Below, one piece after another: positions 1 to 64,000 of a DNA stretch of 64,000 nt (position 1 is its first letter; every line of letters starts with the position of its first letter). Below the pieces are notes generated by a model. That model did not search any database, was not told the DNA's origin, and saw only the letters and a program-made list of their open reading frames with translations. Origin of the DNA: a virus; the IMG/VR virus record IMGVR_UViG_3300044623_001092. One strand, given 5' to 3'. Made by a program: the position numbers and the translations under genes.

Positions 1-248
1 TAATAATTTGTGGTTCCCATATACACATTATTAAACAATAAAGACATTTTACTAATCGGTCTAAATATAGTCGACGCTTGTCTTTCATCATCATATATCT
101 GTTGTAAATCAATACTAATATTTCTATCAAATTCAACATTTTCTTTATATGTTTGTACTAAAGGTACTTTAAACAATAAATTTAAGTCAGGAGCTGATTT
201 ATATCTCAAAGACCCTAATACAACTCTATATTCTATTCTTTCACTCAT
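1..248 (-). CDS. Hypothetical (probably structural) protein, N-terminal part only; runs off the window edge
   Basis: ATG at 248-246 overlaps the TAA stop of the 1631-aa gene (TAATG coupling). The frame is open to position 1: MSERIEYRVVLGSLRYKSAPDLNLLFKVPLVQ... Confidence 0.75.
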   Translation of the reverse strand, partial: MSERIEYRVVLGSLRYKSAPDLNLLFKVPLVQTYKENVEFDRNISIDLQQIYDDERQASTIFRPISKMSLLFNNVYMGTTNY

Positions 249-3200
249 TAATATGTAATATCATCAAAATCAAACCAAGATTCTGCAAATTTATCATAAG
301 CAGTTTTACCTTGTTTTAATCCAAAGTAAAAATGATATGGAGCACCTACCGTAATCGAATCAGGTGATGGTGAATTTCTATCCCAAGTGGTTATGTCAGC
401 CGAAAGTTGTCCTGAACTATCAACCGAATAAATATACCCTTTAAAATAATTAGTTTGATTCAGGTTAGTTGTTCTAAAATATCTTGAACTTTTTTCTAAT
501 CTATCCAACTCTTGATATTTGTGTTTAAAAAATACGTTACCAGTTGCAACACCGTCAGTGTCCCAATCATTATCTTGAGTACCAAAAACATTATCTTTGA
601 ACCCATTTCTCTGTTTAATAGTCCATTGATAATACGGTACTTCTTGTGAAAATGTCGGAATATCCTCTAACCCACAATTATCTGAAACATTACCAACACC
701 TGTATATATAATTCTCTTAGGAGTTAAATAATCTCTCGCCTGTGTATCAGAATTATAAAAAACACCAAAAACACTCCCTTTACCAAATTTAGTAAAAGAA
801 AAAATCGAGTTTCCACTATAATAACCAGGTTCAAAAGGAACTATACCCATTTCAGAATTAATTGACAACATTTGAGCTAAATCACCATCAATACCTTGTT
901 TAGGTCGACTAAAAAACGAGTTTATACCACCTATATTAGTACTATTAGCAATTCTCAACGTAATAAATAAACTAAGTATATCTTCAATACCATTATATGA
1001 TGTAGGGCCAAGTTTATCCATAACGTACCCTTTATATTTATTCGATAATGAAACCTCCTCTAAAAATTTTTGTTTTGGTCCTAAATCCATCATAGTTGTT
1101 GGAAACATTAAATTACGTTTGTTACCATTATTATTTCCCGAATCTTGACCAACAAATTCATTACTATATGAATATGGTGCGCTTCTATAATAATAATTCC
1201 CATTAGTACTATCAAAAACCATAGTATCAACACAATATTTAGAAAACGGTTGATTTTCATCATCAAAAAATGTTGTATTTTTGAATGGGAATGCGTATAA
1301 AGTACCATTAATCCAATTATTGGTAAACATGAATGAAAAGATTTCACGACAAACCCCATACATAATTGTTTGTCGTTTATACCATTCAGCTAAATAAAAG
1401 AAATCCTCAAACATACTTAAAATTGGTATTCTTACGAAAACATAACAACCCCCTTCCATAATCGGTTTTTTTCCAATTAATGAGGTAAAACAGGCACTAT
1501 CAGACTCTTTTATGGTCACTTGACCGTCAGGATTATCACCAACATAACAACCTAACGGAACCATCCCATCACATTGAAGACTAGCCAATACATCACTACC
1601 ACCTAAATCTTCTGTAACATCATCAAAATTAGAATCAAAACTAACTTGTGATAAATCAAATGTAGTTGTCTCACCACCTCCATTTGGGCTATAAATCATT
1701 AAGTTACCGTTTTCCATCAAAACACAATTATTTCCTGAATTATTTAATTCCGAGGTTGATGAAGGTAATCTATCCGACCTCATAATAATTTGACGACCAC
1801 TCGACCCCAAATTAAACACCATAGTTAAAGTTCCGTAAATTTTAGAATATAAACTACTAGTATCATAAGGATTTGTTGCTACTGGAGATGGTGGATAATT
1901 AAATACCACTTGTAATGATAAAACTGAACCACCTTCAACTTGTTCATTAGGGAAATAACCTCTATTATTACCAGTTGTTTGTGAATTAGTACTAGGAGAA
2001 TAATAATAACAACTAGACGGACCCAATTGAATATTCCATTCCTTAGCCATGTCATTATTCAAACTAACCGCAATACCTCCTGCAGATGGTATAGTTGTCG
2101 ATAGTGGAGGTGTTAATGATTGGTGTGTTTCATCTAAACTTGAGTAATATTTAGTCATTGTTGTTGTAAACGCACTAAATTGATTACCTGGTAAATATTG
2201 ATAAGAATCATAAAACAATGTCTGATTAGAATAGGTATCTACCGTAGAACTATTAGCGATTATTGCTGGTGAATTATGTTTAACATTACGTAATTTACCT
2301 TGTATTGGAATATTTAAGTTAAAATCTCCAACAACAATTGAGTTAGAATTACCAAACGATGAATGACCATATAACTTACTTAAATCATAACTACATTTTC
2401 TTTTACTAGTGTTTGGGTCAACCCCTCTAACCATAAAAACCAAACTTTGACCACTAAAAGATTTAAAACAACTAACAGGTGAAAAATTAAAGTTATCACT
2501 ACAATTTAAAAAATCACTATTAATATAAATCGAGTAAGCATAATTATTAATAAAACGAAAAGGTAATGAATTTGGTAAAGCCGTTGATGATAAAGTTAAG
2601 AAATCGTTAATTGTTTGAACCTTAATCACTTGGAAATATTCAATATCCATCGGATAGTTCGAATATGTAACATCTTCAGTAAATGCGGTAAACGTATATA
2701 ATGAATTAGGTGGTGAAATTGTACCACCATTATTAGGGTTAGCATAACTAACTTGTCTTGTAAATTGATTCACATTCGCAATTAATGTTGGTGTACCAAT
2801 TGTCGACCCTGTTATTGAGTTCGTTGAATATATATTAGTTGTCGCACCCGTTAAATTAATATCCATTGATTTTGTCGGGTCAGTAAATGTGTAAATTCCA
2901 CCAACTTCATATCTATCAATAAAATTTGGGTCAACAGGGACACAAATCACATTATCTAAATGCCAAGTAGTCCCCGAATTATTCAAATTAACATCAAAAG
3001 TAACTTTAATTTGGTTTACACCACCTCCAGGTGTTACTGTTGGATTAAAGTATTTTGCTTTAGTATTGAATAAGTTTAGTCTGTTTGATAATGTTAAACT
3101 TGAACTAAAAACGTATTTATCACCTACACCACTCAATTGATGTAATCCTTGAGATTTATTACCCTTACCCGCTAAAAGTTCCGAATAAATTACAGGTTGT

Positions 3201-5143
3201 GAACCACAGTTATATGCCGAGGTATCATAAAATCTACTAATTACACCCGAACTTCCTAAACTCTGTTGACTAGCATTTATTGAGTTTGTAGTAGCATTAG
3301 GTGGTGGTGTTAAATCAGTCGAAGCTTGCATACCTTTTTCACAGTTTTCACAATCAGGATAAGATAATAAACATACATGTATTCTAAATTCAGTACATAG
3401 ACTAACCATCGCTTTTGCGGCATCAAATATTCCTTGTGCAGAATCTTTTATGTCTTGACCTTTACTACCCGTACCAGGTATACTATCAATAATGGCTCCA
3501 ATAGCGTAAATAATTCCACCAATAACATATAAAACAACCGCAAGTATGGGAAATAAAATACACGCTATAAGTTTTAAAACGTGAAGTACCATTAATAAGG
3601 AGAAAATTGTGGGGAAAAATAATATCATGAATATCATGTACAATGTATACAGAAAATCAGGTTGGTGTTGACCATCATTAATCGGAAATTTAACATTATC
3701 AGATTCACATGTTGTATCAGTAATAAATTTAATACCAATAAATTTTTTCTTATTAACACCTTGTCTATATTGTGATATTAGACTTGAAACTGTATACACT
3801 TTGTTATACACCATTTCATAAAATTTATCTTTACAATCAATAGCATCAATTATCATTTGTTGACCAAAAGTAGTAGTATCATCCCCATAATCATCCCAAT
3901 TTACACTAAACGAATATGAACGCATCCTATCCGAGGCACCACCAGGAACAGGACCACTAGACGACCAACCATACTCTCTAATGTTTGGGACCAAATAATA
4001 CCCTCGTTTAACTGAGGCACTTAAAGATGGTGATTGATTCCACTTTACTTTGAACCTGTACTTACCTTTAGTTGGGACCCCAATACTAGGGTCGGTTGAT
4101 ATAACTTGTTGACCAAATTCATTTGTGGTTACATAATCCAAGTTCATTGGTACATTTACCATCCAAACACCATTCTCATCAATAACTTGACCACCATTAT
4201 CTAATTGGAAATTTTCTAATGAGGGTCTACCTTTACTATCTAAATTTATTGTTTGTCGAATAGCTTTAATTTGACCCGTTCCCGTAATTAACGAACATTG
4301 TTGACCCATTTTTCTTTTGGGTTTACATTTAGTACTAATTGATGATTCATCAATGTCTGAAATCATAGAACCCATATAAATCGCAACAGGATTTATTCGA
4401 ATATTAGCTTGTTCAGAAATATCAAAATCAGTCCTTGTTATACCAATACTACATAATTCAGGTTCACCCCATAATGGTTCAACTTCAACATTACGAGAGA
4501 ATGATAGTATCTGAGGTAATGAATTTAAGTTAGTTGAAGATTTAAAACTATTACCATCAACCATAGAAGATGTTGCCAAACCCATTGAAATTAAATCATT
4601 AGGTGTTAATGAAAATTCACCAATATCTGACAAATCCAAATCAACAAATAATGTTTGAGGTCCTGTAGGTACACCAAATATCATAAAATCACCACTATCA
4701 TTAGTCACAGTAGTATATCTATAATATTTGTCATAAACTTCTATTAATGTTGGGTCAGTTATAACATCTTCTCTATCAAAAAAAGTCCCTGTCGGAGTGT
4801 GTCCATTATATGATGGTGCATAAGGTAATAAATTATATCTATACCCATCTTCATTTTGGTCCGTTATTACTCTATAAGGGTATATCTCGGAAATAATCGG
4901 ATTATCCGCATCTTGTTCGGATAACGGTATAAATACAGAAACTCTGGCATTAGGTAACCCTAAACCATTATTCACACTAACCCTACCAATAACTACCCCA
5001 TAATCCGAGCATTGTCTTGTATAGATTTGGTCTTGTAATATTTTTAATGATAATATCTCAAGATATTCAAATTCTTGGTCAATTGTTACTTTTAATGATT
5101 TATCTACTCCAGGTGTTGTTCTTATTCTGTAAGAATTTGACAT
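248..5143 (-). CDS. Large baseplate/tail-associated structural protein (1631 aa) with an N-terminal carboxypeptidase-regulatory-like beta domain and an internal hydrophobic segment
   Basis: Follows the gp6-like gene. GRVSVNNG..PNARVSVF...TNDSGDFMIFGVPTG fits a CarboxypepD_reg-like fold. There is a ~60-aa hydrophobic stretch near aa 497-555. Confidence 0.55.
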   Translation of the reverse strand: MSNSYRIRTTPGVDKSLKVTIDQEFEYLEILSLKILQDQIYTRQCSDYGVVIGRVSVNNGLGLPNARVSVFIPLSEQDADNPIISEIYPYRVITDQNEDGYRYNLLPYAPSYNGHTPTGTFFDREDVITDPTLIEVYDKYYRYTTVTNDSGDFMIFGVPTGPQTLFVDLDLSDIGEFSLTPNDLISMGLATSSMVDGNSFKSSTNLNSLPQILSFSRNVEVEPLWGEPELCSIGITRTDFDISEQANIRINPVAIYMGSMISDIDESSISTKCKPKRKMGQQCSLITGTGQIKAIRQTINLDSKGRPSLENFQLDNGGQVIDENGVWMVNVPMNLDYVTTNEFGQQVISTDPSIGVPTKGKYRFKVKWNQSPSLSASVKRGYYLVPNIREYGWSSSGPVPGGASDRMRSYSFSVNWDDYGDDTTTFGQQMIIDAIDCKDKFYEMVYNKVYTVSSLISQYRQGVNKKKFIGIKFITDTTCESDNVKFPINDGQHQPDFLYTLYMIFMILFFPTIFSLLMVLHVLKLIACILFPILAVVLYVIGGIIYAIGAIIDSIPGTGSKGQDIKDSAQGIFDAAKAMVSLCTEFRIHVCLLSYPDCENCEKGMQASTDLTPPPNATTNSINASQQSLGSSGVISRFYDTSAYNCGSQPVIYSELLAGKGNKSQGLHQLSGVGDKYVFSSSLTLSNRLNLFNTKAKYFNPTVTPGGGVNQIKVTFDVNLNNSGTTWHLDNVICVPVDPNFIDRYEVGGIYTFTDPTKSMDINLTGATTNIYSTNSITGSTIGTPTLIANVNQFTRQVSYANPNNGGTISPPNSLYTFTAFTEDVTYSNYPMDIEYFQVIKVQTINDFLTLSSTALPNSLPFRFINNYAYSIYINSDFLNCSDNFNFSPVSCFKSFSGQSLVFMVRGVDPNTSKRKCSYDLSKLYGHSSFGNSNSIVVGDFNLNIPIQGKLRNVKHNSPAIIANSSTVDTYSNQTLFYDSYQYLPGNQFSAFTTTMTKYYSSLDETHQSLTPPLSTTIPSAGGIAVSLNNDMAKEWNIQLGPSSCYYYSPSTNSQTTGNNRGYFPNEQVEGGSVLSLQVVFNYPPSPVATNPYDTSSLYSKIYGTLTMVFNLGSSGRQIIMRSDRLPSSTSELNNSGNNCVLMENGNLMIYSPNGGGETTTFDLSQVSFDSNFDDVTEDLGGSDVLASLQCDGMVPLGCYVGDNPDGQVTIKESDSACFTSLIGKKPIMEGGCYVFVRIPILSMFEDFFYLAEWYKRQTIMYGVCREIFSFMFTNNWINGTLYAFPFKNTTFFDDENQPFSKYCVDTMVFDSTNGNYYYRSAPYSYSNEFVGQDSGNNNGNKRNLMFPTTMMDLGPKQKFLEEVSLSNKYKGYVMDKLGPTSYNGIEDILSLFITLRIANSTNIGGINSFFSRPKQGIDGDLAQMLSINSEMGIVPFEPGYYSGNSIFSFTKFGKGSVFGVFYNSDTQARDYLTPKRIIYTGVGNVSDNCGLEDIPTFSQEVPYYQWTIKQRNGFKDNVFGTQDNDWDTDGVATGNVFFKHKYQELDRLEKSSRYFRTTNLNQTNYFKGYIYSVDSSGQLSADITTWDRNSPSPDSITVGAPYHFYFGLKQGKTAYDKFAESWFDFDDITY

Positions 5144-5213
5144 AATAATCTTTTAACATAAATAGTTTATATACTATTTTTAAAAATAGATGATTATGAA
5201 TAAAAATAAATTA

Positions 5214-7052
5214 TCAACTGAAATTAACTGTTGATAGATTTTTAACCCTTACATTAATATCTTTGTTAGAATATCTAATTTGGTAAGTTTGATTTGGTTC
5301 CGCGAATATAGTATCGTCAACCAACTCAATCTCTTTTGTTTCATTATCAACATATCTTTGTGATGTTTGAGACGATGAATATTGACCACCAACTTTATTA
5401 AATACTTTAATATCCGATAATGATATTACTCCATTCTGACTTTGTATTTGTCGTCTAATTTCCGATAAATTAACATTCTGACCCATTTGTCGATTAGACG
5501 GTTCAAAGTATGTTGAAACTAAAGTAATGATTTGTGAAATAACCGCCCCTTGTGTTTGACTACTATCCAATACAACATCAATATTTAATCCCAAATCAAT
5601 CACATTTGCGGATTCTATTGAGATATAATCGTTTATCATCCTATAGTTTGATAGATAGTTAGCAATATTACTTTTTAACGTATTAGAAACAACCTCACTC
5701 AATGTTCCCGATTCATCGTAAGCCAATATTTGTATTTTGATTTTGTTATTTTCTTCAGTGATAGCAACTTTAGCAGGTGCCCCAAATTGAGATGGCATTG
5801 TTCTAATAATTGAATCGTAGTCGTTTACTGTTACCGCCCTTTTTTGTGCCGCAAAGTTAAATGAAACCAAATTTCGAACTTCTTCCATAGTAGGGAAATT
5901 AGCCCCACCAATTGCCGCAGTTACGTTAGTACAACCAAGTGAATTAACCACAGTTGTATTAATTGATTGTGATGGACCATTAACAAAGAATGATACGGTT
6001 CCAATTTGAGAAATAACGTTAACACCAACATTAGTTCCTGTACCACCACCAACTCTATACTGTACAAACAACGTAGAATTACCTTTTAATGTACTACCTA
6101 ACGCCAAGTTATTAGAATACTTGTATAAATCCAATTTAAACCCATTTCTAGCAAATTCTCTTAACTGTTCGTCAGCAGATTGACTACCACCACCAAATGT
6201 CATTTTTAAGAAACCTTCAGGTGTGAATTCTGAAATAAACTTATCACTTGTTGCAATATATTTACCAACTTTAATACCTGGTTTATCGGATACTTTTGTT
6301 GGGTCCTCAATGAAAACTCTATCCTCAGCTAACGCACTTACCTCATACCATCTATTTTCTAATCCCAAAAACTCTTGTGCCGACGGTACATTAGTATATT
6401 GTGTACCATCCTTCAATAAAAGACTAGTAATACCTAACACATTTTTATCAGGTAAAAACATTTCATAAAAAGGTTTAACATCATTGGCAGTTATAACTTT
6501 TTTGAATACCTTTGTAAGACCATTAACAACTGTTTCTCTTTTAACAATAGTGTAATTAAGTAATTTGTTATTAGAATCAAAATTAGGGATTTTTTTTCTG
6601 TTAGGGTACCCATCAGCATTAGTTGGGGATGTAAAATCAATATCATAAACCGTTTCAAAACTTTGTCCCGCACCATTCACCTGAGAACCACGTCTCAATA
6701 TACCACAATATCTTAAATCCTCCTTATCACCAAACGCAGGAACTGTAATTGAAAAATCAACTAAAGCAACCGAAGGTCTTTGACCTGGTATCTTCAATCC
6801 ATAAGTTCTAGCAATATTAAATATTGAAGAAGGTTGTTGAGCGTATTGTAACACTGTTTCCTGAATACTTCTATCAATATTAAATTGTAAGTTATCGGTA
6901 ACCGCAGCATTTAAATCTAATAATACGGAGAATACCGACGCATCATTAAAGTTATCAACTAAATCAGGATAATACGTTTTAGTGAAGTTTATTAATTCAG
7001 TTCTTATTGATTGAAAATCTCTAGTCGTATAAGATATTTTTTTATTAGCCAT
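5214..7052 (-). CDS. Baseplate wedge protein, T4 gp6 / baseplate J-like
   Basis: N-terminal YTTRDFQSIRTELINF, then YRVGGG and AQKRAVTVNDY motifs typical of the gp6 family; adjacent to a gp25-like gene. Confidence 0.9.
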   Translation of the reverse strand: MANKKISYTTRDFQSIRTELINFTKTYYPDLVDNFNDASVFSVLLDLNAAVTDNLQFNIDRSIQETVLQYAQQPSSIFNIARTYGLKIPGQRPSVALVDFSITVPAFGDKEDLRYCGILRRGSQVNGAGQSFETVYDIDFTSPTNADGYPNRKKIPNFDSNNKLLNYTIVKRETVVNGLTKVFKKVITANDVKPFYEMFLPDKNVLGITSLLLKDGTQYTNVPSAQEFLGLENRWYEVSALAEDRVFIEDPTKVSDKPGIKVGKYIATSDKFISEFTPEGFLKMTFGGGSQSADEQLREFARNGFKLDLYKYSNNLALGSTLKGNSTLFVQYRVGGGTGTNVGVNVISQIGTVSFFVNGPSQSINTTVVNSLGCTNVTAAIGGANFPTMEEVRNLVSFNFAAQKRAVTVNDYDSIIRTMPSQFGAPAKVAITEENNKIKIQILAYDESGTLSEVVSNTLKSNIANYLSNYRMINDYISIESANVIDLGLNIDVVLDSSQTQGAVISQIITLVSTYFEPSNRQMGQNVNLSEIRRQIQSQNGVISLSDIKVFNKVGGQYSSSQTSQRYVDNETKEIELVDDTIFAEPNQTYQIRYSNKDINVRVKNLSTVNFS

Positions 7053-7058
7053 AATTTT

Positions 7059-7514
7059 TTATATATTAATAATTACAAAGTCACTTGGGTTAAATGCGTC
7101 ATTAGTTACGACATAATCAATCCTAACTTTAGCGGTATGTTCTTTTTCGGAAATTCCTGGTACTCTAAATACTCTTTCATCCCCATCTACATAAGTACCT
7201 TTATCTTCCTCACCATCAGATGCTGCTTTGACACTAATACTTGTTATTTTAAGATTTGGTAAATATTCATCAACAGAATCTCTAATTTCGGATTCTATTT
7301 CTGAAAATGTTGGACCATCAAGTGGTTCAAAAATATATTCATATAATCTTGTACCAAAATCAGGTAAATAATACCTTGTCCCCTTTCTTGTTAATAAAAG
7401 GTGAATCAAACTACTTCTAATCTCTTCTTCATTCGTTTGAGATAAATCTAAATATTTACCGTCAAAAGAATCTCTAAAAGGGAAGTTAATACCGTATGTA
7501 TTTCCATTTGCCAT
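7059..7514 (-). CDS. Baseplate wedge subunit, gp25/GPW-like
   Basis: IRSSLIHLLLTRKGTRYYLPDFGTRLYEYIFEP is the GPW_gp25 signature. Confidence 0.92.
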   Translation of the reverse strand: MANGNTYGINFPFRDSFDGKYLDLSQTNEEEIRSSLIHLLLTRKGTRYYLPDFGTRLYEYIFEPLDGPTFSEIESEIRDSVDEYLPNLKITSISVKAASDGEEDKGTYVDGDERVFRVPGISEKEHTAKVRIDYVVTNDAFNPSDFVIINI

Positions 7515-7563
7515 ATTATATAAATATAATGTTATAATATTTCCAATAAATAGATATAAAATA

Positions 7564-7592
7564 AAAAACTCTCGACAGTGTCGAGAGTTTTT
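7564..7592. terminator. Intrinsic terminator hairpin downstream of nrdA
   Basis: Inverted repeat aaaaactctcgaca-g-tgtcgagagttttt with A/T tails on both sides. Confidence 0.8.
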
Positions 7593-7607
7593 AAAACTTA
7601 AATTATC

Positions 7608-10025
7608 CTATGATGAACAACCAAAACATTCAAATTCCGAATCACTTGGTTTTTCAGGTATCACGTCGACTTTAGGTTTTTCATTAGTAACAGGTCTTTC
7701 TTTTCTTGAGATATCCACTGCTAAGTGTTTCGCTCCTGTTGAAATCGCTTTAGTTCTAATGTAATAACTTAAAGTTTTCAATCCTTTATCCCATCCGTGA
7801 AAGTGTGATGAGGTTATTTTTGATAATGTTGGATTATTCATATAGATATTCATTGATTGTGATTGGTCGATGAAAGGGGCTCTCTCAGCCGCCATATCAA
7901 TCAATTCTCTTTGTGAAATCTCCCAAATTGTTTTGTATTTGTTAATTAAATGTTCAATACGTGTAACTTTTTTATTGTAATTTTTATCCTCAACATCAAG
8001 GTAATGATTGAAGTTAATATTTTGAATTGACCCCTCATTTAAGATGATATCATTTTTCAAATCTTCACACCAAACACCAATTTTTTCAAAATCTTGAATT
8101 AAATACTTGTTAACAATTAAAATCTCACCTCCAACTACACGTCTGTTAAATAACGCTGAGTGAGCTGGTTCAGTCATTTCAAATGACCCCGTTATCTTAG
8201 CTGAAGATGCCACAGGCATCTGAGCCGTGAATAATGAGTTACAAATACCGTGTTTCATCACACTATCTTTTAATGAATACCAATCCCACATTCCTGATAA
8301 ATCATCTTCAGATAACCCCCACATATCAAATTGGAACACACCTTTCGACATTGGAGAACCTTCAAAGTAACCATATGGTTGATATTTCCCTTCAACACAT
8401 AATTGATTACTCTCAGTAATTGATGCGAAATAAATTGTTTCGAAAATTTCTTTATTTAATTTTCTTGCCTCATCAGATGTGAAAACATAATCCATTAAAT
8501 AAAACACGTCAGCTAATCCTTGAACACCAATAGCAATTGCTCTTTGTTCTAAACCACCTTTAAGTCCTTTCTGAGTTGAATAACTATTGATGTTAATAAC
8601 CTTGTTTAATGTTCTTGTAACTTTTCTAACCTCATCAAATAATAATTTGAAGTCGAATTTACCGTCAATAATAAAGTTTTTCAACACCATAGATGATAAT
8701 GTACATATGGCCGTCGTTTCTTCATCAGTGTATTGGAATATCTCAGCACATAAGTTAGATTGGTGAATAACTCCAATGTTTTGGTGGTTAGTTTTCTTAT
8801 TAGCGTTATCTTTAGAACATAAATAAGGAACACCTGTTTCAATTTGAGACTCCAAAATTTTTGTCCAAACCTCAGTAGCACTTACTTTTTTACCTAATCC
8901 TAATTCAACTGCTTTTGCATAAGTTTGTTCATACTCATCACCATAAGACTCTTGTAATGGTTTTAGACCCGCTTTCTTAATATCATTAGGACAGAACAAA
9001 TACCAATCACCACCGTTTCTAACCGCGTGCATGAAGTTATCAGGAATCCACAATGCCGTGAACAAATCTCTCGCTCTTAACTCATCTTTACCTGTATTCT
9101 TTTTGATATCCAATAAATCGAAAATATCTTTATGCCAAGGTTCGATATAGATTGCCGCACTACCAGGTCTTCTTCCTTGTTGATTAAAGAATCTTAACCC
9201 TTCATTAACAATTTTTAAGTATTTTAATAAACCACCCGCGAATCCACCTGAACTTGTTATACGACTTTCTTTACTACGTAAGTTAGACATACATAAACCA
9301 ATACCTGCAGCATCAGAAGAATAAGTTGAGATATCACTGAATGTGTTTAATAACCCTTGTCTTGAATCCGAATCATTATAATGTAACACACAAGACGCTA
9401 ACTGAGGGATTAATGTTCCTGAGTTAATCATAATTGGGGTTGCTTTAGAGATTCTTTGTTCTGATAAAGATTTGTAGTAGTCCATAGCCTCCTCATATGA
9501 TTCAGTAACCCACAAAGCGATTCTCATATACATATGTTGGGGTCTTTCGATAACTTTACCGTTAGGTAATTTCAACAAGTACATTTCTTGTAATGCTTTC
9601 CAAGCGAAAAAGTCAAAGTTATAATCATTTTCGTGATTAATAACAGAATCAATATTACTTGGTCCATATTCCTCAATTATACTAACCAATTTATCGTGAA
9701 CGACACCTTCAGTATGTAAAACTTTAATAGTCTCAGAAAAACTATCCAAGGTATCTTTATGATACGCTGAGATAGCAACTGATGACGCCAATCTTGAGTA
9801 GTCGTGATGACTACCAGTGTACGATGACGCAATTTCATATACTAATTTATCCAATTCTTTAGTAGTAATATAACCTTCAGTTGGTACTGAAGTTATTACT
9901 TTAATGAAAATCTCATCAAAGTTAACATTAAGCCCTTTGGACGCTTTTTTAACTCTGTTGTAAATTTTTTGAGGATTAAATGATTGTTTCTCCCCGTTTC
10001 TTTTTTTAATTTTTAATGACATCAT
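7608..10025 (-). CDS. nrdA: Ribonucleoside-diphosphate reductase class Ia, alpha subunit with N-terminal ATP cone
   Basis: ATP cone IKKRNGEK, PQLASC, SNLCAEI active site, MPVASS, GLKTLSYY, C-terminal CFGCSS. Confidence 0.97.
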   Translation of the reverse strand: MMSLKIKKRNGEKQSFNPQKIYNRVKKASKGLNVNFDEIFIKVITSVPTEGYITTKELDKLVYEIASSYTGSHHDYSRLASSVAISAYHKDTLDSFSETIKVLHTEGVVHDKLVSIIEEYGPSNIDSVINHENDYNFDFFAWKALQEMYLLKLPNGKVIERPQHMYMRIALWVTESYEEAMDYYKSLSEQRISKATPIMINSGTLIPQLASCVLHYNDSDSRQGLLNTFSDISTYSSDAAGIGLCMSNLRSKESRITSSGGFAGGLLKYLKIVNEGLRFFNQQGRRPGSAAIYIEPWHKDIFDLLDIKKNTGKDELRARDLFTALWIPDNFMHAVRNGGDWYLFCPNDIKKAGLKPLQESYGDEYEQTYAKAVELGLGKKVSATEVWTKILESQIETGVPYLCSKDNANKKTNHQNIGVIHQSNLCAEIFQYTDEETTAICTLSSMVLKNFIIDGKFDFKLLFDEVRKVTRTLNKVININSYSTQKGLKGGLEQRAIAIGVQGLADVFYLMDYVFTSDEARKLNKEIFETIYFASITESNQLCVEGKYQPYGYFEGSPMSKGVFQFDMWGLSEDDLSGMWDWYSLKDSVMKHGICNSLFTAQMPVASSAKITGSFEMTEPAHSALFNRRVVGGEILIVNKYLIQDFEKIGVWCEDLKNDIILNEGSIQNINFNHYLDVEDKNYNKKVTRIEHLINKYKTIWEISQRELIDMAAERAPFIDQSQSMNIYMNNPTLSKITSSHFHGWDKGLKTLSYYIRTKAISTGAKHLAVDISRKERPVTNEKPKVDVIPEKPSDSEFECFGCSS

Positions 10026-10043
10026 ATCAATTATAATATTTTA

Positions 10044-10991
10044 TTAAAACTCGTCAGTGAACGTAATTGTTTCATTCAATTTAGCCTTTTGGTATTCAAG
10101 GGTTCTATTTTCAAAGAAGTTACCTTTAGTTTCAACCGCAATCTGTTCCATGAACTTGAAAGGTTGGTCGACATTAAATTCTTTACTACAACCTAACTTG
10201 TACAATAGACCATCAACCACAAATTCTAAATATTGTTTCATTAAATTAGAATTCATTCCAATTAAAGAAACAGGTAGTGATTCGGTTATAAATTCTTTTT
10301 CAATTTCCAATGCTGAAAGTAAGATTTCTTTAATACGTTTTTCACTTGGTTTGTCCTCAATATGGTTGTTCAATAAGTGAATAGCGAAGTCACAGTGAAG
10401 ATTTTCGTCTTTGAAAATCAATGCGTTAGCGTCACATAAACCTTGCATAATCCCTCTTGATTTCAACCAAAATATTGAACAGAATGAACCAGAAAAAAAT
10501 ATCCCTTCCACCGCTGCAAATGCTATCAATCGTTCTTGAAAAGATGCGTTCTCAATCCAATCTAAAGCCCATTTTGCTTTCTTTTGAACTGCTTCTAATC
10601 TGTCAATTGCGTGAAAACAATCATCTTTTTCCTTAGAGTCTGTGATATAAGTATCAATCAATAAAGAATAAGTTAATGAGTGTTCGTTCTCCATCGCAAT
10701 TTGAAAACCATAGAAGAATTTAGCCTCAGGATATTGAACCTCTCTTGAGAAGTTCTCAGCAATGTTTTCATTAACAATACCATCAGATGCCGCAAAAAAC
10801 GCTAAGATATTTTTGATAAAATATTTTTCATTATCTGATAAATTTTCCCAATCTCTAATGTCATCACTCAAATCAAATTCTTCAGCCGTCCAAAACGCCG
10901 CTTTGTGGTCTTTGTAAAATTGCCAAATATCATGGTATTGTATTGGGAATACCACAAATCTGTCAGGGTTTGGTTTTAAAATATTTTCCAT
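10044..10991 (-). CDS. nrdB: Ribonucleotide reductase class Ia, beta subunit (start revised to [12 protein letters not shown])
   Basis: [20 protein letters not shown] (radical Tyr), [10 protein letters not shown] and DENLH diiron ligands. The ATG at 10991 lies just after the helicase stop. Confidence 0.96.
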
Positions 10992-10992
10992 A

Positions 10993-12411
10993 TTACTCAG
11001 GTTTTTCTTTGTTATCTTTGTTATCTTTGTTATCATTACTTTTTTGATTCAATTTACGTTTCTCCATCAAATCTTTAATTCTCTGTCTATTTTGTTCTTC
11101 TTTTTGTTCTTCAAGACCTAAGAATGTAACTGATGACTCTGTATCAATTTCTAACATTCCGTTATCAAATTTACAGTTCTCAAACACAACCCCATCATCA
11201 CCGATACGAGACTTAGTAATCGCAATAGTTGCTAATTTCATCTCTTTTTGTTGTAAAGTTTTAGCAACTGAGATAATAACGTGACCTACTTGTGCTTTCT
11301 TAATCGAACCACCCATTTGGTCAGTAGTAACAACCTCAGATGAGATTGAACTTCTATTACCTTGAGTTGCGGTCCAACCAACTAAATCAAGTTCGTGACA
11401 CATAGCCTCAAATGACCTCATCACAGACCCCTCAGATTTCCATTCATCACTATGTTGTCTATCAGGTATAACACAGTCAATGTAATCCAAAAGAACCATA
11501 TCAACTTTATTACCATCAGCAATCATTTTTCTGATTTGGTTTTTTATTTGGAACATTGATATTGTATCAGACGGTAATTTCGTTAGGATTAATTGGTTCT
11601 CCATTTTTTCCTTGATTTCCTTAACCGCAATCATAACTTCATCCTTTTTAGTTGATAAATCATCAGGGTGAACTTTTGTCCACAAAGTTATGTGTTTTCT
11701 TTGGATAATCTTAGGATTATCTTCAAAAAATATTTGAAGGACATTATAACCTAAATTAAATGCGTTATTCGCGATTTTAGTTAATAACGTAGATTTACCC
11801 ACACCTGTCGGTGCCAAAACAACACCAATTTCACCTTTAGCTAAACCACCCTTTAATAATCGGTCAATACCTGGTATTCCCATTGGTATAGGATGTCTAT
11901 AATCCTCATTTAAAACAGAATCTAAGTCAGAAAACACGTCTGACATACCACTTTCTCTTTGACCTACTTGTAAAGCCTCTCTAACTAATTGTTCAACTTT
12001 ATCATAGTTTTCGAACTCACCACCATCTATGATTTTTTGTGCTTTGTTCATCACTTTTTGAAGTTCTTGTTGTTTACAAAACTTCATTGCTTTATCCTGA
12101 ACAAAGTCCCCACCTTCAATAGGTGACTCTTTAATTTTTTTAATGGTATCAATAACCATTTTTGACGCCAATTCTTGTTGTAGTTCAGATTTTGTAATCT
12201 GTTCTAACGTATCATACGTTGGTGTATGCTCGTATTTAACGTAGTACTCTTTAATCATCTGCATGATTAATTTAAAGTACTTGTTTTCAAAGTAATTCAC
12301 CTCTATTACGTCAATAATAGACCTTGCAAATTCCTTATCAACAATAATTTGGTTTAATAACTGTAGTTGAAAACTACTTCCTAAATAATCAAAATTTTTC
12401 TTAGAACTCAT
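10993..12411 (-). CDS. Replicative DNA helicase, DnaB / T4 gp41-like
   Basis: Walker [15 protein letters not shown] Walker B, TATQGNR, KSRIG. Confidence 0.92.
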
Positions 12412-12440
12412 ATGTTTTTATATTGTATTAATCATAAATA

Positions 12441-12893
12441 TTAAACCTCAAGTGGAATTCCAAGATATTCGTAAGTTAAATTTTTAGATGAAAAAATGTC
12501 AGTCAAAGACATAAGTAAGTTTTTTAGGTGTGGGCGTACGTCCACAGTGTATCTTATCTTCGGAGGGTATATTTTAGCATCAAACTCTCTATGACAAATT
12601 GTCACGTCTCCCTCTTTAATATAGACACTAAAAGACTCAGGTCCATCAGTATATGATGTATCAAGTACTGAAGGGTTGTTCATAATTTCATACATGTTAT
12701 CCAACATATATGTTGCAGATTTCATCTTTAATTCTCGTTCCAAATCATTCTTGAAATCTTTAATTAGATTATACAAATCTATCGAGCCTTTCGCTTTCGG
12801 ATTATAATCTTTAATATTAAAAAGTCTTTGAACGATAATGTTGTTATTCACTTTCATTAAAAATTCCAATTTTGTTGCCGTTTGTTCTTTCAT
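12441..12893 (-). CDS. Hypothetical protein in the replication cluster
   Basis: 150-aa ORF, co-oriented and tightly packed; no motif recognised. Confidence 0.7.
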   Translation of the reverse strand: MKEQTATKLEFLMKVNNNIIVQRLFNIKDYNPKAKGSIDLYNLIKDFKNDLERELKMKSATYMLDNMYEIMNNPSVLDTSYTDGPESFSVYIKEGDVTICHREFDAKIYPPKIRYTVDVRPHLKNLLMSLTDIFSSKNLTYEYLGIPLEV

Positions 12894-12897
12894 ACTT

Positions 12898-13896
12898 TTA
12901 ATTTTTAAACTTTCTTTTTTCTTTTCTTGCTAATTTTAAATAGGGTGTCAAGAATTTCACCCATTCATTATCTCTCTTAGGTAGGTATTTGAATAAACCA
13001 TCTTCCATCATCATTTTCATCAGATTCTTGTACCCCCTACCTTCAGGGTCTAAAGTTTCTGAGTAATAAAGTTCTACAATTTCTTTTCCATCATCATTAA
13101 TTAAAGGGTTCGACAAATCAACTATTTTTTCATTAATAACAAAAAATTCATCACCAAATATACCATTTTTTGTTTTACCACTTAATAAATTTTTAAGTGC
13201 CGAGTTTTCTTTATCTTCTTTTAACATACCCTCAGCTCTTGTTAAAATATCGGAAACAGATACCACTTTTTCAAGTATCTCAGGAAATAATTTGATAAAT
13301 GTTTTTTCACCTAAGTAATATATACCGTCAATATTATCTGACTTATCACCCGATAGTATTTTATAGGTTGTAACGTTCTGATGAGGTATCTCAATGTTGT
13401 CAATTTTGATTTTATCCCCATTCTTATAGACTTTCTTCTGTGATGGTGAATAGACACTCACTTTATCAGAGATAAGTTGTGTAAGGTCTTTATCATCAGA
13501 AAAAATAACTTTAGTTTCAGTTTCGGAAATATGACAATAATGAGCAATTAAATCATCGGCTTCATTATTAGGAATATCAATTTGTCTAACAAATGTTTCC
13601 TCTAAATATTGTTTGATTCGTTGTCTTTGTTGGTGATAAGATTCTTCGTTAAAGTTCTTGTAAACTCTACGGTTTTCTTTGTATTGAGGGTATATTAGTT
13701 TTCGAGATGAGGAATTATCTTCCCCATCCCAAAATACTACTACTTTATCAAAATTATGTTCTTCAATAAATTTTCTAATGGTGTTTAAAAAGTGCCAAAT
13801 TCCACCCACATGTCGTCCTTCATGGTAAAATTCTTTTACACCATGAAATCCAATTTTAAATAAATTATTCCCGTCAATTAATAGGGTTTTTGTCAT
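12898..13896 (-). CDS. 5'-3' exonuclease / flap endonuclease (Pol I N-terminal domain, T4 RNase H-like)
   Basis: LLIDGNNL, YKENR, EADDLIA, DKDLTQL, GDKSDNIDGI, GEKT motifs. Confidence 0.93.
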   Translation of the reverse strand: MTKTLLIDGNNLFKIGFHGVKEFYHEGRHVGGIWHFLNTIRKFIEEHNFDKVVVFWDGEDNSSSRKLIYPQYKENRRVYKNFNEESYHQQRQRIKQYLEETFVRQIDIPNNEADDLIAHYCHISETETKVIFSDDKDLTQLISDKVSVYSPSQKKVYKNGDKIKIDNIEIPHQNVTTYKILSGDKSDNIDGIYYLGEKTFIKLFPEILEKVVSVSDILTRAEGMLKEDKENSALKNLLSGKTKNGIFGDEFFVINEKIVDLSNPLINDDGKEIVELYYSETLDPEGRGYKNLMKMMMEDGLFKYLPKRDNEWVKFLTPYLKLARKEKRKFKN

Positions 13897-13921
13897 TTTT
13901 TACCATTAAATGGTTCTACAA

Positions 13922-14926
13922 TCAATCTTCGAATTCTTCTTCCGCTTCAGTAGATGCAAAAATTTCACTCAGTTTGAAGTCACCTTCACCACCTAATTTT
14001 TGATTCCAATATTCGGAAAATTCTTTTTTGTACTTGTCAATCTCGGTTTTATCGTCTTTGATATAACCTTGAGGAACTGCCAATATTTTACCATCTTTAT
14101 ATGATAACCCATTAACGTGGTTCTTCAATATTGAAATTTTTGTTCTCGTTGCGTAAACAACCGTTCTATTATTTTTAGTCGCGGTAATGTGATTAATACC
14201 CGCTTTCTTTTGATTACCAAATAAGAATACTAATGACGATGCTAACCATATAGCTTCACCACCTTTAGCCTTAATCTCAGGTTGTCCAAAAGGATTATCA
14301 GGTAATTCTACCCAAGGTTGATTAATAACCACCATACTCGCCCAATAAGGAACATCTTCTTTTTTAGTTTTAGATATTCTCGCTGAAATACCCATACCAA
14401 TTTTATCGGCAAAAGTTGCTGCGTTATGTTGTTTACCACCTTTACCATCAAATGTCATCTTACAAGGTATTGAACCCACAGAATCCCATAAAAAGATAAT
14501 GTTAAAAGGAATTTCACCTTTATCTTGAGCATCTAAAATATTATTGATAAATTCCGTTGCTTGTTCAATGTAATCAAAACTATCATTGAAGATAAAATGA
14601 CCGTCCCATTCTCCATCAGAGTTTTGTTCAGCCTGAAGTCCTAATTCAACCGCATGTTCCCAATTCCATTTTCTTTCAGTAATAATGAATACAGGTAAGT
14701 CACCTTGTTTTTGTGCGTTCGCCGCGGCCAAAATCATTGCAGTTGTTTTAGATGAGTTTGAGTGCCCTAAAAACATACTGATGTGTCCTTTACTTGGCCC
14801 TGGTATCCCACACGCTTCAGTAAACGCCTCACCACAATTGTAAAAACTCTCAGGTTTGTATTTTGTCTTAGTAGAATACTTTTCTTTAATAGTGTCTAAT
14901 GATATTTCTTTTTTCTTAATTGCCAT
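13922..14926 (-). CDS. RecA/UvsX-like recombinase
   Basis: Variant P-loop GHSNSSKTT, LWDSVGS Walker B, VVINQ, KGGEA, KNHV; adjacent to the SSB gene. Confidence 0.85.
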   Translation of the reverse strand: MAIKKKEISLDTIKEKYSTKTKYKPESFYNCGEAFTEACGIPGPSKGHISMFLGHSNSSKTTAMILAAANAQKQGDLPVFIITERKWNWEHAVELGLQAEQNSDGEWDGHFIFNDSFDYIEQATEFINNILDAQDKGEIPFNIIFLWDSVGSIPCKMTFDGKGGKQHNAATFADKIGMGISARISKTKKEDVPYWASMVVINQPWVELPDNPFGQPEIKAKGGEAIWLASSLVFLFGNQKKAGINHITATKNNRTVVYATRTKISILKNHVNGLSYKDGKILAVPQGYIKDDKTEIDKYKKEFSEYWNQKLGGEGDFKLSEIFASTEAEEEFED

Positions 14927-14954
14927 AAATAAATGTATTAATAAATTTTAAAAA

Positions 14955-14980
14955 GATAAACCCCAAATATGGGGTTTATC
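14955..14980 (-). terminator. Hairpin terminator after the SSB gene
   Basis: Perfect stem gataaacccca-aata-tggggtttatc, followed on the minus strand by a T run. Confidence 0.75.
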
Positions 14981-14994
14981 ATGAAATAATTCAA

Positions 14995-15861
14995 TTAGAA
15001 TGGTAAGTCTTCTTCAGGTTCGTCATTCACTTGAGAATCAACTAAAACTTCAGTCGTAACTTTAGTTTTTGACGCTCCACCGAATGTTTCTTCAGATGTG
15101 TCAGTATCACCGTAAGTGTACTTACCTAAAACAGTGTCCCATTTTGGTGTTTGACCATTAGCAATAGCTTCTAAGTACTCAACAGGTTTTTTAGAATAAA
15201 CGTCTCTCCAAGTTAATGAGTTATTAACCCACTCATTAGCAACGTCTTTATCCTCATGAACAGGTGCTGGGTCATCGTACATAACTGTTTGGATAACAGT
15301 ATACTCTTTTCCTTTAGGTGTCTTAGCCTTAGTTAATTCAAGGATAATGTCTCTACCGTTTTCAGGGTCAGTGATATCACCTTTAGCTCTCCAAATAGGA
15401 ATGATTTTGTCTAACACACCTTCATTTTTGTAGTTGTGTTTAAAACGCCAAAACTTAACACCATCTTCAGGTCTGTCTCTGTCGATAACTTTAATGATAT
15501 AAAATTTACGGGCTCTGTAATCACCTGCTAATTTTTTATCACTCTCTTTACCTGTTGACATCAACTCATCGTAAACTTCTGTTAGTGGGGAACGCTCATT
15601 GTCGTTTTTTCCTGGGTCGTACAATTTAAGGTATTGTCCGTCAACTTGAATTTCATGGAACCAAGCTTCAACGAATGGTGAACCACCATCAGTAGCTGGT
15701 AAAATTCTCAGTCTTTTTTGACCTTGTTTTTCATTTTTTTCTAAGATAGCTGCGAAGTATCTTTTCATTCTGTCTTCTTGAGACATTTTTGGGGTAAAGT
15801 TACCCGTTTGTTGTGCTTTCTCGTACTGAGATAACACCGCGTCTAAACTGTTTGTCGCCAT
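14995..15861 (-). CDS. Single-stranded DNA-binding protein, T4 gp32-like
   Basis: LRILP...PF...FH, DITDPENGRDI, acidic C-terminus ending EEDLPF. Confidence 0.85.
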   Translation of the reverse strand: MATNSLDAVLSQYEKAQQTGNFTPKMSQEDRMKRYFAAILEKNEKQGQKRLRILPATDGGSPFVEAWFHEIQVDGQYLKLYDPGKNDNERSPLTEVYDELMSTGKESDKKLAGDYRARKFYIIKVIDRDRPEDGVKFWRFKHNYKNEGVLDKIIPIWRAKGDITDPENGRDIILELTKAKTPKGKEYTVIQTVMYDDPAPVHEDKDVANEWVNNSLTWRDVYSKKPVEYLEAIANGQTPKWDTVLGKYTYGDTDTSEETFGGASKTKVTTEVLVDSQVNDEPEEDLPF

Positions 15862-15887
15862 ATATGTTAATTTAAATTGTTTACTAA

Positions 15888-15916
15888 ATTATAATCTAAA
15901 AATTCTTGTCAGTCAA
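15888..15916 (-). promoter_or_regulatory. Sigma70-type promoter (TTGACT-N17-TATAAT) driving the SSB-RecA-exonuclease-helicase-RNR cluster
   Basis: Minus strand reads TTGACT gacaagaatttttagat TATAAT, 26 nt upstream of the SSB ATG. Confidence 0.85.
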
Positions 15917-15927
15917 TTATGTCAGTT

Positions 15928-15958
15928 AAAAAAAACGAGCCTAAACTCGTTTTTTTTT
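15928..15958. terminator. Intrinsic terminator separating the structural and replication transcripts
   Basis: aaaaaaacgag-cctaaa-ctcgttttttt. Confidence 0.7.
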
Positions 15959-16669
15959 TTATTGTATTCTTTTAAAGTTATCAGGTTCCTTACTATTCTC
16001 AAAATCTCTAAAAGATTTTTTTACATCACTTGGTGTGTAATCTTCAACATCGTCTTGAGTTAAAATATACTCTTCTTTTCCCTGTTTTTCAAATTTTTCT
16101 TGATTATCATCGAAATAATCACTTAATTTCTGATTGAAAGGTCCTGAATCTAAACTTCTTAGTTCCATTTTTTCTTCAGGTGATTTTGTTCTGTATTTCT
16201 CAATTTTTGCTTCTAAACTATTAAGTTTATCTACAATACTATCCATATCACCCAATCTTTCTTCAAGACTTGTTAATTGACCAAATAATTGTTCGAAATA
16301 TTCTTCTTGTTTTTTCTCAACATTTTTTTGAGATTTAACTAAGTCAGTTATTTCAAGTTCTTTATTATCTTTTCCTTTATCGTCAAGTTTCTCAACATCA
16401 GGGTCAGATGTAATATCAATTGGTTCTGCAATTGGGTCTCCACCCATAGCATCAGGAGCCGCTGGTGGAACCGCTCCCATAGCGTCAGGTGAGGGTAACG
16501 CTCCCGCATCAGGCGGAATTGCTCCCGCATCAGGTGGTGGAGGTAATGCTCCCTCATCAGGTGGTGGGGGTAATGCTCCCGCGTCTTGTTCTGTAATATA
16601 TCTATTAATTGAGTTATATCTTTTTAACTCATTTAAAATTTTAACATCTATTTTCATGCTCTTATCCAT
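15959..16669 (-). CDS. Hypothetical acidic protein with Pro-rich repeats and a coiled coil (possible scaffold or internal head protein)
   Basis: GALPPPPD-type repeats at about aa 30-75, then heptad-like LTSLEERLGDMDSIVDKLNSLEAKI. Confidence 0.6.
   Translation of the reverse strand: MDKSMKIDVKILNELKRYNSINRYITEQDAGALPPPPDEGALPPPPDAGAIPPDAGALPSPDAMGAVPPAAPDAMGGDPIAEPIDITSDPDVEKLDDKGKDNKELEITDLVKSQKNVEKKQEEYFEQLFGQLTSLEERLGDMDSIVDKLNSLEAKIEKYRTKSPEEKMELRSLDSGPFNQKLSDYFDDNQEKFEKQGKEEYILTQDDVEDYTPSDVKKSFRDFENSKEPDNFKRIQ
16440..16585 (-). repeat. Degenerate coding tandem repeat encoding GA(L/I/V)P(P)nDA
   Basis: About five units; recurring gctccc / atcagg elements in the DNA. Confidence 0.7.
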
Positions 16670-16886
16670 TTAATAATTGTTTAACTCCGTTATGTGTTTC
16701 AACCTGAACTCGTCTGTTTCTATTGATGGTGTTATCAACTCTCTCAATTAAACCATCTCTCATTCTAATTGTGTAACAATCACCAGTATCTAAATCACAA
16801 ACTTGTTTAGTACCGTCACCCATATCTTTTTCTGTAGTTTTAGTATTCTTACCTAAGTAATTATCTAATATTAGTTTAGTATTCAT
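16662..16886 (-). CDS. Small hypothetical protein
   Basis: 74 aa, has its own TATTTATA motif, overlaps the next gene by 8 nt. Confidence 0.65.
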   Translation of the reverse strand: MNTKLILDNYLGKNTKTTEKDMGDGTKQVCDLDTGDCYTIRMRDGLIERVDNTINRNRRVQVETHNGVKQLLNG

Positions 16887-16918
16887 AATATATCTTTCTA
16901 TATAAATATCGTCATTTT

Positions 16919-19900
16919 TTAATTAATCGCATTATATACGTCAATTGATTTTTTTACCTTATCTTCTAAGTTTTTCAACTTAGTTTTATCATAACTATTA
17001 TACACACTCATATCTTTCATCATAGGCCCCTTAATTGTTAAGTTATTAATAATTAAAAATTTTGCAATAGAGGATGCCGTCACCTCAACACTACCCATTC
17101 TTGATTTCCATCTACCAACAATAAATTTCAAATGATTATACAAGTCATTGAATACCGCATAGGGTAATATTGTACTATCATTCGCCGATGTCAAACAAAA
17201 AAATTGTTTATTACCTATAAAGTAAGTTTCTGAAGAACCCCAAGCACCATCAGATAATGTTACACCACCGTAGTTACTTTCATACGCAGTCATTTTAATA
17301 TCACCATTGGCCGATTCAACATATAAGGCCGCGAATACGACATACTGTAATACACTTCCATCAACACCATCCGATATTAAAACATTTTTAAGTTCATTTT
17401 TAACTTTAGAGAATGTTGAGTTATTCACGGTAGGGGTAATATCATGGAATTCATCATATGGTGCAACTGGTTTACATGTTTGTGGTTGTGTCAATTCTTT
17501 ATCACCACCACTAATCGCTTGTATTTTCTCTTGTTGTGATTTAGCAGTTCCATCAGCGTTTTTACTTTCCTTTTCTTTAGCCTCTTTATCCTTTTTATTA
17601 TTCTCAATAATACTTTTCAATAAGTTATTTTTCAATGTTTGGATATATCCATCAATCTTAGGTAAAGATGCCGTAGGTTGTCTAATACCTGTAATAATGG
17701 TTTCAAATGAACCTTGGGTAATTGAATGACTAACTGTTTGAATCATATATGGACCATTAAACATTGGTACATATCTTAAATTGAAATACATCGTCGGTTG
17801 TATTAACGCATTACCCATCATAGATACTGTACAGGTATAACTTCTATTCTTATATAAATTATACAAAGATAAACTTTGTGAACTACCACCTCTATTACCT
17901 GCTTGATTTGCCATTTGGTTAATCACCTCCAAAGATTCCACTGTTGATGAACTATTTTTTTGGTCAACCATAAACCCATAAAACATAGATTGATTTTGAG
18001 GCCCAATATCAACATTAAATCCAACAACCTTGTTAGACTTATCCCAATCTTTTTTACCGACTTGGTTTTCCACTAATGGATTATCAACACGTCTTAAATC
18101 AAACGCATCATTTCTGTATCTATAGTCAACGTTTTCTTTTAAATCCAATTGTTCAGATGGTTTACCCGCATAATAACAAACCATTTTAGGTCCCGATTCT
18201 CTATAATCAACATCCATAAATGTACCAAATAATGTATTTGCAAATTCTAAAGTACCTTCAGGTTTTGGTTTTGGGTTTTTACTAACGTCTTGTACATTAT
18301 AAAAATTCACATATGACGGTAAATTATGTACAACAAAATTGTTTTCCTGTAATATAGTTTGTACGAAAGATAACATACTAACTTTAGGGGAATCCAACAC
18401 GTTTTGTAATCTATTTTTTAATTTATATACGTCAACTAAAACTTTCTCCCCAATATTTCTACTAGCTCTATCCAATAACAATATATCTTCAAACAATGTT
18501 TTAACTTTAAAGTCATTACCCGATATCCACTTGTCATTTAATGATTTAAACGACTCCCAAAGTTCAATTTTTGATTGAGGTCCTTCCAAATCAGATACTA
18601 CTTGATTCTCAGGACTATTATTAACATTAGGTAATTTTTTATTTAAAGTTATCATGATATTATCAAAAACTTTATCTAAAAAATAATCTGTCTGTGTTAA
18701 ATAATCAGTCATTGACTGTAAAAACTTAGTGTTATTAAAGGTACTATCCTTTAATTTATTAGTCGCATAAATTTTAATTAATGGCGCCAAATCTTTAATA
18801 TTACTAATTTCAAATGAAACATTGTTATCAATAAAAAAGTCGGTAATATATGAACCATTATCATCATATTTTAATTTATCAATATTTGAGAAACCCACAT
18901 AAGTTTCAAGGGCTTTCCATTCATTAGGATAATTAGTTATTGATGTTACCAAATTTGTATTTGGTGGTAATGCGTTTGGTGTTACAATACTATAATCACC
19001 ATATTTGTATTGGTCTACAATATTTAAAAACGAAAATGTGTAAAAAAGTTTTTTATTGTAATTAGTTGGGTTACCAAATTTAATAATCTTTTTAGAATTC
19101 ATAAATTCAATAATTGTATTATTAAGATTTTCAACTTGTTTTAATTGTATATTTTCAATTAAATTTGTACTATTTGTACCAGTAGTTTTAGGGATTTTAG
19201 CTAAAGTTCTCATCATACTTTGGAAGTTGTGTGTAGGGTCCCCTTCCAAAGTATCGTAAATTGTTTTCGAATAATTTAAAAACTCTTGTTCAAGAATATC
19301 TAATACGTCTTTTTCAAAGACACTAAACATTTCACTAATATCGTCATAACCATTACTATCACCATTTATCGAAAAATTTTCTTGTGAAGATGTTAATCCT
19401 GTAAAAATTTCTTTTAAATATTGAGATGGTGTTGGTTTAATTAATTTATCAACATCAAAATATCCATAATTAGGTGCAGCCCAAAATGTTCTAACTGAAC
19501 CATTAAAAACCGCGGTATTACCCGTTACTTCAATTTTTTGTTCATTACCATTAAAACATTCTTGATATGTTTGATTAATTATAGAACCCTCAGAAGGCAT
19601 CAAATAGAAACTAGTATCATCTAAAGTTTTAACATATATTGACCAAGGTATTACTTTTAAATTTTTAGTATCCGCAGTACTAGTATTAAGTAAGTTAGTT
19701 GATTGATTAATTATAGCCCCATCAACGTAATTTAGAGTTAAACCTGACGCTATACCATATTGTATATCAGTTGACGTATATCCCGTATACAACATAAACC
19801 CTTGATAAAATACGTTAAAATCATTAAGTGTTTTAGGGTAAAATCCAACGTTTATTAATGATGAGGTATCAGTAAGGCCAGGTCCCATACTAATGGTTGT

Positions 19901-22900
19901 GTTTTTTTCCAATATAATATCAACATTACCACCACCAATTGTCAATGAGTATACTGTAGTTAATCCACTTGCAACAGGGTCATAATTTCCCGCATAATCA
20001 AAACTTTTCCAAGAATTATCTAAGATATCATTTCCCGTTTCAATATAGTTTTTATATCTATGCCAAATTGACCCATATTTTAATATCCAAGCATATGGTA
20101 CTCTATGAATAGCCCCAAATTTTTTCATAGTAGCAAAAATATAATCTAAATCAGTAGTAGAACCACCTGTATTTTTGGTTTTATATTTCTCCCTTAATGT
20201 CGCCAAAGGTAAACTATTTAAAAACAAATAAGCGGCCTCTTTATATGGGTATAAGTCAGAATTTCTAAAATTATCCACACCATTTTGGATTGCATTAACA
20301 AAATAAGGTGTGTTCATCATTGATACCGTTTGATTAGTATTAACATTCCCACTGTAATTTACGTATTTTAAATTACCTTCAGTAAAAAACTGTTTTTCAC
20401 TAGTTCTATCAGAATAATAATTTTTAACATCATTACTTTTAATACCATCCGAACTTTTTAAGAAATTACTAAAAGGTAAACAAACTGTTTTATCATCATC
20501 ACCACTTTTAAAGTTAGTAATTATTTTTTTACTTTTATTAAAGTTCAATACCTTGGTTGTATTAAACGCCACACTAGTATTTGCGATGGTTACACCATTT
20601 GCAAGATTTCCTTGTTCCCAATTTAAATCCGTAAATGGATATGTTTCAGTAAATGTCACAGAATTAGATGTTGTGGATGCTGATATATAATTAGTAATTA
20701 CAGGTTCAGTTTCTAATGAGATTGTTATATCTTTACCCGAAATTTCCGACATAATTTCAAATTGAGAATCATTAACATAGTTCTTTAAATAAACCGTATT
20801 GAATATCCCTCTAATATAGTTCTGCCAACTTAAACCAACTCCGTCATTTGATATATGTTTTAATGTTGGTATAATATTTCTCGAATTTAACGCATAATCT
20901 TTTAGTTTTAAAATTAAAAATGGATTACTATTAGATAATGATTTCAAGACATTGTTACTTTCAACGTCAGCAACAACTTGAGCAATACTATCAATTTCAC
21001 CCGTACCATAAACTCTACTTAATCGAGTATAATAAGTATAAATTAATAATCTTTCATATAATTCGTAGATAAATTTTACCTCTTCTTTATTACCAAAAAT
21101 CTCATTACTTGCAGGATATTCTATAGAATTTAATGTTATTCTTTGTGTTTGGGTTTCACCATTATTACCCGCCGTAGGGTCTGATGGTGGTGTTGTTCGT
21201 TCAACAAATCCTTTTATAAATTCCTCAACAAATTCAATTTCTGGCCACACATCAAATAAAAAACCTTTAGTTTTACTAACCACTTTAGAATCACCAGGAT
21301 ACTGTATTTCATATTTTTCATGACCATCTTCACCCGATGTCGAAACAATGTATTGTGGCCAAGGATAAACAGGTATATCACTACTCACATTAACATCTTT
21401 AGTATCAGGACTAGCGTTAGAAACATCTTTATCAAAGATAGCATCTTTTCTAATCTTATCATCCCTAACATTCCAAGCCTTAGTATGTACCTCATCTAAT
21501 AGACGTAAAAACGCTTCACCATTAGCAAAAATAACGGCTAACACATTTCGAATGTTAGGTGTAAACCCAATACCATTAGTTTTACTTACCAATAATTTTG
21601 ATAATGACTCTGTTAAAGCGGTCTCAATCTCTTCACGGATTACTTTTAAGTCTTTAGACATTTTACCCGTTAAATCCATAAAAGAATTAGAACCCTCAAA
21701 TTTAAACCATTCAGTTGGTAATATTTTAACATTATTAATGTTAACCTCATTTGTAACATTAAAAATACCAGCCTCTTTTAGTTCATTTTGAAAATTCTTA
21801 ATATCATCAGGTGATGGGTCAACTTTAACTTTTTTAACTTGTCTATATGTCGGAACATAATCAATTTCTGACGGTGTTATTGTTGCCGTAAAAATATTTT
21901 CAGTTATTCGGTTTTCAACTTGACATGTTTTACGGTTACCATCAATAGTATACCCACCATTTATTCCAACAGTTTTATTTTTATTTAATAAGTCATTATA
22001 CTCACCCAACTTACCAAATAATTCAGTTTTAGCGTTTTTTCGACTTTGTTCATCTGACAATTCTTTTTTAAAAGTATAAACTTTAGTTCCATCCTTTTTA
22101 ATTAAGAAATTGGTTCTATCCATATATTTATCAAACCAAGACCCTTTTCCATCCGATAAATATAAGAATATTTCTTTCTCATATTCATTCAAAGTACTCT
22201 GATAAGTATCAATATCGGTTATTGGGTCTAAATTAGCTTTAGTAAAAGAATCTAAAGTATTTTTAATAAAGTTTTCAATGTTATCCCTCATTTGTACAAT
22301 AGTTAACTCAGGAAAATCGTCAGGAATTAATCCTTTTGATTTATATTCATTGTACATTTCTTTCACTTTCTGATAACCTTTCTCAACAATAGCATTATCA
22401 ACGTTTGAAAAATTACTAGGTCCACCTTGTTGGGTTTGGACTTTTAATCTTGATTTATACATATGAGGTGTTGCAATAAGATACCCCATACTTATCTCAC
22501 CTAAAATAGTATATTTGTAAGTATAAAAATTTAAACTAATTTTAAAATTCCCATCACCTGAATCATATCGAGATGAAAAACTTTGTAACATTAACGCTAA
22601 TTTAACCGCTTTACCATAATAACCTTTAATAGTTAAATGGAATAATGGATAAGGTAAATTGAAGAATGCCGCGTATGGTGAATTATCCCCCGCTTCAAAT
22701 AACGCACGACCTTTAACGTCCTCTAATTGAATGTCTACTCGTGGCATAAATGAAAGGTCCTGATTAATACTAATACTTGTCATACCTAACAATCCATTGT
22801 CAGTTGCTCCTATATCACCATTAGATTTAGTTGTTTGTTTGATATACCAATCTTCTTTGTTTTTAGGATTAAAAATTTGTTTTTGTGTTGGTTGGTTAAT

Positions 22901-23215
22901 ACCTTTACCATCTAAAGAACTTTGTCCCGTTATTTCATTTGTATAGGCATTATCTAATAATCCTTTACCTCCAGGATTAAGAAAATTAATTGATGCCAAT
23001 GAAACTGTTTGGATAGCGTCACCATTTGCCGACCCTACCGATAATTTAGTTCTCGGTAATACTCTACACTCTAAGTTAGCATACATTACCAAGTTTTCTT
23101 GTTTTACATATCGTTCTTTTACATTACCATCTAAATCAACCACTTTATTGGGGTCAACAATTGTGATATTATTGTAATCAAATTCTACTAAAATATTTTC
23201 TATTTTATCTGCCAT
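16919..23215 (-). CDS. Very large baseplate hub protein (gp27/late-control-D-like C-terminal region) with a possible terminal GH73-like hydrolase domain
   Basis: CTVSMMGNALIQPTMYFNL...GPYMIQTVSHSITQGSFETIITG resembles the gp27/GPD C-terminus; follows the LysM/gp53-like gene. Confidence 0.65.
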   Translation of the reverse strand: MADKIENILVEFDYNNITIVDPNKVVDLDGNVKERYVKQENLVMYANLECRVLPRTKLSVGSANGDAIQTVSLASINFLNPGGKGLLDNAYTNEITGQSSLDGKGINQPTQKQIFNPKNKEDWYIKQTTKSNGDIGATDNGLLGMTSISINQDLSFMPRVDIQLEDVKGRALFEAGDNSPYAAFFNLPYPLFHLTIKGYYGKAVKLALMLQSFSSRYDSGDGNFKISLNFYTYKYTILGEISMGYLIATPHMYKSRLKVQTQQGGPSNFSNVDNAIVEKGYQKVKEMYNEYKSKGLIPDDFPELTIVQMRDNIENFIKNTLDSFTKANLDPITDIDTYQSTLNEYEKEIFLYLSDGKGSWFDKYMDRTNFLIKKDGTKVYTFKKELSDEQSRKNAKTELFGKLGEYNDLLNKNKTVGINGGYTIDGNRKTCQVENRITENIFTATITPSEIDYVPTYRQVKKVKVDPSPDDIKNFQNELKEAGIFNVTNEVNINNVKILPTEWFKFEGSNSFMDLTGKMSKDLKVIREEIETALTESLSKLLVSKTNGIGFTPNIRNVLAVIFANGEAFLRLLDEVHTKAWNVRDDKIRKDAIFDKDVSNASPDTKDVNVSSDIPVYPWPQYIVSTSGEDGHEKYEIQYPGDSKVVSKTKGFLFDVWPEIEFVEEFIKGFVERTTPPSDPTAGNNGETQTQRITLNSIEYPASNEIFGNKEEVKFIYELYERLLIYTYYTRLSRVYGTGEIDSIAQVVADVESNNVLKSLSNSNPFLILKLKDYALNSRNIIPTLKHISNDGVGLSWQNYIRGIFNTVYLKNYVNDSQFEIMSEISGKDITISLETEPVITNYISASTTSNSVTFTETYPFTDLNWEQGNLANGVTIANTSVAFNTTKVLNFNKSKKIITNFKSGDDDKTVCLPFSNFLKSSDGIKSNDVKNYYSDRTSEKQFFTEGNLKYVNYSGNVNTNQTVSMMNTPYFVNAIQNGVDNFRNSDLYPYKEAAYLFLNSLPLATLREKYKTKNTGGSTTDLDYIFATMKKFGAIHRVPYAWILKYGSIWHRYKNYIETGNDILDNSWKSFDYAGNYDPVASGLTTVYSLTIGGGNVDIILEKNTTISMGPGLTDTSSLINVGFYPKTLNDFNVFYQGFMLYTGYTSTDIQYGIASGLTLNYVDGAIINQSTNLLNTSTADTKNLKVIPWSIYVKTLDDTSFYLMPSEGSIINQTYQECFNGNEQKIEVTGNTAVFNGSVRTFWAAPNYGYFDVDKLIKPTPSQYLKEIFTGLTSSQENFSINGDSNGYDDISEMFSVFEKDVLDILEQEFLNYSKTIYDTLEGDPTHNFQSMMRTLAKIPKTTGTNSTNLIENIQLKQVENLNNTIIEFMNSKKIIKFGNPTNYNKKLFYTFSFLNIVDQYKYGDYSIVTPNALPPNTNLVTSITNYPNEWKALETYVGFSNIDKLKYDDNGSYITDFFIDNNVSFEISNIKDLAPLIKIYATNKLKDSTFNNTKFLQSMTDYLTQTDYFLDKVFDNIMITLNKKLPNVNNSPENQVVSDLEGPQSKIELWESFKSLNDKWISGNDFKVKTLFEDILLLDRASRNIGEKVLVDVYKLKNRLQNVLDSPKVSMLSFVQTILQENNFVVHNLPSYVNFYNVQDVSKNPKPKPEGTLEFANTLFGTFMDVDYRESGPKMVCYYAGKPSEQLDLKENVDYRYRNDAFDLRRVDNPLVENQVGKKDWDKSNKVVGFNVDIGPQNQSMFYGFMVDQKNSSSTVESLEVINQMANQAGNRGGSSQSLSLYNLYKNRSYTCTVSMMGNALIQPTMYFNLRYVPMFNGPYMIQTVSHSITQGSFETIITGIRQPTASLPKIDGYIQTLKNNLLKSIIENNKKDKEAKEKESKNADGTAKSQQEKIQAISGGDKELTQPQTCKPVAPYDEFHDITPTVNNSTFSKVKNELKNVLISDGVDGSVLQYVVFAALYVESANGDIKMTAYESNYGGVTLSDGAWGSSETYFIGNKQFFCLTSANDSTILPYAVFNDLYNHLKFIVGRWKSRMGSVEVTASSIAKFLIINNLTIKGPMMKDMSVYNSYDKTKLKNLEDKVKKSIDVYNAIN

Positions 23216-23531
23216 AATATAAGAAGTGGTTATCTAATGCGTTTTTATAATCTTGTAAAGAAGCTACTAAAGGAACTGGAATTGTCAAGATTGAACCATC
23301 AGGAATATTCCATTCCAATCCTCCGTACATGGGATTAGCAATTAAAATTAACCACCCAAAGTATGGGGAACCATAATATTGTTGTGATAAAATATCTAAT
23401 CTTGATTGTCCAACCTTGTAAATATATCGTTTATCACTAGTTTTAGTTGGTAATGTAATATACGGAACAACCGTTTGTTCACCATTTAAAACAAAATTGT
23501 TATATCTGTTATAATATTGTCTTCCAGCCAT
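23205..23531 (-). CDS. LysM/tail-X/gp53-like baseplate protein
   Basis: RLDILSQQYYGSPYFGWLILIANP...IPDGSILTIP. Confidence 0.8.
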   Translation of the reverse strand: MAGRQYYNRYNNFVLNGEQTVVPYITLPTKTSDKRYIYKVGQSRLDILSQQYYGSPYFGWLILIANPMYGGLEWNIPDGSILTIPVPLVASLQDYKNALDNHFLYYGR

Positions 23532-26500
23532 TATATCGTTATTTTACCATCAAAAGTTGATAATACTGTAGCATCGGAACCATAATTAGTTGTACCATAA
23601 ATATTTTTAAGGGTCTGTTCTTGAACTTCGTTATTTGTGTCGTCTTTAATTGTATTATAATCCATTCTTCTAACTTTACCTTTAGGATACATAACTTCAC
23701 TAATACCCGTAGTATATTTAGTATATTCTTTATCTTTCTTAAAATCACTAATAAGTTTTTCCTCTTTCTTTAATTCTTTAAGATAATCGTCAGATAATTT
23801 ATCACAAATTTTATTAAAATATTTTTTAATTTTTTTGTTTACATCATTAGTTAAAGGACCTGAAATAACAAAATCTTTAAAACCTTGTAATTTACTACTA
23901 TCGGTTAAAACTCTTGCCATCACCATAAAAAACAGTACATTACTAATATCAGTTAATGGTTTAAATGGTTCACCATCACCAATATTAAAGTCTTCAATTA
24001 TTAACTTTTTAGTTTTTAATAATTTATAAAAATCCTCTAAACTTTTTGGTAATTTGTCGTAATCAGTTTCAAATTCAATAAACGTATTAGCGGCAATACT
24101 TGTACTACTAACATCACCTTGTTTTGTCGAACCACTAAGATTATATACTTCAGGTGTTAACCCATCTTTAATTATACCATCAGTTTTAGTTTTTACTAAA
24201 TTAAGTTGTCTTATCAAACCTAATAATTCATTTTGTTGTGACACCATATCACCAATAATAGTTGATAATCCTGAATTATAATCACTAACCATGTTATTCA
24301 CATATTGTTCCATGTTTTGTCTCAACAAAGTCATACCAACAGTTCCATCATCAATATTTTTATCGTCCAAAATATATCCAATTATTGGATTAACATTACC
24401 AACTTTAATAAATGTAATTACTTTTTCAAACAATGTTTTAGTTTGTTCAGTTATATCGGGTTTACCATAAATTATGTTAGTTCTATTTACGACCCCAATA
24501 GTACCATCCGTATATTGACGAGTACCAATATTATTCATCATTTGTAAAGTACCATAGTTATATTGTAAAACCACTTTTTCCATTTGATTTGGAATATTAG
24601 TATAATACTTAGTGGACACATCTAATAAACTATCCATAACTTTACCATACAGAATTTCTCCCGTATCACCAATAGTTGCTGGTGTTGTTTTAATTTCACC
24701 AATTGGTGTTCCACCTTTATTCGGTTGCTGATTATTAACCGTTTCATTTTTACCGTTACTTGAATTTGCAACAATAGAGTCAAATATTTTTTTATCTAAG
24801 GCCGAAGTATCTTCAGTTGCCGTAGCTCTTTCGTCATAAATCTCAGTATTCGCATAATAATTGAAAGACAACGCGTTCTGTAATTGGTCAACAGGTCCTT
24901 TTAACCCCATACCACCAATTATGTTAAAACCTAAACTAACCTCAACTATCATTGGTTGAACTCCAATACCTTCAGGGTTCATATCAAATAATAATGGGTC
25001 ATATGTGAAACTAAGATTATTAGGTATAATTTTAGTATGATAGAAATCACCAATCCTAAGTACTAAGACAGGTGCTGAACCAAATGATGTATTTGTCGCA
25101 TCATTATAAACAGGTTTCCCATCAGGACCAATAACAGGAATCGTATCACCAGGTCTAACACATTGATTTAAAAATGTTATACGAGAATTTAACCCTTCAG
25201 GTGTCATTGAGTGAAACGCTGGATTGAAGTACTTAATTTTTTCTTTAAATGAACTATAAATCATCGGGTCATTTTCTTTAATCATGTCAAAATAATCACA
25301 TTCTGACAATAAAGCCCTTAACACTTTTTTACTTAACCCTTCTTTAAAAGTTTTACTAACATCCTTAGTTGGTTGTGGTTTTAATGGTGTTATTTTATTC
25401 TCAATAGTTTCAGGTTTTTCAATAACAGGAGGTGGTGGTGGTGGCATAGGTTCCGCAGTTATATTTTTGATATTAACACGTCTACAAGCCATCGCACTTA
25501 ACGCATATTTTTGAGATACCGCATTACTAACACCTGTACTCCCTGATATATCAATATGACAATCTATAGATTCACCTGAACCCCCATCACCTTTTGGTAC
25601 TATCACGGTTTCAATTTCACCTTTAGCAGTTGCTGAAACAACTTTAAATTGTTCTTTACCAGCAACCATAAATTCACCTAAATTAGCCTCACCTATTTTT
25701 GTCGTTTTAAAAAATTCTTTAACAGAACTAATTCTTCGTTCTGATAATGATTTATTATAATCAACTGAAGCAACGGCCGATGCCGAACCAACCATAGTTA
25801 TAGTAATACTTTTTAATGTTTTACTTTTAAGTAAATTATAGGCCTCAACAATAAAACCATCAGTTTTTGTAATTGTTTCATAATTCCATTTAATTAAATT
25901 AAAAAAGGCATCCGTATTACGATTGATGTTACCTTCATCAAATGTTACTTTTGATTTATTATAATAGTTATCAATATTACTATCACTAGTATATACGTCA
26001 TAAGTTCCTTTATAATTAGTTCCCGATGTTTTAGGTATATCATTTTCAAAGTAAAAAGAAAAATCTTTATACTTATTTTCAAATTCTTTTGCCGCGGTAT
26101 CCGAAGTTGTTGATGTCTTTTGTGGGTCACCTGTACTAGCGGCATTACCACCTGTACTCGTATTTTGGGCTGGTATCGACTGTTTTAACGTTGATAATTC
26201 TTCAGGTGTTAATCTTGGGTTGTTTAATGCGTTTTGTATTTGTTCTAATTCGGAAACAGGTACTTTGTTATATTTTAGAGCTAAAGTATATAAATCAAAT
26301 TTAGCACAACCCGCAAAAAACGATTCAATAATAGAATTAGTTCGTTCTGAACTAGCATCCTTTAATTGGTGATTCACAATTAAATTCAAAACCGATGGGT
26401 GGTCAACTACTATTTTCCAAGATAAACTACCCGTTCTACTCGTATCTTTATAAGTATAAATTGGTTCAGGTCTACCGATAAAACTAGTTGGATTCCAATT

Positions 26501-28333
26501 CGCCTGACTTGAATCATTAAACTTAATGTCATACGGTGGAAACCACATAACACGTCCACCATTTGGACCTCTTTCACATACAGGCAAATCACTTACTCGG
26601 AACCCATCACGTCCTGAAGTTCTCCAAGCTAAATTCTCAATTGAGAACATATATTTTTTAGCGTAACCCCCAGCATCATTCCAACCCGTTCCAGCAACAA
26701 TATTTGATGACCCAGGATTCTTTAACGGAGCAATATTAAGGTTAAACGTATTATCTAATACAGAATTATTAAATTGTCGACCTGAAGTAGTAATACCATC
26801 AGTTTTTTGTAAATCGGAGTAAGTATAATACGGTGTATCTTTAGCAAATACTCGACAATATTCAACCCCCGCCTCAGCACCTGTCGTATTATCTGTATAT
26901 GATACAACTTGAGAACCTTTAGTCATTTCTTTATAACCATCATTAAACACTTTGGAAACTTGATTAATTGCGTTACCAACATGTTTTAATCTATTTGGAC
27001 CCGTAACGTTATCCGCAGAATTAATTAATTTTTGAGTATTATCAAGTATTGAATCATTTTTTAATTTTAAATTAGTCGATTCATTGCTTTGATATTTAGA
27101 ACTAATAATATTAAATTCTTCATCAACACCACCTGTTCCACCACCAACTGTTGGACGAAATCCAGCATTACCTTTATACTTTGGTGATGTCCAAACAAAA
27201 TTACCATCAATACTTTTACCATCACCATTTAAACCAAAATTTAAAGTACTAATGTTACCCTCATATAATTTAGAAATCTCATCAGGACCATAAACAGGTG
27301 CCAATACTTGTTTACCACTAGAGTTAACAGGAATTTGATTTGCTGGTGAAGTAATTTGAGATGGGTCTGAATTTGGACTACCGATATAAAAACTACTTGT
27401 TACCGTACCATTAGGATTTATAGCATTAGCAATACTATTAACTAATCCGACAACCGCACCTATAGGTCCACCAATTTCTGAGTCATAATTAGGTGAATAT
27501 TTATTATAATATAAATTGGCAAATAAAGCCGACTTTTGACCATTACCCGTATTAGCTAAAAATATTTGTGAAGGGTTTCTTTTTAAATTTAAAATAGGTC
27601 CAAGTAATCCTCCCGTTAAATCATTAACGGTACTTAAAGCTCCCGAAGTTTGTGACGTTGGTAAACTATTATTAGTATTTTCTTCAAAATAATCACCAGG
27701 GATAAATGAAACGGGCCAATAAGCCCCCGCAAGTCTTGTGGCGAAATCCGCCGCCGCGATTATAGGATTTTCAGGAATTGTTATCTTCCAATTTCTATAA
27801 ATTAATGGTTGTTGTCCTGTGGCGATTAAGGCAGCTTGAAATGGGTCTTGTAATGAACTTAAATTAACAACACCAACAGTACTTTGGTATATTTCAAAAT
27901 TTATTCTATCTTCAAACGCTTTCTTTAAAAAAGTCGCACCTAATTTAGCTAGATAAGAATCTTGAGATAATGAACCATCAGAACCTGTTGGATTATTATT
28001 AAGTAATATTGAATATGGTGTATATTTTGACGGTAAAAAACTTTCTAAGTATGGACCTTGATTTGGTGCGTTATTTAACACCTGAAAATCATACATACTT
28101 AAATTGTACCCACCGTTAGGACCAAAACCATTAATAACATAATAATTAGTCGGAGACAAAATATTAAGATTATTAGGGGAATCAATTACACTAAAATTAC
28201 TTAAACTTGTTTCATAATTAATAGCACCACTTGGTGGACTATAAGTACCTGTAACACTATAGGGACTTAAATTTTTTACAATTAAAGTATTTCTAAAACT
28301 TGTCGTAGATGCAAATGATAATGGACTTGGCAT
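23531..28333 (-). CDS. Baseplate / tail-tube initiator-like protein with an inserted OmpA-like domain
   Basis: Lies between the tape measure and LysM genes. WFPPYDIKF..GRPEPIYTY and PVLVLRIGDFY tube-initiator-like segments flank YFENDIP...GSAS...YNKSLSERR...CRRVNI. Confidence 0.6.
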   Translation of the reverse strand: MPSPLSFASTTSFRNTLIVKNLSPYSVTGTYSPPSGAINYETSLSNFSVIDSPNNLNILSPTNYYVINGFGPNGGYNLSMYDFQVLNNAPNQGPYLESFLPSKYTPYSILLNNNPTGSDGSLSQDSYLAKLGATFLKKAFEDRINFEIYQSTVGVVNLSSLQDPFQAALIATGQQPLIYRNWKITIPENPIIAAADFATRLAGAYWPVSFIPGDYFEENTNNSLPTSQTSGALSTVNDLTGGLLGPILNLKRNPSQIFLANTGNGQKSALFANLYYNKYSPNYDSEIGGPIGAVVGLVNSIANAINPNGTVTSSFYIGSPNSDPSQITSPANQIPVNSSGKQVLAPVYGPDEISKLYEGNISTLNFGLNGDGKSIDGNFVWTSPKYKGNAGFRPTVGGGTGGVDEEFNIISSKYQSNESTNLKLKNDSILDNTQKLINSADNVTGPNRLKHVGNAINQVSKVFNDGYKEMTKGSQVVSYTDNTTGAEAGVEYCRVFAKDTPYYTYSDLQKTDGITTSGRQFNNSVLDNTFNLNIAPLKNPGSSNIVAGTGWNDAGGYAKKYMFSIENLAWRTSGRDGFRVSDLPVCERGPNGGRVMWFPPYDIKFNDSSQANWNPTSFIGRPEPIYTYKDTSRTGSLSWKIVVDHPSVLNLIVNHQLKDASSERTNSIIESFFAGCAKFDLYTLALKYNKVPVSELEQIQNALNNPRLTPEELSTLKQSIPAQNTSTGGNAASTGDPQKTSTTSDTAAKEFENKYKDFSFYFENDIPKTSGTNYKGTYDVYTSDSNIDNYYNKSKVTFDEGNINRNTDAFFNLIKWNYETITKTDGFIVEAYNLLKSKTLKSITITMVGSASAVASVDYNKSLSERRISSVKEFFKTTKIGEANLGEFMVAGKEQFKVVSATAKGEIETVIVPKGDGGSGESIDCHIDISGSTGVSNAVSQKYALSAMACRRVNIKNITAEPMPPPPPPVIEKPETIENKITPLKPQPTKDVSKTFKEGLSKKVLRALLSECDYFDMIKENDPMIYSSFKEKIKYFNPAFHSMTPEGLNSRITFLNQCVRPGDTIPVIGPDGKPVYNDATNTSFGSAPVLVLRIGDFYHTKIIPNNLSFTYDPLLFDMNPEGIGVQPMIVEVSLGFNIIGGMGLKGPVDQLQNALSFNYYANTEIYDERATATEDTSALDKKIFDSIVANSSNGKNETVNNQQPNKGGTPIGEIKTTPATIGDTGEILYGKVMDSLLDVSTKYYTNIPNQMEKVVLQYNYGTLQMMNNIGTRQYTDGTIGVVNRTNIIYGKPDITEQTKTLFEKVITFIKVGNVNPIIGYILDDKNIDDGTVGMTLLRQNMEQYVNNMVSDYNSGLSTIIGDMVSQQNELLGLIRQLNLVKTKTDGIIKDGLTPEVYNLSGSTKQGDVSSTSIAANTFIEFETDYDKLPKSLEDFYKLLKTKKLIIEDFNIGDGEPFKPLTDISNVLFFMVMARVLTDSSKLQGFKDFVISGPLTNDVNKKIKKYFNKICDKLSDDYLKELKKEEKLISDFKKDKEYTKYTTGISEVMYPKGKVRRMDYNTIKDDTNNEVQEQTLKNIYGTTNYGSDATVLSTFDGKITI

Positions 28334-28347
28334 TTTTATTATTTTAA

Positions 28348-28355
28348 TATAAATA
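28348..28355 (-). promoter_or_regulatory. Representative TATTTATA upstream motif (putative late promoter); about 19 copies in the window
   Basis: Coding-strand TATTTAT(A) 4-40 nt before starts. Minus strand: 5158, 7519, 12434, 16901, 28348, 30285, 31839, 32806, 36223, 38183, 47961, 48663, 57025, 62448. Plus strand: 36267, 38206, 40016, 41545, 62468. Confidence 0.7.
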
Positions 28356-28371
28356 GATTATCGAACTGTTT

Positions 28372-30264
28372 TTAAACAGTTAATCCGTTGTTAGTTAACG
28401 TTTCTTTTAATTTTTTACTTAACGCTTGTAATGTATCAGTTTTATTTAATACTTCCATTACTTTAGTTTCAGAAAGATTCCCACCATCAATCTTGATTGA
28501 TAATGTAATATCGTGAGTATTTTTATTTTCATTTACCGTACCATTTGATTGTGAATTCATAGGTTGATTCAACATATTTAATTTCTCCAAAAATTCAGGA
28601 CCTTTGGTCATTGCGAATATCGAATCTTGAGGTAATGTTTTAACAGTTTTTCCAGGCATTTTTATCATATCATCAACTTTTTCAATAGCATGTGTACTCT
28701 GAGGTTGAACATCTATTTTTGCGTTGTCAGTCACACCATCTTTTTTAATCGTTGAAAAATTAAACGTATCAGTTATTATTGTATTAAGATTTTGAAATGT
28801 TTTGGTAAATGCACCATCAACATATTCCCCAAAACCTTTCATTGTTGTAGTTAACGCATCAAAATTAAGTTTACCACCTTTAAATGATTCCGCTAAACCA
28901 CCAGTTGTTAGATTTAATTGTTCTCTAAGTTGAGTTGTAGTAGTACCCGCGTTTTTATCATCAAACGCATCCGCCAATTTTTGTGAACCTTCTTTAGCAC
29001 CTTTTAATACTTTACTTGTCGCTTTAGCTCCCGCAAATGCGTATTGTGTTTTACTTTCGATTGTTTTTAAACTTGCCGCCATCGCAGTTGAAACACTTAA
29101 TTGGTCTTTAGCTAACTCAGTAATGTCTTTAGGTTTTTGTGATTCAAAAAACGATTTTCTTTCATCCTCACCCATACTACTAATTGACTGCATAGCTTCT
29201 TCCATATTTAAAGACTTACCATCAAGTGTCATTTTGTACTCACCACCAGCACTCATTTCAGACATGTTAGCTATCATTGTTTTTTCTTCTTCAGTGAAAT
29301 TTCCTGAAAAACGAATCTTAGACATTTTATCACCAAGTTCCGCACTACTTAACGCCATCTTCGCTAAACTTCCTTGTGTCATACCTAATGCCGATTCAAC
29401 CTCCATCATTTGACGTTTAGCCCCTGGCATAATTTCAAATTGACCTTTTTCATTTAAAGTCGTAAATTGTTTTGACATTTCAACAATTTGATTTTGTAAT
29501 TCAGCTGGGTCATTTTGAGCTAAATCCATTAAACGAAGTGGGTCTAATAAATCTGACTGTGCAACACCTAATCTTTGTAATGATGCCGCCATCTCAATCG
29601 CTGATTCAGGATTGAATGCTTTATCAATTGTATTTCCAATATCACGAATATTAATCCTCATATTAACCGCCTGAGCCGCCATTTTAGCAAGACCATCCAC
29701 ACCCCCTTGAAATGTGTATTTATTCATCAGGTCAAGATTTTGAGCGACTTGACCACCTACTTTTTCAGCACTCACCCCAATTTCTCGAGCCCTATCCATG
29801 ATTTTTTGAACTTGACTAGTTGATTGATATAAAGAAATACCAACGTCTTTAAGTCCTGTAATTAATGAGTCAGATTGACCAGGTAATACTTGTTGAATAG
29901 CAAATAAATCTTTATATGATTCTGTTGTAAGAACTAAATTTCTACCAACACTTTCAGAAACATTCTTTTGTATTTCAAGAATATTTTCAAAACCACCACC
30001 TAATTTAGTAACCTCAACAACGGCATCAGACATACTGATTTTTAAGTTGTCAATTTGGGCTCTACCTTGACCAAATTTTTTAATGACTTCAGATGTTTTA
30101 TCATCAACATCAATAATAACATTCATGATTTTAGTAGGGTCGATAGCGTCCTTAAACGCTTGACCTAATTTTTGACCTATATCAGTAAGACCTTCACTAA
30201 TTTTTTTCGTTGTGTTATTAACACCGTCACCAACACCGTCATTAGTTTGAAAAAAGAAACCCAT
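28372..30264 (-). CDS. Tail tape measure protein
   Basis: Ala/Gln/Lys/Met-rich helical protein directly downstream of the chaperone and tube genes. Confidence 0.75.
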   Translation of the reverse strand: MGFFFQTNDGVGDGVNNTTKKISEGLTDIGQKLGQAFKDAIDPTKIMNVIIDVDDKTSEVIKKFGQGRAQIDNLKISMSDAVVEVTKLGGGFENILEIQKNVSESVGRNLVLTTESYKDLFAIQQVLPGQSDSLITGLKDVGISLYQSTSQVQKIMDRAREIGVSAEKVGGQVAQNLDLMNKYTFQGGVDGLAKMAAQAVNMRINIRDIGNTIDKAFNPESAIEMAASLQRLGVAQSDLLDPLRLMDLAQNDPAELQNQIVEMSKQFTTLNEKGQFEIMPGAKRQMMEVESALGMTQGSLAKMALSSAELGDKMSKIRFSGNFTEEEKTMIANMSEMSAGGEYKMTLDGKSLNMEEAMQSISSMGEDERKSFFESQKPKDITELAKDQLSVSTAMAASLKTIESKTQYAFAGAKATSKVLKGAKEGSQKLADAFDDKNAGTTTTQLREQLNLTTGGLAESFKGGKLNFDALTTTMKGFGEYVDGAFTKTFQNLNTIITDTFNFSTIKKDGVTDNAKIDVQPQSTHAIEKVDDMIKMPGKTVKTLPQDSIFAMTKGPEFLEKLNMLNQPMNSQSNGTVNENKNTHDITLSIKIDGGNLSETKVMEVLNKTDTLQALSKKLKETLTNNGLTV

Positions 30265-30309
30265 ATTAATTTAAATTGTTATAATATAAATACACCAAAG
30301 AATATTTTA

Positions 30310-30474
30310 CTAATCCTTTGGTGTATTGTCTTCGATGATTTTATCTATCAAATATTTCCTAATATAGGTTGGGATATTTAAATAGTCAGTATACGACATC
30401 CTTAAAAATCTCGCTAAGATATAGAACTCATCTATTAAATATTTTACGTAATCAGAAGAAAGGGCGAAAAAACT
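30310..30474 (-). CDS. Second (T-like) segment of the tail assembly chaperone, probably reached by frameshift
   Basis: +1 frame relative to the upstream ORF: (F)ALSSDYVKYLIDEFYILARFLRMSYTDYLNIPTYIRKYLIDKI, resembling the gp51/gpT-type 'MP..R..' helix. Confidence 0.6.
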   Translation of the reverse strand, partial: SFFALSSDYVKYLIDEFYILARFLRMSYTDYLNIPTYIRKYLIDKIIEDNTPKD

Positions 30475-31210
30475 CAGCCCCAAAGGATACATCAAATGTT
30501 ACCTTTTCTCCAGACGGGGCTATTACTTCCCTCTTTAAATCTAAAGAAGGTTGATTATTGTTAATAAAATTTCGGATATGTTTAGAATCCATAATAGGTA
30601 ATGTATCAATAAATTTTGAAATATACCCTCTGTCATTATTTCCATTAACAGATATAATTAATTTATTTAATCTCCAAGTAATTTTTGGGGGAATTAATCC
30701 AACAGGATATTCTTCCGCTTGTCTATCTAATTCAACTATTTCATTAAATGTTAATGGTCTTAATTGAACGGTCATTTCAGTTTTAGGTAATGTTGTTGTA
30801 TATAAACCATTTTCATCAGGTTTATGTTCAGTTTGTTTAATATTTAACGACTCCAAATATTCTGTGTGTGGAAAATATTTATTAGTCGAGGGGTCTAATA
30901 ATTGAACACTATATTCAGAACCAAATGATGTGTTTCTTAAAAAGATTAAGATAGCTTCAACATCACCTTCTAAAAGTTCATCAGGTCTTAAATCAGGTTC
31001 ATATATTTTATTTCTCAATAACCCAATTACAATATTTTCTTTTGAATTTCGATTAGAATTCAATAAGTAATTTTCATCGTTCGCAGTTAAATAACCAACT
31101 TTAACCGATTTTTTCTTTGATTTATAAAAAATACCACCACTAGGTAATGTTACCACATCATGTGGTAAGTTAAAATTTTCTTGTCCAGCTTGCATTAAAC
31201 TTTGTTCCAT
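30452..31210 (-). CDS. Tail assembly chaperone / baseplate hub assembly protein (T4 gp26-like)
   Basis: VTLPSGGIFY, YLTANDE, GDVEAILIFLRNTSFGSEY, C-terminal FFRP; lies between tube and tape measure. Confidence 0.8.
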   Translation of the reverse strand: MEQSLMQAGQENFNLPHDVVTLPSGGIFYKSKKKSVKVGYLTANDENYLLNSNRNSKENIVIGLLRNKIYEPDLRPDELLEGDVEAILIFLRNTSFGSEYSVQLLDPSTNKYFPHTEYLESLNIKQTEHKPDENGLYTTTLPKTEMTVQLRPLTFNEIVELDRQAEEYPVGLIPPKITWRLNKLIISVNGNNDRGYISKFIDTLPIMDSKHIRNFINNNQPSLDLKREVIAPSGEKVTFDVSFGAEFFRPFF

Positions 31211-31259
31211 ATAAATTACTTTTATTTTAAATATAATTGGTAACTTGTTTTAATAAACA

Positions 31260-31293
31260 CAAAAAAATCCACGCAAACCAAATTACGTGGATT
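31260..31293 (-). terminator. Terminator after the tail tube gene
   Basis: Minus strand aatccacgtaa-tttggt-ttgcgtggatt followed by a T run. Confidence 0.75.
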
Positions 31294-31314
31294 ATTAAAT
31301 TTAATATTTTTATC

Positions 31315-31803
31315 TTAGTATATTAAGACACATCTATCAGGACGTAGAGTTGCATTAATCTCTGCAACACCATCTGTACTATATCCTAAAGAACCAAAGT
31401 CAACATCAGATAACCAAGCACCTTGAAGTAACCATTTTTCAACAACAACTCCTGTTGGGTCTAACATTTCTAAGTAAACGTCTTTTTTATAACCTGCAGC
31501 ATATCCCATACGACCTGTAACAGACTCAGCACATAAACGTACCCACTCCATTAACGCTTGAGACGCTGAAGGTCCAATCGGGTCACGGAATTTAACACTG
31601 ATTGTTCCCCAAGTAAATCTACCCGCAACATAAGTTGATGTATTTAAAAATTGGATTTCAGTTGCCGCAATAGTTAATTTAGGTCTAGCAGTTGATTCAA
31701 CGAACCATTCATTAATACCTAGTGAAGAATCAAACCTTAATATAAACCTATTTTGTCTTTTTGGTTCATAAGGAAGCGGCATTTTCATTAGTAAATCAGC
31801 CAT
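31315..31803 (-). CDS. Tail tube protein (T4 gp19-like)
   Basis: EPKRQNRF, YVAGRFTW, YKKDVYLEMLDPTGVVVEKWLLQGAW. Confidence 0.92.
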   Translation of the reverse strand: MADLLMKMPLPYEPKRQNRFILRFDSSLGINEWFVESTARPKLTIAATEIQFLNTSTYVAGRFTWGTISVKFRDPIGPSASQALMEWVRLCAESVTGRMGYAAGYKKDVYLEMLDPTGVVVEKWLLQGAWLSDVDFGSLGYSTDGVAEINATLRPDRCVLIY

Positions 31804-31967
31804 ATTTATTTATTTTAATTTTTGTTTATGTTTTTATTTATAAATATCCCTTGAATAATTTTTCTATTTACTTCCAGAATTTAAAAAATTATTATTCTAG
31901 TATAAAAATTAGTTCTAGTTTATTATTTTAATATTATTTTATTTATTAACTTTATTTAATAAATATA

Positions 31968-32789
31968 TTAATAAGGCTTTTTAGTTCCTCCATGCGTTGA
32001 AATTGTTTTAATTATATTTTCTGGGTCATCCCCAAAATGTGATTTTACCTTATCAAGATTTCTTAAATCGTCATCCGAAAACCCTATTTGAGGTACAAAA
32101 TTATTACTAATTTCATTTTTAAGAAATGCTTTCTTTTTTAAGAATTTTGACATTTCTTTAATATAATTAACAAATTCTGTTAATGCGTCAATCTTACCTT
32201 GTTCAGGATTAGTAGCTGAACCACTTCCATAAGTTACAGGATAAAATTTACATAAATCAAGATATTCCTCAATCATTTCTTTTTTTGACATATCACCATA
32301 TCCCGCTAAATCACGATATTTTTCTAAATTTTTAACTAATTCATTTGAATTAATACCTTTATGATTACTAGCTATAAAATTATAAACACTATCTTTAATT
32401 ACTGAAGGTGTATGTCCTCTAGCGGTAACTATTGAAAATATTGACCCATTATTGATTGCCTCAACAAAATCAGGCCATGCTGGACCTAACTTCGCTAACA
32501 TTGAATCAATCACAAAGTTTTTATCACCTTCTGTTGTGAAATATCTGAAAGGATTTGATGCAAAACCAACAATAGTATGTCCATCATACTCAAAAGGTTC
32601 CTTACTGTCTAAATTACCTCTATAATGAGCAAAATCTTCTGTACTCATCGGTACTTCATTTCCGTTTTCATCTTTTAAAATGATTTTGGTTGGCATTTCT
32701 AAAATATTATCATCCCAATCGAATGCGTAGTATTTCATATCAGGTGTACCTGTATCGTCAAAACCTTCACGTAATCTTTTTCTATTCAT
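31968..32789 (-). CDS. HAD-superfamily phosphatase-like protein
   Basis: Motif I AFDWDDNI, motif II IVTARG, motif III Lys (EQGKI), motif IV GFSDDD. Confidence 0.7.
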   Translation of the reverse strand: MNRKRLREGFDDTGTPDMKYYAFDWDDNILEMPTKIILKDENGNEVPMSTEDFAHYRGNLDSKEPFEYDGHTIVGFASNPFRYFTTEGDKNFVIDSMLAKLGPAWPDFVEAINNGSIFSIVTARGHTPSVIKDSVYNFIASNHKGINSNELVKNLEKYRDLAGYGDMSKKEMIEEYLDLCKFYPVTYGSGSATNPEQGKIDALTEFVNYIKEMSKFLKKKAFLKNEISNNFVPQIGFSDDDLRNLDKVKSHFGDDPENIIKTISTHGGTKKPY

Positions 32790-32810
32790 TTTATTTTCTT
32801 TTTAATATAA

Positions 32811-32842
32811 ATAAGCCGACACTTAAAAAAATGTCGGCTTAT
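32811..32842 (-). terminator. Hairpin after the sheath gene, overlapping the TATTTATA motif of the HAD gene
   Basis: 11-bp stem ataagccgaca...tgtcggcttat. Confidence 0.7.
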
Positions 32843-32853
32843 ATTACTTCTTA

Positions 32854-35800
32854 TTAAATATTCTCAAACGATGCTCCCGTCGGTGTAATATAGAATGTTA
32901 TATCTATAAATTCTAACGACTTAGTTGGTTTAATGTAGATTTTACCTGTCATTTGGTTTCTATCTAAATCCGCAGTGTCTGAAGAAACTGTTACACGGAA
33001 ATCGTATAAACCTCTATCTCTTCGGATAGCGTCCAATATTGGATTCACCGCATTTAAGAAATCTTGTCTTACTTTATCATCGTTTTGTTCGAATAACAAT
33101 CTCACCGAAACCGCTGAAATCAATTTACGAGCTTGTAATAACAATCTTCTTACGTTTATTCTGTCAAGCGCTGACTCTTTAATTTGAAGAGTTTTATTAC
33201 CCCAAATTACCGTACCAACATCTGAGAAGGTTGCGATTGGGTTAATTCTTCCTTTGTAAAGAACGTCTCTATCTTCTTGAGTCAGTTTCTTACGTGCTTT
33301 GATAGCACTAACTATACCTCTTGTGTAACCCGCAGCCGCGAACCAAGGGAACGCTACGTTATCGGTTAACGCTAAGTTTTTAGTTACTTCACCTGTTGGT
33401 GGTAAGTAGATTTGTGTATTATTAACAGTATCTCTTACTAAAATCCATGGGTAATAAGTAGCCGTGTAGTTAGAGTCAACTCCCGCAGTTTCTAAATTAT
33501 CTACCGCCTCTTGTGGTAAAATCATATCAATTGGGTCACCTAATGATGGTGTAAACAAGTTATAATCAGGTGTTGTTGTAATATAAACAGAATCCGCTCT
33601 ATCAAACTCAATCATTTCGACTGCACTTCCAACCAAGTCTGAGTTATTTACATAATCAATACCAGGTGTTACAAATACGTTGATGTTAACCGCTTCAGGA
33701 TTAGAGAATGTTTGAATCCCTAATAAGTAAGCGTAGTAGTCAGTATTTGCGTAATCAACTCTGTTTTGACCAACAGTAATTTGTTTAAATGCACCCCAAC
33801 CTGTTGCCGTAGGATATTTTAATGTTGGACAAGAACCTTTTAAGTAACCTGTTCTACCTAACACATATCTGTCAGAGTTTGTTCTATATTCTCTATAGAT
33901 ATCCCATCCGTCAAACCCTCCACTAACTAAGAAAGAGAATTTTCTAGCATATAATCTGTAGTATGGGTTATTTTCATCGTCAGGGTCTGAACTAAATTCT
34001 GCATCACCACAAACGAATTCAGGAGTACCACTTGTTGAAAACGCGTTTGGTATTGTTATAACGATAGCGTTTTTATCCATATGGAATCCTTTAGTTCTAT
34101 AAGACCATTCAGGACCTGTAACCGCATCACATACTGATGTGCTTGGTATTTGTTTACCTTTATATTGGTAGAAATCTGTGTCAATACCAACAGTATCTGA
34201 GATACCTAAGTAAGTTCTTCTAATATTGTCACCAGAACTTCTTGAAACTGCGTTCGCACCTGTTGATAAACCAAATGGTGGGTCAAAAACAACTTCACCT
34301 GGAAAATCGTATTTAGATTTAATTAATGGGAATGGTGAACGACTTCCAGCGTATTCTCTTGTTGTGAATCCTTTGAATCCACATGGTAATGCGTCAATCG
34401 GTGCGTCTTCATTAAGTTCAATCATTAAATATTTTGAATTCAATTGGTATTCACCATCAGATGTTCCAACTTTTTTACCAATGTAATTGTTATCATTTGG
34501 GTTCATATTACAGTTAGTGAATTTCTCAATAACTACAGGGTTATTATCAGTATCGAAGAAATCTCTAACTAATACGTCAAATGTTCCGTTGTTAAATGAG
34601 ATATTCGAGATAGAAATTTTTACTTCTGTATTAGCGTCTTCACCATCAGAAATTGTAACAAATTTAAATAAGTCAAATACTTTAGAACCTCTCAACTCAG
34701 AAACAACCCATGGGGATACTGGTGATTGGTATTTCTCTAAATAGAAACCGATTGAACTATTACTTTCACTTCTTGCGGAATCTAATGCGTTTAATTCACA
34801 ACTTAAACCTCTAACATAACCTTTTCTATATGCGTTAATTAATAAAGTTGCGTATGACTCCTCAACAAATAATGGAATAGATTCTCTGTCTTTACCAAAA
34901 TTCGATTTACCAAAAACTTTACTAATGTATTTTGAATCTGAAGTAGATAATGAAGTCTCGAAGAATAAATTAGTTCCGTCCGCTTTAGTAACATTTAAAC
35001 CAAACGTTGAGAATGGGTTTTTAGTAACACCTGAATAACCACCTGTACATACCATACCAACATCTGTTAAACCTGATACTTCATAAACCGCACCATTGTC
35101 ACTACCATAAGTTGCTAAACCTCTTGAACGCATTGTTGCGATAACTAAATCATCGTAATCAGTGTACGCAGTTCCTGAGTAAACATAAACTCTACCCACT
35201 AAAGTACCTGTATAACAATGAACAGGTTTTGCGGTTGTAGTAGTTGTAGTTGTTGTTGGAACAGGTGTAACACATGGATTTGTTGTTGTTGTAGTTGTTG
35301 TTGGATTAATTATTGTTGTTGTAGTTGTAACAGGTATTAATGATAAAGTTGTAACAAATGACCAAAAAGAATAACCTGTATAAGACCCACTACCGATATT
35401 ATCAAATAATGCGTAGTACCAAGAATCATTTTGAGGTGCCGTGTAAACCGCACTTAACGAATCAATACCGTCAACATCAAATACGTTAGTTGAACCAGTG
35501 AATGCTGATAAAGTAACATAGTCAGAATGAGGTATAGTACCATAATAATTAATTGAACTTAATTCTGTTGTTGGTTCATTTAATATATTAAAAATTTGTA
35601 GTTTAATATCAGTATTTAATGTTGAAATACTATTATCAAAATTTTCATACGGTAAATTAAGTTTAGATGCAATTTCATCAGGAAATTGTGTTGGGTCTAA
35701 GAACGTGATACCGTCAATACTATTATTACATCCTGAGAAATCAATTGCAAAATCAATCGTTTTGAAATCGACACATTCTGTAACACAATCAACTGTTGTT

Positions 35801-36183
35801 GCACTTTCACAAAAGAAATCAACTGTTGTTTTATCAACGTTTGCTTTGGTTGTTATAGACCATGAAGGTCCCGCGTCGTACCCCGATAATCCTAATATTC
35901 TAGTAACGAACAATTGATTAGATTGTTGTAAATAAGATTTCGCAATGTAAGACGCTTCATACTTAGGGATTTGTGTATTCACAAATTTTTCAGGAGATGT
36001 TCCCCCAAAGTAAGATGTAAACTCATCAAAGTTAGTGATAAAAATAGGTTCGAAAGCTGGACCTTTTAAAGTTTCACCTACGATACCTAATGTAGTAACA
36101 CCAACACTTTGAGCTACAAAACTCAAATCGACCTCGGATGTGTAAACCCCAGGTGATACGAATACTTTACTGTTTGTCGCCAT
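32854..36183 (-). CDS. Tail sheath protein (gp18-like) with a large N-proximal insertion containing poly-Thr tracts
   Basis: FVSPGVYTSEVD, PWFAAAGYTRG, RINPI, WGNKTL, RINVRRL, PTKSLEFI. Confidence 0.96.
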   Translation of the reverse strand: MATNSKVFVSPGVYTSEVDLSFVAQSVGVTTLGIVGETLKGPAFEPIFITNFDEFTSYFGGTSPEKFVNTQIPKYEASYIAKSYLQQSNQLFVTRILGLSGYDAGPSWSITTKANVDKTTVDFFCESATTVDCVTECVDFKTIDFAIDFSGCNNSIDGITFLDPTQFPDEIASKLNLPYENFDNSISTLNTDIKLQIFNILNEPTTELSSINYYGTIPHSDYVTLSAFTGSTNVFDVDGIDSLSAVYTAPQNDSWYYALFDNIGSGSYTGYSFWSFVTTLSLIPVTTTTTIINPTTTTTTTNPCVTPVPTTTTTTTTAKPVHCYTGTLVGRVYVYSGTAYTDYDDLVIATMRSRGLATYGSDNGAVYEVSGLTDVGMVCTGGYSGVTKNPFSTFGLNVTKADGTNLFFETSLSTSDSKYISKVFGKSNFGKDRESIPLFVEESYATLLINAYRKGYVRGLSCELNALDSARSESNSSIGFYLEKYQSPVSPWVVSELRGSKVFDLFKFVTISDGEDANTEVKISISNISFNNGTFDVLVRDFFDTDNNPVVIEKFTNCNMNPNDNNYIGKKVGTSDGEYQLNSKYLMIELNEDAPIDALPCGFKGFTTREYAGSRSPFPLIKSKYDFPGEVVFDPPFGLSTGANAVSRSSGDNIRRTYLGISDTVGIDTDFYQYKGKQIPSTSVCDAVTGPEWSYRTKGFHMDKNAIVITIPNAFSTSGTPEFVCGDAEFSSDPDDENNPYYRLYARKFSFLVSGGFDGWDIYREYRTNSDRYVLGRTGYLKGSCPTLKYPTATGWGAFKQITVGQNRVDYANTDYYAYLLGIQTFSNPEAVNINVFVTPGIDYVNNSDLVGSAVEMIEFDRADSVYITTTPDYNLFTPSLGDPIDMILPQEAVDNLETAGVDSNYTATYYPWILVRDTVNNTQIYLPPTGEVTKNLALTDNVAFPWFAAAGYTRGIVSAIKARKKLTQEDRDVLYKGRINPIATFSDVGTVIWGNKTLQIKESALDRINVRRLLLQARKLISAVSVRLLFEQNDDKVRQDFLNAVNPILDAIRRDRGLYDFRVTVSSDTADLDRNQMTGKIYIKPTKSLEFIDITFYITPTGASFENI

Positions 36184-36308
36184 TATTTTTTGGTTTTTTT
36201 ATTTGTTTAATTTATTTTATTGATAAATATTCTGAAAAAAACCAAAGTGCTTTACTTTGTAGGAAGTATTTATAAATTAGGTAGAATATATTCTGCCTTT
36301 TTTCTACT

Positions 36309-36473
36309 ATGGAAAATGAAGGGAAAGAGATAAAAAATTTAAAGATTTCGAAAGAGGCACACGATGTCCTAAAGAAGTATTGTGAGAAACGTGGTATTAA
36401 AATTTACAGGTTTCTTGAAAAGTTAATAATGGATAAGTGTAAAGATTCTAAAGATATCTATGGGGAGAATTAA
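36309..36473 (+). CDS. Small ribbon-helix-helix-like DNA-binding protein (54 aa; not in the ORF track)
   Basis: MENEGKEIKNLKISKEAHDVLKKYCEKRGIKIYRFLEKLIMDKCKDSKDIYGEN shows a strand-helix-G-helix pattern; TATTTATA motif at 36267-36274. Confidence 0.65.
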   Translation: MENEGKEIKNLKISKEAHDVLKKYCEKRGIKIYRFLEKLIMDKCKDSKDIYGEN

Positions 36474-37507
36474 AGTAGTGTACTATTTAACTCAATAATA
36501 CCTTCCTTAGTATCGTCGTATTTAACAACTTCAATTCGTAATCTATCACCTGTGTTTATTTGTATTACAGATAAATCACTACCGTAATAATCATCATTAA
36601 TATAAACATCAAATGAGTCTATATTTGAAAGATTACCGATATTAATATCCACTCTATAATTAAATAATTCAGTTAATATATTATTACCAACAACAAATAA
36701 TGCGTTAGTTGATAAACTATCAGGGTTTGTATTTTCGTGTTTAGCTTTTTTACTTTTATTAGTCGATATCTCTAATACTTGTAATACCCTCGATATACCA
36801 GGTGACACCTCAAACTCATCTTCATCAATTAAAAACCCTAACATTGTGAATTCATAACTTTGAACATAATACTTTCTTTTTTCGATATCATTAACCGACT
36901 CGTCAGTAATACCATTCATTATTATTGGAATGTAATGACCTTTTATATTGGTATAAGCTTGTCTTGATGAAAATTTCTCTAAAACAATTTGATTAAATTT
37001 ATTTAATTCCCTCATTCTATTACAAACAATCTTAACTTGGAATGTTATATCTACAGGAACAGGTTGTGGTATTTTATAAATGTCCAGACCATTTCTTTGT
37101 CCATCCCAAGTAGGTACTTGAGCGTAAAAAAAATGTTTTCGGTTTGGTATTGTATAAACAGTTGACGGGTTTGTCCCGTATTTAACTTCAGGAACTCTAA
37201 CAATTGTGATAAATGGGGGTTCTACGTTTTTGTCGATATTTTGAATATCCCAAGTTTGGGCAAACTGAGCCCAATTTTGTGTTGTTATTAAAATATCAAT
37301 CATGGGGATTATTTTACCTGAAACAATAGTTTTCAAATCTGTTTTAACAAATTCTATCATACCACCATCCAAATCGGCATGAAGTATTGATTTAGGAAGG
37401 TAAGTACCGTCTCTATTAATTTTTTCAAGTAACTCCTCTCTTCTCGGATACCCAACTTTCTCATCCGTTAATGGGATATGTTTCTTTATTTTTTTAGGTA
37501 ACGCCAT
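36470..37507 (-). CDS. Tail terminator / neck protein (gp15-like)
   Basis: Next to the sheath gene; PQPVPVDITFQVKI..NQIVLEKF pattern seen in gp15-type proteins. Confidence 0.55.
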   Translation of the reverse strand: MALPKKIKKHIPLTDEKVGYPRREELLEKINRDGTYLPKSILHADLDGGMIEFVKTDLKTIVSGKIIPMIDILITTQNWAQFAQTWDIQNIDKNVEPPFITIVRVPEVKYGTNPSTVYTIPNRKHFFYAQVPTWDGQRNGLDIYKIPQPVPVDITFQVKIVCNRMRELNKFNQIVLEKFSSRQAYTNIKGHYIPIIMNGITDESVNDIEKRKYYVQSYEFTMLGFLIDEDEFEVSPGISRVLQVLEISTNKSKKAKHENTNPDSLSTNALFVVGNNILTELFNYRVDINIGNLSNIDSFDVYINDDYYGSDLSVIQINTGDRLRIEVVKYDDTKEGIIELNSTLL

Positions 37508-37666
37508 TTATTTTTTTTCATTATTATGTCTACATTTATGACAAATATACGGGTCATCACCACCCTCGTCTAAACTCCAATTCCAATTACATTTATCACA
37601 AAAAACTTCGTTATCAATAACATGTTCAATTAGTTTTAGTTGTTCTTCAGTTATAATCAGTTTCAT
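37508..37666 (-). CDS. Small zinc-ribbon protein (52 aa; not in the ORF track)
   Basis: MKLIITEEQLKLIEHVIDNEVFCDKCNWNWSLDEGGDDPYICHKCRHNNEKK has two CxxC pairs. It starts with an ATGA overlap, and its stop abuts the next ATG. Confidence 0.7.
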   Translation of the reverse strand: MKLIITEEQLKLIEHVIDNEVFCDKCNWNWSLDEGGDDPYICHKCRHNNEKK

Positions 37667-38178
37667 AATCCTTTAAATTCATTTGGTCCAACAGGTGATG
37701 CCATAATGGTTCTATAAAATGGTTTATAACCACCATAAGTATGTTTATTATCAGAAACAACACGACCATCATTATTTACGGTATAGTATCTAACTAATGA
37801 TTCAGTTTCATAATAACCAAGGTAATCTCCGTACTCAATATCAATACCCAATTCATCCAATTGTTTTTGATAAACGGAAACACGAATGTTACCAGGTTCA
37901 AATTGTTCAATTTTAGAAGTGGCAACATTTTTATTTTCGGGGGCCATAATTTGAATATACGCTTTAAATTCTATTGGTGGTAAAAACTTAATACCATCAC
38001 TAACGGTTTCACCATAAACATTGTCGGTTATGGTTTTTTGTTTGTCAATTCTATATAACACCACTGTAAAGTTTAAGTCACCATGTAACCATTCTTCACC
38101 CATAGATATATCTAAGTCGAAATCTTCCGCACCGAAAAATTTACCTAATCTTGTTATTGGAACTTTATTATTTGACAT
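37663..38178 (-). CDS. Head closure / neck protein (gp14-like)
   Basis: VLYRID..T..DNVYGE..F..P pattern, GDYLGY; structural gene context. Confidence 0.6.
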   Translation of the reverse strand: MSNNKVPITRLGKFFGAEDFDLDISMGEEWLHGDLNFTVVLYRIDKQKTITDNVYGETVSDGIKFLPPIEFKAYIQIMAPENKNVATSKIEQFEPGNIRVSVYQKQLDELGIDIEYGDYLGYYETESLVRYYTVNNDGRVVSDNKHTYGGYKPFYRTIMASPVGPNEFKGL

Positions 38179-38227
38179 ATTGATAAATATCTTAATTATG
38201 ATTATTATTTATTAATATAATATAGTT

Positions 38228-39997
38228 TTGGAAAATAACGAAATAAAACTTAATTTTGAAGTAATTGAAAGGAAAGCTCTTAATATATTGGAAGAATATA
38301 ATGGTGCTAACAATTTTTTAATTAATTTAAAACAAAAATTCTTAACCAATAAGAATTTTGTTCCTACACGTTCACAATCAGATTACGTAATATCATACTC
38401 AGAAGTAACACCAAAAGTTGCTAAGAAATGGGTCGAAATCGACCCCTATTTTGCTAAGAAAATTTCTGATGAAAAATTGTATACAACTGTACCTAAAGAA
38501 ATTTGGGTTGAGAAATTATTAGTTGAGAAAGATAAGGCTTACCATATTTGGGGTAAAGTATTTTCGGGTGAAACATTACACGACTTTTGGATGCCTAAGG
38601 GTGCGTTGATTAAAACACATACAACTGAAAAAGTGATAATTGATTATTCTAAGTACAGTAATAGACCACCATTAGAACATCAAAAAGAGGCGATTGAGAA
38701 ATTAGTTGGTACGAGACGTTTTATTTTGGCTGATGATATGGGACTTGGTAAAACCACAAGTACAATTATTGCTGCGTTAGAAACGGGGGTTAAAAAGATT
38801 TTAATAATTTGTCCTGCGTCTTTGAAAATAAACTGGATGAGGGAGATTGAGAACTATACTGACAGAAGTATTTTCATTGCCGAGAATAAAAAATTCTCAT
38901 TGGAACACGACTTTGTAATTGTTAACTATGATATTCTAAAAAACTTTCACGAATTAAAAGGTAAGACAGATTCGTTAATCACTCAATTAAATCCTGAGTT
39001 GATTATTATTGATGAGGCTCATTATATCCAAAATGGACAAGCCCAAAGAACTAAATTGGTTAATCATTTTGTACTAAAAACAAAATATCTTTGGTTGTTG
39101 ACGGGAACACCAATGACTTCAAGACCAATGAATTACTTTAATTTGTTAAATTTAATTGAAAGTCCTGTGGCTCAAAATTGGATGGCTTACGCTATTAGAT
39201 ATTGTCAAGGGTATCAATTTAACGCAGGTAAAAGAAAAGTTTGGAATGTTTCAGGGGCATCTAATTTGGAAGAATTGAGAGATAGAACATCAAGACAAGT
39301 TTTGAGACGATTAAAAACTGATGTATTAGATTTACCTGATAAAATTATTACACCTGTTTACCTAAAACTTAAATCAAAAGAGTACGAAGCCATGATGGGG
39401 GAGTATTACAATTGGTATGAAAATAAAAAAGAAGAATCTTCATCATTAACAATACAATTTAGTAAGTTGATGAAGGTTAGACAAATAATTGCTGAAGAAA
39501 AAATAAATACAACTATAGAGTTAGCACAAAATATTATTGACCAAGATAAAAAAGTAATCATCTTCACAAATTTTACCGACACATTACAAAAAATATATCA
39601 ACATTTTGGGAAAGATGCCGTTTATTTAGATGGTTCTTGTAGTAAACCTCATCGCCAACATGCGGTTGACCAATTCCAAGAGAACAATAAAATTAAAGTG
39701 TTTGTGGGGAATTTAAAAGCTGCGGGTGTCGGTATTACTCTCACCGCTGGTGAGGCTTGTATAATGAATGACTTATCATTTGTTCCATCGGACCACCAAC
39801 AGGCTGAAGATAGAGCATACAGGTTCGGTCAAAAAAATTCAGTGTCCATTTATTACCCAATATTTGAAAACTCTATCGAAGGTGCTATATACGATATTTT
39901 ATCAAATAAGAAGAATATTATCGACACTGTTATGGGTGATAACATAGACCGTGGTGATATTGTTCAAGAAATAATGAATCGTATACTCATTAAGTGA
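38228..39997 (+). CDS. SNF2-family (SF2) helicase/translocase
   Basis: LADDMGLGKT, DEAH, LTGTP, GVGITLT, QAEDRAYRFGQ. Confidence 0.93.
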   Translation: MENNEIKLNFEVIERKALNILEEYNGANNFLINLKQKFLTNKNFVPTRSQSDYVISYSEVTPKVAKKWVEIDPYFAKKISDEKLYTTVPKEIWVEKLLVEKDKAYHIWGKVFSGETLHDFWMPKGALIKTHTTEKVIIDYSKYSNRPPLEHQKEAIEKLVGTRRFILADDMGLGKTTSTIIAALETGVKKILIICPASLKINWMREIENYTDRSIFIAENKKFSLEHDFVIVNYDILKNFHELKGKTDSLITQLNPELIIIDEAHYIQNGQAQRTKLVNHFVLKTKYLWLLTGTPMTSRPMNYFNLLNLIESPVAQNWMAYAIRYCQGYQFNAGKRKVWNVSGASNLEELRDRTSRQVLRRLKTDVLDLPDKIITPVYLKLKSKEYEAMMGEYYNWYENKKEESSSLTIQFSKLMKVRQIIAEEKINTTIELAQNIIDQDKKVIIFTNFTDTLQKIYQHFGKDAVYLDGSCSKPHRQHAVDQFQENNKIKVFVGNLKAAGVGITLTAGEACIMNDLSFVPSDHQQAEDRAYRFGQKNSVSIYYPIFENSIEGAIYDILSNKKNIIDTVMGDNIDRGDIVQEIMNRILIK

Positions 39998-40039
39998 TAT
40001 TTTAGTATTTCAGCTTATTTATAGTATTATAATAAGATT

Positions 40040-41557
40040 ATGAAAACATTAGAAGATAAAGTCAAAGTACTGACTGAAAATATTAAAAAAGAAGACGCCA
40101 AACGAACTTTACTTAGTGAAGCTAAAAAAATCGGTATAGAAAAATTACCATATTCTTACTCTGCCTTGAAAAATTTCATTGATTCGGAAACAATGGATTT
40201 TCACTACAACAAACATTATAAAGGATATGTTAAAAAATTAAACGACGCATTATCTAAGAAAGATTATGGTGATGTTGAACTTGAGGAGATAATTAAACGT
40301 ATTGGTAAGTACAACAAAACAATACGAAATAATGCGGGTGGTGCTTTTAACCACGCGTTGTTTTGGAAAATGTTATCCCCAAAAGAACAAGAATGTAGTG
40401 GACCAATTTTAAGGAAAATTAATAGTTCATTTGGTAGTTTAAAAGAATTTAAAAATAAATTTGAGGAGGTTGCTAAAAATAGATTTGGTTCAGGATGGGT
40501 TTGGTTAGTCTTAACTAAACGTAACACTTTAAAAATAATCTCAACACCAAATCAAGATAACCCATTAATGAATGTTATTCGAAATGGTGGTTATCCATTA
40601 CTTGGTTTAGATTTGTGGGAACATTCTTATTATTTAAAGTATCGTAACAAGAGAGATGAATACATCCATAATTTTTGGAAATGTGTTAATTGGGAATTTG
40701 TTAATGAATTACTTAAAATGAAAACTAAAACAACTATTAACGAAAATTTTAAATTGAAACGAATTATTAATGAAGGTGTGTCTGAAAGATGTAGTCGAGG
40801 TGAAGTTCAATTATATCGAAATTTATTTAACACCAATAAGTTTGTGAAGAATATTTACAGATACGGTGTTGAGAAAATTTTAAGTGAAGTTTTTCCCGAT
40901 AATTATTATGAAAAAGACGCTTATGGACCAAATCAAATGTTAGGAATATATGATTTTGAACAAAAAGGTAGGTCGGTGATAAATAAAATGAATACAAATT
41001 ATGAAGTCTTTTGTGTTTTATTAAACGACATTAATATCGTTATGGAAAAATTGGGTAAACCTAAAATTACTTTTAAAAATAAATCCGTAGGTGAACAAAT
41101 TAATGAAGCGAAAAGATTAATTAGTGTAGCTAATGAATTTAAAACAAGGATTTTTTCATTATCATCAGGGACTTTTGAAAATATTATGGTCACACTTGGT
41201 AGTACTAACTCACTTGGCGAATTAACTGAGATAAAAGTTGTTGAGATTCTTAAAAAAGAATACGGTGATAAAAATGTTGAAAAAATTGGTGAACTTGGTA
41301 ATACTGTTGATGCGATTGACGGTATTGACTGTGAAGTTAAAATTGGTGATGAAATTAAAACCGCACAAATTAAACCATATAAGTCCTATGATTTAGTTGA
41401 TGGGTTTTATAAAATGTTAGATACTGGTCAAGTTAATCCGTATAAAACGGATTGGTTAATTTTTTCTAAAAATAATAAAGACGCTATGATATTTGATAAT
41501 AACGGTATTAAGATAGTTAAAGGTAAAATACAACATAAGCTAAATATTTATATATAA
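40040..41557 (+). CDS. Mn/Fe superoxide dismutase fused to an unrelated C-terminal domain
   Basis: LPYSYSAL, HYNKHYKGY, NNAGGAFNHALFW, FGSGWVWL, NQDNP, DLWEHSYY (all four metal ligands present), followed by about 275 extra residues. Confidence 0.9.
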   Translation: MKTLEDKVKVLTENIKKEDAKRTLLSEAKKIGIEKLPYSYSALKNFIDSETMDFHYNKHYKGYVKKLNDALSKKDYGDVELEEIIKRIGKYNKTIRNNAGGAFNHALFWKMLSPKEQECSGPILRKINSSFGSLKEFKNKFEEVAKNRFGSGWVWLVLTKRNTLKIISTPNQDNPLMNVIRNGGYPLLGLDLWEHSYYLKYRNKRDEYIHNFWKCVNWEFVNELLKMKTKTTINENFKLKRIINEGVSERCSRGEVQLYRNLFNTNKFVKNIYRYGVEKILSEVFPDNYYEKDAYGPNQMLGIYDFEQKGRSVINKMNTNYEVFCVLLNDINIVMEKLGKPKITFKNKSVGEQINEAKRLISVANEFKTRIFSLSSGTFENIMVTLGSTNSLGELTEIKVVEILKKEYGDKNVEKIGELGNTVDAIDGIDCEVKIGDEIKTAQIKPYKSYDLVDGFYKMLDTGQVNPYKTDWLIFSKNNKDAMIFDNNGIKIVKGKIQHKLNIYI

Positions 41558-41566
41558 AATATAATT

Positions 41567-42691
41567 ATGTCAGTAATCCCCGAACCAGAAAGAAGTTCCC
41601 TATATAAGAAAATAAGACATATATTGGGAGCACCTGTTCGTTCAGTCGAATTAGATGATGAACAGATGGACACATTATTGGAATTTTCAATTGATGACTA
41701 TTCCGAACAAGTACAAAATTTTTTAATCGAGTCACAATGGCCTTCTTTATACAATCTTAATCTTGACACACAATCATTATCAAGAGCGTTCATTTCTAAA
41801 AGTTTAGATTTTGAAAATCGTTATACTTACGCATACTCCAAAATAGTTGGGTTACAAGCGGGAGGTGATTGGGAACTTAAAAAAGATTATATTCAGTTAA
41901 AAGACAATCAACAAAGTTATGAAGTACCTGCGGACAGAGAGATTAATGAATTGTTGTGGTTTACACCGTCAGAATTAAATAATACAATGTTTGACCCTTG
42001 GTCTTTCGGAGCACTTGGTGCTGGTGGTGGTCTTGGTGGTGCGGGTGGTTTAGCACAAATGGGTATGTCAGGTTCTTACCTTATGGCTCCCGCTTTTGAT
42101 ATGTTATTAAGAATGCAAGAAATCAATATACAAAGAAGAATTATTGGTGGTGATTTAACATATACAATTACGGCATTACCAGGCGGTAAAAAATCTTTAA
42201 ATTTAATGAACACTCCTGGTGGTAAATTTGATTTTGGTAATGCTAATTTGATGAGAGGTAAAGTTTGGTATCACTATTATGATACATCACAAGGTGGTAG
42301 AGATAAATGTTTAGCTGATAATCCTGACATTATTAAATTACCATCGGACGTACCATTCAATAAAATGTCTTGGACCGAATTGAATAATCCTGCTCAAGTT
42401 TGGGTAAGACGTTGGTTTGTTGCTTCCTGTAAAGAAACGTTATCTAAAGTTCGTGGGAAATATAGTGGTAATTTAAAAACACCTGATTCAGAATTAACAA
42501 TGGACTACCAATCTTTGGCTACCGAAGCTAAAGATGAAAAAACAAAATTAATTGATGAATTAACGGGAGCTGAAGGACGACTAACAAGATTAAAACCTGA
42601 TAAAGTAATGGAACGTGAGGCACTACTAGCTGAAAATTTAAATAAACAATTGAAGTACCGAGCAATGCCGAGACAAATATACGTAATTTAA
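41567..42691 (+). CDS. Neck / head-tail adaptor protein (T4 gp13-like)
   Basis: LGAPVRSVELDDEQ at the N-terminus and KETLSKVRGKYSG near the C-terminus. Confidence 0.75.
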   Translation: MSVIPEPERSSLYKKIRHILGAPVRSVELDDEQMDTLLEFSIDDYSEQVQNFLIESQWPSLYNLNLDTQSLSRAFISKSLDFENRYTYAYSKIVGLQAGGDWELKKDYIQLKDNQQSYEVPADREINELLWFTPSELNNTMFDPWSFGALGAGGGLGGAGGLAQMGMSGSYLMAPAFDMLLRMQEINIQRRIIGGDLTYTITALPGGKKSLNLMNTPGGKFDFGNANLMRGKVWYHYYDTSQGGRDKCLADNPDIIKLPSDVPFNKMSWTELNNPAQVWVRRWFVASCKETLSKVRGKYSGNLKTPDSELTMDYQSLATEAKDEKTKLIDELTGAEGRLTRLKPDKVMEREALLAENLNKQLKYRAMPRQIYVI

Positions 42692-42693
42692 TT

Positions 42694-43041
42694 ATGAGAA
42701 AACTAATTAATAAAAGAACTATTGGACATAAATATTATATGTCAACTGACCCAATTAATGATGGGGAACATATTAAATTTGTGGAAACTTCTGAGTATAG
42801 AACAAAAGGTGAATCACTAATAATTGTTAGAAATACACCAGCATCTAAAATTGTATTAGATTCAACAACTACTACATACATTAAAATAAAAGCGTTAACT
42901 AATGTTATTATCATACCATTTATTGGTAAAATTGATGAGGAATATGATGAAATATTAATTAATAAAGGTGCATGTGTTGAGTTTTATAATGTGGAAGGTA
43001 ATTGGTATATATTATCCTCGGATGGAATAAAGTTAGAATAA
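42694..43041 (+). CDS. Hypothetical small beta-rich protein
   Basis: 115-aa ORF following the neck gene; ends at a terminator. Confidence 0.65.
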   Translation: MRKLINKRTIGHKYYMSTDPINDGEHIKFVETSEYRTKGESLIIVRNTPASKIVLDSTTTTYIKIKALTNVIIIPFIGKIDEEYDEILINKGACVEFYNVEGNWYILSSDGIKLE

Positions 43042-43042
43042 A

Positions 43043-43070
43043 AAAAAGAGGGATTTAGGTCCCTCTTTTT
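43043..43070. terminator. Bidirectional terminator between convergent genes
   Basis: aaaaagagggat-ttag-gtccctcttttt. Confidence 0.8.
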
Positions 43071-43072
43071 AA

Positions 43073-45883
43073 TTATAAGAATACTTCATACCCTTCACTC
43101 GCCAAATCATAAATATAATTTGGGTCAATCCCCACTTTATTCCAAAACTCTAACTCTTGGTCTGTTACTGTTAACAAGTCCTCAATAGTATCTTGGTCTT
43201 CAGGTCTAAATGGAATCCCGTTAATTAATTCACATTGGTCAGTTGTAAAGAACCCTCTATCTTCAGGGTCAGTAACTAATAAATTATCTCTAACCTCATC
43301 TTTAAAAACAATTAATAAAGGTTCGATTCGTTTATTGAATGTTGCAATTGCTCTTGGTACATTATACTCACCTTTCATATCAGGGTTTTCTTCGATAACC
43401 TTTGGGTCCAATCTATAACTATTAATTTGAATCATGGATGTTACCGATTCGTCAGGGTGTTTCCCATAAGATTCAAAATGATAATCTAATTGGTCTTGAG
43501 ACCATCCCCTTTTCAGTTTAGTTACTTTCTGAACATCACCCTGAGACGCTTTAGTTCCATTATTAACATAAAAGATTACGTCACCTAAATTAACATTTAA
43601 CTTATCCTTCATAACCAATTCCATATGTGCCATTCTTGACATTGCACCACCCGATTTTGTTTTTTGAGTGGTTCTTGTCATGTAGTCTTTAATAGACAAT
43701 TTGACTTTGGCTCTTTGAGCGATTTGCATCAATGGGATATTTAGATTAAAGATTATTGAGATGTATTCGTAATACCACTCAACAAATTCTTTACCTTGTC
43801 CCTCTAACAAATAGTTAACACCTTTATCCAAGAACTTTTCAATATACAAGGGTAATTTTTTAGATTTAATAGTATTACCTGTTAATTTAACTTTCCCTTT
43901 ATGTTCCATAGTTGCGTAGTTCTTTCTCGCTAAGTTGATACAAGATTTCCATGTACCGTCACAATCAAGACCCATCGCACCTCTCATAAACAAATCGTTA
44001 AACTCGGCAACATCGGCATCATAACCTGTATATTCTTTACCCTCTTTAACTAACCAATTAAGACCTTTACCAACATATCTTCTATCATCAACACCACCTT
44101 CAGGTAATGAGAAGTTCATACCATCGGTATCACATACTAGTGGAGTGTAATCACGGTTCATGAAGAATCTTAACATCTGACGTAAATATTGTCGACCTGT
44201 ACAAGTAATCTGTTCACCTTTGTTCATATCACCCCAAGCAAATACTTGTGGTGCGGATAAAGCCCCAAATAATGAGTTGATGAAAATCTTAATCGGTAAT
44301 TGTTTACGGTCAAATTTAAGGGAAGTCTTTTTATCCTTACTTTCCCATTCTTTCGCCAAGTTCTTGTACATAATACGAGAGTTACGGAAATAGGCTAACA
44401 TCCCTTTCATCGCCCCCATAACGTCACACTCAGGAAACACATCGTGAACTAACTGAATAGAGGGGTATAGTGAAGAGTAATCAAGTTTTAGTACATCTTT
44501 TGAATAACCTGTTTTTAATAGTCTTGATAAACCACCAACAAATGCTCCTTTATCTTGTTTCTCAGGAATTGCTAATTTGTGTTTATAAGACCAAGCCAAC
44601 ATAATCATTTTCCATAATGTTGCGGTGCCCATTGTTGAAATACGTTCATAAGTAGTTGGTACTAAGGACGCTAATAGAAACGTTCCTTGGTTGAATTCAT
44701 CATCCACCAATAACGTTTCCTCAAGGTCATCGTCAAGATAACGCTCAACTAAATCATCACCTGTTGTTTTAATGTACACTTTATCGTGTTTCTCACAAAC
44801 GGAATCAATCTTTGAGTCTAACCCAACTTTTTTGTAGTTACCGTTCTCAATGTTTAACCAATATTCTTCTTTTTTTGCATAGAATGGTCCAATATCTAAG
44901 TGGTCAATGTATACACGGTCTTTAGCCTCACCATCAATATATTTGGTGATGTATTTCAAACCTGCGGACTTAATACTTGAGTTAATAGCTTGAGCTCGAC
45001 GAACAGAGTGAATAATATCTACAATGTTATAACCCCACATACCAACTTGGTTGTATCTCTCCACCTCATTAGCTAGTTTTAATAAGTTCTCAGACTGTTT
45101 TATATTAGATTTAGGGTTTAGGGTACGGCATATCTTTTTAATGTCTAAATTCAACATTTTACATCTTTCGAATATCCAAACCCAGTCGAAGTTTGCGGAA
45201 TTGTAACCACCAATAATAGTTGGTTTAACCTCATCAATAATTCTAAAGAATTCTACAAGACCTCTACGTTCTTCATCTTCATTAGAACACTCAATTACTC
45301 GTTGTAGACCTTTATTTGTTTTAATCCCAATCATGAATATACGACCGTCTTTAGGTTCCAAAGCGGTCGTCTCAAGGTCAAATACAAGTCTCGTGATGTC
45401 ATTGTACTCATCAAAACCTTTGAATAATCTTTTTTCTCTTGAGATGAGGTATTGTTCTACAGGAGGTAAGATAAGAACCTTACCTTTAGTTATTTCTCCC
45501 CAAGGGTCGAGTCCACCATCACGGAAGAATTGAATTAATGAACGATAACCTTTTAATGATTTAACCATATATTTTAAACCAAACTCTAAACGGTCATTAA
45601 CAACTCCGTCATCATGGCTTGTTCGTAATTTCTCAATCATAATTCCATGCTTAGACATTCCTTCTTTTTGAAGTGCCTTAGATGATTGGTAGAAATTTAA
45701 ACCACGTAAATCTCCCACCCAAGCAAACGCGGTAAATGTATCTTTTTGGATTGTTTTTCCTTTCCCTGGCTCTTCTTTTATTTTATAGACTGAATCTGAT
45801 ACATAATCAAATTCTATGGCCACGATGTGTTCTTCAGGGTCATTCCCTTCTAAGAACGACTTAATTTCTTCTTCGTTTATCAT
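43073..45883 (-). CDS. DNA polymerase family B with 3'-5' exonuclease
   Basis: FDLETT (Exo I), GYNSANFD (Exo II), YLDDD (Exo III), LDYSSLYPS, KIFINSLFG, CDTDG, KNY. Confidence 0.95.
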   Translation of the reverse strand: MINEEEIKSFLEGNDPEEHIVAIEFDYVSDSVYKIKEEPGKGKTIQKDTFTAFAWVGDLRGLNFYQSSKALQKEGMSKHGIMIEKLRTSHDDGVVNDRLEFGLKYMVKSLKGYRSLIQFFRDGGLDPWGEITKGKVLILPPVEQYLISREKRLFKGFDEYNDITRLVFDLETTALEPKDGRIFMIGIKTNKGLQRVIECSNEDEERRGLVEFFRIIDEVKPTIIGGYNSANFDWVWIFERCKMLNLDIKKICRTLNPKSNIKQSENLLKLANEVERYNQVGMWGYNIVDIIHSVRRAQAINSSIKSAGLKYITKYIDGEAKDRVYIDHLDIGPFYAKKEEYWLNIENGNYKKVGLDSKIDSVCEKHDKVYIKTTGDDLVERYLDDDLEETLLVDDEFNQGTFLLASLVPTTYERISTMGTATLWKMIMLAWSYKHKLAIPEKQDKGAFVGGLSRLLKTGYSKDVLKLDYSSLYPSIQLVHDVFPECDVMGAMKGMLAYFRNSRIMYKNLAKEWESKDKKTSLKFDRKQLPIKIFINSLFGALSAPQVFAWGDMNKGEQITCTGRQYLRQMLRFFMNRDYTPLVCDTDGMNFSLPEGGVDDRRYVGKGLNWLVKEGKEYTGYDADVAEFNDLFMRGAMGLDCDGTWKSCINLARKNYATMEHKGKVKLTGNTIKSKKLPLYIEKFLDKGVNYLLEGQGKEFVEWYYEYISIIFNLNIPLMQIAQRAKVKLSIKDYMTRTTQKTKSGGAMSRMAHMELVMKDKLNVNLGDVIFYVNNGTKASQGDVQKVTKLKRGWSQDQLDYHFESYGKHPDESVTSMIQINSYRLDPKVIEENPDMKGEYNVPRAIATFNKRIEPLLIVFKDEVRDNLLVTDPEDRGFFTTDQCELINGIPFRPEDQDTIEDLLTVTDQELEFWNKVGIDPNYIYDLASEGYEVFL

Positions 45884-45943
45884 ATCACTTATTTTAATGG
45901 TTCATTAGCTGCCGTTAAAAACGACATTTACCTTACATCAATA

Positions 45944-45972
45944 AGTATATTAGTAAATTTGTTTTTTGTCAA
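45944..45972 (-). promoter_or_regulatory. Sigma70-type promoter (TTGACA-N17-TATACT) for the DNA polymerase gene
   Basis: Minus strand reads TTGACA aaaaacaaatttactaa TATACT. Confidence 0.85.
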
Positions 45973-45974
45973 AT

Positions 45975-46009
45975 AAAAAAAGAGGGTTTTTGTGACCCCC
46001 TTTTTTTTT
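45975..46009 (-). terminator. Terminator ending the glycosylation/fibre block
   Basis: Minus strand aaagggggt-cacaaaa-accctcttt plus T run. Confidence 0.65.
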
Positions 46010-46024
46010 ATCTTAAAAAATAAT

Positions 46025-47944
46025 TTAACTTGCCACATCTGTAATTAACAGTGTATCAGTTGAGTCGTAATATGATAGTCTAGGTTGAGCATCACTTCTT
46101 AAAAATATAGTACAATTATAGTTAGCGTATACGTGAGTTGATAAACTAAAATTTACAGAATTTAAACCAAATTTAACTTCGTTTAATTGGAAATCATTAC
46201 CTATTGTGTTAGAGTAAAAATTGTCAGTAATATTATTATTATAAAAATATTCACCAATATTATTATTATAAAAATAATTACCTATTTTATTACCTTGACT
46301 AACACTATTACCAAAACCAAAATCATTATTAATGAGATTAGAATAGAAATAATTTCTAATTTCATTATATGAGAAGTAATTAGCGATATTATTAGAATAG
46401 AAATCATTACCTATCTCATTATATTGAAAATTACCAGAAATAACATTACTATAAAAACTATCCCCTATTCTATTTTTAGAGAAATTGTATGAGCCAATAG
46501 TTAAATTGGTCCCGATAGTATTATTTTCAAAAACGTGTTCAATAGTATTTTCGTAGAAATTTGAATATACGGTATTACCATTATATCCGTTACCAATTAA
46601 ATTACGATTATAAGTTGAGTAACTTTCATTATTATTATACCCATTACCAATATCATTATTATAGAAATCGTTATAGATTTTATTATCATTAAATTGGTTT
46701 CCTATTTCATTATTTTGAAAATCTCCATTAGTCCAAACATTATTGTTAAAGTCGTTCCCAATATTATTTCTATAAAAAGAACCACCAATTAGGATATTAA
46801 AATCAAAATCACTACCAATTCGATTATTATTAAAATTAGAGGTGATATAGTTGTTATTAAAATTTTCCCCAATTATATTACCGTCAAAATCATCATTCGT
46901 TGAGTTATTATAAAATCCATCACCAATTTGATTATTATCACAATCATCATTAAATGTGTTATTATAAGAACCGTTACCGATGGTGTTGTTTCTAAATGAA
47001 CCTTCTAATAATACATTATTTGCCTGTAAAAAATCCCCAGTACCAAATTCTAAATGTAAATTAGAATAGTTACCAATATAGTTATTAACCGCCCCACCAT
47101 CATCAATAGCGTCACCAAATGTTGTGTATTCGTAAACTTGATTTTGGTTTATGTTAGGTTGATAATAACCCATTATACCATCATTATTTCCAAAATAATA
47201 AGGTGAATCTGTAGTTTCATTTATTGTTACACCTGATATAATTGCTATAGAATCACTCTCAACTGATATAACTTCAAAAAATGAAGGATTTAAATTTCGT
47301 ACTGAAACAATTGACCCCGTTGTAAAAGTTGAATTAAATGTTGTGCCCGTGTTACCATATAACACGGCAGTTGTTCCTGTTAAACCACTTATCCCAACAA
47401 GACCACTTAATGGACTATCTTCGTCATATGAATATCCGTTATATCTTTTAAATAAAATACTTCTGTTATCATAGTCAGTTCTATTATTAAAGTTATCAAT
47501 TCTTTCAGTGATTCTACCTTTTGCAGGACTACTAGTTACTTCAGTTGTATTCCAAGTTATGTCGTATGTTATTTTATCATTAGGGTATAATGTTGAATAT
47601 ACGGTAGGAGAAAATCCTGTTGTAGATATTGCCAATAATAAAATTGGCTCTGTTGTTCCTGTTTTATAGTTACCCGTTGTTATTGGGGTTTTAGTATTAT
47701 CATAATTTGGTTGGTCGTAACACGTTTGGAAGTCAGTCATTAAGTAATAACTTCCAGCGGTTAGTGTTCCACCTGTGGCGAATGAATATAACTCATCGTA
47801 AGTACCTTCGTTATAGTTTGAATTAGTGAACGCAGAATATGATATATGGTATGTATCACCACTCAATTCTACGGGAAATAATGTATCCGTTGTTACTCCC
47901 GAAAGATATGTTAATTCCCCAATTGTTTTTCCTGTTAGTGCCAT
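46025..47944 (-). CDS. Fibre/appendage-like protein with Asn-rich beta-solenoid repeats
   Basis: More than 20 imperfect repeats of N-x-I-G-x-x-F-x-x-N in the C-terminal half; N-terminal KTIGEL motif. Confidence 0.65.
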   Translation of the reverse strand: MALTGKTIGELTYLSGVTTDTLFPVELSGDTYHISYSAFTNSNYNEGTYDELYSFATGGTLTAGSYYLMTDFQTCYDQPNYDNTKTPITTGNYKTGTTEPILLLAISTTGFSPTVYSTLYPNDKITYDITWNTTEVTSSPAKGRITERIDNFNNRTDYDNRSILFKRYNGYSYDEDSPLSGLVGISGLTGTTAVLYGNTGTTFNSTFTTGSIVSVRNLNPSFFEVISVESDSIAIISGVTINETTDSPYYFGNNDGIMGYYQPNINQNQVYEYTTFGDAIDDGGAVNNYIGNYSNLHLEFGTGDFLQANNVLLEGSFRNNTIGNGSYNNTFNDDCDNNQIGDGFYNNSTNDDFDGNIIGENFNNNYITSNFNNNRIGSDFDFNILIGGSFYRNNIGNDFNNNVWTNGDFQNNEIGNQFNDNKIYNDFYNNDIGNGYNNNESYSTYNRNLIGNGYNGNTVYSNFYENTIEHVFENNTIGTNLTIGSYNFSKNRIGDSFYSNVISGNFQYNEIGNDFYSNNIANYFSYNEIRNYFYSNLINNDFGFGNSVSQGNKIGNYFYNNNIGEYFYNNNITDNFYSNTIGNDFQLNEVKFGLNSVNFSLSTHVYANYNCTIFLRSDAQPRLSYYDSTDTLLITDVAS

Positions 47945-47980
47945 AATTTGTTTTTTATTTTATAAATATTATATAGATTA

Positions 47981-48649
47981 TTAAAATTGTAAGTATTCAT
48001 TATCACCAATTATTATATAATCGCCCCCCTCAGTTATTATAGGGTTAATTAATACATCAACAGGTGGTGTTGTACTTGTTGTAGTTGTTACGGGATTGTA
48101 TGTGGTAGTTGTTGTTACGGGATTGTATGTGGTAGTTGTTGTTACGGGATTGTATGTGGTAGTTGTTGTTACGGGCGGACATGGTGGGCACGTTGGACAT
48201 GGGGTAGTTGTTGTAGTTGTGGTATAAGGACCATTAACACAACAAGGGAATTCAGATGTATAACAACTTTCATACGGTAATTCATCACTAATAAATGATT
48301 CTTGAACATTGATAAATAATGTTTCTCTTATTGGTAGAATTAAAACCCCATCGTCAGACCTTAGCATAAATTGACCTTCATATCGGCCAACTCTGTTAGT
48401 GTCTTTATTAGTAAATTGATAATAGATATAATATTCGGGTTGGGCATTTGGGTCCTCAAAAAGTTTTTCCACAAATCCTGCTGGTCGTGTACTTATTTTT
48501 GGGATGCCTGTTTCAACATCAACCATAGAAAAGAAGATTGCCGACAACTCAATGTTTTTCATAAAGTTATCGTAATCACTTCTACCGTCTTTAACGACTT
48601 GTAATTTTAAAACAGGTAATGTTGCGTTTTTTTTAATGAAAAACTCCAT
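47981..48649 (-). CDS. Virion-associated protein (BppU-like N-terminal domain) with Thr-rich repeats
   Basis: FFIKKNATLP...YQFTNKDT..GRYEGQF..LILP, then TTTTTTPCPTCPPCPP and (TTTTTYNPV)x3. Confidence 0.6.
   Translation of the reverse strand: MEFFIKKNATLPVLKLQVVKDGRSDYDNFMKNIELSAIFFSMVDVETGIPKISTRPAGFVEKLFEDPNAQPEYYIYYQFTNKDTNRVGRYEGQFMLRSDDGVLILPIRETLFINVQESFISDELPYESCYTSEFPCCVNGPYTTTTTTTPCPTCPPCPPVTTTTTYNPVTTTTTYNPVTTTTTYNPVTTTTSTTPPVDVLINPIITEGGDYIIIGDNEYLQF
48084..48175 (-). repeat. Perfect 27-bp tandem repeat, about 3.4 copies, encoding TTTTTYNPV
   Basis: Unit gttgttacgggattgtatgtggtagtt at 48084, 48111 and 48138, partial at 48165. Confidence 0.9.
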
Positions 48650-48688
48650 TTATTATTTTTACTATAAATACTTTATAATATAAAATAA

Positions 48689-50380
48689 TTAACTTTCTTT
48701 TCTTAAATCTCTAGAATAATGGTCAAAACGATTATGTTCAGTTGGTGTTAATAATAATAACCCACCATTGATTTTACCTTTTTTAGTTTCTTGGAAAATG
48801 TGACTCATCCACGTTTGTTCATAAGGGTGGGCCCATGTTGTTTCTAAAAACATTTTTCTACTACCTTCTTTTGATACTACTTGAGGCCAATTACAATAAT
48901 AAACATCACCTGTCACATAAGGAACACCGTCAAAAATACTAACACTTTCATACTTAGTTTTTGGTGCGTTTTCTGAAGTACCATTTTGTGGTAATTCTTT
49001 ATTATTAGGCCAATATTCTTCTCTAACAACTTGAGGAACATTATACCAACTCCATTGAATTGAATTGTCACCAAAAAATTCACTGAAGTTTAATTTAAGA
49101 AAATCAAATTTTTCTTTTTGGATAATTGACAAACTTTTTCTAAATAAGTTAGGAACGAATCTATTGAAACCATTTCGACATGTTTCACCTTCTTTTGGAA
49201 AGAAGAACATATCATCCTCAAAGAAATACATGTAATCCATATCAGACTTTTCAAAATGTTCTGCAATCCATTGTCTCCCACCACAAATACCTAAATTTTC
49301 CTTTTTAATGTGTTCAAAACCATATTCACTACAAAGTTCGGAATAGATAGGGGTTGTTGATAAATCAGTTGAATTATCCAATAATATTTTTCTTGGTTTT
49401 TTAATAAAATCCTCGTCATAAGATAACATTGAATCAATTAAAGTTTTTAATTGATTCGGACTATTGAATCCTATCACATACAGACCAACATTATCTTTTG
49501 ATGGTGGTGTAAATGATACGGGCTCAGACAGTTTAATTTCTTCTTGTTTTGGAATTAATTTACCATCTTTTAAATCCTCAAAGAATTTACCAATTAAACC
49601 ATTATACTCGATATCAAAATGTGATACTTTGTCAGAATGTTTATATGTGATAATTGAAAAAATACTTTCTTCGGTACCCATTAATGAATTAGATAATGTA
49701 TCAGTCAATAATGAATAGTAGATTCCGTTAATTTCTTCGATAGTATTTTTAGGCCCACCAAAGAACCCTCCTCTAGCAACTAATTTAACCTCGTTATTAG
49801 CGTACTTATTTAATTCAGGTAAATTAAAACCATGAATTTCTGTCGCACCCTCATATGGGAATGTTATAAATGAAAATTTATCAACATAATTATGTAACTT
49901 ATCTAAAACTTTGTCGTGAGTGAAATAACCAGGGTGTACAGTATTTGTAATACCCGCGTCTAACCAAAACAAATATTCAGTATCGAACTTATCCATAATA
50001 CGAGCATCGTTCAGTAAGAACATTTTACTCATAACTAATGGATTATAGTACGGTAGTTTTGCTTGTGTTGAATCTTTAATCCAACCTGTTTGTTTTAACC
50101 AATTCTCACTATTTCTAATACTTTGTATTAAATCATAATAATCGTTATTCCTAAACCAATCTAAATTTCTTAATATAAATTGAGTATTAGTATTACTTCT
50201 ACGTTCTGAGACAAATTTTTGGAGATTTTCGTCACCAAAAATAATCATATTCTCATCAATCTTTAGAAGTTCATTAAATTTTGTTAAATAATGGTCCATA
50301 GACCTAGCCCAATCATTAGATAATTGGTCTCTACCAATATCCCATAAACCTGTTACTATTGTTACTTTATTTGAACTCAT
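48689..50380 (-). CDS. Two-domain glycosyltransferase: HtrL/WlaTC-like plus GT-A (GT2-like)
   Basis: TIVTGLWDIGR, SKMFLL, FWLDAG, GGFFGG, GTEES (HtrL-like); second domain ENLGICGGR...YFFEDDM. Confidence 0.75.
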   Translation of the reverse strand: MSSNKVTIVTGLWDIGRDQLSNDWARSMDHYLTKFNELLKIDENMIIFGDENLQKFVSERRSNTNTQFILRNLDWFRNNDYYDLIQSIRNSENWLKQTGWIKDSTQAKLPYYNPLVMSKMFLLNDARIMDKFDTEYLFWLDAGITNTVHPGYFTHDKVLDKLHNYVDKFSFITFPYEGATEIHGFNLPELNKYANNEVKLVARGGFFGGPKNTIEEINGIYYSLLTDTLSNSLMGTEESIFSIITYKHSDKVSHFDIEYNGLIGKFFEDLKDGKLIPKQEEIKLSEPVSFTPPSKDNVGLYVIGFNSPNQLKTLIDSMLSYDEDFIKKPRKILLDNSTDLSTTPIYSELCSEYGFEHIKKENLGICGGRQWIAEHFEKSDMDYMYFFEDDMFFFPKEGETCRNGFNRFVPNLFRKSLSIIQKEKFDFLKLNFSEFFGDNSIQWSWYNVPQVVREEYWPNNKELPQNGTSENAPKTKYESVSIFDGVPYVTGDVYYCNWPQVVSKEGSRKMFLETTWAHPYEQTWMSHIFQETKKGKINGGLLLLTPTEHNRFDHYSRDLRKES

Positions 50381-50385
50381 ATTAA

Positions 50386-51084
50386 TTATTTTTCTTTTAT
50401 TTTACAAACCCACGCAACTTTAGTAAACACATCTTGTAGGTAATCATATAGATTATTTTCAACACATTTTGAGTAAATGTCGGAGTTTTGTATTTCTAGC
50501 CAATTCCAAAATTTACCTTTAATTTCCGTTTCAAATTTTTCATTATCATAACAATAATCATGAGCCATAATAATATCCCCAACCTTTAAAAGTGGTGATA
50601 TTAAATTAAATTCATTTTTTTTAACCCCACCATCACATAGAACTAAAGTACAACCATCTTGTTGGATAAAGTCAGATAACTCATTTTTAATATTTTCCGA
50701 AATAAATTCCGTATAATCACCTGAAAATAAATTCTCAACTTTAACCACAATATTTAATTTGTCAGACTCAACTTGAGGGGTTAAATAAATTGGTGGGTTA
50801 ACATCGTAAGTGATTAAATCTGAACTGTGTAAATTGTTATTATCTAATAAATCTCTAATTATTAACGTAAGTCCTCCAGCAAATGTCCCAATTTCTAAAA
50901 CACGTTTAGGTTTATTTTGTGAAATCAATTTATCAAAGGGATAAACTATATTTGGGTTCTGTTCTACTGATAGACCATTATAAGATAAATGACTAATACT
51001 ACCGTCCCTTATAACTGAATTAAAGTAATCATTTTCAAAACAATTTTGTCCTGAACAACTCATTTTATTTTTCACATTTTCCAT
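50386..51084 (-). CDS. Class I SAM-dependent methyltransferase (CmcI/Methyltransf_24-like); start revised to MENVKNK
   Basis: KPKRVLEIGTFAGGLT, LCDGG, LKVGDIIMAHD. Confidence 0.75.
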   Translation of the reverse strand: MENVKNKMSCSGQNCFENDYFNSVIRDGSISHLSYNGLSVEQNPNIVYPFDKLISQNKPKRVLEIGTFAGGLTLIIRDLLDNNNLHSSDLITYDVNPPIYLTPQVESDKLNIVVKVENLFSGDYTEFISENIKNELSDFIQQDGCTLVLCDGGVKKNEFNLISPLLKVGDIIMAHDYCYDNEKFETEIKGKFWNWLEIQNSDIYSKCVENNLYDYLQDVFTKVAWVCKIKEK

Positions 51085-51088
51085 ATTA

Positions 51089-52036
51089 TTATTGTATAAT
51101 ACCACAATCATTTAAAAATGATTCTAGTTGTTTTATTTGGTTTATTGGTAAACAATTATTCTCATACCATTTTCGGGCATTGTTGATAATATCAATATAA
51201 TCATCATTACTATTAATGTAATTAATTTTATCAGTAATTTTTTCCATAATATAATTATGTTCTGACGAATTGTATAACTTACTTCTAATATCGTCATCCA
51301 AAAGAGTGATGTAATGAACATCATCAATTAGTGGGTCATTTGTTTTTATACTTAATGGTTCTCTTAAACATAAAATACCAAGTCCAAAATATTCTAAATC
51401 TCGGTAACAAATTTTTGCTGCACCATTTAAACTTATCCCAAATTTATATTTAGTGATTTCATTAAAATAATTGGTCTTATTTAGGTAATCGGTTGGATTT
51501 GATTTGTCTTTAAATAAAAATAATTTATTAGTTGATAATAAATTTCGATATGCGTCTCGTTCACCATAACATAATCCATTAAAATAAATATTGTTTAATC
51601 TATCAGGATAATTTCTATTGTCCTCAATACGTTGAACATCACTTAAATTTTCTAAAATATAGAATGATGGTATAATATTATATTTTGTTGAGTATCTTGA
51701 AATAATATCATCAGTTAAATTTGATGTACATGAGAAGGCCACTACATCAAAGTTTAGAATTCCACTACTATCGTCCATCATCGCGGGAGCATAGTCGGAT
51801 AAACTATGAATGAATGTTTTATTAGTTTCTTTATTTGTGACGATTAAATTATAAATACTAAAAATAGAGGTTGAGGATGATATATCACAATTATCAAATC
51901 GTTGAGACAATTCAGAAATTGGGGTGTATATTACATCATCACCATATTTTGAAACTAAATGTTCATAAAATAAGTGATAAATTTCCCCAACGTACCAATC
52001 ATGTTGGTAACGATTAAAAGAAACTTCAATAGTCAT
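51089..52036 (-). CDS. GT-B-fold glycosyltransferase-like protein
   Basis: IYFNG..R, YFNEITKYKFGISLNG...CYRDLE..GLG resembles the Glyco_trans_1_2/GT47 C-terminus. Confidence 0.6.
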   Translation of the reverse strand: MTIEVSFNRYQHDWYVGEIYHLFYEHLVSKYGDDVIYTPISELSQRFDNCDISSSTSIFSIYNLIVTNKETNKTFIHSLSDYAPAMMDDSSGILNFDVVAFSCTSNLTDDIISRYSTKYNIIPSFYILENLSDVQRIEDNRNYPDRLNNIYFNGLCYGERDAYRNLLSTNKLFLFKDKSNPTDYLNKTNYFNEITKYKFGISLNGAAKICYRDLEYFGLGILCLREPLSIKTNDPLIDDVHYITLLDDDIRSKLYNSSEHNYIMEKITDKINYINSNDDYIDIINNARKWYENNCLPINQIKQLESFLNDCGIIQ

Positions 52037-52880
52037 AACAAGGTATTATTTGTACATTATTTATTTTACTAAAAATTAAAAAATTTGAAGTTCGACTCCA
52101 TTCTGAAATATGTGTTATATTTAATGAATCAGATAAAGTTAACATATCAAAAATTGTAAATTTAGTTCTCTCAAATAATTCATTTTGAGACATTACAGGT
52201 TTTTTGCCCGTCCAATGGTTCCCTATTTCATTCTCATATGGTATATCGTATGATATTATTTTACCATCACCTAATTCTTTTATTTTATCTTTAAGTTTAG
52301 AACTATTTGAACACACAAAAATTTTATCATTATTCACTATTAATTCACTAATTAATTTTTCATATTTTAGATATAATTTGGAATCATCAATGTAGTCGTA
52401 AGTCCTGAAATAGATTGAATTAAATGGTGTATTTAAATCATATTTAGTTTTAATGTTACGATATTCTTCGTAAATATTTTGATTAAATAATTTAATATCT
52501 TTAGGTGTTTTACTTTCTTGATATGGATATATGGATAACAATCCATATTTGAAGTTCTCAGGGTCGCTAATAAATAAGTCCCACCAATGTTGACCTGGTG
52601 ATGCACTACCTAATGTGTAAACTCTAGTTAAATCTTCATGAACAATTTGACTTATAGGTGTATCAACAATTGTAACCTTTGAAAAATGGTTAAAAACCTT
52701 TTCATTAAATAAATCAAAAAAATTTTCGTTATATAAATAAACGTTATTTCTTATGTTTAAAATTAACTCAATATCGTATCCATTTTTTTTTAGTGTTTCG
52801 GCGGTTTCAAGGTATTCATATACCGCCACAATACAATCACCTAAACCTGATGAAAAATTATGTTGTATTAATGCTCTCAT
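52026..52880 (-). CDS. Fucosyltransferase-fold glycosyltransferase (GT11/GT23/GT65-like)
   Basis: SGLGD, SIYFRTYD, IFVCSNS, DMLTLS, SNF motifs. Confidence 0.6.
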   Translation of the reverse strand: MRALIQHNFSSGLGDCIVAVYEYLETAETLKKNGYDIELILNIRNNVYLYNENFFDLFNEKVFNHFSKVTIVDTPISQIVHEDLTRVYTLGSASPGQHWWDLFISDPENFKYGLLSIYPYQESKTPKDIKLFNQNIYEEYRNIKTKYDLNTPFNSIYFRTYDYIDDSKLYLKYEKLISELIVNNDKIFVCSNSSKLKDKIKELGDGKIISYDIPYENEIGNHWTGKKPVMSQNELFERTKFTIFDMLTLSDSLNITHISEWSRTSNFLIFSKINNVQIIPCYDY

Positions 52881-52892
52881 GTTAATTGGTTT

Positions 52893-53423
52893 TTATTTTA
52901 TAGCTTCGACATTTAAACTCATTAATTTCCCATTTTCTTTATCCATATGTGGTATATAGGCTTGTGAGAAATCGTCAATATTTGAATGTTCAGTTTTTCT
53001 CCAATCAAAGTAATTAACTTCTTTAAAATTAATCGAGATTAAATCTTTTTTTAATGAGTTGAAATCCCATATGTAATAATGGAAATTTTCTTTGTAAGTT
53101 TGACCACCATATAGGAACCCCATTAATTTTGATAAATCTTTGGTCTCATTATAATGTTCGTTAACTGATTGGAAATTAGGTACGGATATTCGTAACACAC
53201 CACCTTCTTTTAAAATTTCAAACCATCGTTTTAACACATTAAGATATTCATGTCGACCAAAATGTTCTAATACGTGACAAGCGTAGATTACGTCAACACT
53301 ATTGTTGGGTATTTTATTTAACTTGTAAATATCGTCAATAATGTCAGGATTAACGTCAGGTCTAATATCAATATTTACATACCCTTCAATTTTTTTCAAC
53401 CCACAACCTAAATGTAATTTCAT
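52893..53423 (-). CDS. SAM-dependent methyltransferase (Methyltransf_11-like)
   Basis: LHLGCG, YVNID, HVLEH, LKEGGVLRISVP. Confidence 0.85.
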   Translation of the reverse strand: MKLHLGCGLKKIEGYVNIDIRPDVNPDIIDDIYKLNKIPNNSVDVIYACHVLEHFGRHEYLNVLKRWFEILKEGGVLRISVPNFQSVNEHYNETKDLSKLMGFLYGGQTYKENFHYYIWDFNSLKKDLISINFKEVNYFDWRKTEHSNIDDFSQAYIPHMDKENGKLMSLNVEAIK

Positions 53424-53443
53424 ATTTAATTTTTTTTCTTATT

Positions 53444-54334
53444 TTATTTTATTAAGTTTTCATTATCAAAAAAACTATAAACGTTATCAAAATTCCCTCT
53501 TATCATTGGGACAACCATTGATAGATTACCAGGGTACAGGATGACATGTTTACATTTTGATGCGATAATAACTAATGACAATAATCTTTGTAAATATTCT
53601 ACCTTACTCATTTTATATTTCTCATAAAATGTTGTATCACTAACTGAGTTAAGTTTAACGTGAAAACCTTTTAAATCCTCGGAAAATGGTAATTCATCTA
53701 ATATGTTAATACTGATTTTACTGTTGAATTCGTTAAAGACAGTGATATCGTCGGTCTGTAATATAATTTTGTTATTTTCTAAATTATTGTCGTTAATTAT
53801 TTTTAAGTAAGTATCCACTGATGGTACATCATTCTCCACAACCTTATCAGTTTTTCTAGCCCAAATAAATACGGTATTATCAAAGTCGATTTTATATTTT
53901 TCTAATATGTTTGTGTATACTTTTTTAGTATCATCAGATAATGAAAAATAAGTTTTAATAACCCGATTAATTATGTCAAAATTTATGTGGTGTTTTTCTC
54001 TACCTAAACCTAAATGACTTGGTTCTTGATATCTTAAAGTATGTTTAAAAACATTATCTGAAATATCACTTAAATTAATCTTTTCATGGTTAATTTTAAA
54101 TAACTTCGTATAGAAATCTAATGTATCATCATATTCGGTTAACGTTAATGAAATATTTTCAGGGGTTAAACCCATATAAATGTATGTCAGTATCCCATAT
54201 GAACATACACACAAATTTGAAAATAAACCAGCATGTCTATTTAGATAATATGTGTTATCTAATTTATTATATTCATGAGTACCACCCCATAAATCTAATT
54301 TAACTAAGTTTTCATTAGAATAAGTTTGTGTCAT
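53444..54334 (-). CDS. NodZ/GT23-like glycosyltransferase, paralog 1 (start revised to MTQTYSN)
   Basis: AGLFSN, FIWARKTDK, IILQTDD, LYPGN. Confidence 0.6.
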   Translation of the reverse strand: MTQTYSNENLVKLDLWGGTHEYNKLDNTYYLNRHAGLFSNLCVCSYGILTYIYMGLTPENISLTLTEYDDTLDFYTKLFKINHEKINLSDISDNVFKHTLRYQEPSHLGLGREKHHINFDIINRVIKTYFSLSDDTKKVYTNILEKYKIDFDNTVFIWARKTDKVVENDVPSVDTYLKIINDNNLENNKIILQTDDITVFNEFNSKISINILDELPFSEDLKGFHVKLNSVSDTTFYEKYKMSKVEYLQRLLSLVIIASKCKHVILYPGNLSMVVPMIRGNFDNVYSFFDNENLIK

Positions 54335-55241
54335 TTTGAAATAAAAAACAATTTTTATACGTATTTTTATATATTGGGACAACTGTTGCACCACAACCTG
54401 GATATATTATACATTTTTTTGAGTTTATACCTAATAAAGTTATGCAGATTATTTGGGTGATGTATTCGGATTTATCAATATTAAAATCATTGAAGAACTC
54501 ATCATCAGGGGTTTTACTAATTAACCTATGGAAAGAATAACCTTTAGCGAATGGTATTTCATCAAAGTATTCGTAATTAAAATTTAACTCATTAAATTCA
54601 TCTATCATAGTTTTATCGTCGGTCTGAATGATTATTCTGTCATTTAATAAATTTTCTTCTTTTAAAATTTCATAATATTTTGTAGCATTAGGTATCGTAT
54701 TTTCTTCGATTTTATCCGTTCTTCTAGCCCAAATGAATACATAATCATCTTTAATAAGACCTTTACTTGAAAACATTTTTTCGAAGTATTCATATACCTT
54801 ATCGTTTGGTGTGAAAAATTTTTTAATTATTCTATTAGTTATCTCTAAGTTTAATACAGTACTAAACTTTTCGTCAAAATTTGATTTAGGGTAACCCAAC
54901 CCAAATTTTGATGGGTATGAATTATGATAAAAATCGTGAATATCTTCGTTAGATAAATCATCAAATTTTAATTCGTATTCTTCATTTAGATTAAAAAATT
55001 GTGGATAGATATCTTCATACGAATAATCGGTCATTGTTAATTTAAAATTTTTAACTTTATACCCATTAATCGTTAATATATAAATCCCAAACATTGCGAC
55101 TGTTACATTTGAATAAAAACCGCAGTCTCTGGTTATAACAAATGATTCGGTGTCTTTATAGTAAACTTGACTACCACCCCATAAGTCTAAATTTAAAATA
55201 TTATCTGTATAATCTGATATGTAATGTAAGTAATTTGACAT
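54315..55241 (-). CDS. NodZ/GT23-like glycosyltransferase, paralog 2
   Basis: CGFYSN, FIWARRTDK, IIIQTDD, IYPG; shares LDLWGG with its neighbour. Confidence 0.6.
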   Translation of the reverse strand: MSNYLHYISDYTDNILNLDLWGGSQVYYKDTESFVITRDCGFYSNVTVAMFGIYILTINGYKVKNFKLTMTDYSYEDIYPQFFNLNEEYELKFDDLSNEDIHDFYHNSYPSKFGLGYPKSNFDEKFSTVLNLEITNRIIKKFFTPNDKVYEYFEKMFSSKGLIKDDYVFIWARRTDKIEENTIPNATKYYEILKEENLLNDRIIIQTDDKTMIDEFNELNFNYEYFDEIPFAKGYSFHRLISKTPDDEFFNDFNIDKSEYITQIICITLLGINSKKCIIYPGCGATVVPIYKNTYKNCFLFQNDTNLF

Positions 55242-55244
55242 TTA

Positions 55245-56492
55245 TTATAAGTTTCCTGTTAATCTATCACACCACCCTTTTGATTGACTATGAGGCCAAA
55301 CAACCCAATGACTTGGTTTATGTGTTGTTTGAAATTGTCTCCATACTTTACAATAACCGTCAGGGTCATTTTTCATATTTCTAATTTCATTTTGGTCAGC
55401 ATCTTGTCTATGTATTGTTTCATCGTTCTCATCGTGGAACGCTACTACCCAAAAATCATAATCATCTTCAGGAACACTATCGTAACCAATATCAATACAA
55501 TGTTTGAAGATACTAGCAAAACTACTTAACCATTCTTCTTCCGACTCAAAAATTTGAGGATTTGGAGGATATTGTTTATCTAAAGTATGTTGTTGTACTG
55601 CTCTTTTTGAAAATAATAAACCCGAATAAATTTCGTATTCTTTTAATGTACGTTCAGTCCCAAAACCGTATTGACCAAATTCTAATGTTACTTCTTCACC
55701 ATCCATTCCGAATAGTTGTCTATTTTTTGAGTGTGATATACTATTTTTGGTCCCCCAATCTTTATCATCGTCCCATTGTTTTGTTCTCCCCTTACGAGTA
55801 TATTCGTGCCAAACAACGACTTTATGTGGGTGGAATAAATCGTATCCGTGAGTATATGCTCTTGCAGCGATTGAAATCTCTTCACCATGGAAATAAAATT
55901 CAGGGTCATGTTGTACCTCAGTACTGAATTGACCAACAGTAAATGCGAAATGCGCTGAGTAGAATCTTGATGTTACAGGTTCTTTTAGTTTTTCCCAACT
56001 TGGTATTGTTTCAGGTAAGAAAAATACCGCACCTTCAGGAATGAATCTGTCAAACGCCATTCTCCATGGTTCTTTAATTCGTTCTGCGGGGTCATTTTCA
56101 GGATTGAATGAAGAAACATATCCCGTTAAAAGAGGTTTTTCAAAACCTTTCTTTTGAAGTTGTTTAATCATTTTAATTAATGTGTCGTCCCAATCCTTTT
56201 CAAATCTCATATGTGAGTCAATTTGAAGAGTATATTCCTCACCACCATATAATTGTTGAACTTGATTTCTTGCCCAACAAACACCTTTAGATTCAGAATA
56301 TAAAACATCCGTAACTCTAAAACGTTTATCTTTACTATATTCCTCTAACGAATCAAATCCGTCTTCAGGATGATATTGTCGACAAATACCAATAACCAAA
56401 TTTTTCGGTCTTTTAGCATTTTCAATCATACTTTTAATGGTTGGGACTAATTGGGGGTCTCTATACGAGGCAATTTGAATAAAAATTTTCAT
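55245..56492 (-). CDS. GT60-like polypeptide / Skp1-hydroxyproline N-acetylglucosaminyltransferase (GlcNAc family)
   Basis: IFIQIASYRDP, SKGVCWAR, LQIDSHMRF..DWD, FHGEEISIAARAYTHGYDLFHP..VVWHEY are hallmark motifs of this family. Confidence 0.85.
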   Translation of the reverse strand: MKIFIQIASYRDPQLVPTIKSMIENAKRPKNLVIGICRQYHPEDGFDSLEEYSKDKRFRVTDVLYSESKGVCWARNQVQQLYGGEEYTLQIDSHMRFEKDWDDTLIKMIKQLQKKGFEKPLLTGYVSSFNPENDPAERIKEPWRMAFDRFIPEGAVFFLPETIPSWEKLKEPVTSRFYSAHFAFTVGQFSTEVQHDPEFYFHGEEISIAARAYTHGYDLFHPHKVVVWHEYTRKGRTKQWDDDKDWGTKNSISHSKNRQLFGMDGEEVTLEFGQYGFGTERTLKEYEIYSGLLFSKRAVQQHTLDKQYPPNPQIFESEEEWLSSFASIFKHCIDIGYDSVPEDDYDFWVVAFHDENDETIHRQDADQNEIRNMKNDPDGYCKVWRQFQTTHKPSHWVVWPHSQSKGWCDRLTGNL

Positions 56493-56553
56493 ATAATATT
56501 AATTTTATAAAAAAAATAATATTATAACCTAAAAAATAAACGTAAAATAAAAA

Positions 56554-57015
56554 TTAAATACAATAAGTCCCTATGGTTATTACGATACCTTCATCAGACG
56601 ATGGTGTTTTACCGCAAACGTATATTTCGGTGGATGGGTTTAAAGTACTATTAACCATAATACTATTACAATTAATAAAGTTATACATTAAAAAACTTAA
56701 TGTTGGATTATTAAATGTTATATTATGACACGAGTTAGGGGTGGGTGTTGGTGTTGGTGTCATTGTCGGAGTCATTGTTGGTGTTGGGGTTGGGGGGCAT
56801 GCCACATATTGAAAGGTTTCACAACCTGATGAATCAATAATTTTAATTAATAAACTATTAACACCATTAAGTTGTGACGGTATATTAATATATAAATAAG
56901 GTGGAACTGAAACAACTCCTGTCTCAACAGTATAACAATAAGTATTTGTTATATCACATATAATAATGTCGTAAGGTGAATGACCTGTTACACCTGAAAT
57001 TTCAATAATTTGCAT
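56554..57015 (-). CDS. Small putative virion protein with a Pro/Thr linker
   Basis: Two small Cys-containing domains joined by PPTPTPTMTPTMTPTPTPTP; TATTTATA motif upstream. Confidence 0.65.
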   Translation of the reverse strand: MQIIEISGVTGHSPYDIIICDITNTYCYTVETGVVSVPPYLYINIPSQLNGVNSLLIKIIDSSGCETFQYVACPPTPTPTMTPTMTPTPTPTPNSCHNITFNNPTLSFLMYNFINCNSIMVNSTLNPSTEIYVCGKTPSSDEGIVITIGTYCI

Positions 57016-57044
57016 AATCTTCAGTATAAATATAATTCAACATA

Positions 57045-59588
57045 TTAATTATTAAACTGTAATAATATACCACCACTTCCATTTTGAAGAGTTAATCGAC
57101 TACCATCTTGTAATAACAACACACTAAAAATAGTTGTTGGTGTTACTGTCATTGTTGGAGTAACTGTCATTGTTGGTGTAACAGATGGCGTAGGCGTATT
57201 AGTTGGTGTTTCAGTTACTGTTGGTGTAGGTGTGTTAGTTGGTGTTTCAGTTACACTTGGAGTTATTGATGAAGTAGGTGTTTGTGTCGGAGTATCCGTT
57301 ACTGTTGGTGTAGGTGTTTGTGTTGGAGTTTCAGTTATACTTGGTGTAGGTGTTTGTGTTGGTGTCTCAGTTACTGTTGGTGTAGGAGTGTTAGTTGGTG
57401 TTTCAGTAACGGTATTCGTAGGGGTATTGGTTGGGGTCTCAGTTACTGTAGGTGTTGGTGTTTCAGTTGGAGTGTTGGTTGGTGTTTCTGTATTAGTTGG
57501 TGTTGGAGTGTTGGTTGGTGTTTCTGTATTAGTTGGTGTATTAGTCGGAGTTTCAGTAACACTTGGTGTTGGGGTATTAGTAGGTGTTTCAGTATTTGTC
57601 GGTGTTTGAGTTGGCGTAGGGGTTTCAGTGTTAGTCGGAGTGTTAGTCGGAGTCTCAGTTACGGTAGGTGTTGGAGTTGGAGTTTCAGTTGGTGTGTTAG
57701 TAGGTGTTTCGGTTACAGTTGGTGTTGGAGTTTCAGTTGGAGTATTAGTTGGTGTTTCAGTTACACTCGGTGTAGGGGTACTAGTAGGTGTTTCAGTATT
57801 AGTAGGGGTGTTGGTCGGTGTTTCAGTTGGAGTATTAGTTACAGTTGATGTTGGGGTGTTAGTTGGTGTTTCAGTATTAGTAGGTGTTTGAGTTGGAGTT
57901 TCGGTTACGGTGGGTGTAGGTGTTTGAGTTGGGGTTTCGGTTACGGTAGGTGTTGGTGTGTTAGTTGGGGTATTAGTTGGTGTTTCAGTTACAGTTGGTG
58001 TTGGTGTTTCAGTTGGAGTCTCAGTTACTGTAGGTGTTGGGGTACTAGTTGGAGTCTCAGTATTAGTTGGTGTATTAGTCGGAGTTTCAGTAACACTTGG
58101 AGTAGGTGTACTAGTCGGTGTTTCAGTATTAGTTGGGGTGTTAGTTGGCGTTTCAGTTGGGGTGTTAGTTGGCGTTTCAGTAACAGTTGGTGTTGGGGTC
58201 TCAGTATTAGTTGGTGTATTAGTTGGGGTAGGTGTGCTAGTCGGTGTTTCAGTATTAGTTGGAGTGTTAGTTGGTGTTTCAGTAACTGTTGGAGTTGGAG
58301 TTTCGGTAGGTGTTTCGGTAACCGTTGGAGTAGGTGTTTGAGTCGGAGTGTTGGTTGGTGTTTCAGTAACAGTTGGTGTAGGCGTTTCAGTTGGAGTTTC
58401 AGTATTTGTTGGTGTGTTAGTAGGGGTCTCAGTAACAGTTGATGTAGGCGTTTGTGTTGGAGTTTCGGTAACAGTTGATGTTGGGGTATTAGTTGGGGTT
58501 TCTGTTACGGTATTAGTTGGCGTGTTAGTCGGTGTTTCGGTTACGGTATTAGTTGGCGTATTTGTTGGTGTTTCAGTGTTAGTCGGTGTTGGTGTTTGTG
58601 TTGGAGTTTCGGTAATAGTAGGTGTCACAGTATTGGTTGGGGTAACGGTATTAGTTGGGGTAACAGTACTCGTTTGTGTTGGGGTTTGTGTTGGAGTTTG
58701 TGTTGGTGTTTCTGTTACGGTAGGTGTTGGAGTATTAGTCGGTGTTTCTGTATTTGTTGGTGTGTTAGTCGGTGTTTCTGTATTTGTTGGTGTGTTAGTC
58801 GGTGTTTCTGTATTTGTTGGTGTGTTAGTCGGTGTTTCTGTGTTAGTTGGTGTTGGTGTATTGGTAGGTGTTTCGGTAATAGTCTGCGTAGGAGTTTGAG
58901 TAGGTGTATCAGTTATTGTTGGTGTATTTGTTGGTGTTTGTGTTGGGGTTTCAGTATTAGTTTGTGTTGGTGTGGAAGTATTCGTTGGCGTAGGAATATT
59001 AACAGTTATTGTTGGAGTTTGTGTCGGGGTGTTTGTTGGGGTATTTGTTTGAGTATTTGTTTGAGTATTTGTTGGGGTATTTGTTTGAGTGGGTGTTTGT
59101 GTTGGTGTTTGAGTTTTAGTAGGTGTATTGGTCGGTGTATTAGTTGATGTTACGGTCTTTGTTGGTGTTGGTGTTCTAGTTATTAAACAAGGGTTTAATG
59201 TTTTTGTTGGTGTTTGTGTTTGTGTTGGAGTTTGTGTTTGTGTTGGAGTATTAGTGGGTGTTTTAGTTAATAAACAAGGATTTAATGTTGGTGTTGATGT
59301 TGGTGTTTTAGTATTAGTTGGTGTAGGTGTTTTAGTATTAGTCGGCGTAGGTGTTACTGTTGGTGTTGGTCTATAAACATTTAAAAAATTAGGACAATCA
59401 CTACCTTCAACTAATATAGTATATGTACCATAAACCTCTCTTGAAGGAATTAATAAAGAAGGTTCAAAATCGAAAGGTAATTCAACATCACCTAAATTAA
59501 TAGTAATAACATCATTGTCTGGTTTAAAAAGAATATTAGCAATTTCCCCATCATAGTTGATACTACTTATCGTTATTATTTGAGACAT
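57045..59588 (-). CDS. Mucin-like Thr/Pro-rich protein (847 aa)
   Basis: About 75-aa N-terminal domain, about 745 aa of TPT(N/Q/P/E/S)T / VTETP repeats, short C-terminal [14 protein letters not shown] motif. Confidence 0.85.
57130..59370 (-). repeat. Low-complexity coding repeat (G/T-rich on +), including a perfect 30-bp x3 tandem at 58741-58830
   Basis: ggtgtttctgtatttgttggtgtgttagtc occurs three times; the remainder is synonymously diversified. Confidence 0.9.
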
Positions 59589-59605
59589 TCTCTATTTTTA
59601 ATTTT

Positions 59606-62437
59606 TTAAAATTTATTTTCAATCGCTAGACAAACTTCACCGTTTTCTCTGATTAATCTAGCCATATCAGTAAATGATATATAAGCGTGACCTGATTTAC
59701 CCCAAGTTTTACCCCAACTATTCTTAATTCTAAATAACTTTGTGTTTCTGTCAACACCATTTATAATATACGCGTGTCCGCCAACAACTCTACCTAAAAC
59801 TCTAATAACACCATTTCTGTCGGGAGTAAACATTGATGAATACCATTTAGTACCAACAACAACAGGTCCTTTAGTTAAAACGGTGTCAATCAATACATTA
59901 ATATCGTATGTCCATAAATATGATGAAATTCTATTTGTAGTTCTCAAATATTTGGCGGCACCTCTTACTGATGTACCGTCATAATTCTCACCAACCCACT
60001 CATCAACCTTTTGGGCTTCACGATAAATTAATGTTGGTGGAACAATAGGTGCGACACCATCATGTCCAACAGGACCATCTTCAATCCAATGAGCCCAAGC
60101 ATAACCAACACATTGAGGTGTCTTACCTTGATTACCCCACCATCCATTAGCGTCCCAATATTTGGAAGTTAAAATGGTTTTTGGTAACGTTAATTTATTT
60201 TCTATTAAATATTTTTTATCACGTTCATCAGGTATAAAAACACGACCTAAAGAATATGGTGTAATTAAATTATTTTCATTTGATTCACTAATGACATATG
60301 TGAAATCGTTAATCTCACAGAAACTAGTAGAACAATCAGGACAATCAGGATTAAACATTTCAAATTTCTGATTTAATATCTTGAAATTATGTTTAACTTC
60401 AGGTGCCGACAATGGTTCAGTATACATTCTGAATTGTGAAATCGCACCTTCGAATGTACCTGCAAAATTTTGTTCGATTAATATGTTAGTTTTTAAACCA
60501 TTAAAAGTTGTACCCGTTAAATCATTAGTTGGTAAACATTCTGGGTCTTGAACATATGGGCCAAATGGTTGTGTCGTTGAAGAAAATGTTAAATTTTCAC
60601 GTAAACCTTGAGTTCCTCCACCCCATGAAACATTAAATGGTACACCGACTTGTTTTTCTTTGTCAGTACTTAATGCTCTTGGAATAACTTCTTCAAAATC
60701 TTCAATAGTATCAAATATCTGACCATTAATGTAAATTTTTAATCTACCTTTTCGATATTTTGAACTTGTTATCCATTTATCGTTCATTCTAACTAACTCA
60801 ATTAATTCCGCAACTTTACCATTTTCAGAGGTGTAAGGAACGGTAATTAATGACGTTGTATTATTTGCTAATGACTCTAAATATTCTTCTTTGGTTATAT
60901 CACTTAATCCACCACGATAAAACAAATCACAATCATCTAACCAAGTATAACGTTCCCAAACAAAATTTACTTGGAACCAGTGTTCTTCATTTAACCACGC
61001 AGGATTTTCTTTTAAACATCTTGGGTATATTGGTGGGGTACAATAATCAAATACGGTGTATCCTGTAACAAATGTTACCCCTGTTGTAGAACAAGTACCA
61101 GTAGTTTCACAATCACCTGTTATCCTTAACGCTCTTACCCCTATTTGAGGGTTTTTAGGGTCACCACATAATCTAAATGATAATGCGTTTGATAACGAAT
61201 CAAATAGTGGGTCAGATTCACAAGTATTTTCAATAGATGTAAATCCTGTGTAAACACAATCACAATCATGACAAGTATCACATGTTGTACATGTTGGTGT
61301 ACATGTTGGTGTTACAATACAACCATCGGGTGTTGGGGTTGGTGAAGGTGTTGGAGTTGGTGTTGGGTAGATAACTGTTGAACATTCATGTTTTTGGCAT
61401 TCCCATCCACATGTTTTACATTCAGACTCATAACATCCACAACCACATGTTAATTTTAATTTTTGATTTCCATTACAAATATCACAACCATAATTTACAT
61501 GAGGGTCATGTTGATTATTAATTGACCTTGGAGGGTAAACATAGAGACAACGACTATTAGTGATTGTTTTATTACAACAAGCACAAGTTTCTAATTTAGT
61601 TAATCCTGAAGTAATTCTGGTGTATCCTGTAAAACAATTAGGTGTACCATCGGCATGGTGATAAAATTTATTTTCGGCTCTCGCCCCAATATAGAAAAAG
61701 GTATTTTTATTTTGGGGGTATATTTCGTTTAATGTTGTCTCACCAACACCTGGTTGGTATTCGTTAAATAACCTTGGTTTTAATAACATTTCAACGGACC
61801 AACCTTTATTCATCCTGTTAGGGAAAATATCGTAATCATAACCAAATAATTTATAAAATCCTTGATAAAAACCACCGTATAATTCATGGTACTTACCCAC
61901 ATACGGATTGTCTTTACTAACAACTTCGTATAATATTGTTTTGTTAAACCCTGAGAATCTAATATTAGGTGAACTAGTGTTACCTGTTACTTGGAATAAT
62001 TTTAAACGTCTATCAAAATTTAAACGTTCAAATTTTTGACTATCATTAAATAACCCATCAGTAAAATTAATTGTTTCACCTGTCATTTTATCAACAAGAC
62101 CATTATCAATACCTGTTAACCCAATATCACAAGATGAATGACCTGTAAAACAAGTTAAATCAGTATTGTCGGGATTATAAAAGTTTTGAGAAACAAATAT
62201 GTTATTTTGATTATAATTTTTATATGTTAAAGACAACCCCTGAGATGTTAAAGGATTATCAATATCAAAATAGAATGGTAACTTATTACCGTATGTCTGA
62301 GCAATCAAATATGGGGAGAAAACAACCTCTTGATTGTACCCCTGTTCATCTGATGTTAATGACATATCATATGACTCATTAATGAGTTTTACACCCCAAT
62401 TTGGATAAACATATTGATTAATATTTTGACTCGCCAT
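59606..62437 (-). CDS. Multidomain protein: LamG-like scaffold with Cys-rich and PT insert, plus C-terminal papain-like (C1) cysteine peptidase
   Basis: GWSVEMLLKP...LKIYING...FEGAISQFRMYTEPLS (LamG-like); NQG..QCVGYAW, GGHAY, IKNSWGKTWG (C1 catalytic Q/C/H/N). Confidence 0.75.
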   Translation of the reverse strand: MASQNINQYVYPNWGVKLINESYDMSLTSDEQGYNQEVVFSPYLIAQTYGNKLPFYFDIDNPLTSQGLSLTYKNYNQNNIFVSQNFYNPDNTDLTCFTGHSSCDIGLTGIDNGLVDKMTGETINFTDGLFNDSQKFERLNFDRRLKLFQVTGNTSSPNIRFSGFNKTILYEVVSKDNPYVGKYHELYGGFYQGFYKLFGYDYDIFPNRMNKGWSVEMLLKPRLFNEYQPGVGETTLNEIYPQNKNTFFYIGARAENKFYHHADGTPNCFTGYTRITSGLTKLETCACCNKTITNSRCLYVYPPRSINNQHDPHVNYGCDICNGNQKLKLTCGCGCYESECKTCGWECQKHECSTVIYPTPTPTPSPTPTPDGCIVTPTCTPTCTTCDTCHDCDCVYTGFTSIENTCESDPLFDSLSNALSFRLCGDPKNPQIGVRALRITGDCETTGTCSTTGVTFVTGYTVFDYCTPPIYPRCLKENPAWLNEEHWFQVNFVWERYTWLDDCDLFYRGGLSDITKEEYLESLANNTTSLITVPYTSENGKVAELIELVRMNDKWITSSKYRKGRLKIYINGQIFDTIEDFEEVIPRALSTDKEKQVGVPFNVSWGGGTQGLRENLTFSSTTQPFGPYVQDPECLPTNDLTGTTFNGLKTNILIEQNFAGTFEGAISQFRMYTEPLSAPEVKHNFKILNQKFEMFNPDCPDCSTSFCEINDFTYVISESNENNLITPYSLGRVFIPDERDKKYLIENKLTLPKTILTSKYWDANGWWGNQGKTPQCVGYAWAHWIEDGPVGHDGVAPIVPPTLIYREAQKVDEWVGENYDGTSVRGAAKYLRTTNRISSYLWTYDINVLIDTVLTKGPVVVGTKWYSSMFTPDRNGVIRVLGRVVGGHAYIINGVDRNTKLFRIKNSWGKTWGKSGHAYISFTDMARLIRENGEVCLAIENKF

Positions 62438-62488
62438 CTTTTTTAAGATAAATACTCTAAAACGAAGTATTTATTATAAAAAAACAGT

Positions 62489-63343
62489 ATGATAGAATAT
62501 AATAAAGAATATTTCAGTAATAATTATTATTTCCTTCTAAAAGAGGGTTATGATAAAATATCGTTATTTTATTCTGTGGCGGAAACTTTGACTGAATCAC
62601 GAAAAAAAGATAAAAAAATTGTTCTTAATAAAAAGAATGAAAAAAATATCAAAAGTTTAGTTGACAAGTTTCTTAAAACAAACAAAAAATTTACTGAAAA
62701 ACAAATTAATTCTAAGTTTAAAGAGTTAGATGGTGATGGTGAAATTGAGGAGTTAGTTGATGCTGATGGTACTATGTTAGGTTCGGCAATTCCAATTAAA
62801 AGTCAGTTCTTAACACCTAAGAAAACTATGGACCAAACTATCTCAATGTCAAGAGCAACTAATGACCCTGTTTCAAGAGGTTACCGTGTTTATTATGGTG
62901 AGAGTGAGGAAGAACAAGACAATATAGTTGCCGAGGTTAATTATGATGAGGTTTTTGGTTGGGAAGAAACTAAAGACATGGTTTATAATGATACTGTAGA
63001 TACTCTTGAAGATATGGGTGTTGATAATGCTGACGAAAGAGCAAGAGAACAGGGTAAAGACCCTAAGTTAGAAAAGAAAAAAATGAAAGGTTCATTTATT
63101 AGACAACGTTTAGTTGAAAAGGAACCAATTGATGAGGTTCAAAAACAACGTATGATTAAAATGGTTGAGGATATCTTAACTAAAAAATCAAAAAAAGACG
63201 GTGACGTGGTTAAGAGTAGTTCTGAAGCAAATAAAACAATTGGTTCATTTTTAAAACGAAACTTAAAATCAATTAAGAAATTAGCTGAAAAAGAAGGTAT
63301 TAGTTTAGACCAATTAATTAAAGCGTTAAAATACGATGAATAA
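62489..63343 (+). CDS. Hypothetical charged protein
   Basis: 284-aa ORF, divergent from the previous gene, TATTTAT motif upstream. Confidence 0.65.
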   Translation: MIEYNKEYFSNNYYFLLKEGYDKISLFYSVAETLTESRKKDKKIVLNKKNEKNIKSLVDKFLKTNKKFTEKQINSKFKELDGDGEIEELVDADGTMLGSAIPIKSQFLTPKKTMDQTISMSRATNDPVSRGYRVYYGESEEEQDNIVAEVNYDEVFGWEETKDMVYNDTVDTLEDMGVDNADERAREQGKDPKLEKKKMKGSFIRQRLVEKEPIDEVQKQRMIKMVEDILTKKSKKDGDVVKSSSEANKTIGSFLKRNLKSIKKLAEKEGISLDQLIKALKYDE

Positions 63344-63806
63344 AGATTTATACGGACATACAGTACCATTACCTGAAGAAGTTATGGGGTATCTAAGTCA
63401 GTGTTTTGATGCGGCTAAAGGTGCCGACAATTCTACGGAAGGGTACAAACGTAATCAAGATTTAAGAGATAAAAGAGAAATTACTTACCAACAATTAAAA
63501 AGAATGAAGAGTTGGTTTGATAATTTTAACGGACGTGAAAACGACTTACCATTTATTTTAAATGGAGGTCATTATGTGAAAGGATGGGTTGATAATACAT
63601 TAGGGACTATGAGAAATGGTACTGAGTTGTCTAAAGAGATTAAATCAATCGTATTACCTAACCAATTCATCCAACCCCATGAAAAAAATGATTTGACTAA
63701 TCAAAATAGACCAAGTCAATCACATAAATCAAGCGTTAATAGACATGCCACCGCAATATCTGAAGACGTAGATAAAATAAATGATTTAATAAGAAAAATA
63801 ATTTAA
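63336..63806 (+). CDS. Hypothetical protein
   Basis: 156 aa, overlaps the previous stop; contains LKRMKSWFD...LNGG. Confidence 0.65.
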   Translation: MNKDLYGHTVPLPEEVMGYLSQCFDAAKGADNSTEGYKRNQDLRDKREITYQQLKRMKSWFDNFNGRENDLPFILNGGHYVKGWVDNTLGTMRNGTELSKEIKSIVLPNQFIQPHEKNDLTNQNRPSQSHKSSVNRHATAISEDVDKINDLIRKII

Positions 63807-63808
63807 TT

Positions 63809-64000
63809 ATGGCAGTTAACGAACCATTAGATTTTGGACAACCAACTAATAAATTGTCACAAATCGCAGATTCTGAAAGACAAAAGTTATTACCTAAAAA
63901 TGACTATAAAAAAACTAATGAGTATACAACCACAAATGCTGACGCGTTAGCGACAGGTGATGCTCAAGGTAAAGGTACGGGAGGATTTTTAGATACTAGT
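63809..64000 (+). CDS. Hypothetical protein, truncated by the window edge
   Basis: ATG at 63809, open to the end: MAVNEPLDFGQPTNKLSQIADSERQKLLPKNDY... Confidence 0.7.
   Translation, partial: MAVNEPLDFGQPTNKLSQIADSERQKLLPKNDYKKTNEYTTTNADALATGDAQGKGTGGFLDTS

Follow-up and report, generated by a model that had tools for sequence, protein, structure and literature searches.

What is a virus doing with a protein of 847 residues built almost wholly from threonine, proline and a few other amino acids? The gene lies in a 64,000-nt stretch of DNA (the window), and a preliminary description had taken its product for a viral mucin. Judged by its gene content, the window comes from an uncultured jumbo myophage of the T4 superfamily in lake water and from no eukaryotic virus: it encodes sheath, tube, gp25, baseplate J, gp32, UvsX, RNR and PolB, and 24 lake-water runs contain the stretch. 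The mucin label in its eukaryotic-virus sense had to be given up, because the window is that of a bacteriophage and the protein would be made in bacterial cytoplasm. Genome G+C content is 31%, and matches to the T4 late-promoter motif TATAAATA are about as many as chance would give (17 seen, 16.5 expected). Moraphages, large aquatic phages with many glycosyltransferases, have Bacteroidota as predicted hosts (PMC12619734).

The layout first read from the open reading frame (Table 1) holds in most respects. A tract of 746 residues (73-818), against the roughly 745 described initially, is 96.4% T, P, N, E, V, Q and S (T 359, P 162, N 68, E 51, V 34, Q 26, S 19); threonine alone contributes 48% and proline 22%, T, P and S together reach 72%, as in a PTS domain, and 84% of alternate positions are Thr. 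The Lys-containing start, the two LNPCL(L/I)T units and the acidic body are all there: the eight Lys/Arg residues of the tract fall within residues 73-158, Cys 105 and Cys 134 sit one in each unit, and the first Glu is residue 213, giving 53 acidic against 8 basic residues overall. Of the two small terminal domains proposed, the N-terminal one stands as a domain of 72 residues, whereas the C-terminal 29 residues (819-847) are a motif and no domain, with two (hydrophobic)3-Q-(D/N)-G-S units. As noted before, the protein has neither signal peptide nor membrane segment (the highest 19-residue Kyte-Doolittle mean, 1.28, is reached in the tail, and a hydrophobic or basic leader is absent from the N-terminus), and it thus lacks the signal peptide or membrane anchor by which mucins enter the secretory pathway. 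Nor does it resemble a short linker between two domains, with a tract of this length and a folded domain at one side only. Mucin and polyproline-II chains extend by 0.25-0.31 nm per residue, and by simple arithmetic 746 residues would give a contour length of ~190-230 nm, so that the earlier figure of well over 100 nm for a glycosylated filament is reasonable.

Table 1. Features of the locus, in window coordinates.
Feature	Coordinates	Strand	Remarks
PF11397 (GT60-type) polypeptide GlcNAc-transferase homolog	55245..56492	-	Pfam E 6e-72; phrog_24687 E 8e-169
153-aa neighbour with small N-domain of its own and PT linker	56554..57015	-	truncated relative to 475-aa L082 ortholog
Mucin-like Thr/Pro protein, complete ORF, 847 aa	57045..59588	-	identical sequence in ESM Atlas
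C-terminal tail, 29 aa, with stop codon	57045..57134	-	similar to tail of L082/L081 443/351-aa paralog
Acidic tract body, aa 213-818	57135..58952	-	3' part collinear with tract of L082 443-aa paralog
36-nt tandem duplication, 38-nt exact overlap	57466..57539	-	contig break 57496-57536
Perfect 30-bp tandem repeat, ~3.5 copies, recent expansion	58735..58841	-	public-run contigs break here
Basic tract head, aa 73-212	58953..59372	-	collinear with linker of L082 592-aa paralog
N-terminal domain, aa 1-72, six-strand beta-sandwich	59373..59588	-	AF2 model, relatives
Papain-family peptidase gene, 943 aa, upstream, 17-nt gap	59606..62437	-	left border of variable cassette, conserved

Synonymous positions within the tract are close to random, in line with the scrambling reported at first. 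The peptide TETPTNTPT occurs in 28 copies written by 24 distinct DNA strings; identical peptide repeats share 0.47-0.56 of their codons where random codon draws share 0.43-0.46, and third-position usage is similar to that of other window genes. The amino-acid pattern is nonetheless kept, which upholds that side of the proposal that selection maintains a protein-level repeat. The word repeat needs qualifying: what recurs is composition, in a (T-X)n pattern of loose 10-12-residue units without any fixed unit, and Tandem Repeats Finder returns a 36-nt period with matches of only 63%. The single perfect 30-bp threefold expansion of the preliminary description is exact at 58741-58830, while the array as a whole is longer (Table 1) and is not the only exact repeat. 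Apart from it, exact repeats of at least 31 nt are confined to the 36-nt tandem pair and a dispersed 41-nt pair (57526-57566 and 58060-58100).

A gene of this kind might be a functionless accident, either a neutral or decaying by-product of deletion between paralogous tracts or a jump made by a short-read assembler, and we consider this very improbable. The 2.5-kb frame stays open at 31% G+C with Thr so regularly spaced and third positions randomised. Contigs from four independent runs match the window with zero differences over 56500-57495, 57537-58089, 58162-58764 and 58812-60355, and break only at exact repeats of at least 31 nt; none of those shown spans the whole tract, so that no single contig directly displays the long-range order or how many copies the 30-nt and 36-nt repeats have. 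The 41-nt dispersed pair leaves one single linear path through all unique segments, and no 31-mer of the gene was found at other places in the window. On the other side, JGI contigs of close relatives likewise stop within the tract, the N-domain of a further relative (L124) is frameshifted, and differences in length between near-identical contigs could represent collapsed repeats. Many contig 'joints' that might be read as rearrangements match on their shorter side over just 20-34 nt, at 90% likeness, and were attributed to other tracts or phages.

To which proteins, then, is this one related? Its sequence places it in an unnamed family of modular phage proteins in which an N-domain of ~72 residues is followed by Pro/Thr linkers, often with single Cys units, and by variable distal modules. 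Proteins whose N-domain starts at residue 1 and leads into RPTPT linkers and diverse C-terminal modules were found at 30 IMG/VR and 70 JGI loci, and T/P tracts are present in 80 of the 98 members fetched with at least 200 residues; the (N/D/E)PC units, too, recur in relatives. Distal modules include Laminin_G_3, lectin-like domains and others, and some match PHROGs labelled virion structural protein (phrog_8510, 2.6e-24; phrog_10356, 9e-7). In the family at large the tract is normally a linker between folded modules. The 847-aa protein has the family's N-terminus, with a domain that begins at residue 1 and closes with Cys-x6-(Y/P)RPTPT, and no folded distal module, since its tract is followed by the short tail alone; similar tails occur in a few members (P0008, P0080 and loci L046 and L101). 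When repeat length is compared among homologs, its tract is by far the longest in ~250 relatives examined, where tracts usually measure ~30-130 residues.

The N-domain is 63-100% identical to those of relatives, with M1, I5, I7, P38, G54 and C65 invariant. Its profile is matched by 348 cluster representatives, nearly all at residues 1-75, a count that may include some domains of the 153-aa type because two such sequences are in alignment A1. Pfam and PHROGs gave no match for the N-domain or for the whole protein even at E values up to 10, and tblastn against 50,697 records of cultured phages gave none for the N-domain. The AF2 model (mean pLDDT 83.7) has generic structural matches, Ig/FN3-like or T9SS-CTD-like (Foldseek E >0.1; VIA Z 5.0-6.3); those in the ESM Atlas, at TM 0.59-0.67 to Por_Secre_tail clusters, are to a generic sandwich only. 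Because these matches are generic, a role of the domain as virion anchor is drawn by analogy with other modular phage fibres, and we infer it on those terms. A B-type paralog carries a domain homologous to it (hhalign probability 97.7%). By eye, the N-domain of the 153-aa protein resembles that of the 847-aa protein, a likeness that sequence comparison does not support (BLASTP E 1.3; hhalign probability 2.5%).

How the protein came to consist of a tract without distal modules can be read from its neighbourhood. Genes of the family are tandem paralogs in a variable cassette that runs from the papain-peptidase gene to the glycosyltransferase island; the 847-aa gene occupies this position between the peptidase gene and the PF11397 transferase, with flanks collinear with those of the related locus L082, where four genes (592, 606, 443 and 475 aa) stand in the place of two. 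Window positions 62437-58815 are collinear with the upstream gene and the head of the 592-aa gene at L082, and positions ~58175-56636 with the 443-aa gene, from its body through its tail, and on into the start of the gene that follows; the tail is about three-quarters identical to that of the 443/351-aa paralog of L082/L081. Compared with its closest relative, the gene reads as a fusion of two tandem paralogs, one supplying the head and the other the body and tail, with the junction inside the tracts; recombination between the two best explains the two-part tract. On this reading the N-domain and the basic, Cys-containing linker are those of one paralog and the acidic tract and tail those of the other; no globular distal module is left, and the tract has grown to its present length. 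Relative to L082, the locus lacks an entire gene, an N-domain and two distal modules, and the next gene is truncated as well, which could fit a mere by-product of recombination, as could the absent distal binding module. Against such a by-product, the tract exceeds both parental tracts combined, a sign that it has kept growing, and a second genotype (L120) also has a long tract, at least 470 residues with no globular domain up to the contig end, behind an identical N-domain protein sequence.

That the repeat still changes in length, as proposed from the start, is borne out at several scales. The tract contains recent tandem duplications of 30 bp and 36 bp, and the tail-bearing paralog measures 351 or 443 residues among relatives that are DNA-identical elsewhere in the gene and over 2 kb downstream. 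Alignment with one close relative gives 70% identity and 197 gap columns in the tract, as against 97% identity for N-domain DNA and 95% for the upstream gene; the tract diverges about ten times faster than its flanks.

Whether the tract is decorated is a question for the genes around it. The upstream 943-aa protein combines a Cys-rich region, a PT linker and a C-terminal papain-family peptidase. Two genes downstream lies the PF11397 homolog, a candidate initiating enzyme for O-glycans; it contains a metal-binding DSH motif and lacks a membrane segment. Dictyostelium Gnt1 and Gnt2 are GT60 enzymes that act on polypeptide Thr or hydroxyproline. A T. cruzi member of PF11397/GT60 transfers alpha-GlcNAc onto Thr of the peptide KPPTTTTTTTTKPP (PMC3769586). 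IMG/VR holds 418 relatives of the phage enzyme, genes of XacN1-like cultured jumbo phages are 45-48% identical to it, and phmmer found no match among PDB sequences; no prolyl hydroxylase was found among the scanned window proteins. A co-oriented T/P-tract gene lies within 8 kb upstream of the enzyme at 50 of 64 related loci (the count for downstream ORFs is 41 of 548), a co-occurrence that is not independent evidence because these syntenic loci are all close kin, their enzymes being 76-91% identical. As a putative pair of enzyme and substrate, the two products are encoded two genes apart and both lack export signals.

The tract could instead be free of sugars, an overgrown Pro/Thr linker that acts on the virion as a semi-rigid acidic entropic spacer or bristle while the transferases serve another target, for example phage DNA, glycans of the host envelope or different proteins of the virion; we regard this as unlikely, though well short of negligible. 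The tracts of relatives are indeed interdomain linkers of the modest lengths given above, and the glycosyltransferase island adjoins the DNA polymerase gene; its neighbour is PolB in the window and PolB/RNase H in XacN1. DNA is a known target of phage transferases, and its hypermodification is common among them (preprint 10.1101/2023.12.21.572611). However, the DNA transferases of that preprint are JGT-like GT-A (R..DDD..EDY motifs) or GT-B enzymes of other families, characterised PF11397/GT60 enzymes target polypeptide Thr (PMC3769586) or hydroxyproline, and glycoproteins are present in virions of XacN1, a jumbo phage of Xanthomonas, by Schiff staining (Yoshikawa et al. 2018, PMC5852040).

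We tentatively favour, at a little short of an even chance, a real gene whose product is a recombinant family member, docked on the virion, with its tract O-glycosylated by the GT60-led island to form a mucin-like coat or tether. The protein would be synthesised in the cytoplasm of the bacterial host, where the adjacent soluble GT60-type GlcNAc-transferase would start chains on ~360 Thr residues and the downstream transferases and methyltransferases would extend them. The N-domain would then dock the protein onto the virion, and the filament would point outward as a hydrated, negatively charged and protease-resistant structure of ~200 nm contour. Of this picture, the analysis establishes the gene with its architecture and family, the recombinant structure, the rapid change in length and the genomic setting of the enzyme, while attachment to the virion, glycosylation and biological role are inferred. 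A bolder version, which we hold possible if rather doubtful, makes the protein a true phage mucin, a dedicated and fast-evolving Thr/Pro polypeptide, with hundreds of O-glycans laid down in the cytoplasm by the GT60-led pathway, a new kind of anchor in the N-domain and a ~200-nm glycocalyx serving adhesion and shielding; after lysis the conserved Cys units might provide cross-links, and the glycocalyx would govern adhesion to host capsule or algal mucilage.

Virion-attached fibres are usually built so that the N-terminal module is conserved and the distal parts vary, and paralogs and orthologs that share this N-domain bear the modules matching virion-structural PHROGs. Both points count against a protein that stays off the virion, either remaining intracellular or being freed at lysis, where a soluble polyanionic polymer might, for instance, bind debris or decoys or condition the space around the burst; the missing signal peptide for export speaks against it as well, and we find it improbable. 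In its favour, the gene is not part of any tail or baseplate module that can be recognised in the window and its product has no distal binding module, and the XacN1 homolog of the papain-type peptidase, ORF382, is not among the virion-packed enzymes reported (PMC5852040).

If the tract is glycosylated and on the virion, it would stand as the clearest candidate so far for a mucin made by a phage, and protein O-glycosylation of the protist GT60 type would extend to bacterial viruses. Abundant lake phages would then be investing in a sugar coat that could affect adsorption, aggregation, grazing and particle persistence. The locus also indicates that low-complexity linkers can serve as recombination seams at which fibre modules are shuffled, and that they can grow quickly. 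Because such tracts break short-read assemblies and offer almost no tryptic sites, proteins of this kind are probably under-reported in metagenomes and virion proteomes. In the 847-aa protein, residues 159-829 are free of Lys and Arg.

Among known systems, Pro/Thr linkers such as the Cellulomonas fimi PT boxes occur in bacterial glycoside hydrolases and surface proteins; they have a (P-T)n composition, are extended, in some cases O-glycosylated, and protease-resistant once glycosylated, and typically join two domains over 20-100 residues. The phage tract shares this composition, and in the rest of its family tracts also join folded modules; it differs in its length of 746 residues and in terminating in a tail. 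The glycosylated surface fibrils of Mimivirus rest on folded proteins and not on low-complexity tracts, and T4 Hoc is an Ig-like phage decoration protein. Both would resemble the present case as long or sticky virus-encoded surface appendages, the N-domain being a small sandwich of generic Ig-like type, whereas comparisons gave no sequence or specific fold relationship to either. The mucin-type O-glycosylation of protists (T. cruzi TcOGNT-2, Dictyostelium Gnt2) offers a Thr-rich, Pro-containing acceptor and the same Pfam enzyme family, and the phage enzyme, as predicted from sequence, looks soluble and cytoplasmic like Gnt1, which acts on hydroxyproline of Skp1. By contrast, protist mucins take the Golgi route and end up secreted or held by a GPI anchor, and the phage protein is a putative acceptor without signal peptide in bacterial cytoplasm. 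Mycobacteriophages decorate their own virion proteins with phage-encoded transferases (Freeman et al. 2023, as summarised in PMC12619734); in that summary the glycans decorate capsid and tail-tube subunits at short extensions of their C-termini and the enzymes are of other families, whereas the protein studied here is a dedicated tract of several hundred residues. XacN1 differs in its proteobacterial host, in the absence of the present family's N-domain from cultured phage records, and in that its Schiff-positive glycoproteins have no assigned proteins and no near-pure Thr/Pro protein is reported there. It is otherwise alike as a jumbo myophage with a PF11397-type glycosyltransferase (ORF334, 48% identical) and a homolog of the papain-type peptidase, and it has 36 (TP)n sites against 0 in the control, some of them in the 3313-aa ORF325 beside baseplate genes.

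The 847-aa ORF is genuine, and its tract is as the preliminary description had it, composed almost exclusively of T, P, N, E, V, Q and S (96% of 746 residues, with 359 Thr and 162 Pro), Thr occupying 84% of alternate positions. It also falls into two parts with a Lys-containing start: all 8 basic residues and both LNPCL(L/I)T units, which carry Cys105 and Cys134, lie within the first ~90 tract residues, the first Glu of the tract is residue 213, and the tract holds 53 acidic versus 8 basic residues. The protein has neither leader peptide nor membrane segment, again as described. The proposed synonymous scrambling is borne out: copies of one peptide are nearly all spelled differently in DNA, and their codon identity (0.47-0.56) barely exceeds what drawing the gene's codons at random would give (0.43-0.46); third-position usage is similar to that of other window genes. 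Tandem Repeats Finder reports on the tract a loose 36-nt period (63% matches) and a single clean 30-nt array, nothing else. This array, earlier taken as the only perfect expansion, is real but has company: the gene contains just two other exact repeats of at least 31 nt, a 36-nt tandem pair and a dispersed pair of 41 nt. On the plus strand, the ORFs of 80-190 aa contained in the gene are antisense shadows of its tract, rich in Gly and Val. A short stretch at 59180-59313, the bin over the two LNPCL units, is common to very many other lake-metagenome contigs, with a summed contig depth of 1,500-3,500 there and of 5-200 over the rest of the gene.

Features of the 847-aa gene, its neighbours and the related locus L082
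Feature	Coordinates	Strand	Description
847-aa ORF	57045-59588	-	72-aa N-terminal part, 746-aa tract, 29-aa tail
30-nt tandem array	58735-58841		exact repeat of at least 31 nt
36-nt tandem pair	57466-57539		exact repeat of at least 31 nt
943-aa protein	59606-62437	-	long N-terminal region without known family, Cys-rich stretch, PT linker, C-terminal papain-family peptidase
PF11397 protein, 415 aa	55245-56492	-	two genes downstream of 847-aa gene; E 6e-72; DSH motif; no membrane segment
L082 592-aa gene			N-domain as in 847-aa protein, basic linker with two NPCL units, folded C-domain
L082 606-aa gene			B-type N-domain, two LamG modules
L082 443-aa gene			B-type N-domain, ~350-aa acidic TETP tract, tail ~three-quarters identical to window tail
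L082 475-aa gene	L082:15212-16639		ortholog of window 153-aa gene (56554-57015 (-))

The assembly, which the preliminary description wished to see confirmed, agrees with contigs of 4 independent runs that match 56500-57495, 57537-58089, 58162-58764 and 58812-60355 with zero differences and at a depth within the gene similar to that of its flanks; these contigs support the segments directly, and only indirectly the number of copies in both tandem arrays and the continuity of the full length. Two of the three contig breaks in the gene fall inside exact repeats and the third break starts at one, and with the 41-nt dispersed pair the segments can still be joined in just a single linear order. An identical 847-aa protein is present in the ESM Atlas, possibly from the same sample. 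In L120, a JGI contig from another lake, the N-domain is identical in protein and 97% identical in DNA, and is followed by pure tract for 470 aa or more, up to the contig end; two genotypes at least therefore have the long-tract form.

Comparison with L120 gives identities of 96.8% in N-domain DNA and 94.7% in the upstream gene, versus 69.7% in the tract, whose alignment has 197 gap columns in 1494. A tail-bearing paralog is 351 aa long in one contig and 443 aa in another, with the rest of its DNA and 2 kb downstream 100% identical, a difference that may instead reflect repeat collapse during assembly. Together with an in-frame 6-nt insertion carried by one run near 58667-58675 and the 30-nt and 36-nt duplications, these observations support the earlier proposal of a protein-level repeat that is maintained yet varies in length, and they support a fast pace of this variation.

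The two-part tract finds an explanation in L082, the closest IMG/VR relative (transferase 91% identical), in which four genes separate the papain-peptidase gene from the transferase. The window is collinear at the DNA level with the L082 upstream gene and the initial ~800 nt of the 592-aa gene, and further on with the 443-aa gene, from its body through its tail, and the beginning of the gene after it. This switch indicates that the tract is best read as a junction of two paralogs inside their linkers, an event that could have run in either direction. Module shuffling is clear in the family, one member (P0008) joining an N-domain of the 847-aa type to a similar tail. Both gene and unusual composition are confirmed, and there is now an explanation for how the gene arose. 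Compared with the 475-aa multi-module protein of L082, the 153-aa neighbour is a shortened form; it belongs to a second family (N-terminus M..I.I[TS]...PYD..ICD) with members of up to 1792 aa and large T/P content in related loci (L063, L055, L036 and L067).

Many phage proteins start, at residue 1, with a counterpart of the N-terminal 72 aa; this holds in 30 IMG/VR and 70 JGI loci, and a profile matches 348 cluster representatives, a count perhaps slightly inflated by two 153-aa-type N-domain sequences in the source alignment. An invariant Cys closes the domain, ahead of (Y/P)RPTPT, and the domain matches no Pfam or PHROG family. Its AlphaFold model is a confident six-strand sandwich (pLDDT 83.7), for which structure searches return generic Ig/FN3 and T9SS-sorting-domain-like matches only. 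Bacteroidota T9SS C-terminal sorting domains are among the nearest non-viral neighbours of the model (59364-59588) in two separate searches (VIA Z 5.0-5.5; Atlas TM 0.59-0.67), a likeness that may be just a common sandwich fold. In family members the N-domain is followed by Pro/Thr linkers, often with single (N/D/E)PC units, and by highly diverse distal modules (Laminin_G_3, lectin-like and others), some matching PHROGs annotated as virion structural protein. Virion-attached fibres are usually built in this way, from a constant N-terminal module and exchangeable distal ones, so the N-domain may, by analogy, be a virion anchor. The 847-aa protein is the extreme member of this family, in which Pro/Thr tracts serve as linkers: 687 of its residues fall in strict T/P windows versus 273 for the runner-up among 167 family proteins fetched, and the longest continuous T/P tract in any gene of 80 related loci is 642 aa. 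Several members of otherwise different make-up close with a motif of two units, each of three hydrophobic residues and (Q/E/D)-(D/N/A)-(G/S) (window 57045-57134; L082:15080-15164; ends of L046, L101, P0008 and P0080). In L124 (OFRA01010009.1, gene start 1156), a 97%-identical relative is frameshifted after ~residue 60 of the N-domain, placing the tract in another frame, either by sequencing error or in a disrupted copy.

The protein was previously called a viral mucin. T4-type genes in the window encode sheath, tail tube, gp25, baseplate J, T4 baseplate proteins, gp32, a UvsX-like RecA, a DnaB-like helicase, both RNR subunits and a family-B polymerase, and the stretch is present in 24 lake-water metagenome runs; the source is therefore a lake bacteriophage and not a virus of eukaryotes, which alters what 'mucin' can mean here. 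The closest relatives of the sheath are from uncultured huge phages and a Microcystis phage (~30% identity), and the window has no nucleotide match to cultured phages.

Beyond the PF11397 gene lie more transferase-like and methyltransferase genes, joined in relatives by GT2 and GT10 genes. Characterised enzymes of the PF11397 family act on Dictyostelium mucin-type proteins and Skp1 hydroxyproline. Characterised members also add alpha-GlcNAc onto Thr of T. cruzi mucin peptides (PMC3769586). Of 64 related loci, 50 have a co-oriented T/P-tract gene in the 8 kb upstream of the enzyme (downstream ORFs, 41 of 548), a pattern of conserved synteny and not of independent association, since the loci are close kin. 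Among cultured phages only XacN1, Xoo-sp13, CM1 and RAS14 have the enzyme (45-48% identity). The peptidase of the 943-aa protein (PF00112; phrog_16701 at 1.5e-54) is 37-40% identical to genes of XacN1, CM1 and RAS14, which also share the PF11397 enzyme with the window. XacN1 resembles the window in this enzyme, the papain-type peptidase homolog and (TP)n sites, with 36 (TP)5-like sites versus 0 in the control, one carrier being a 3313-aa protein adjoining baseplate genes. Its virions contain Schiff-positive glycoproteins, credited by the authors to phage transferases (PMC5852040). Counting against protein glycosylation, the transferase island adjoins the DNA polymerase gene in the window, XacN1 and RAS14; phage transferases often modify DNA, but those in preprint 10.1101/2023.12.21.572611 are of other families. 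We infer, as the best-supported reading, that the 847-aa protein is virion-bound and sugar-coated. In the literature searched, mucin-like proteins are not described from any jumbo phage; PT-linker-bearing phage fibre proteins and the glycosylation of phage virions are both known.

Elsewhere in the window, 40040-41557 (+) encodes a protein of 505 aa in which residues 34-223 form a complete Fe/Mn superoxide dismutase domain and the next ~280 residues are without known family. Two very large ORFs lie between the replication and tail genes, one at 16919-23215 (-; 2098 aa) without family match and one at 23531-28333 (-; 1600 aa) with a weak OmpA-like peptidoglycan-binding match (E 5.8e-5, under the Pfam cut-off).
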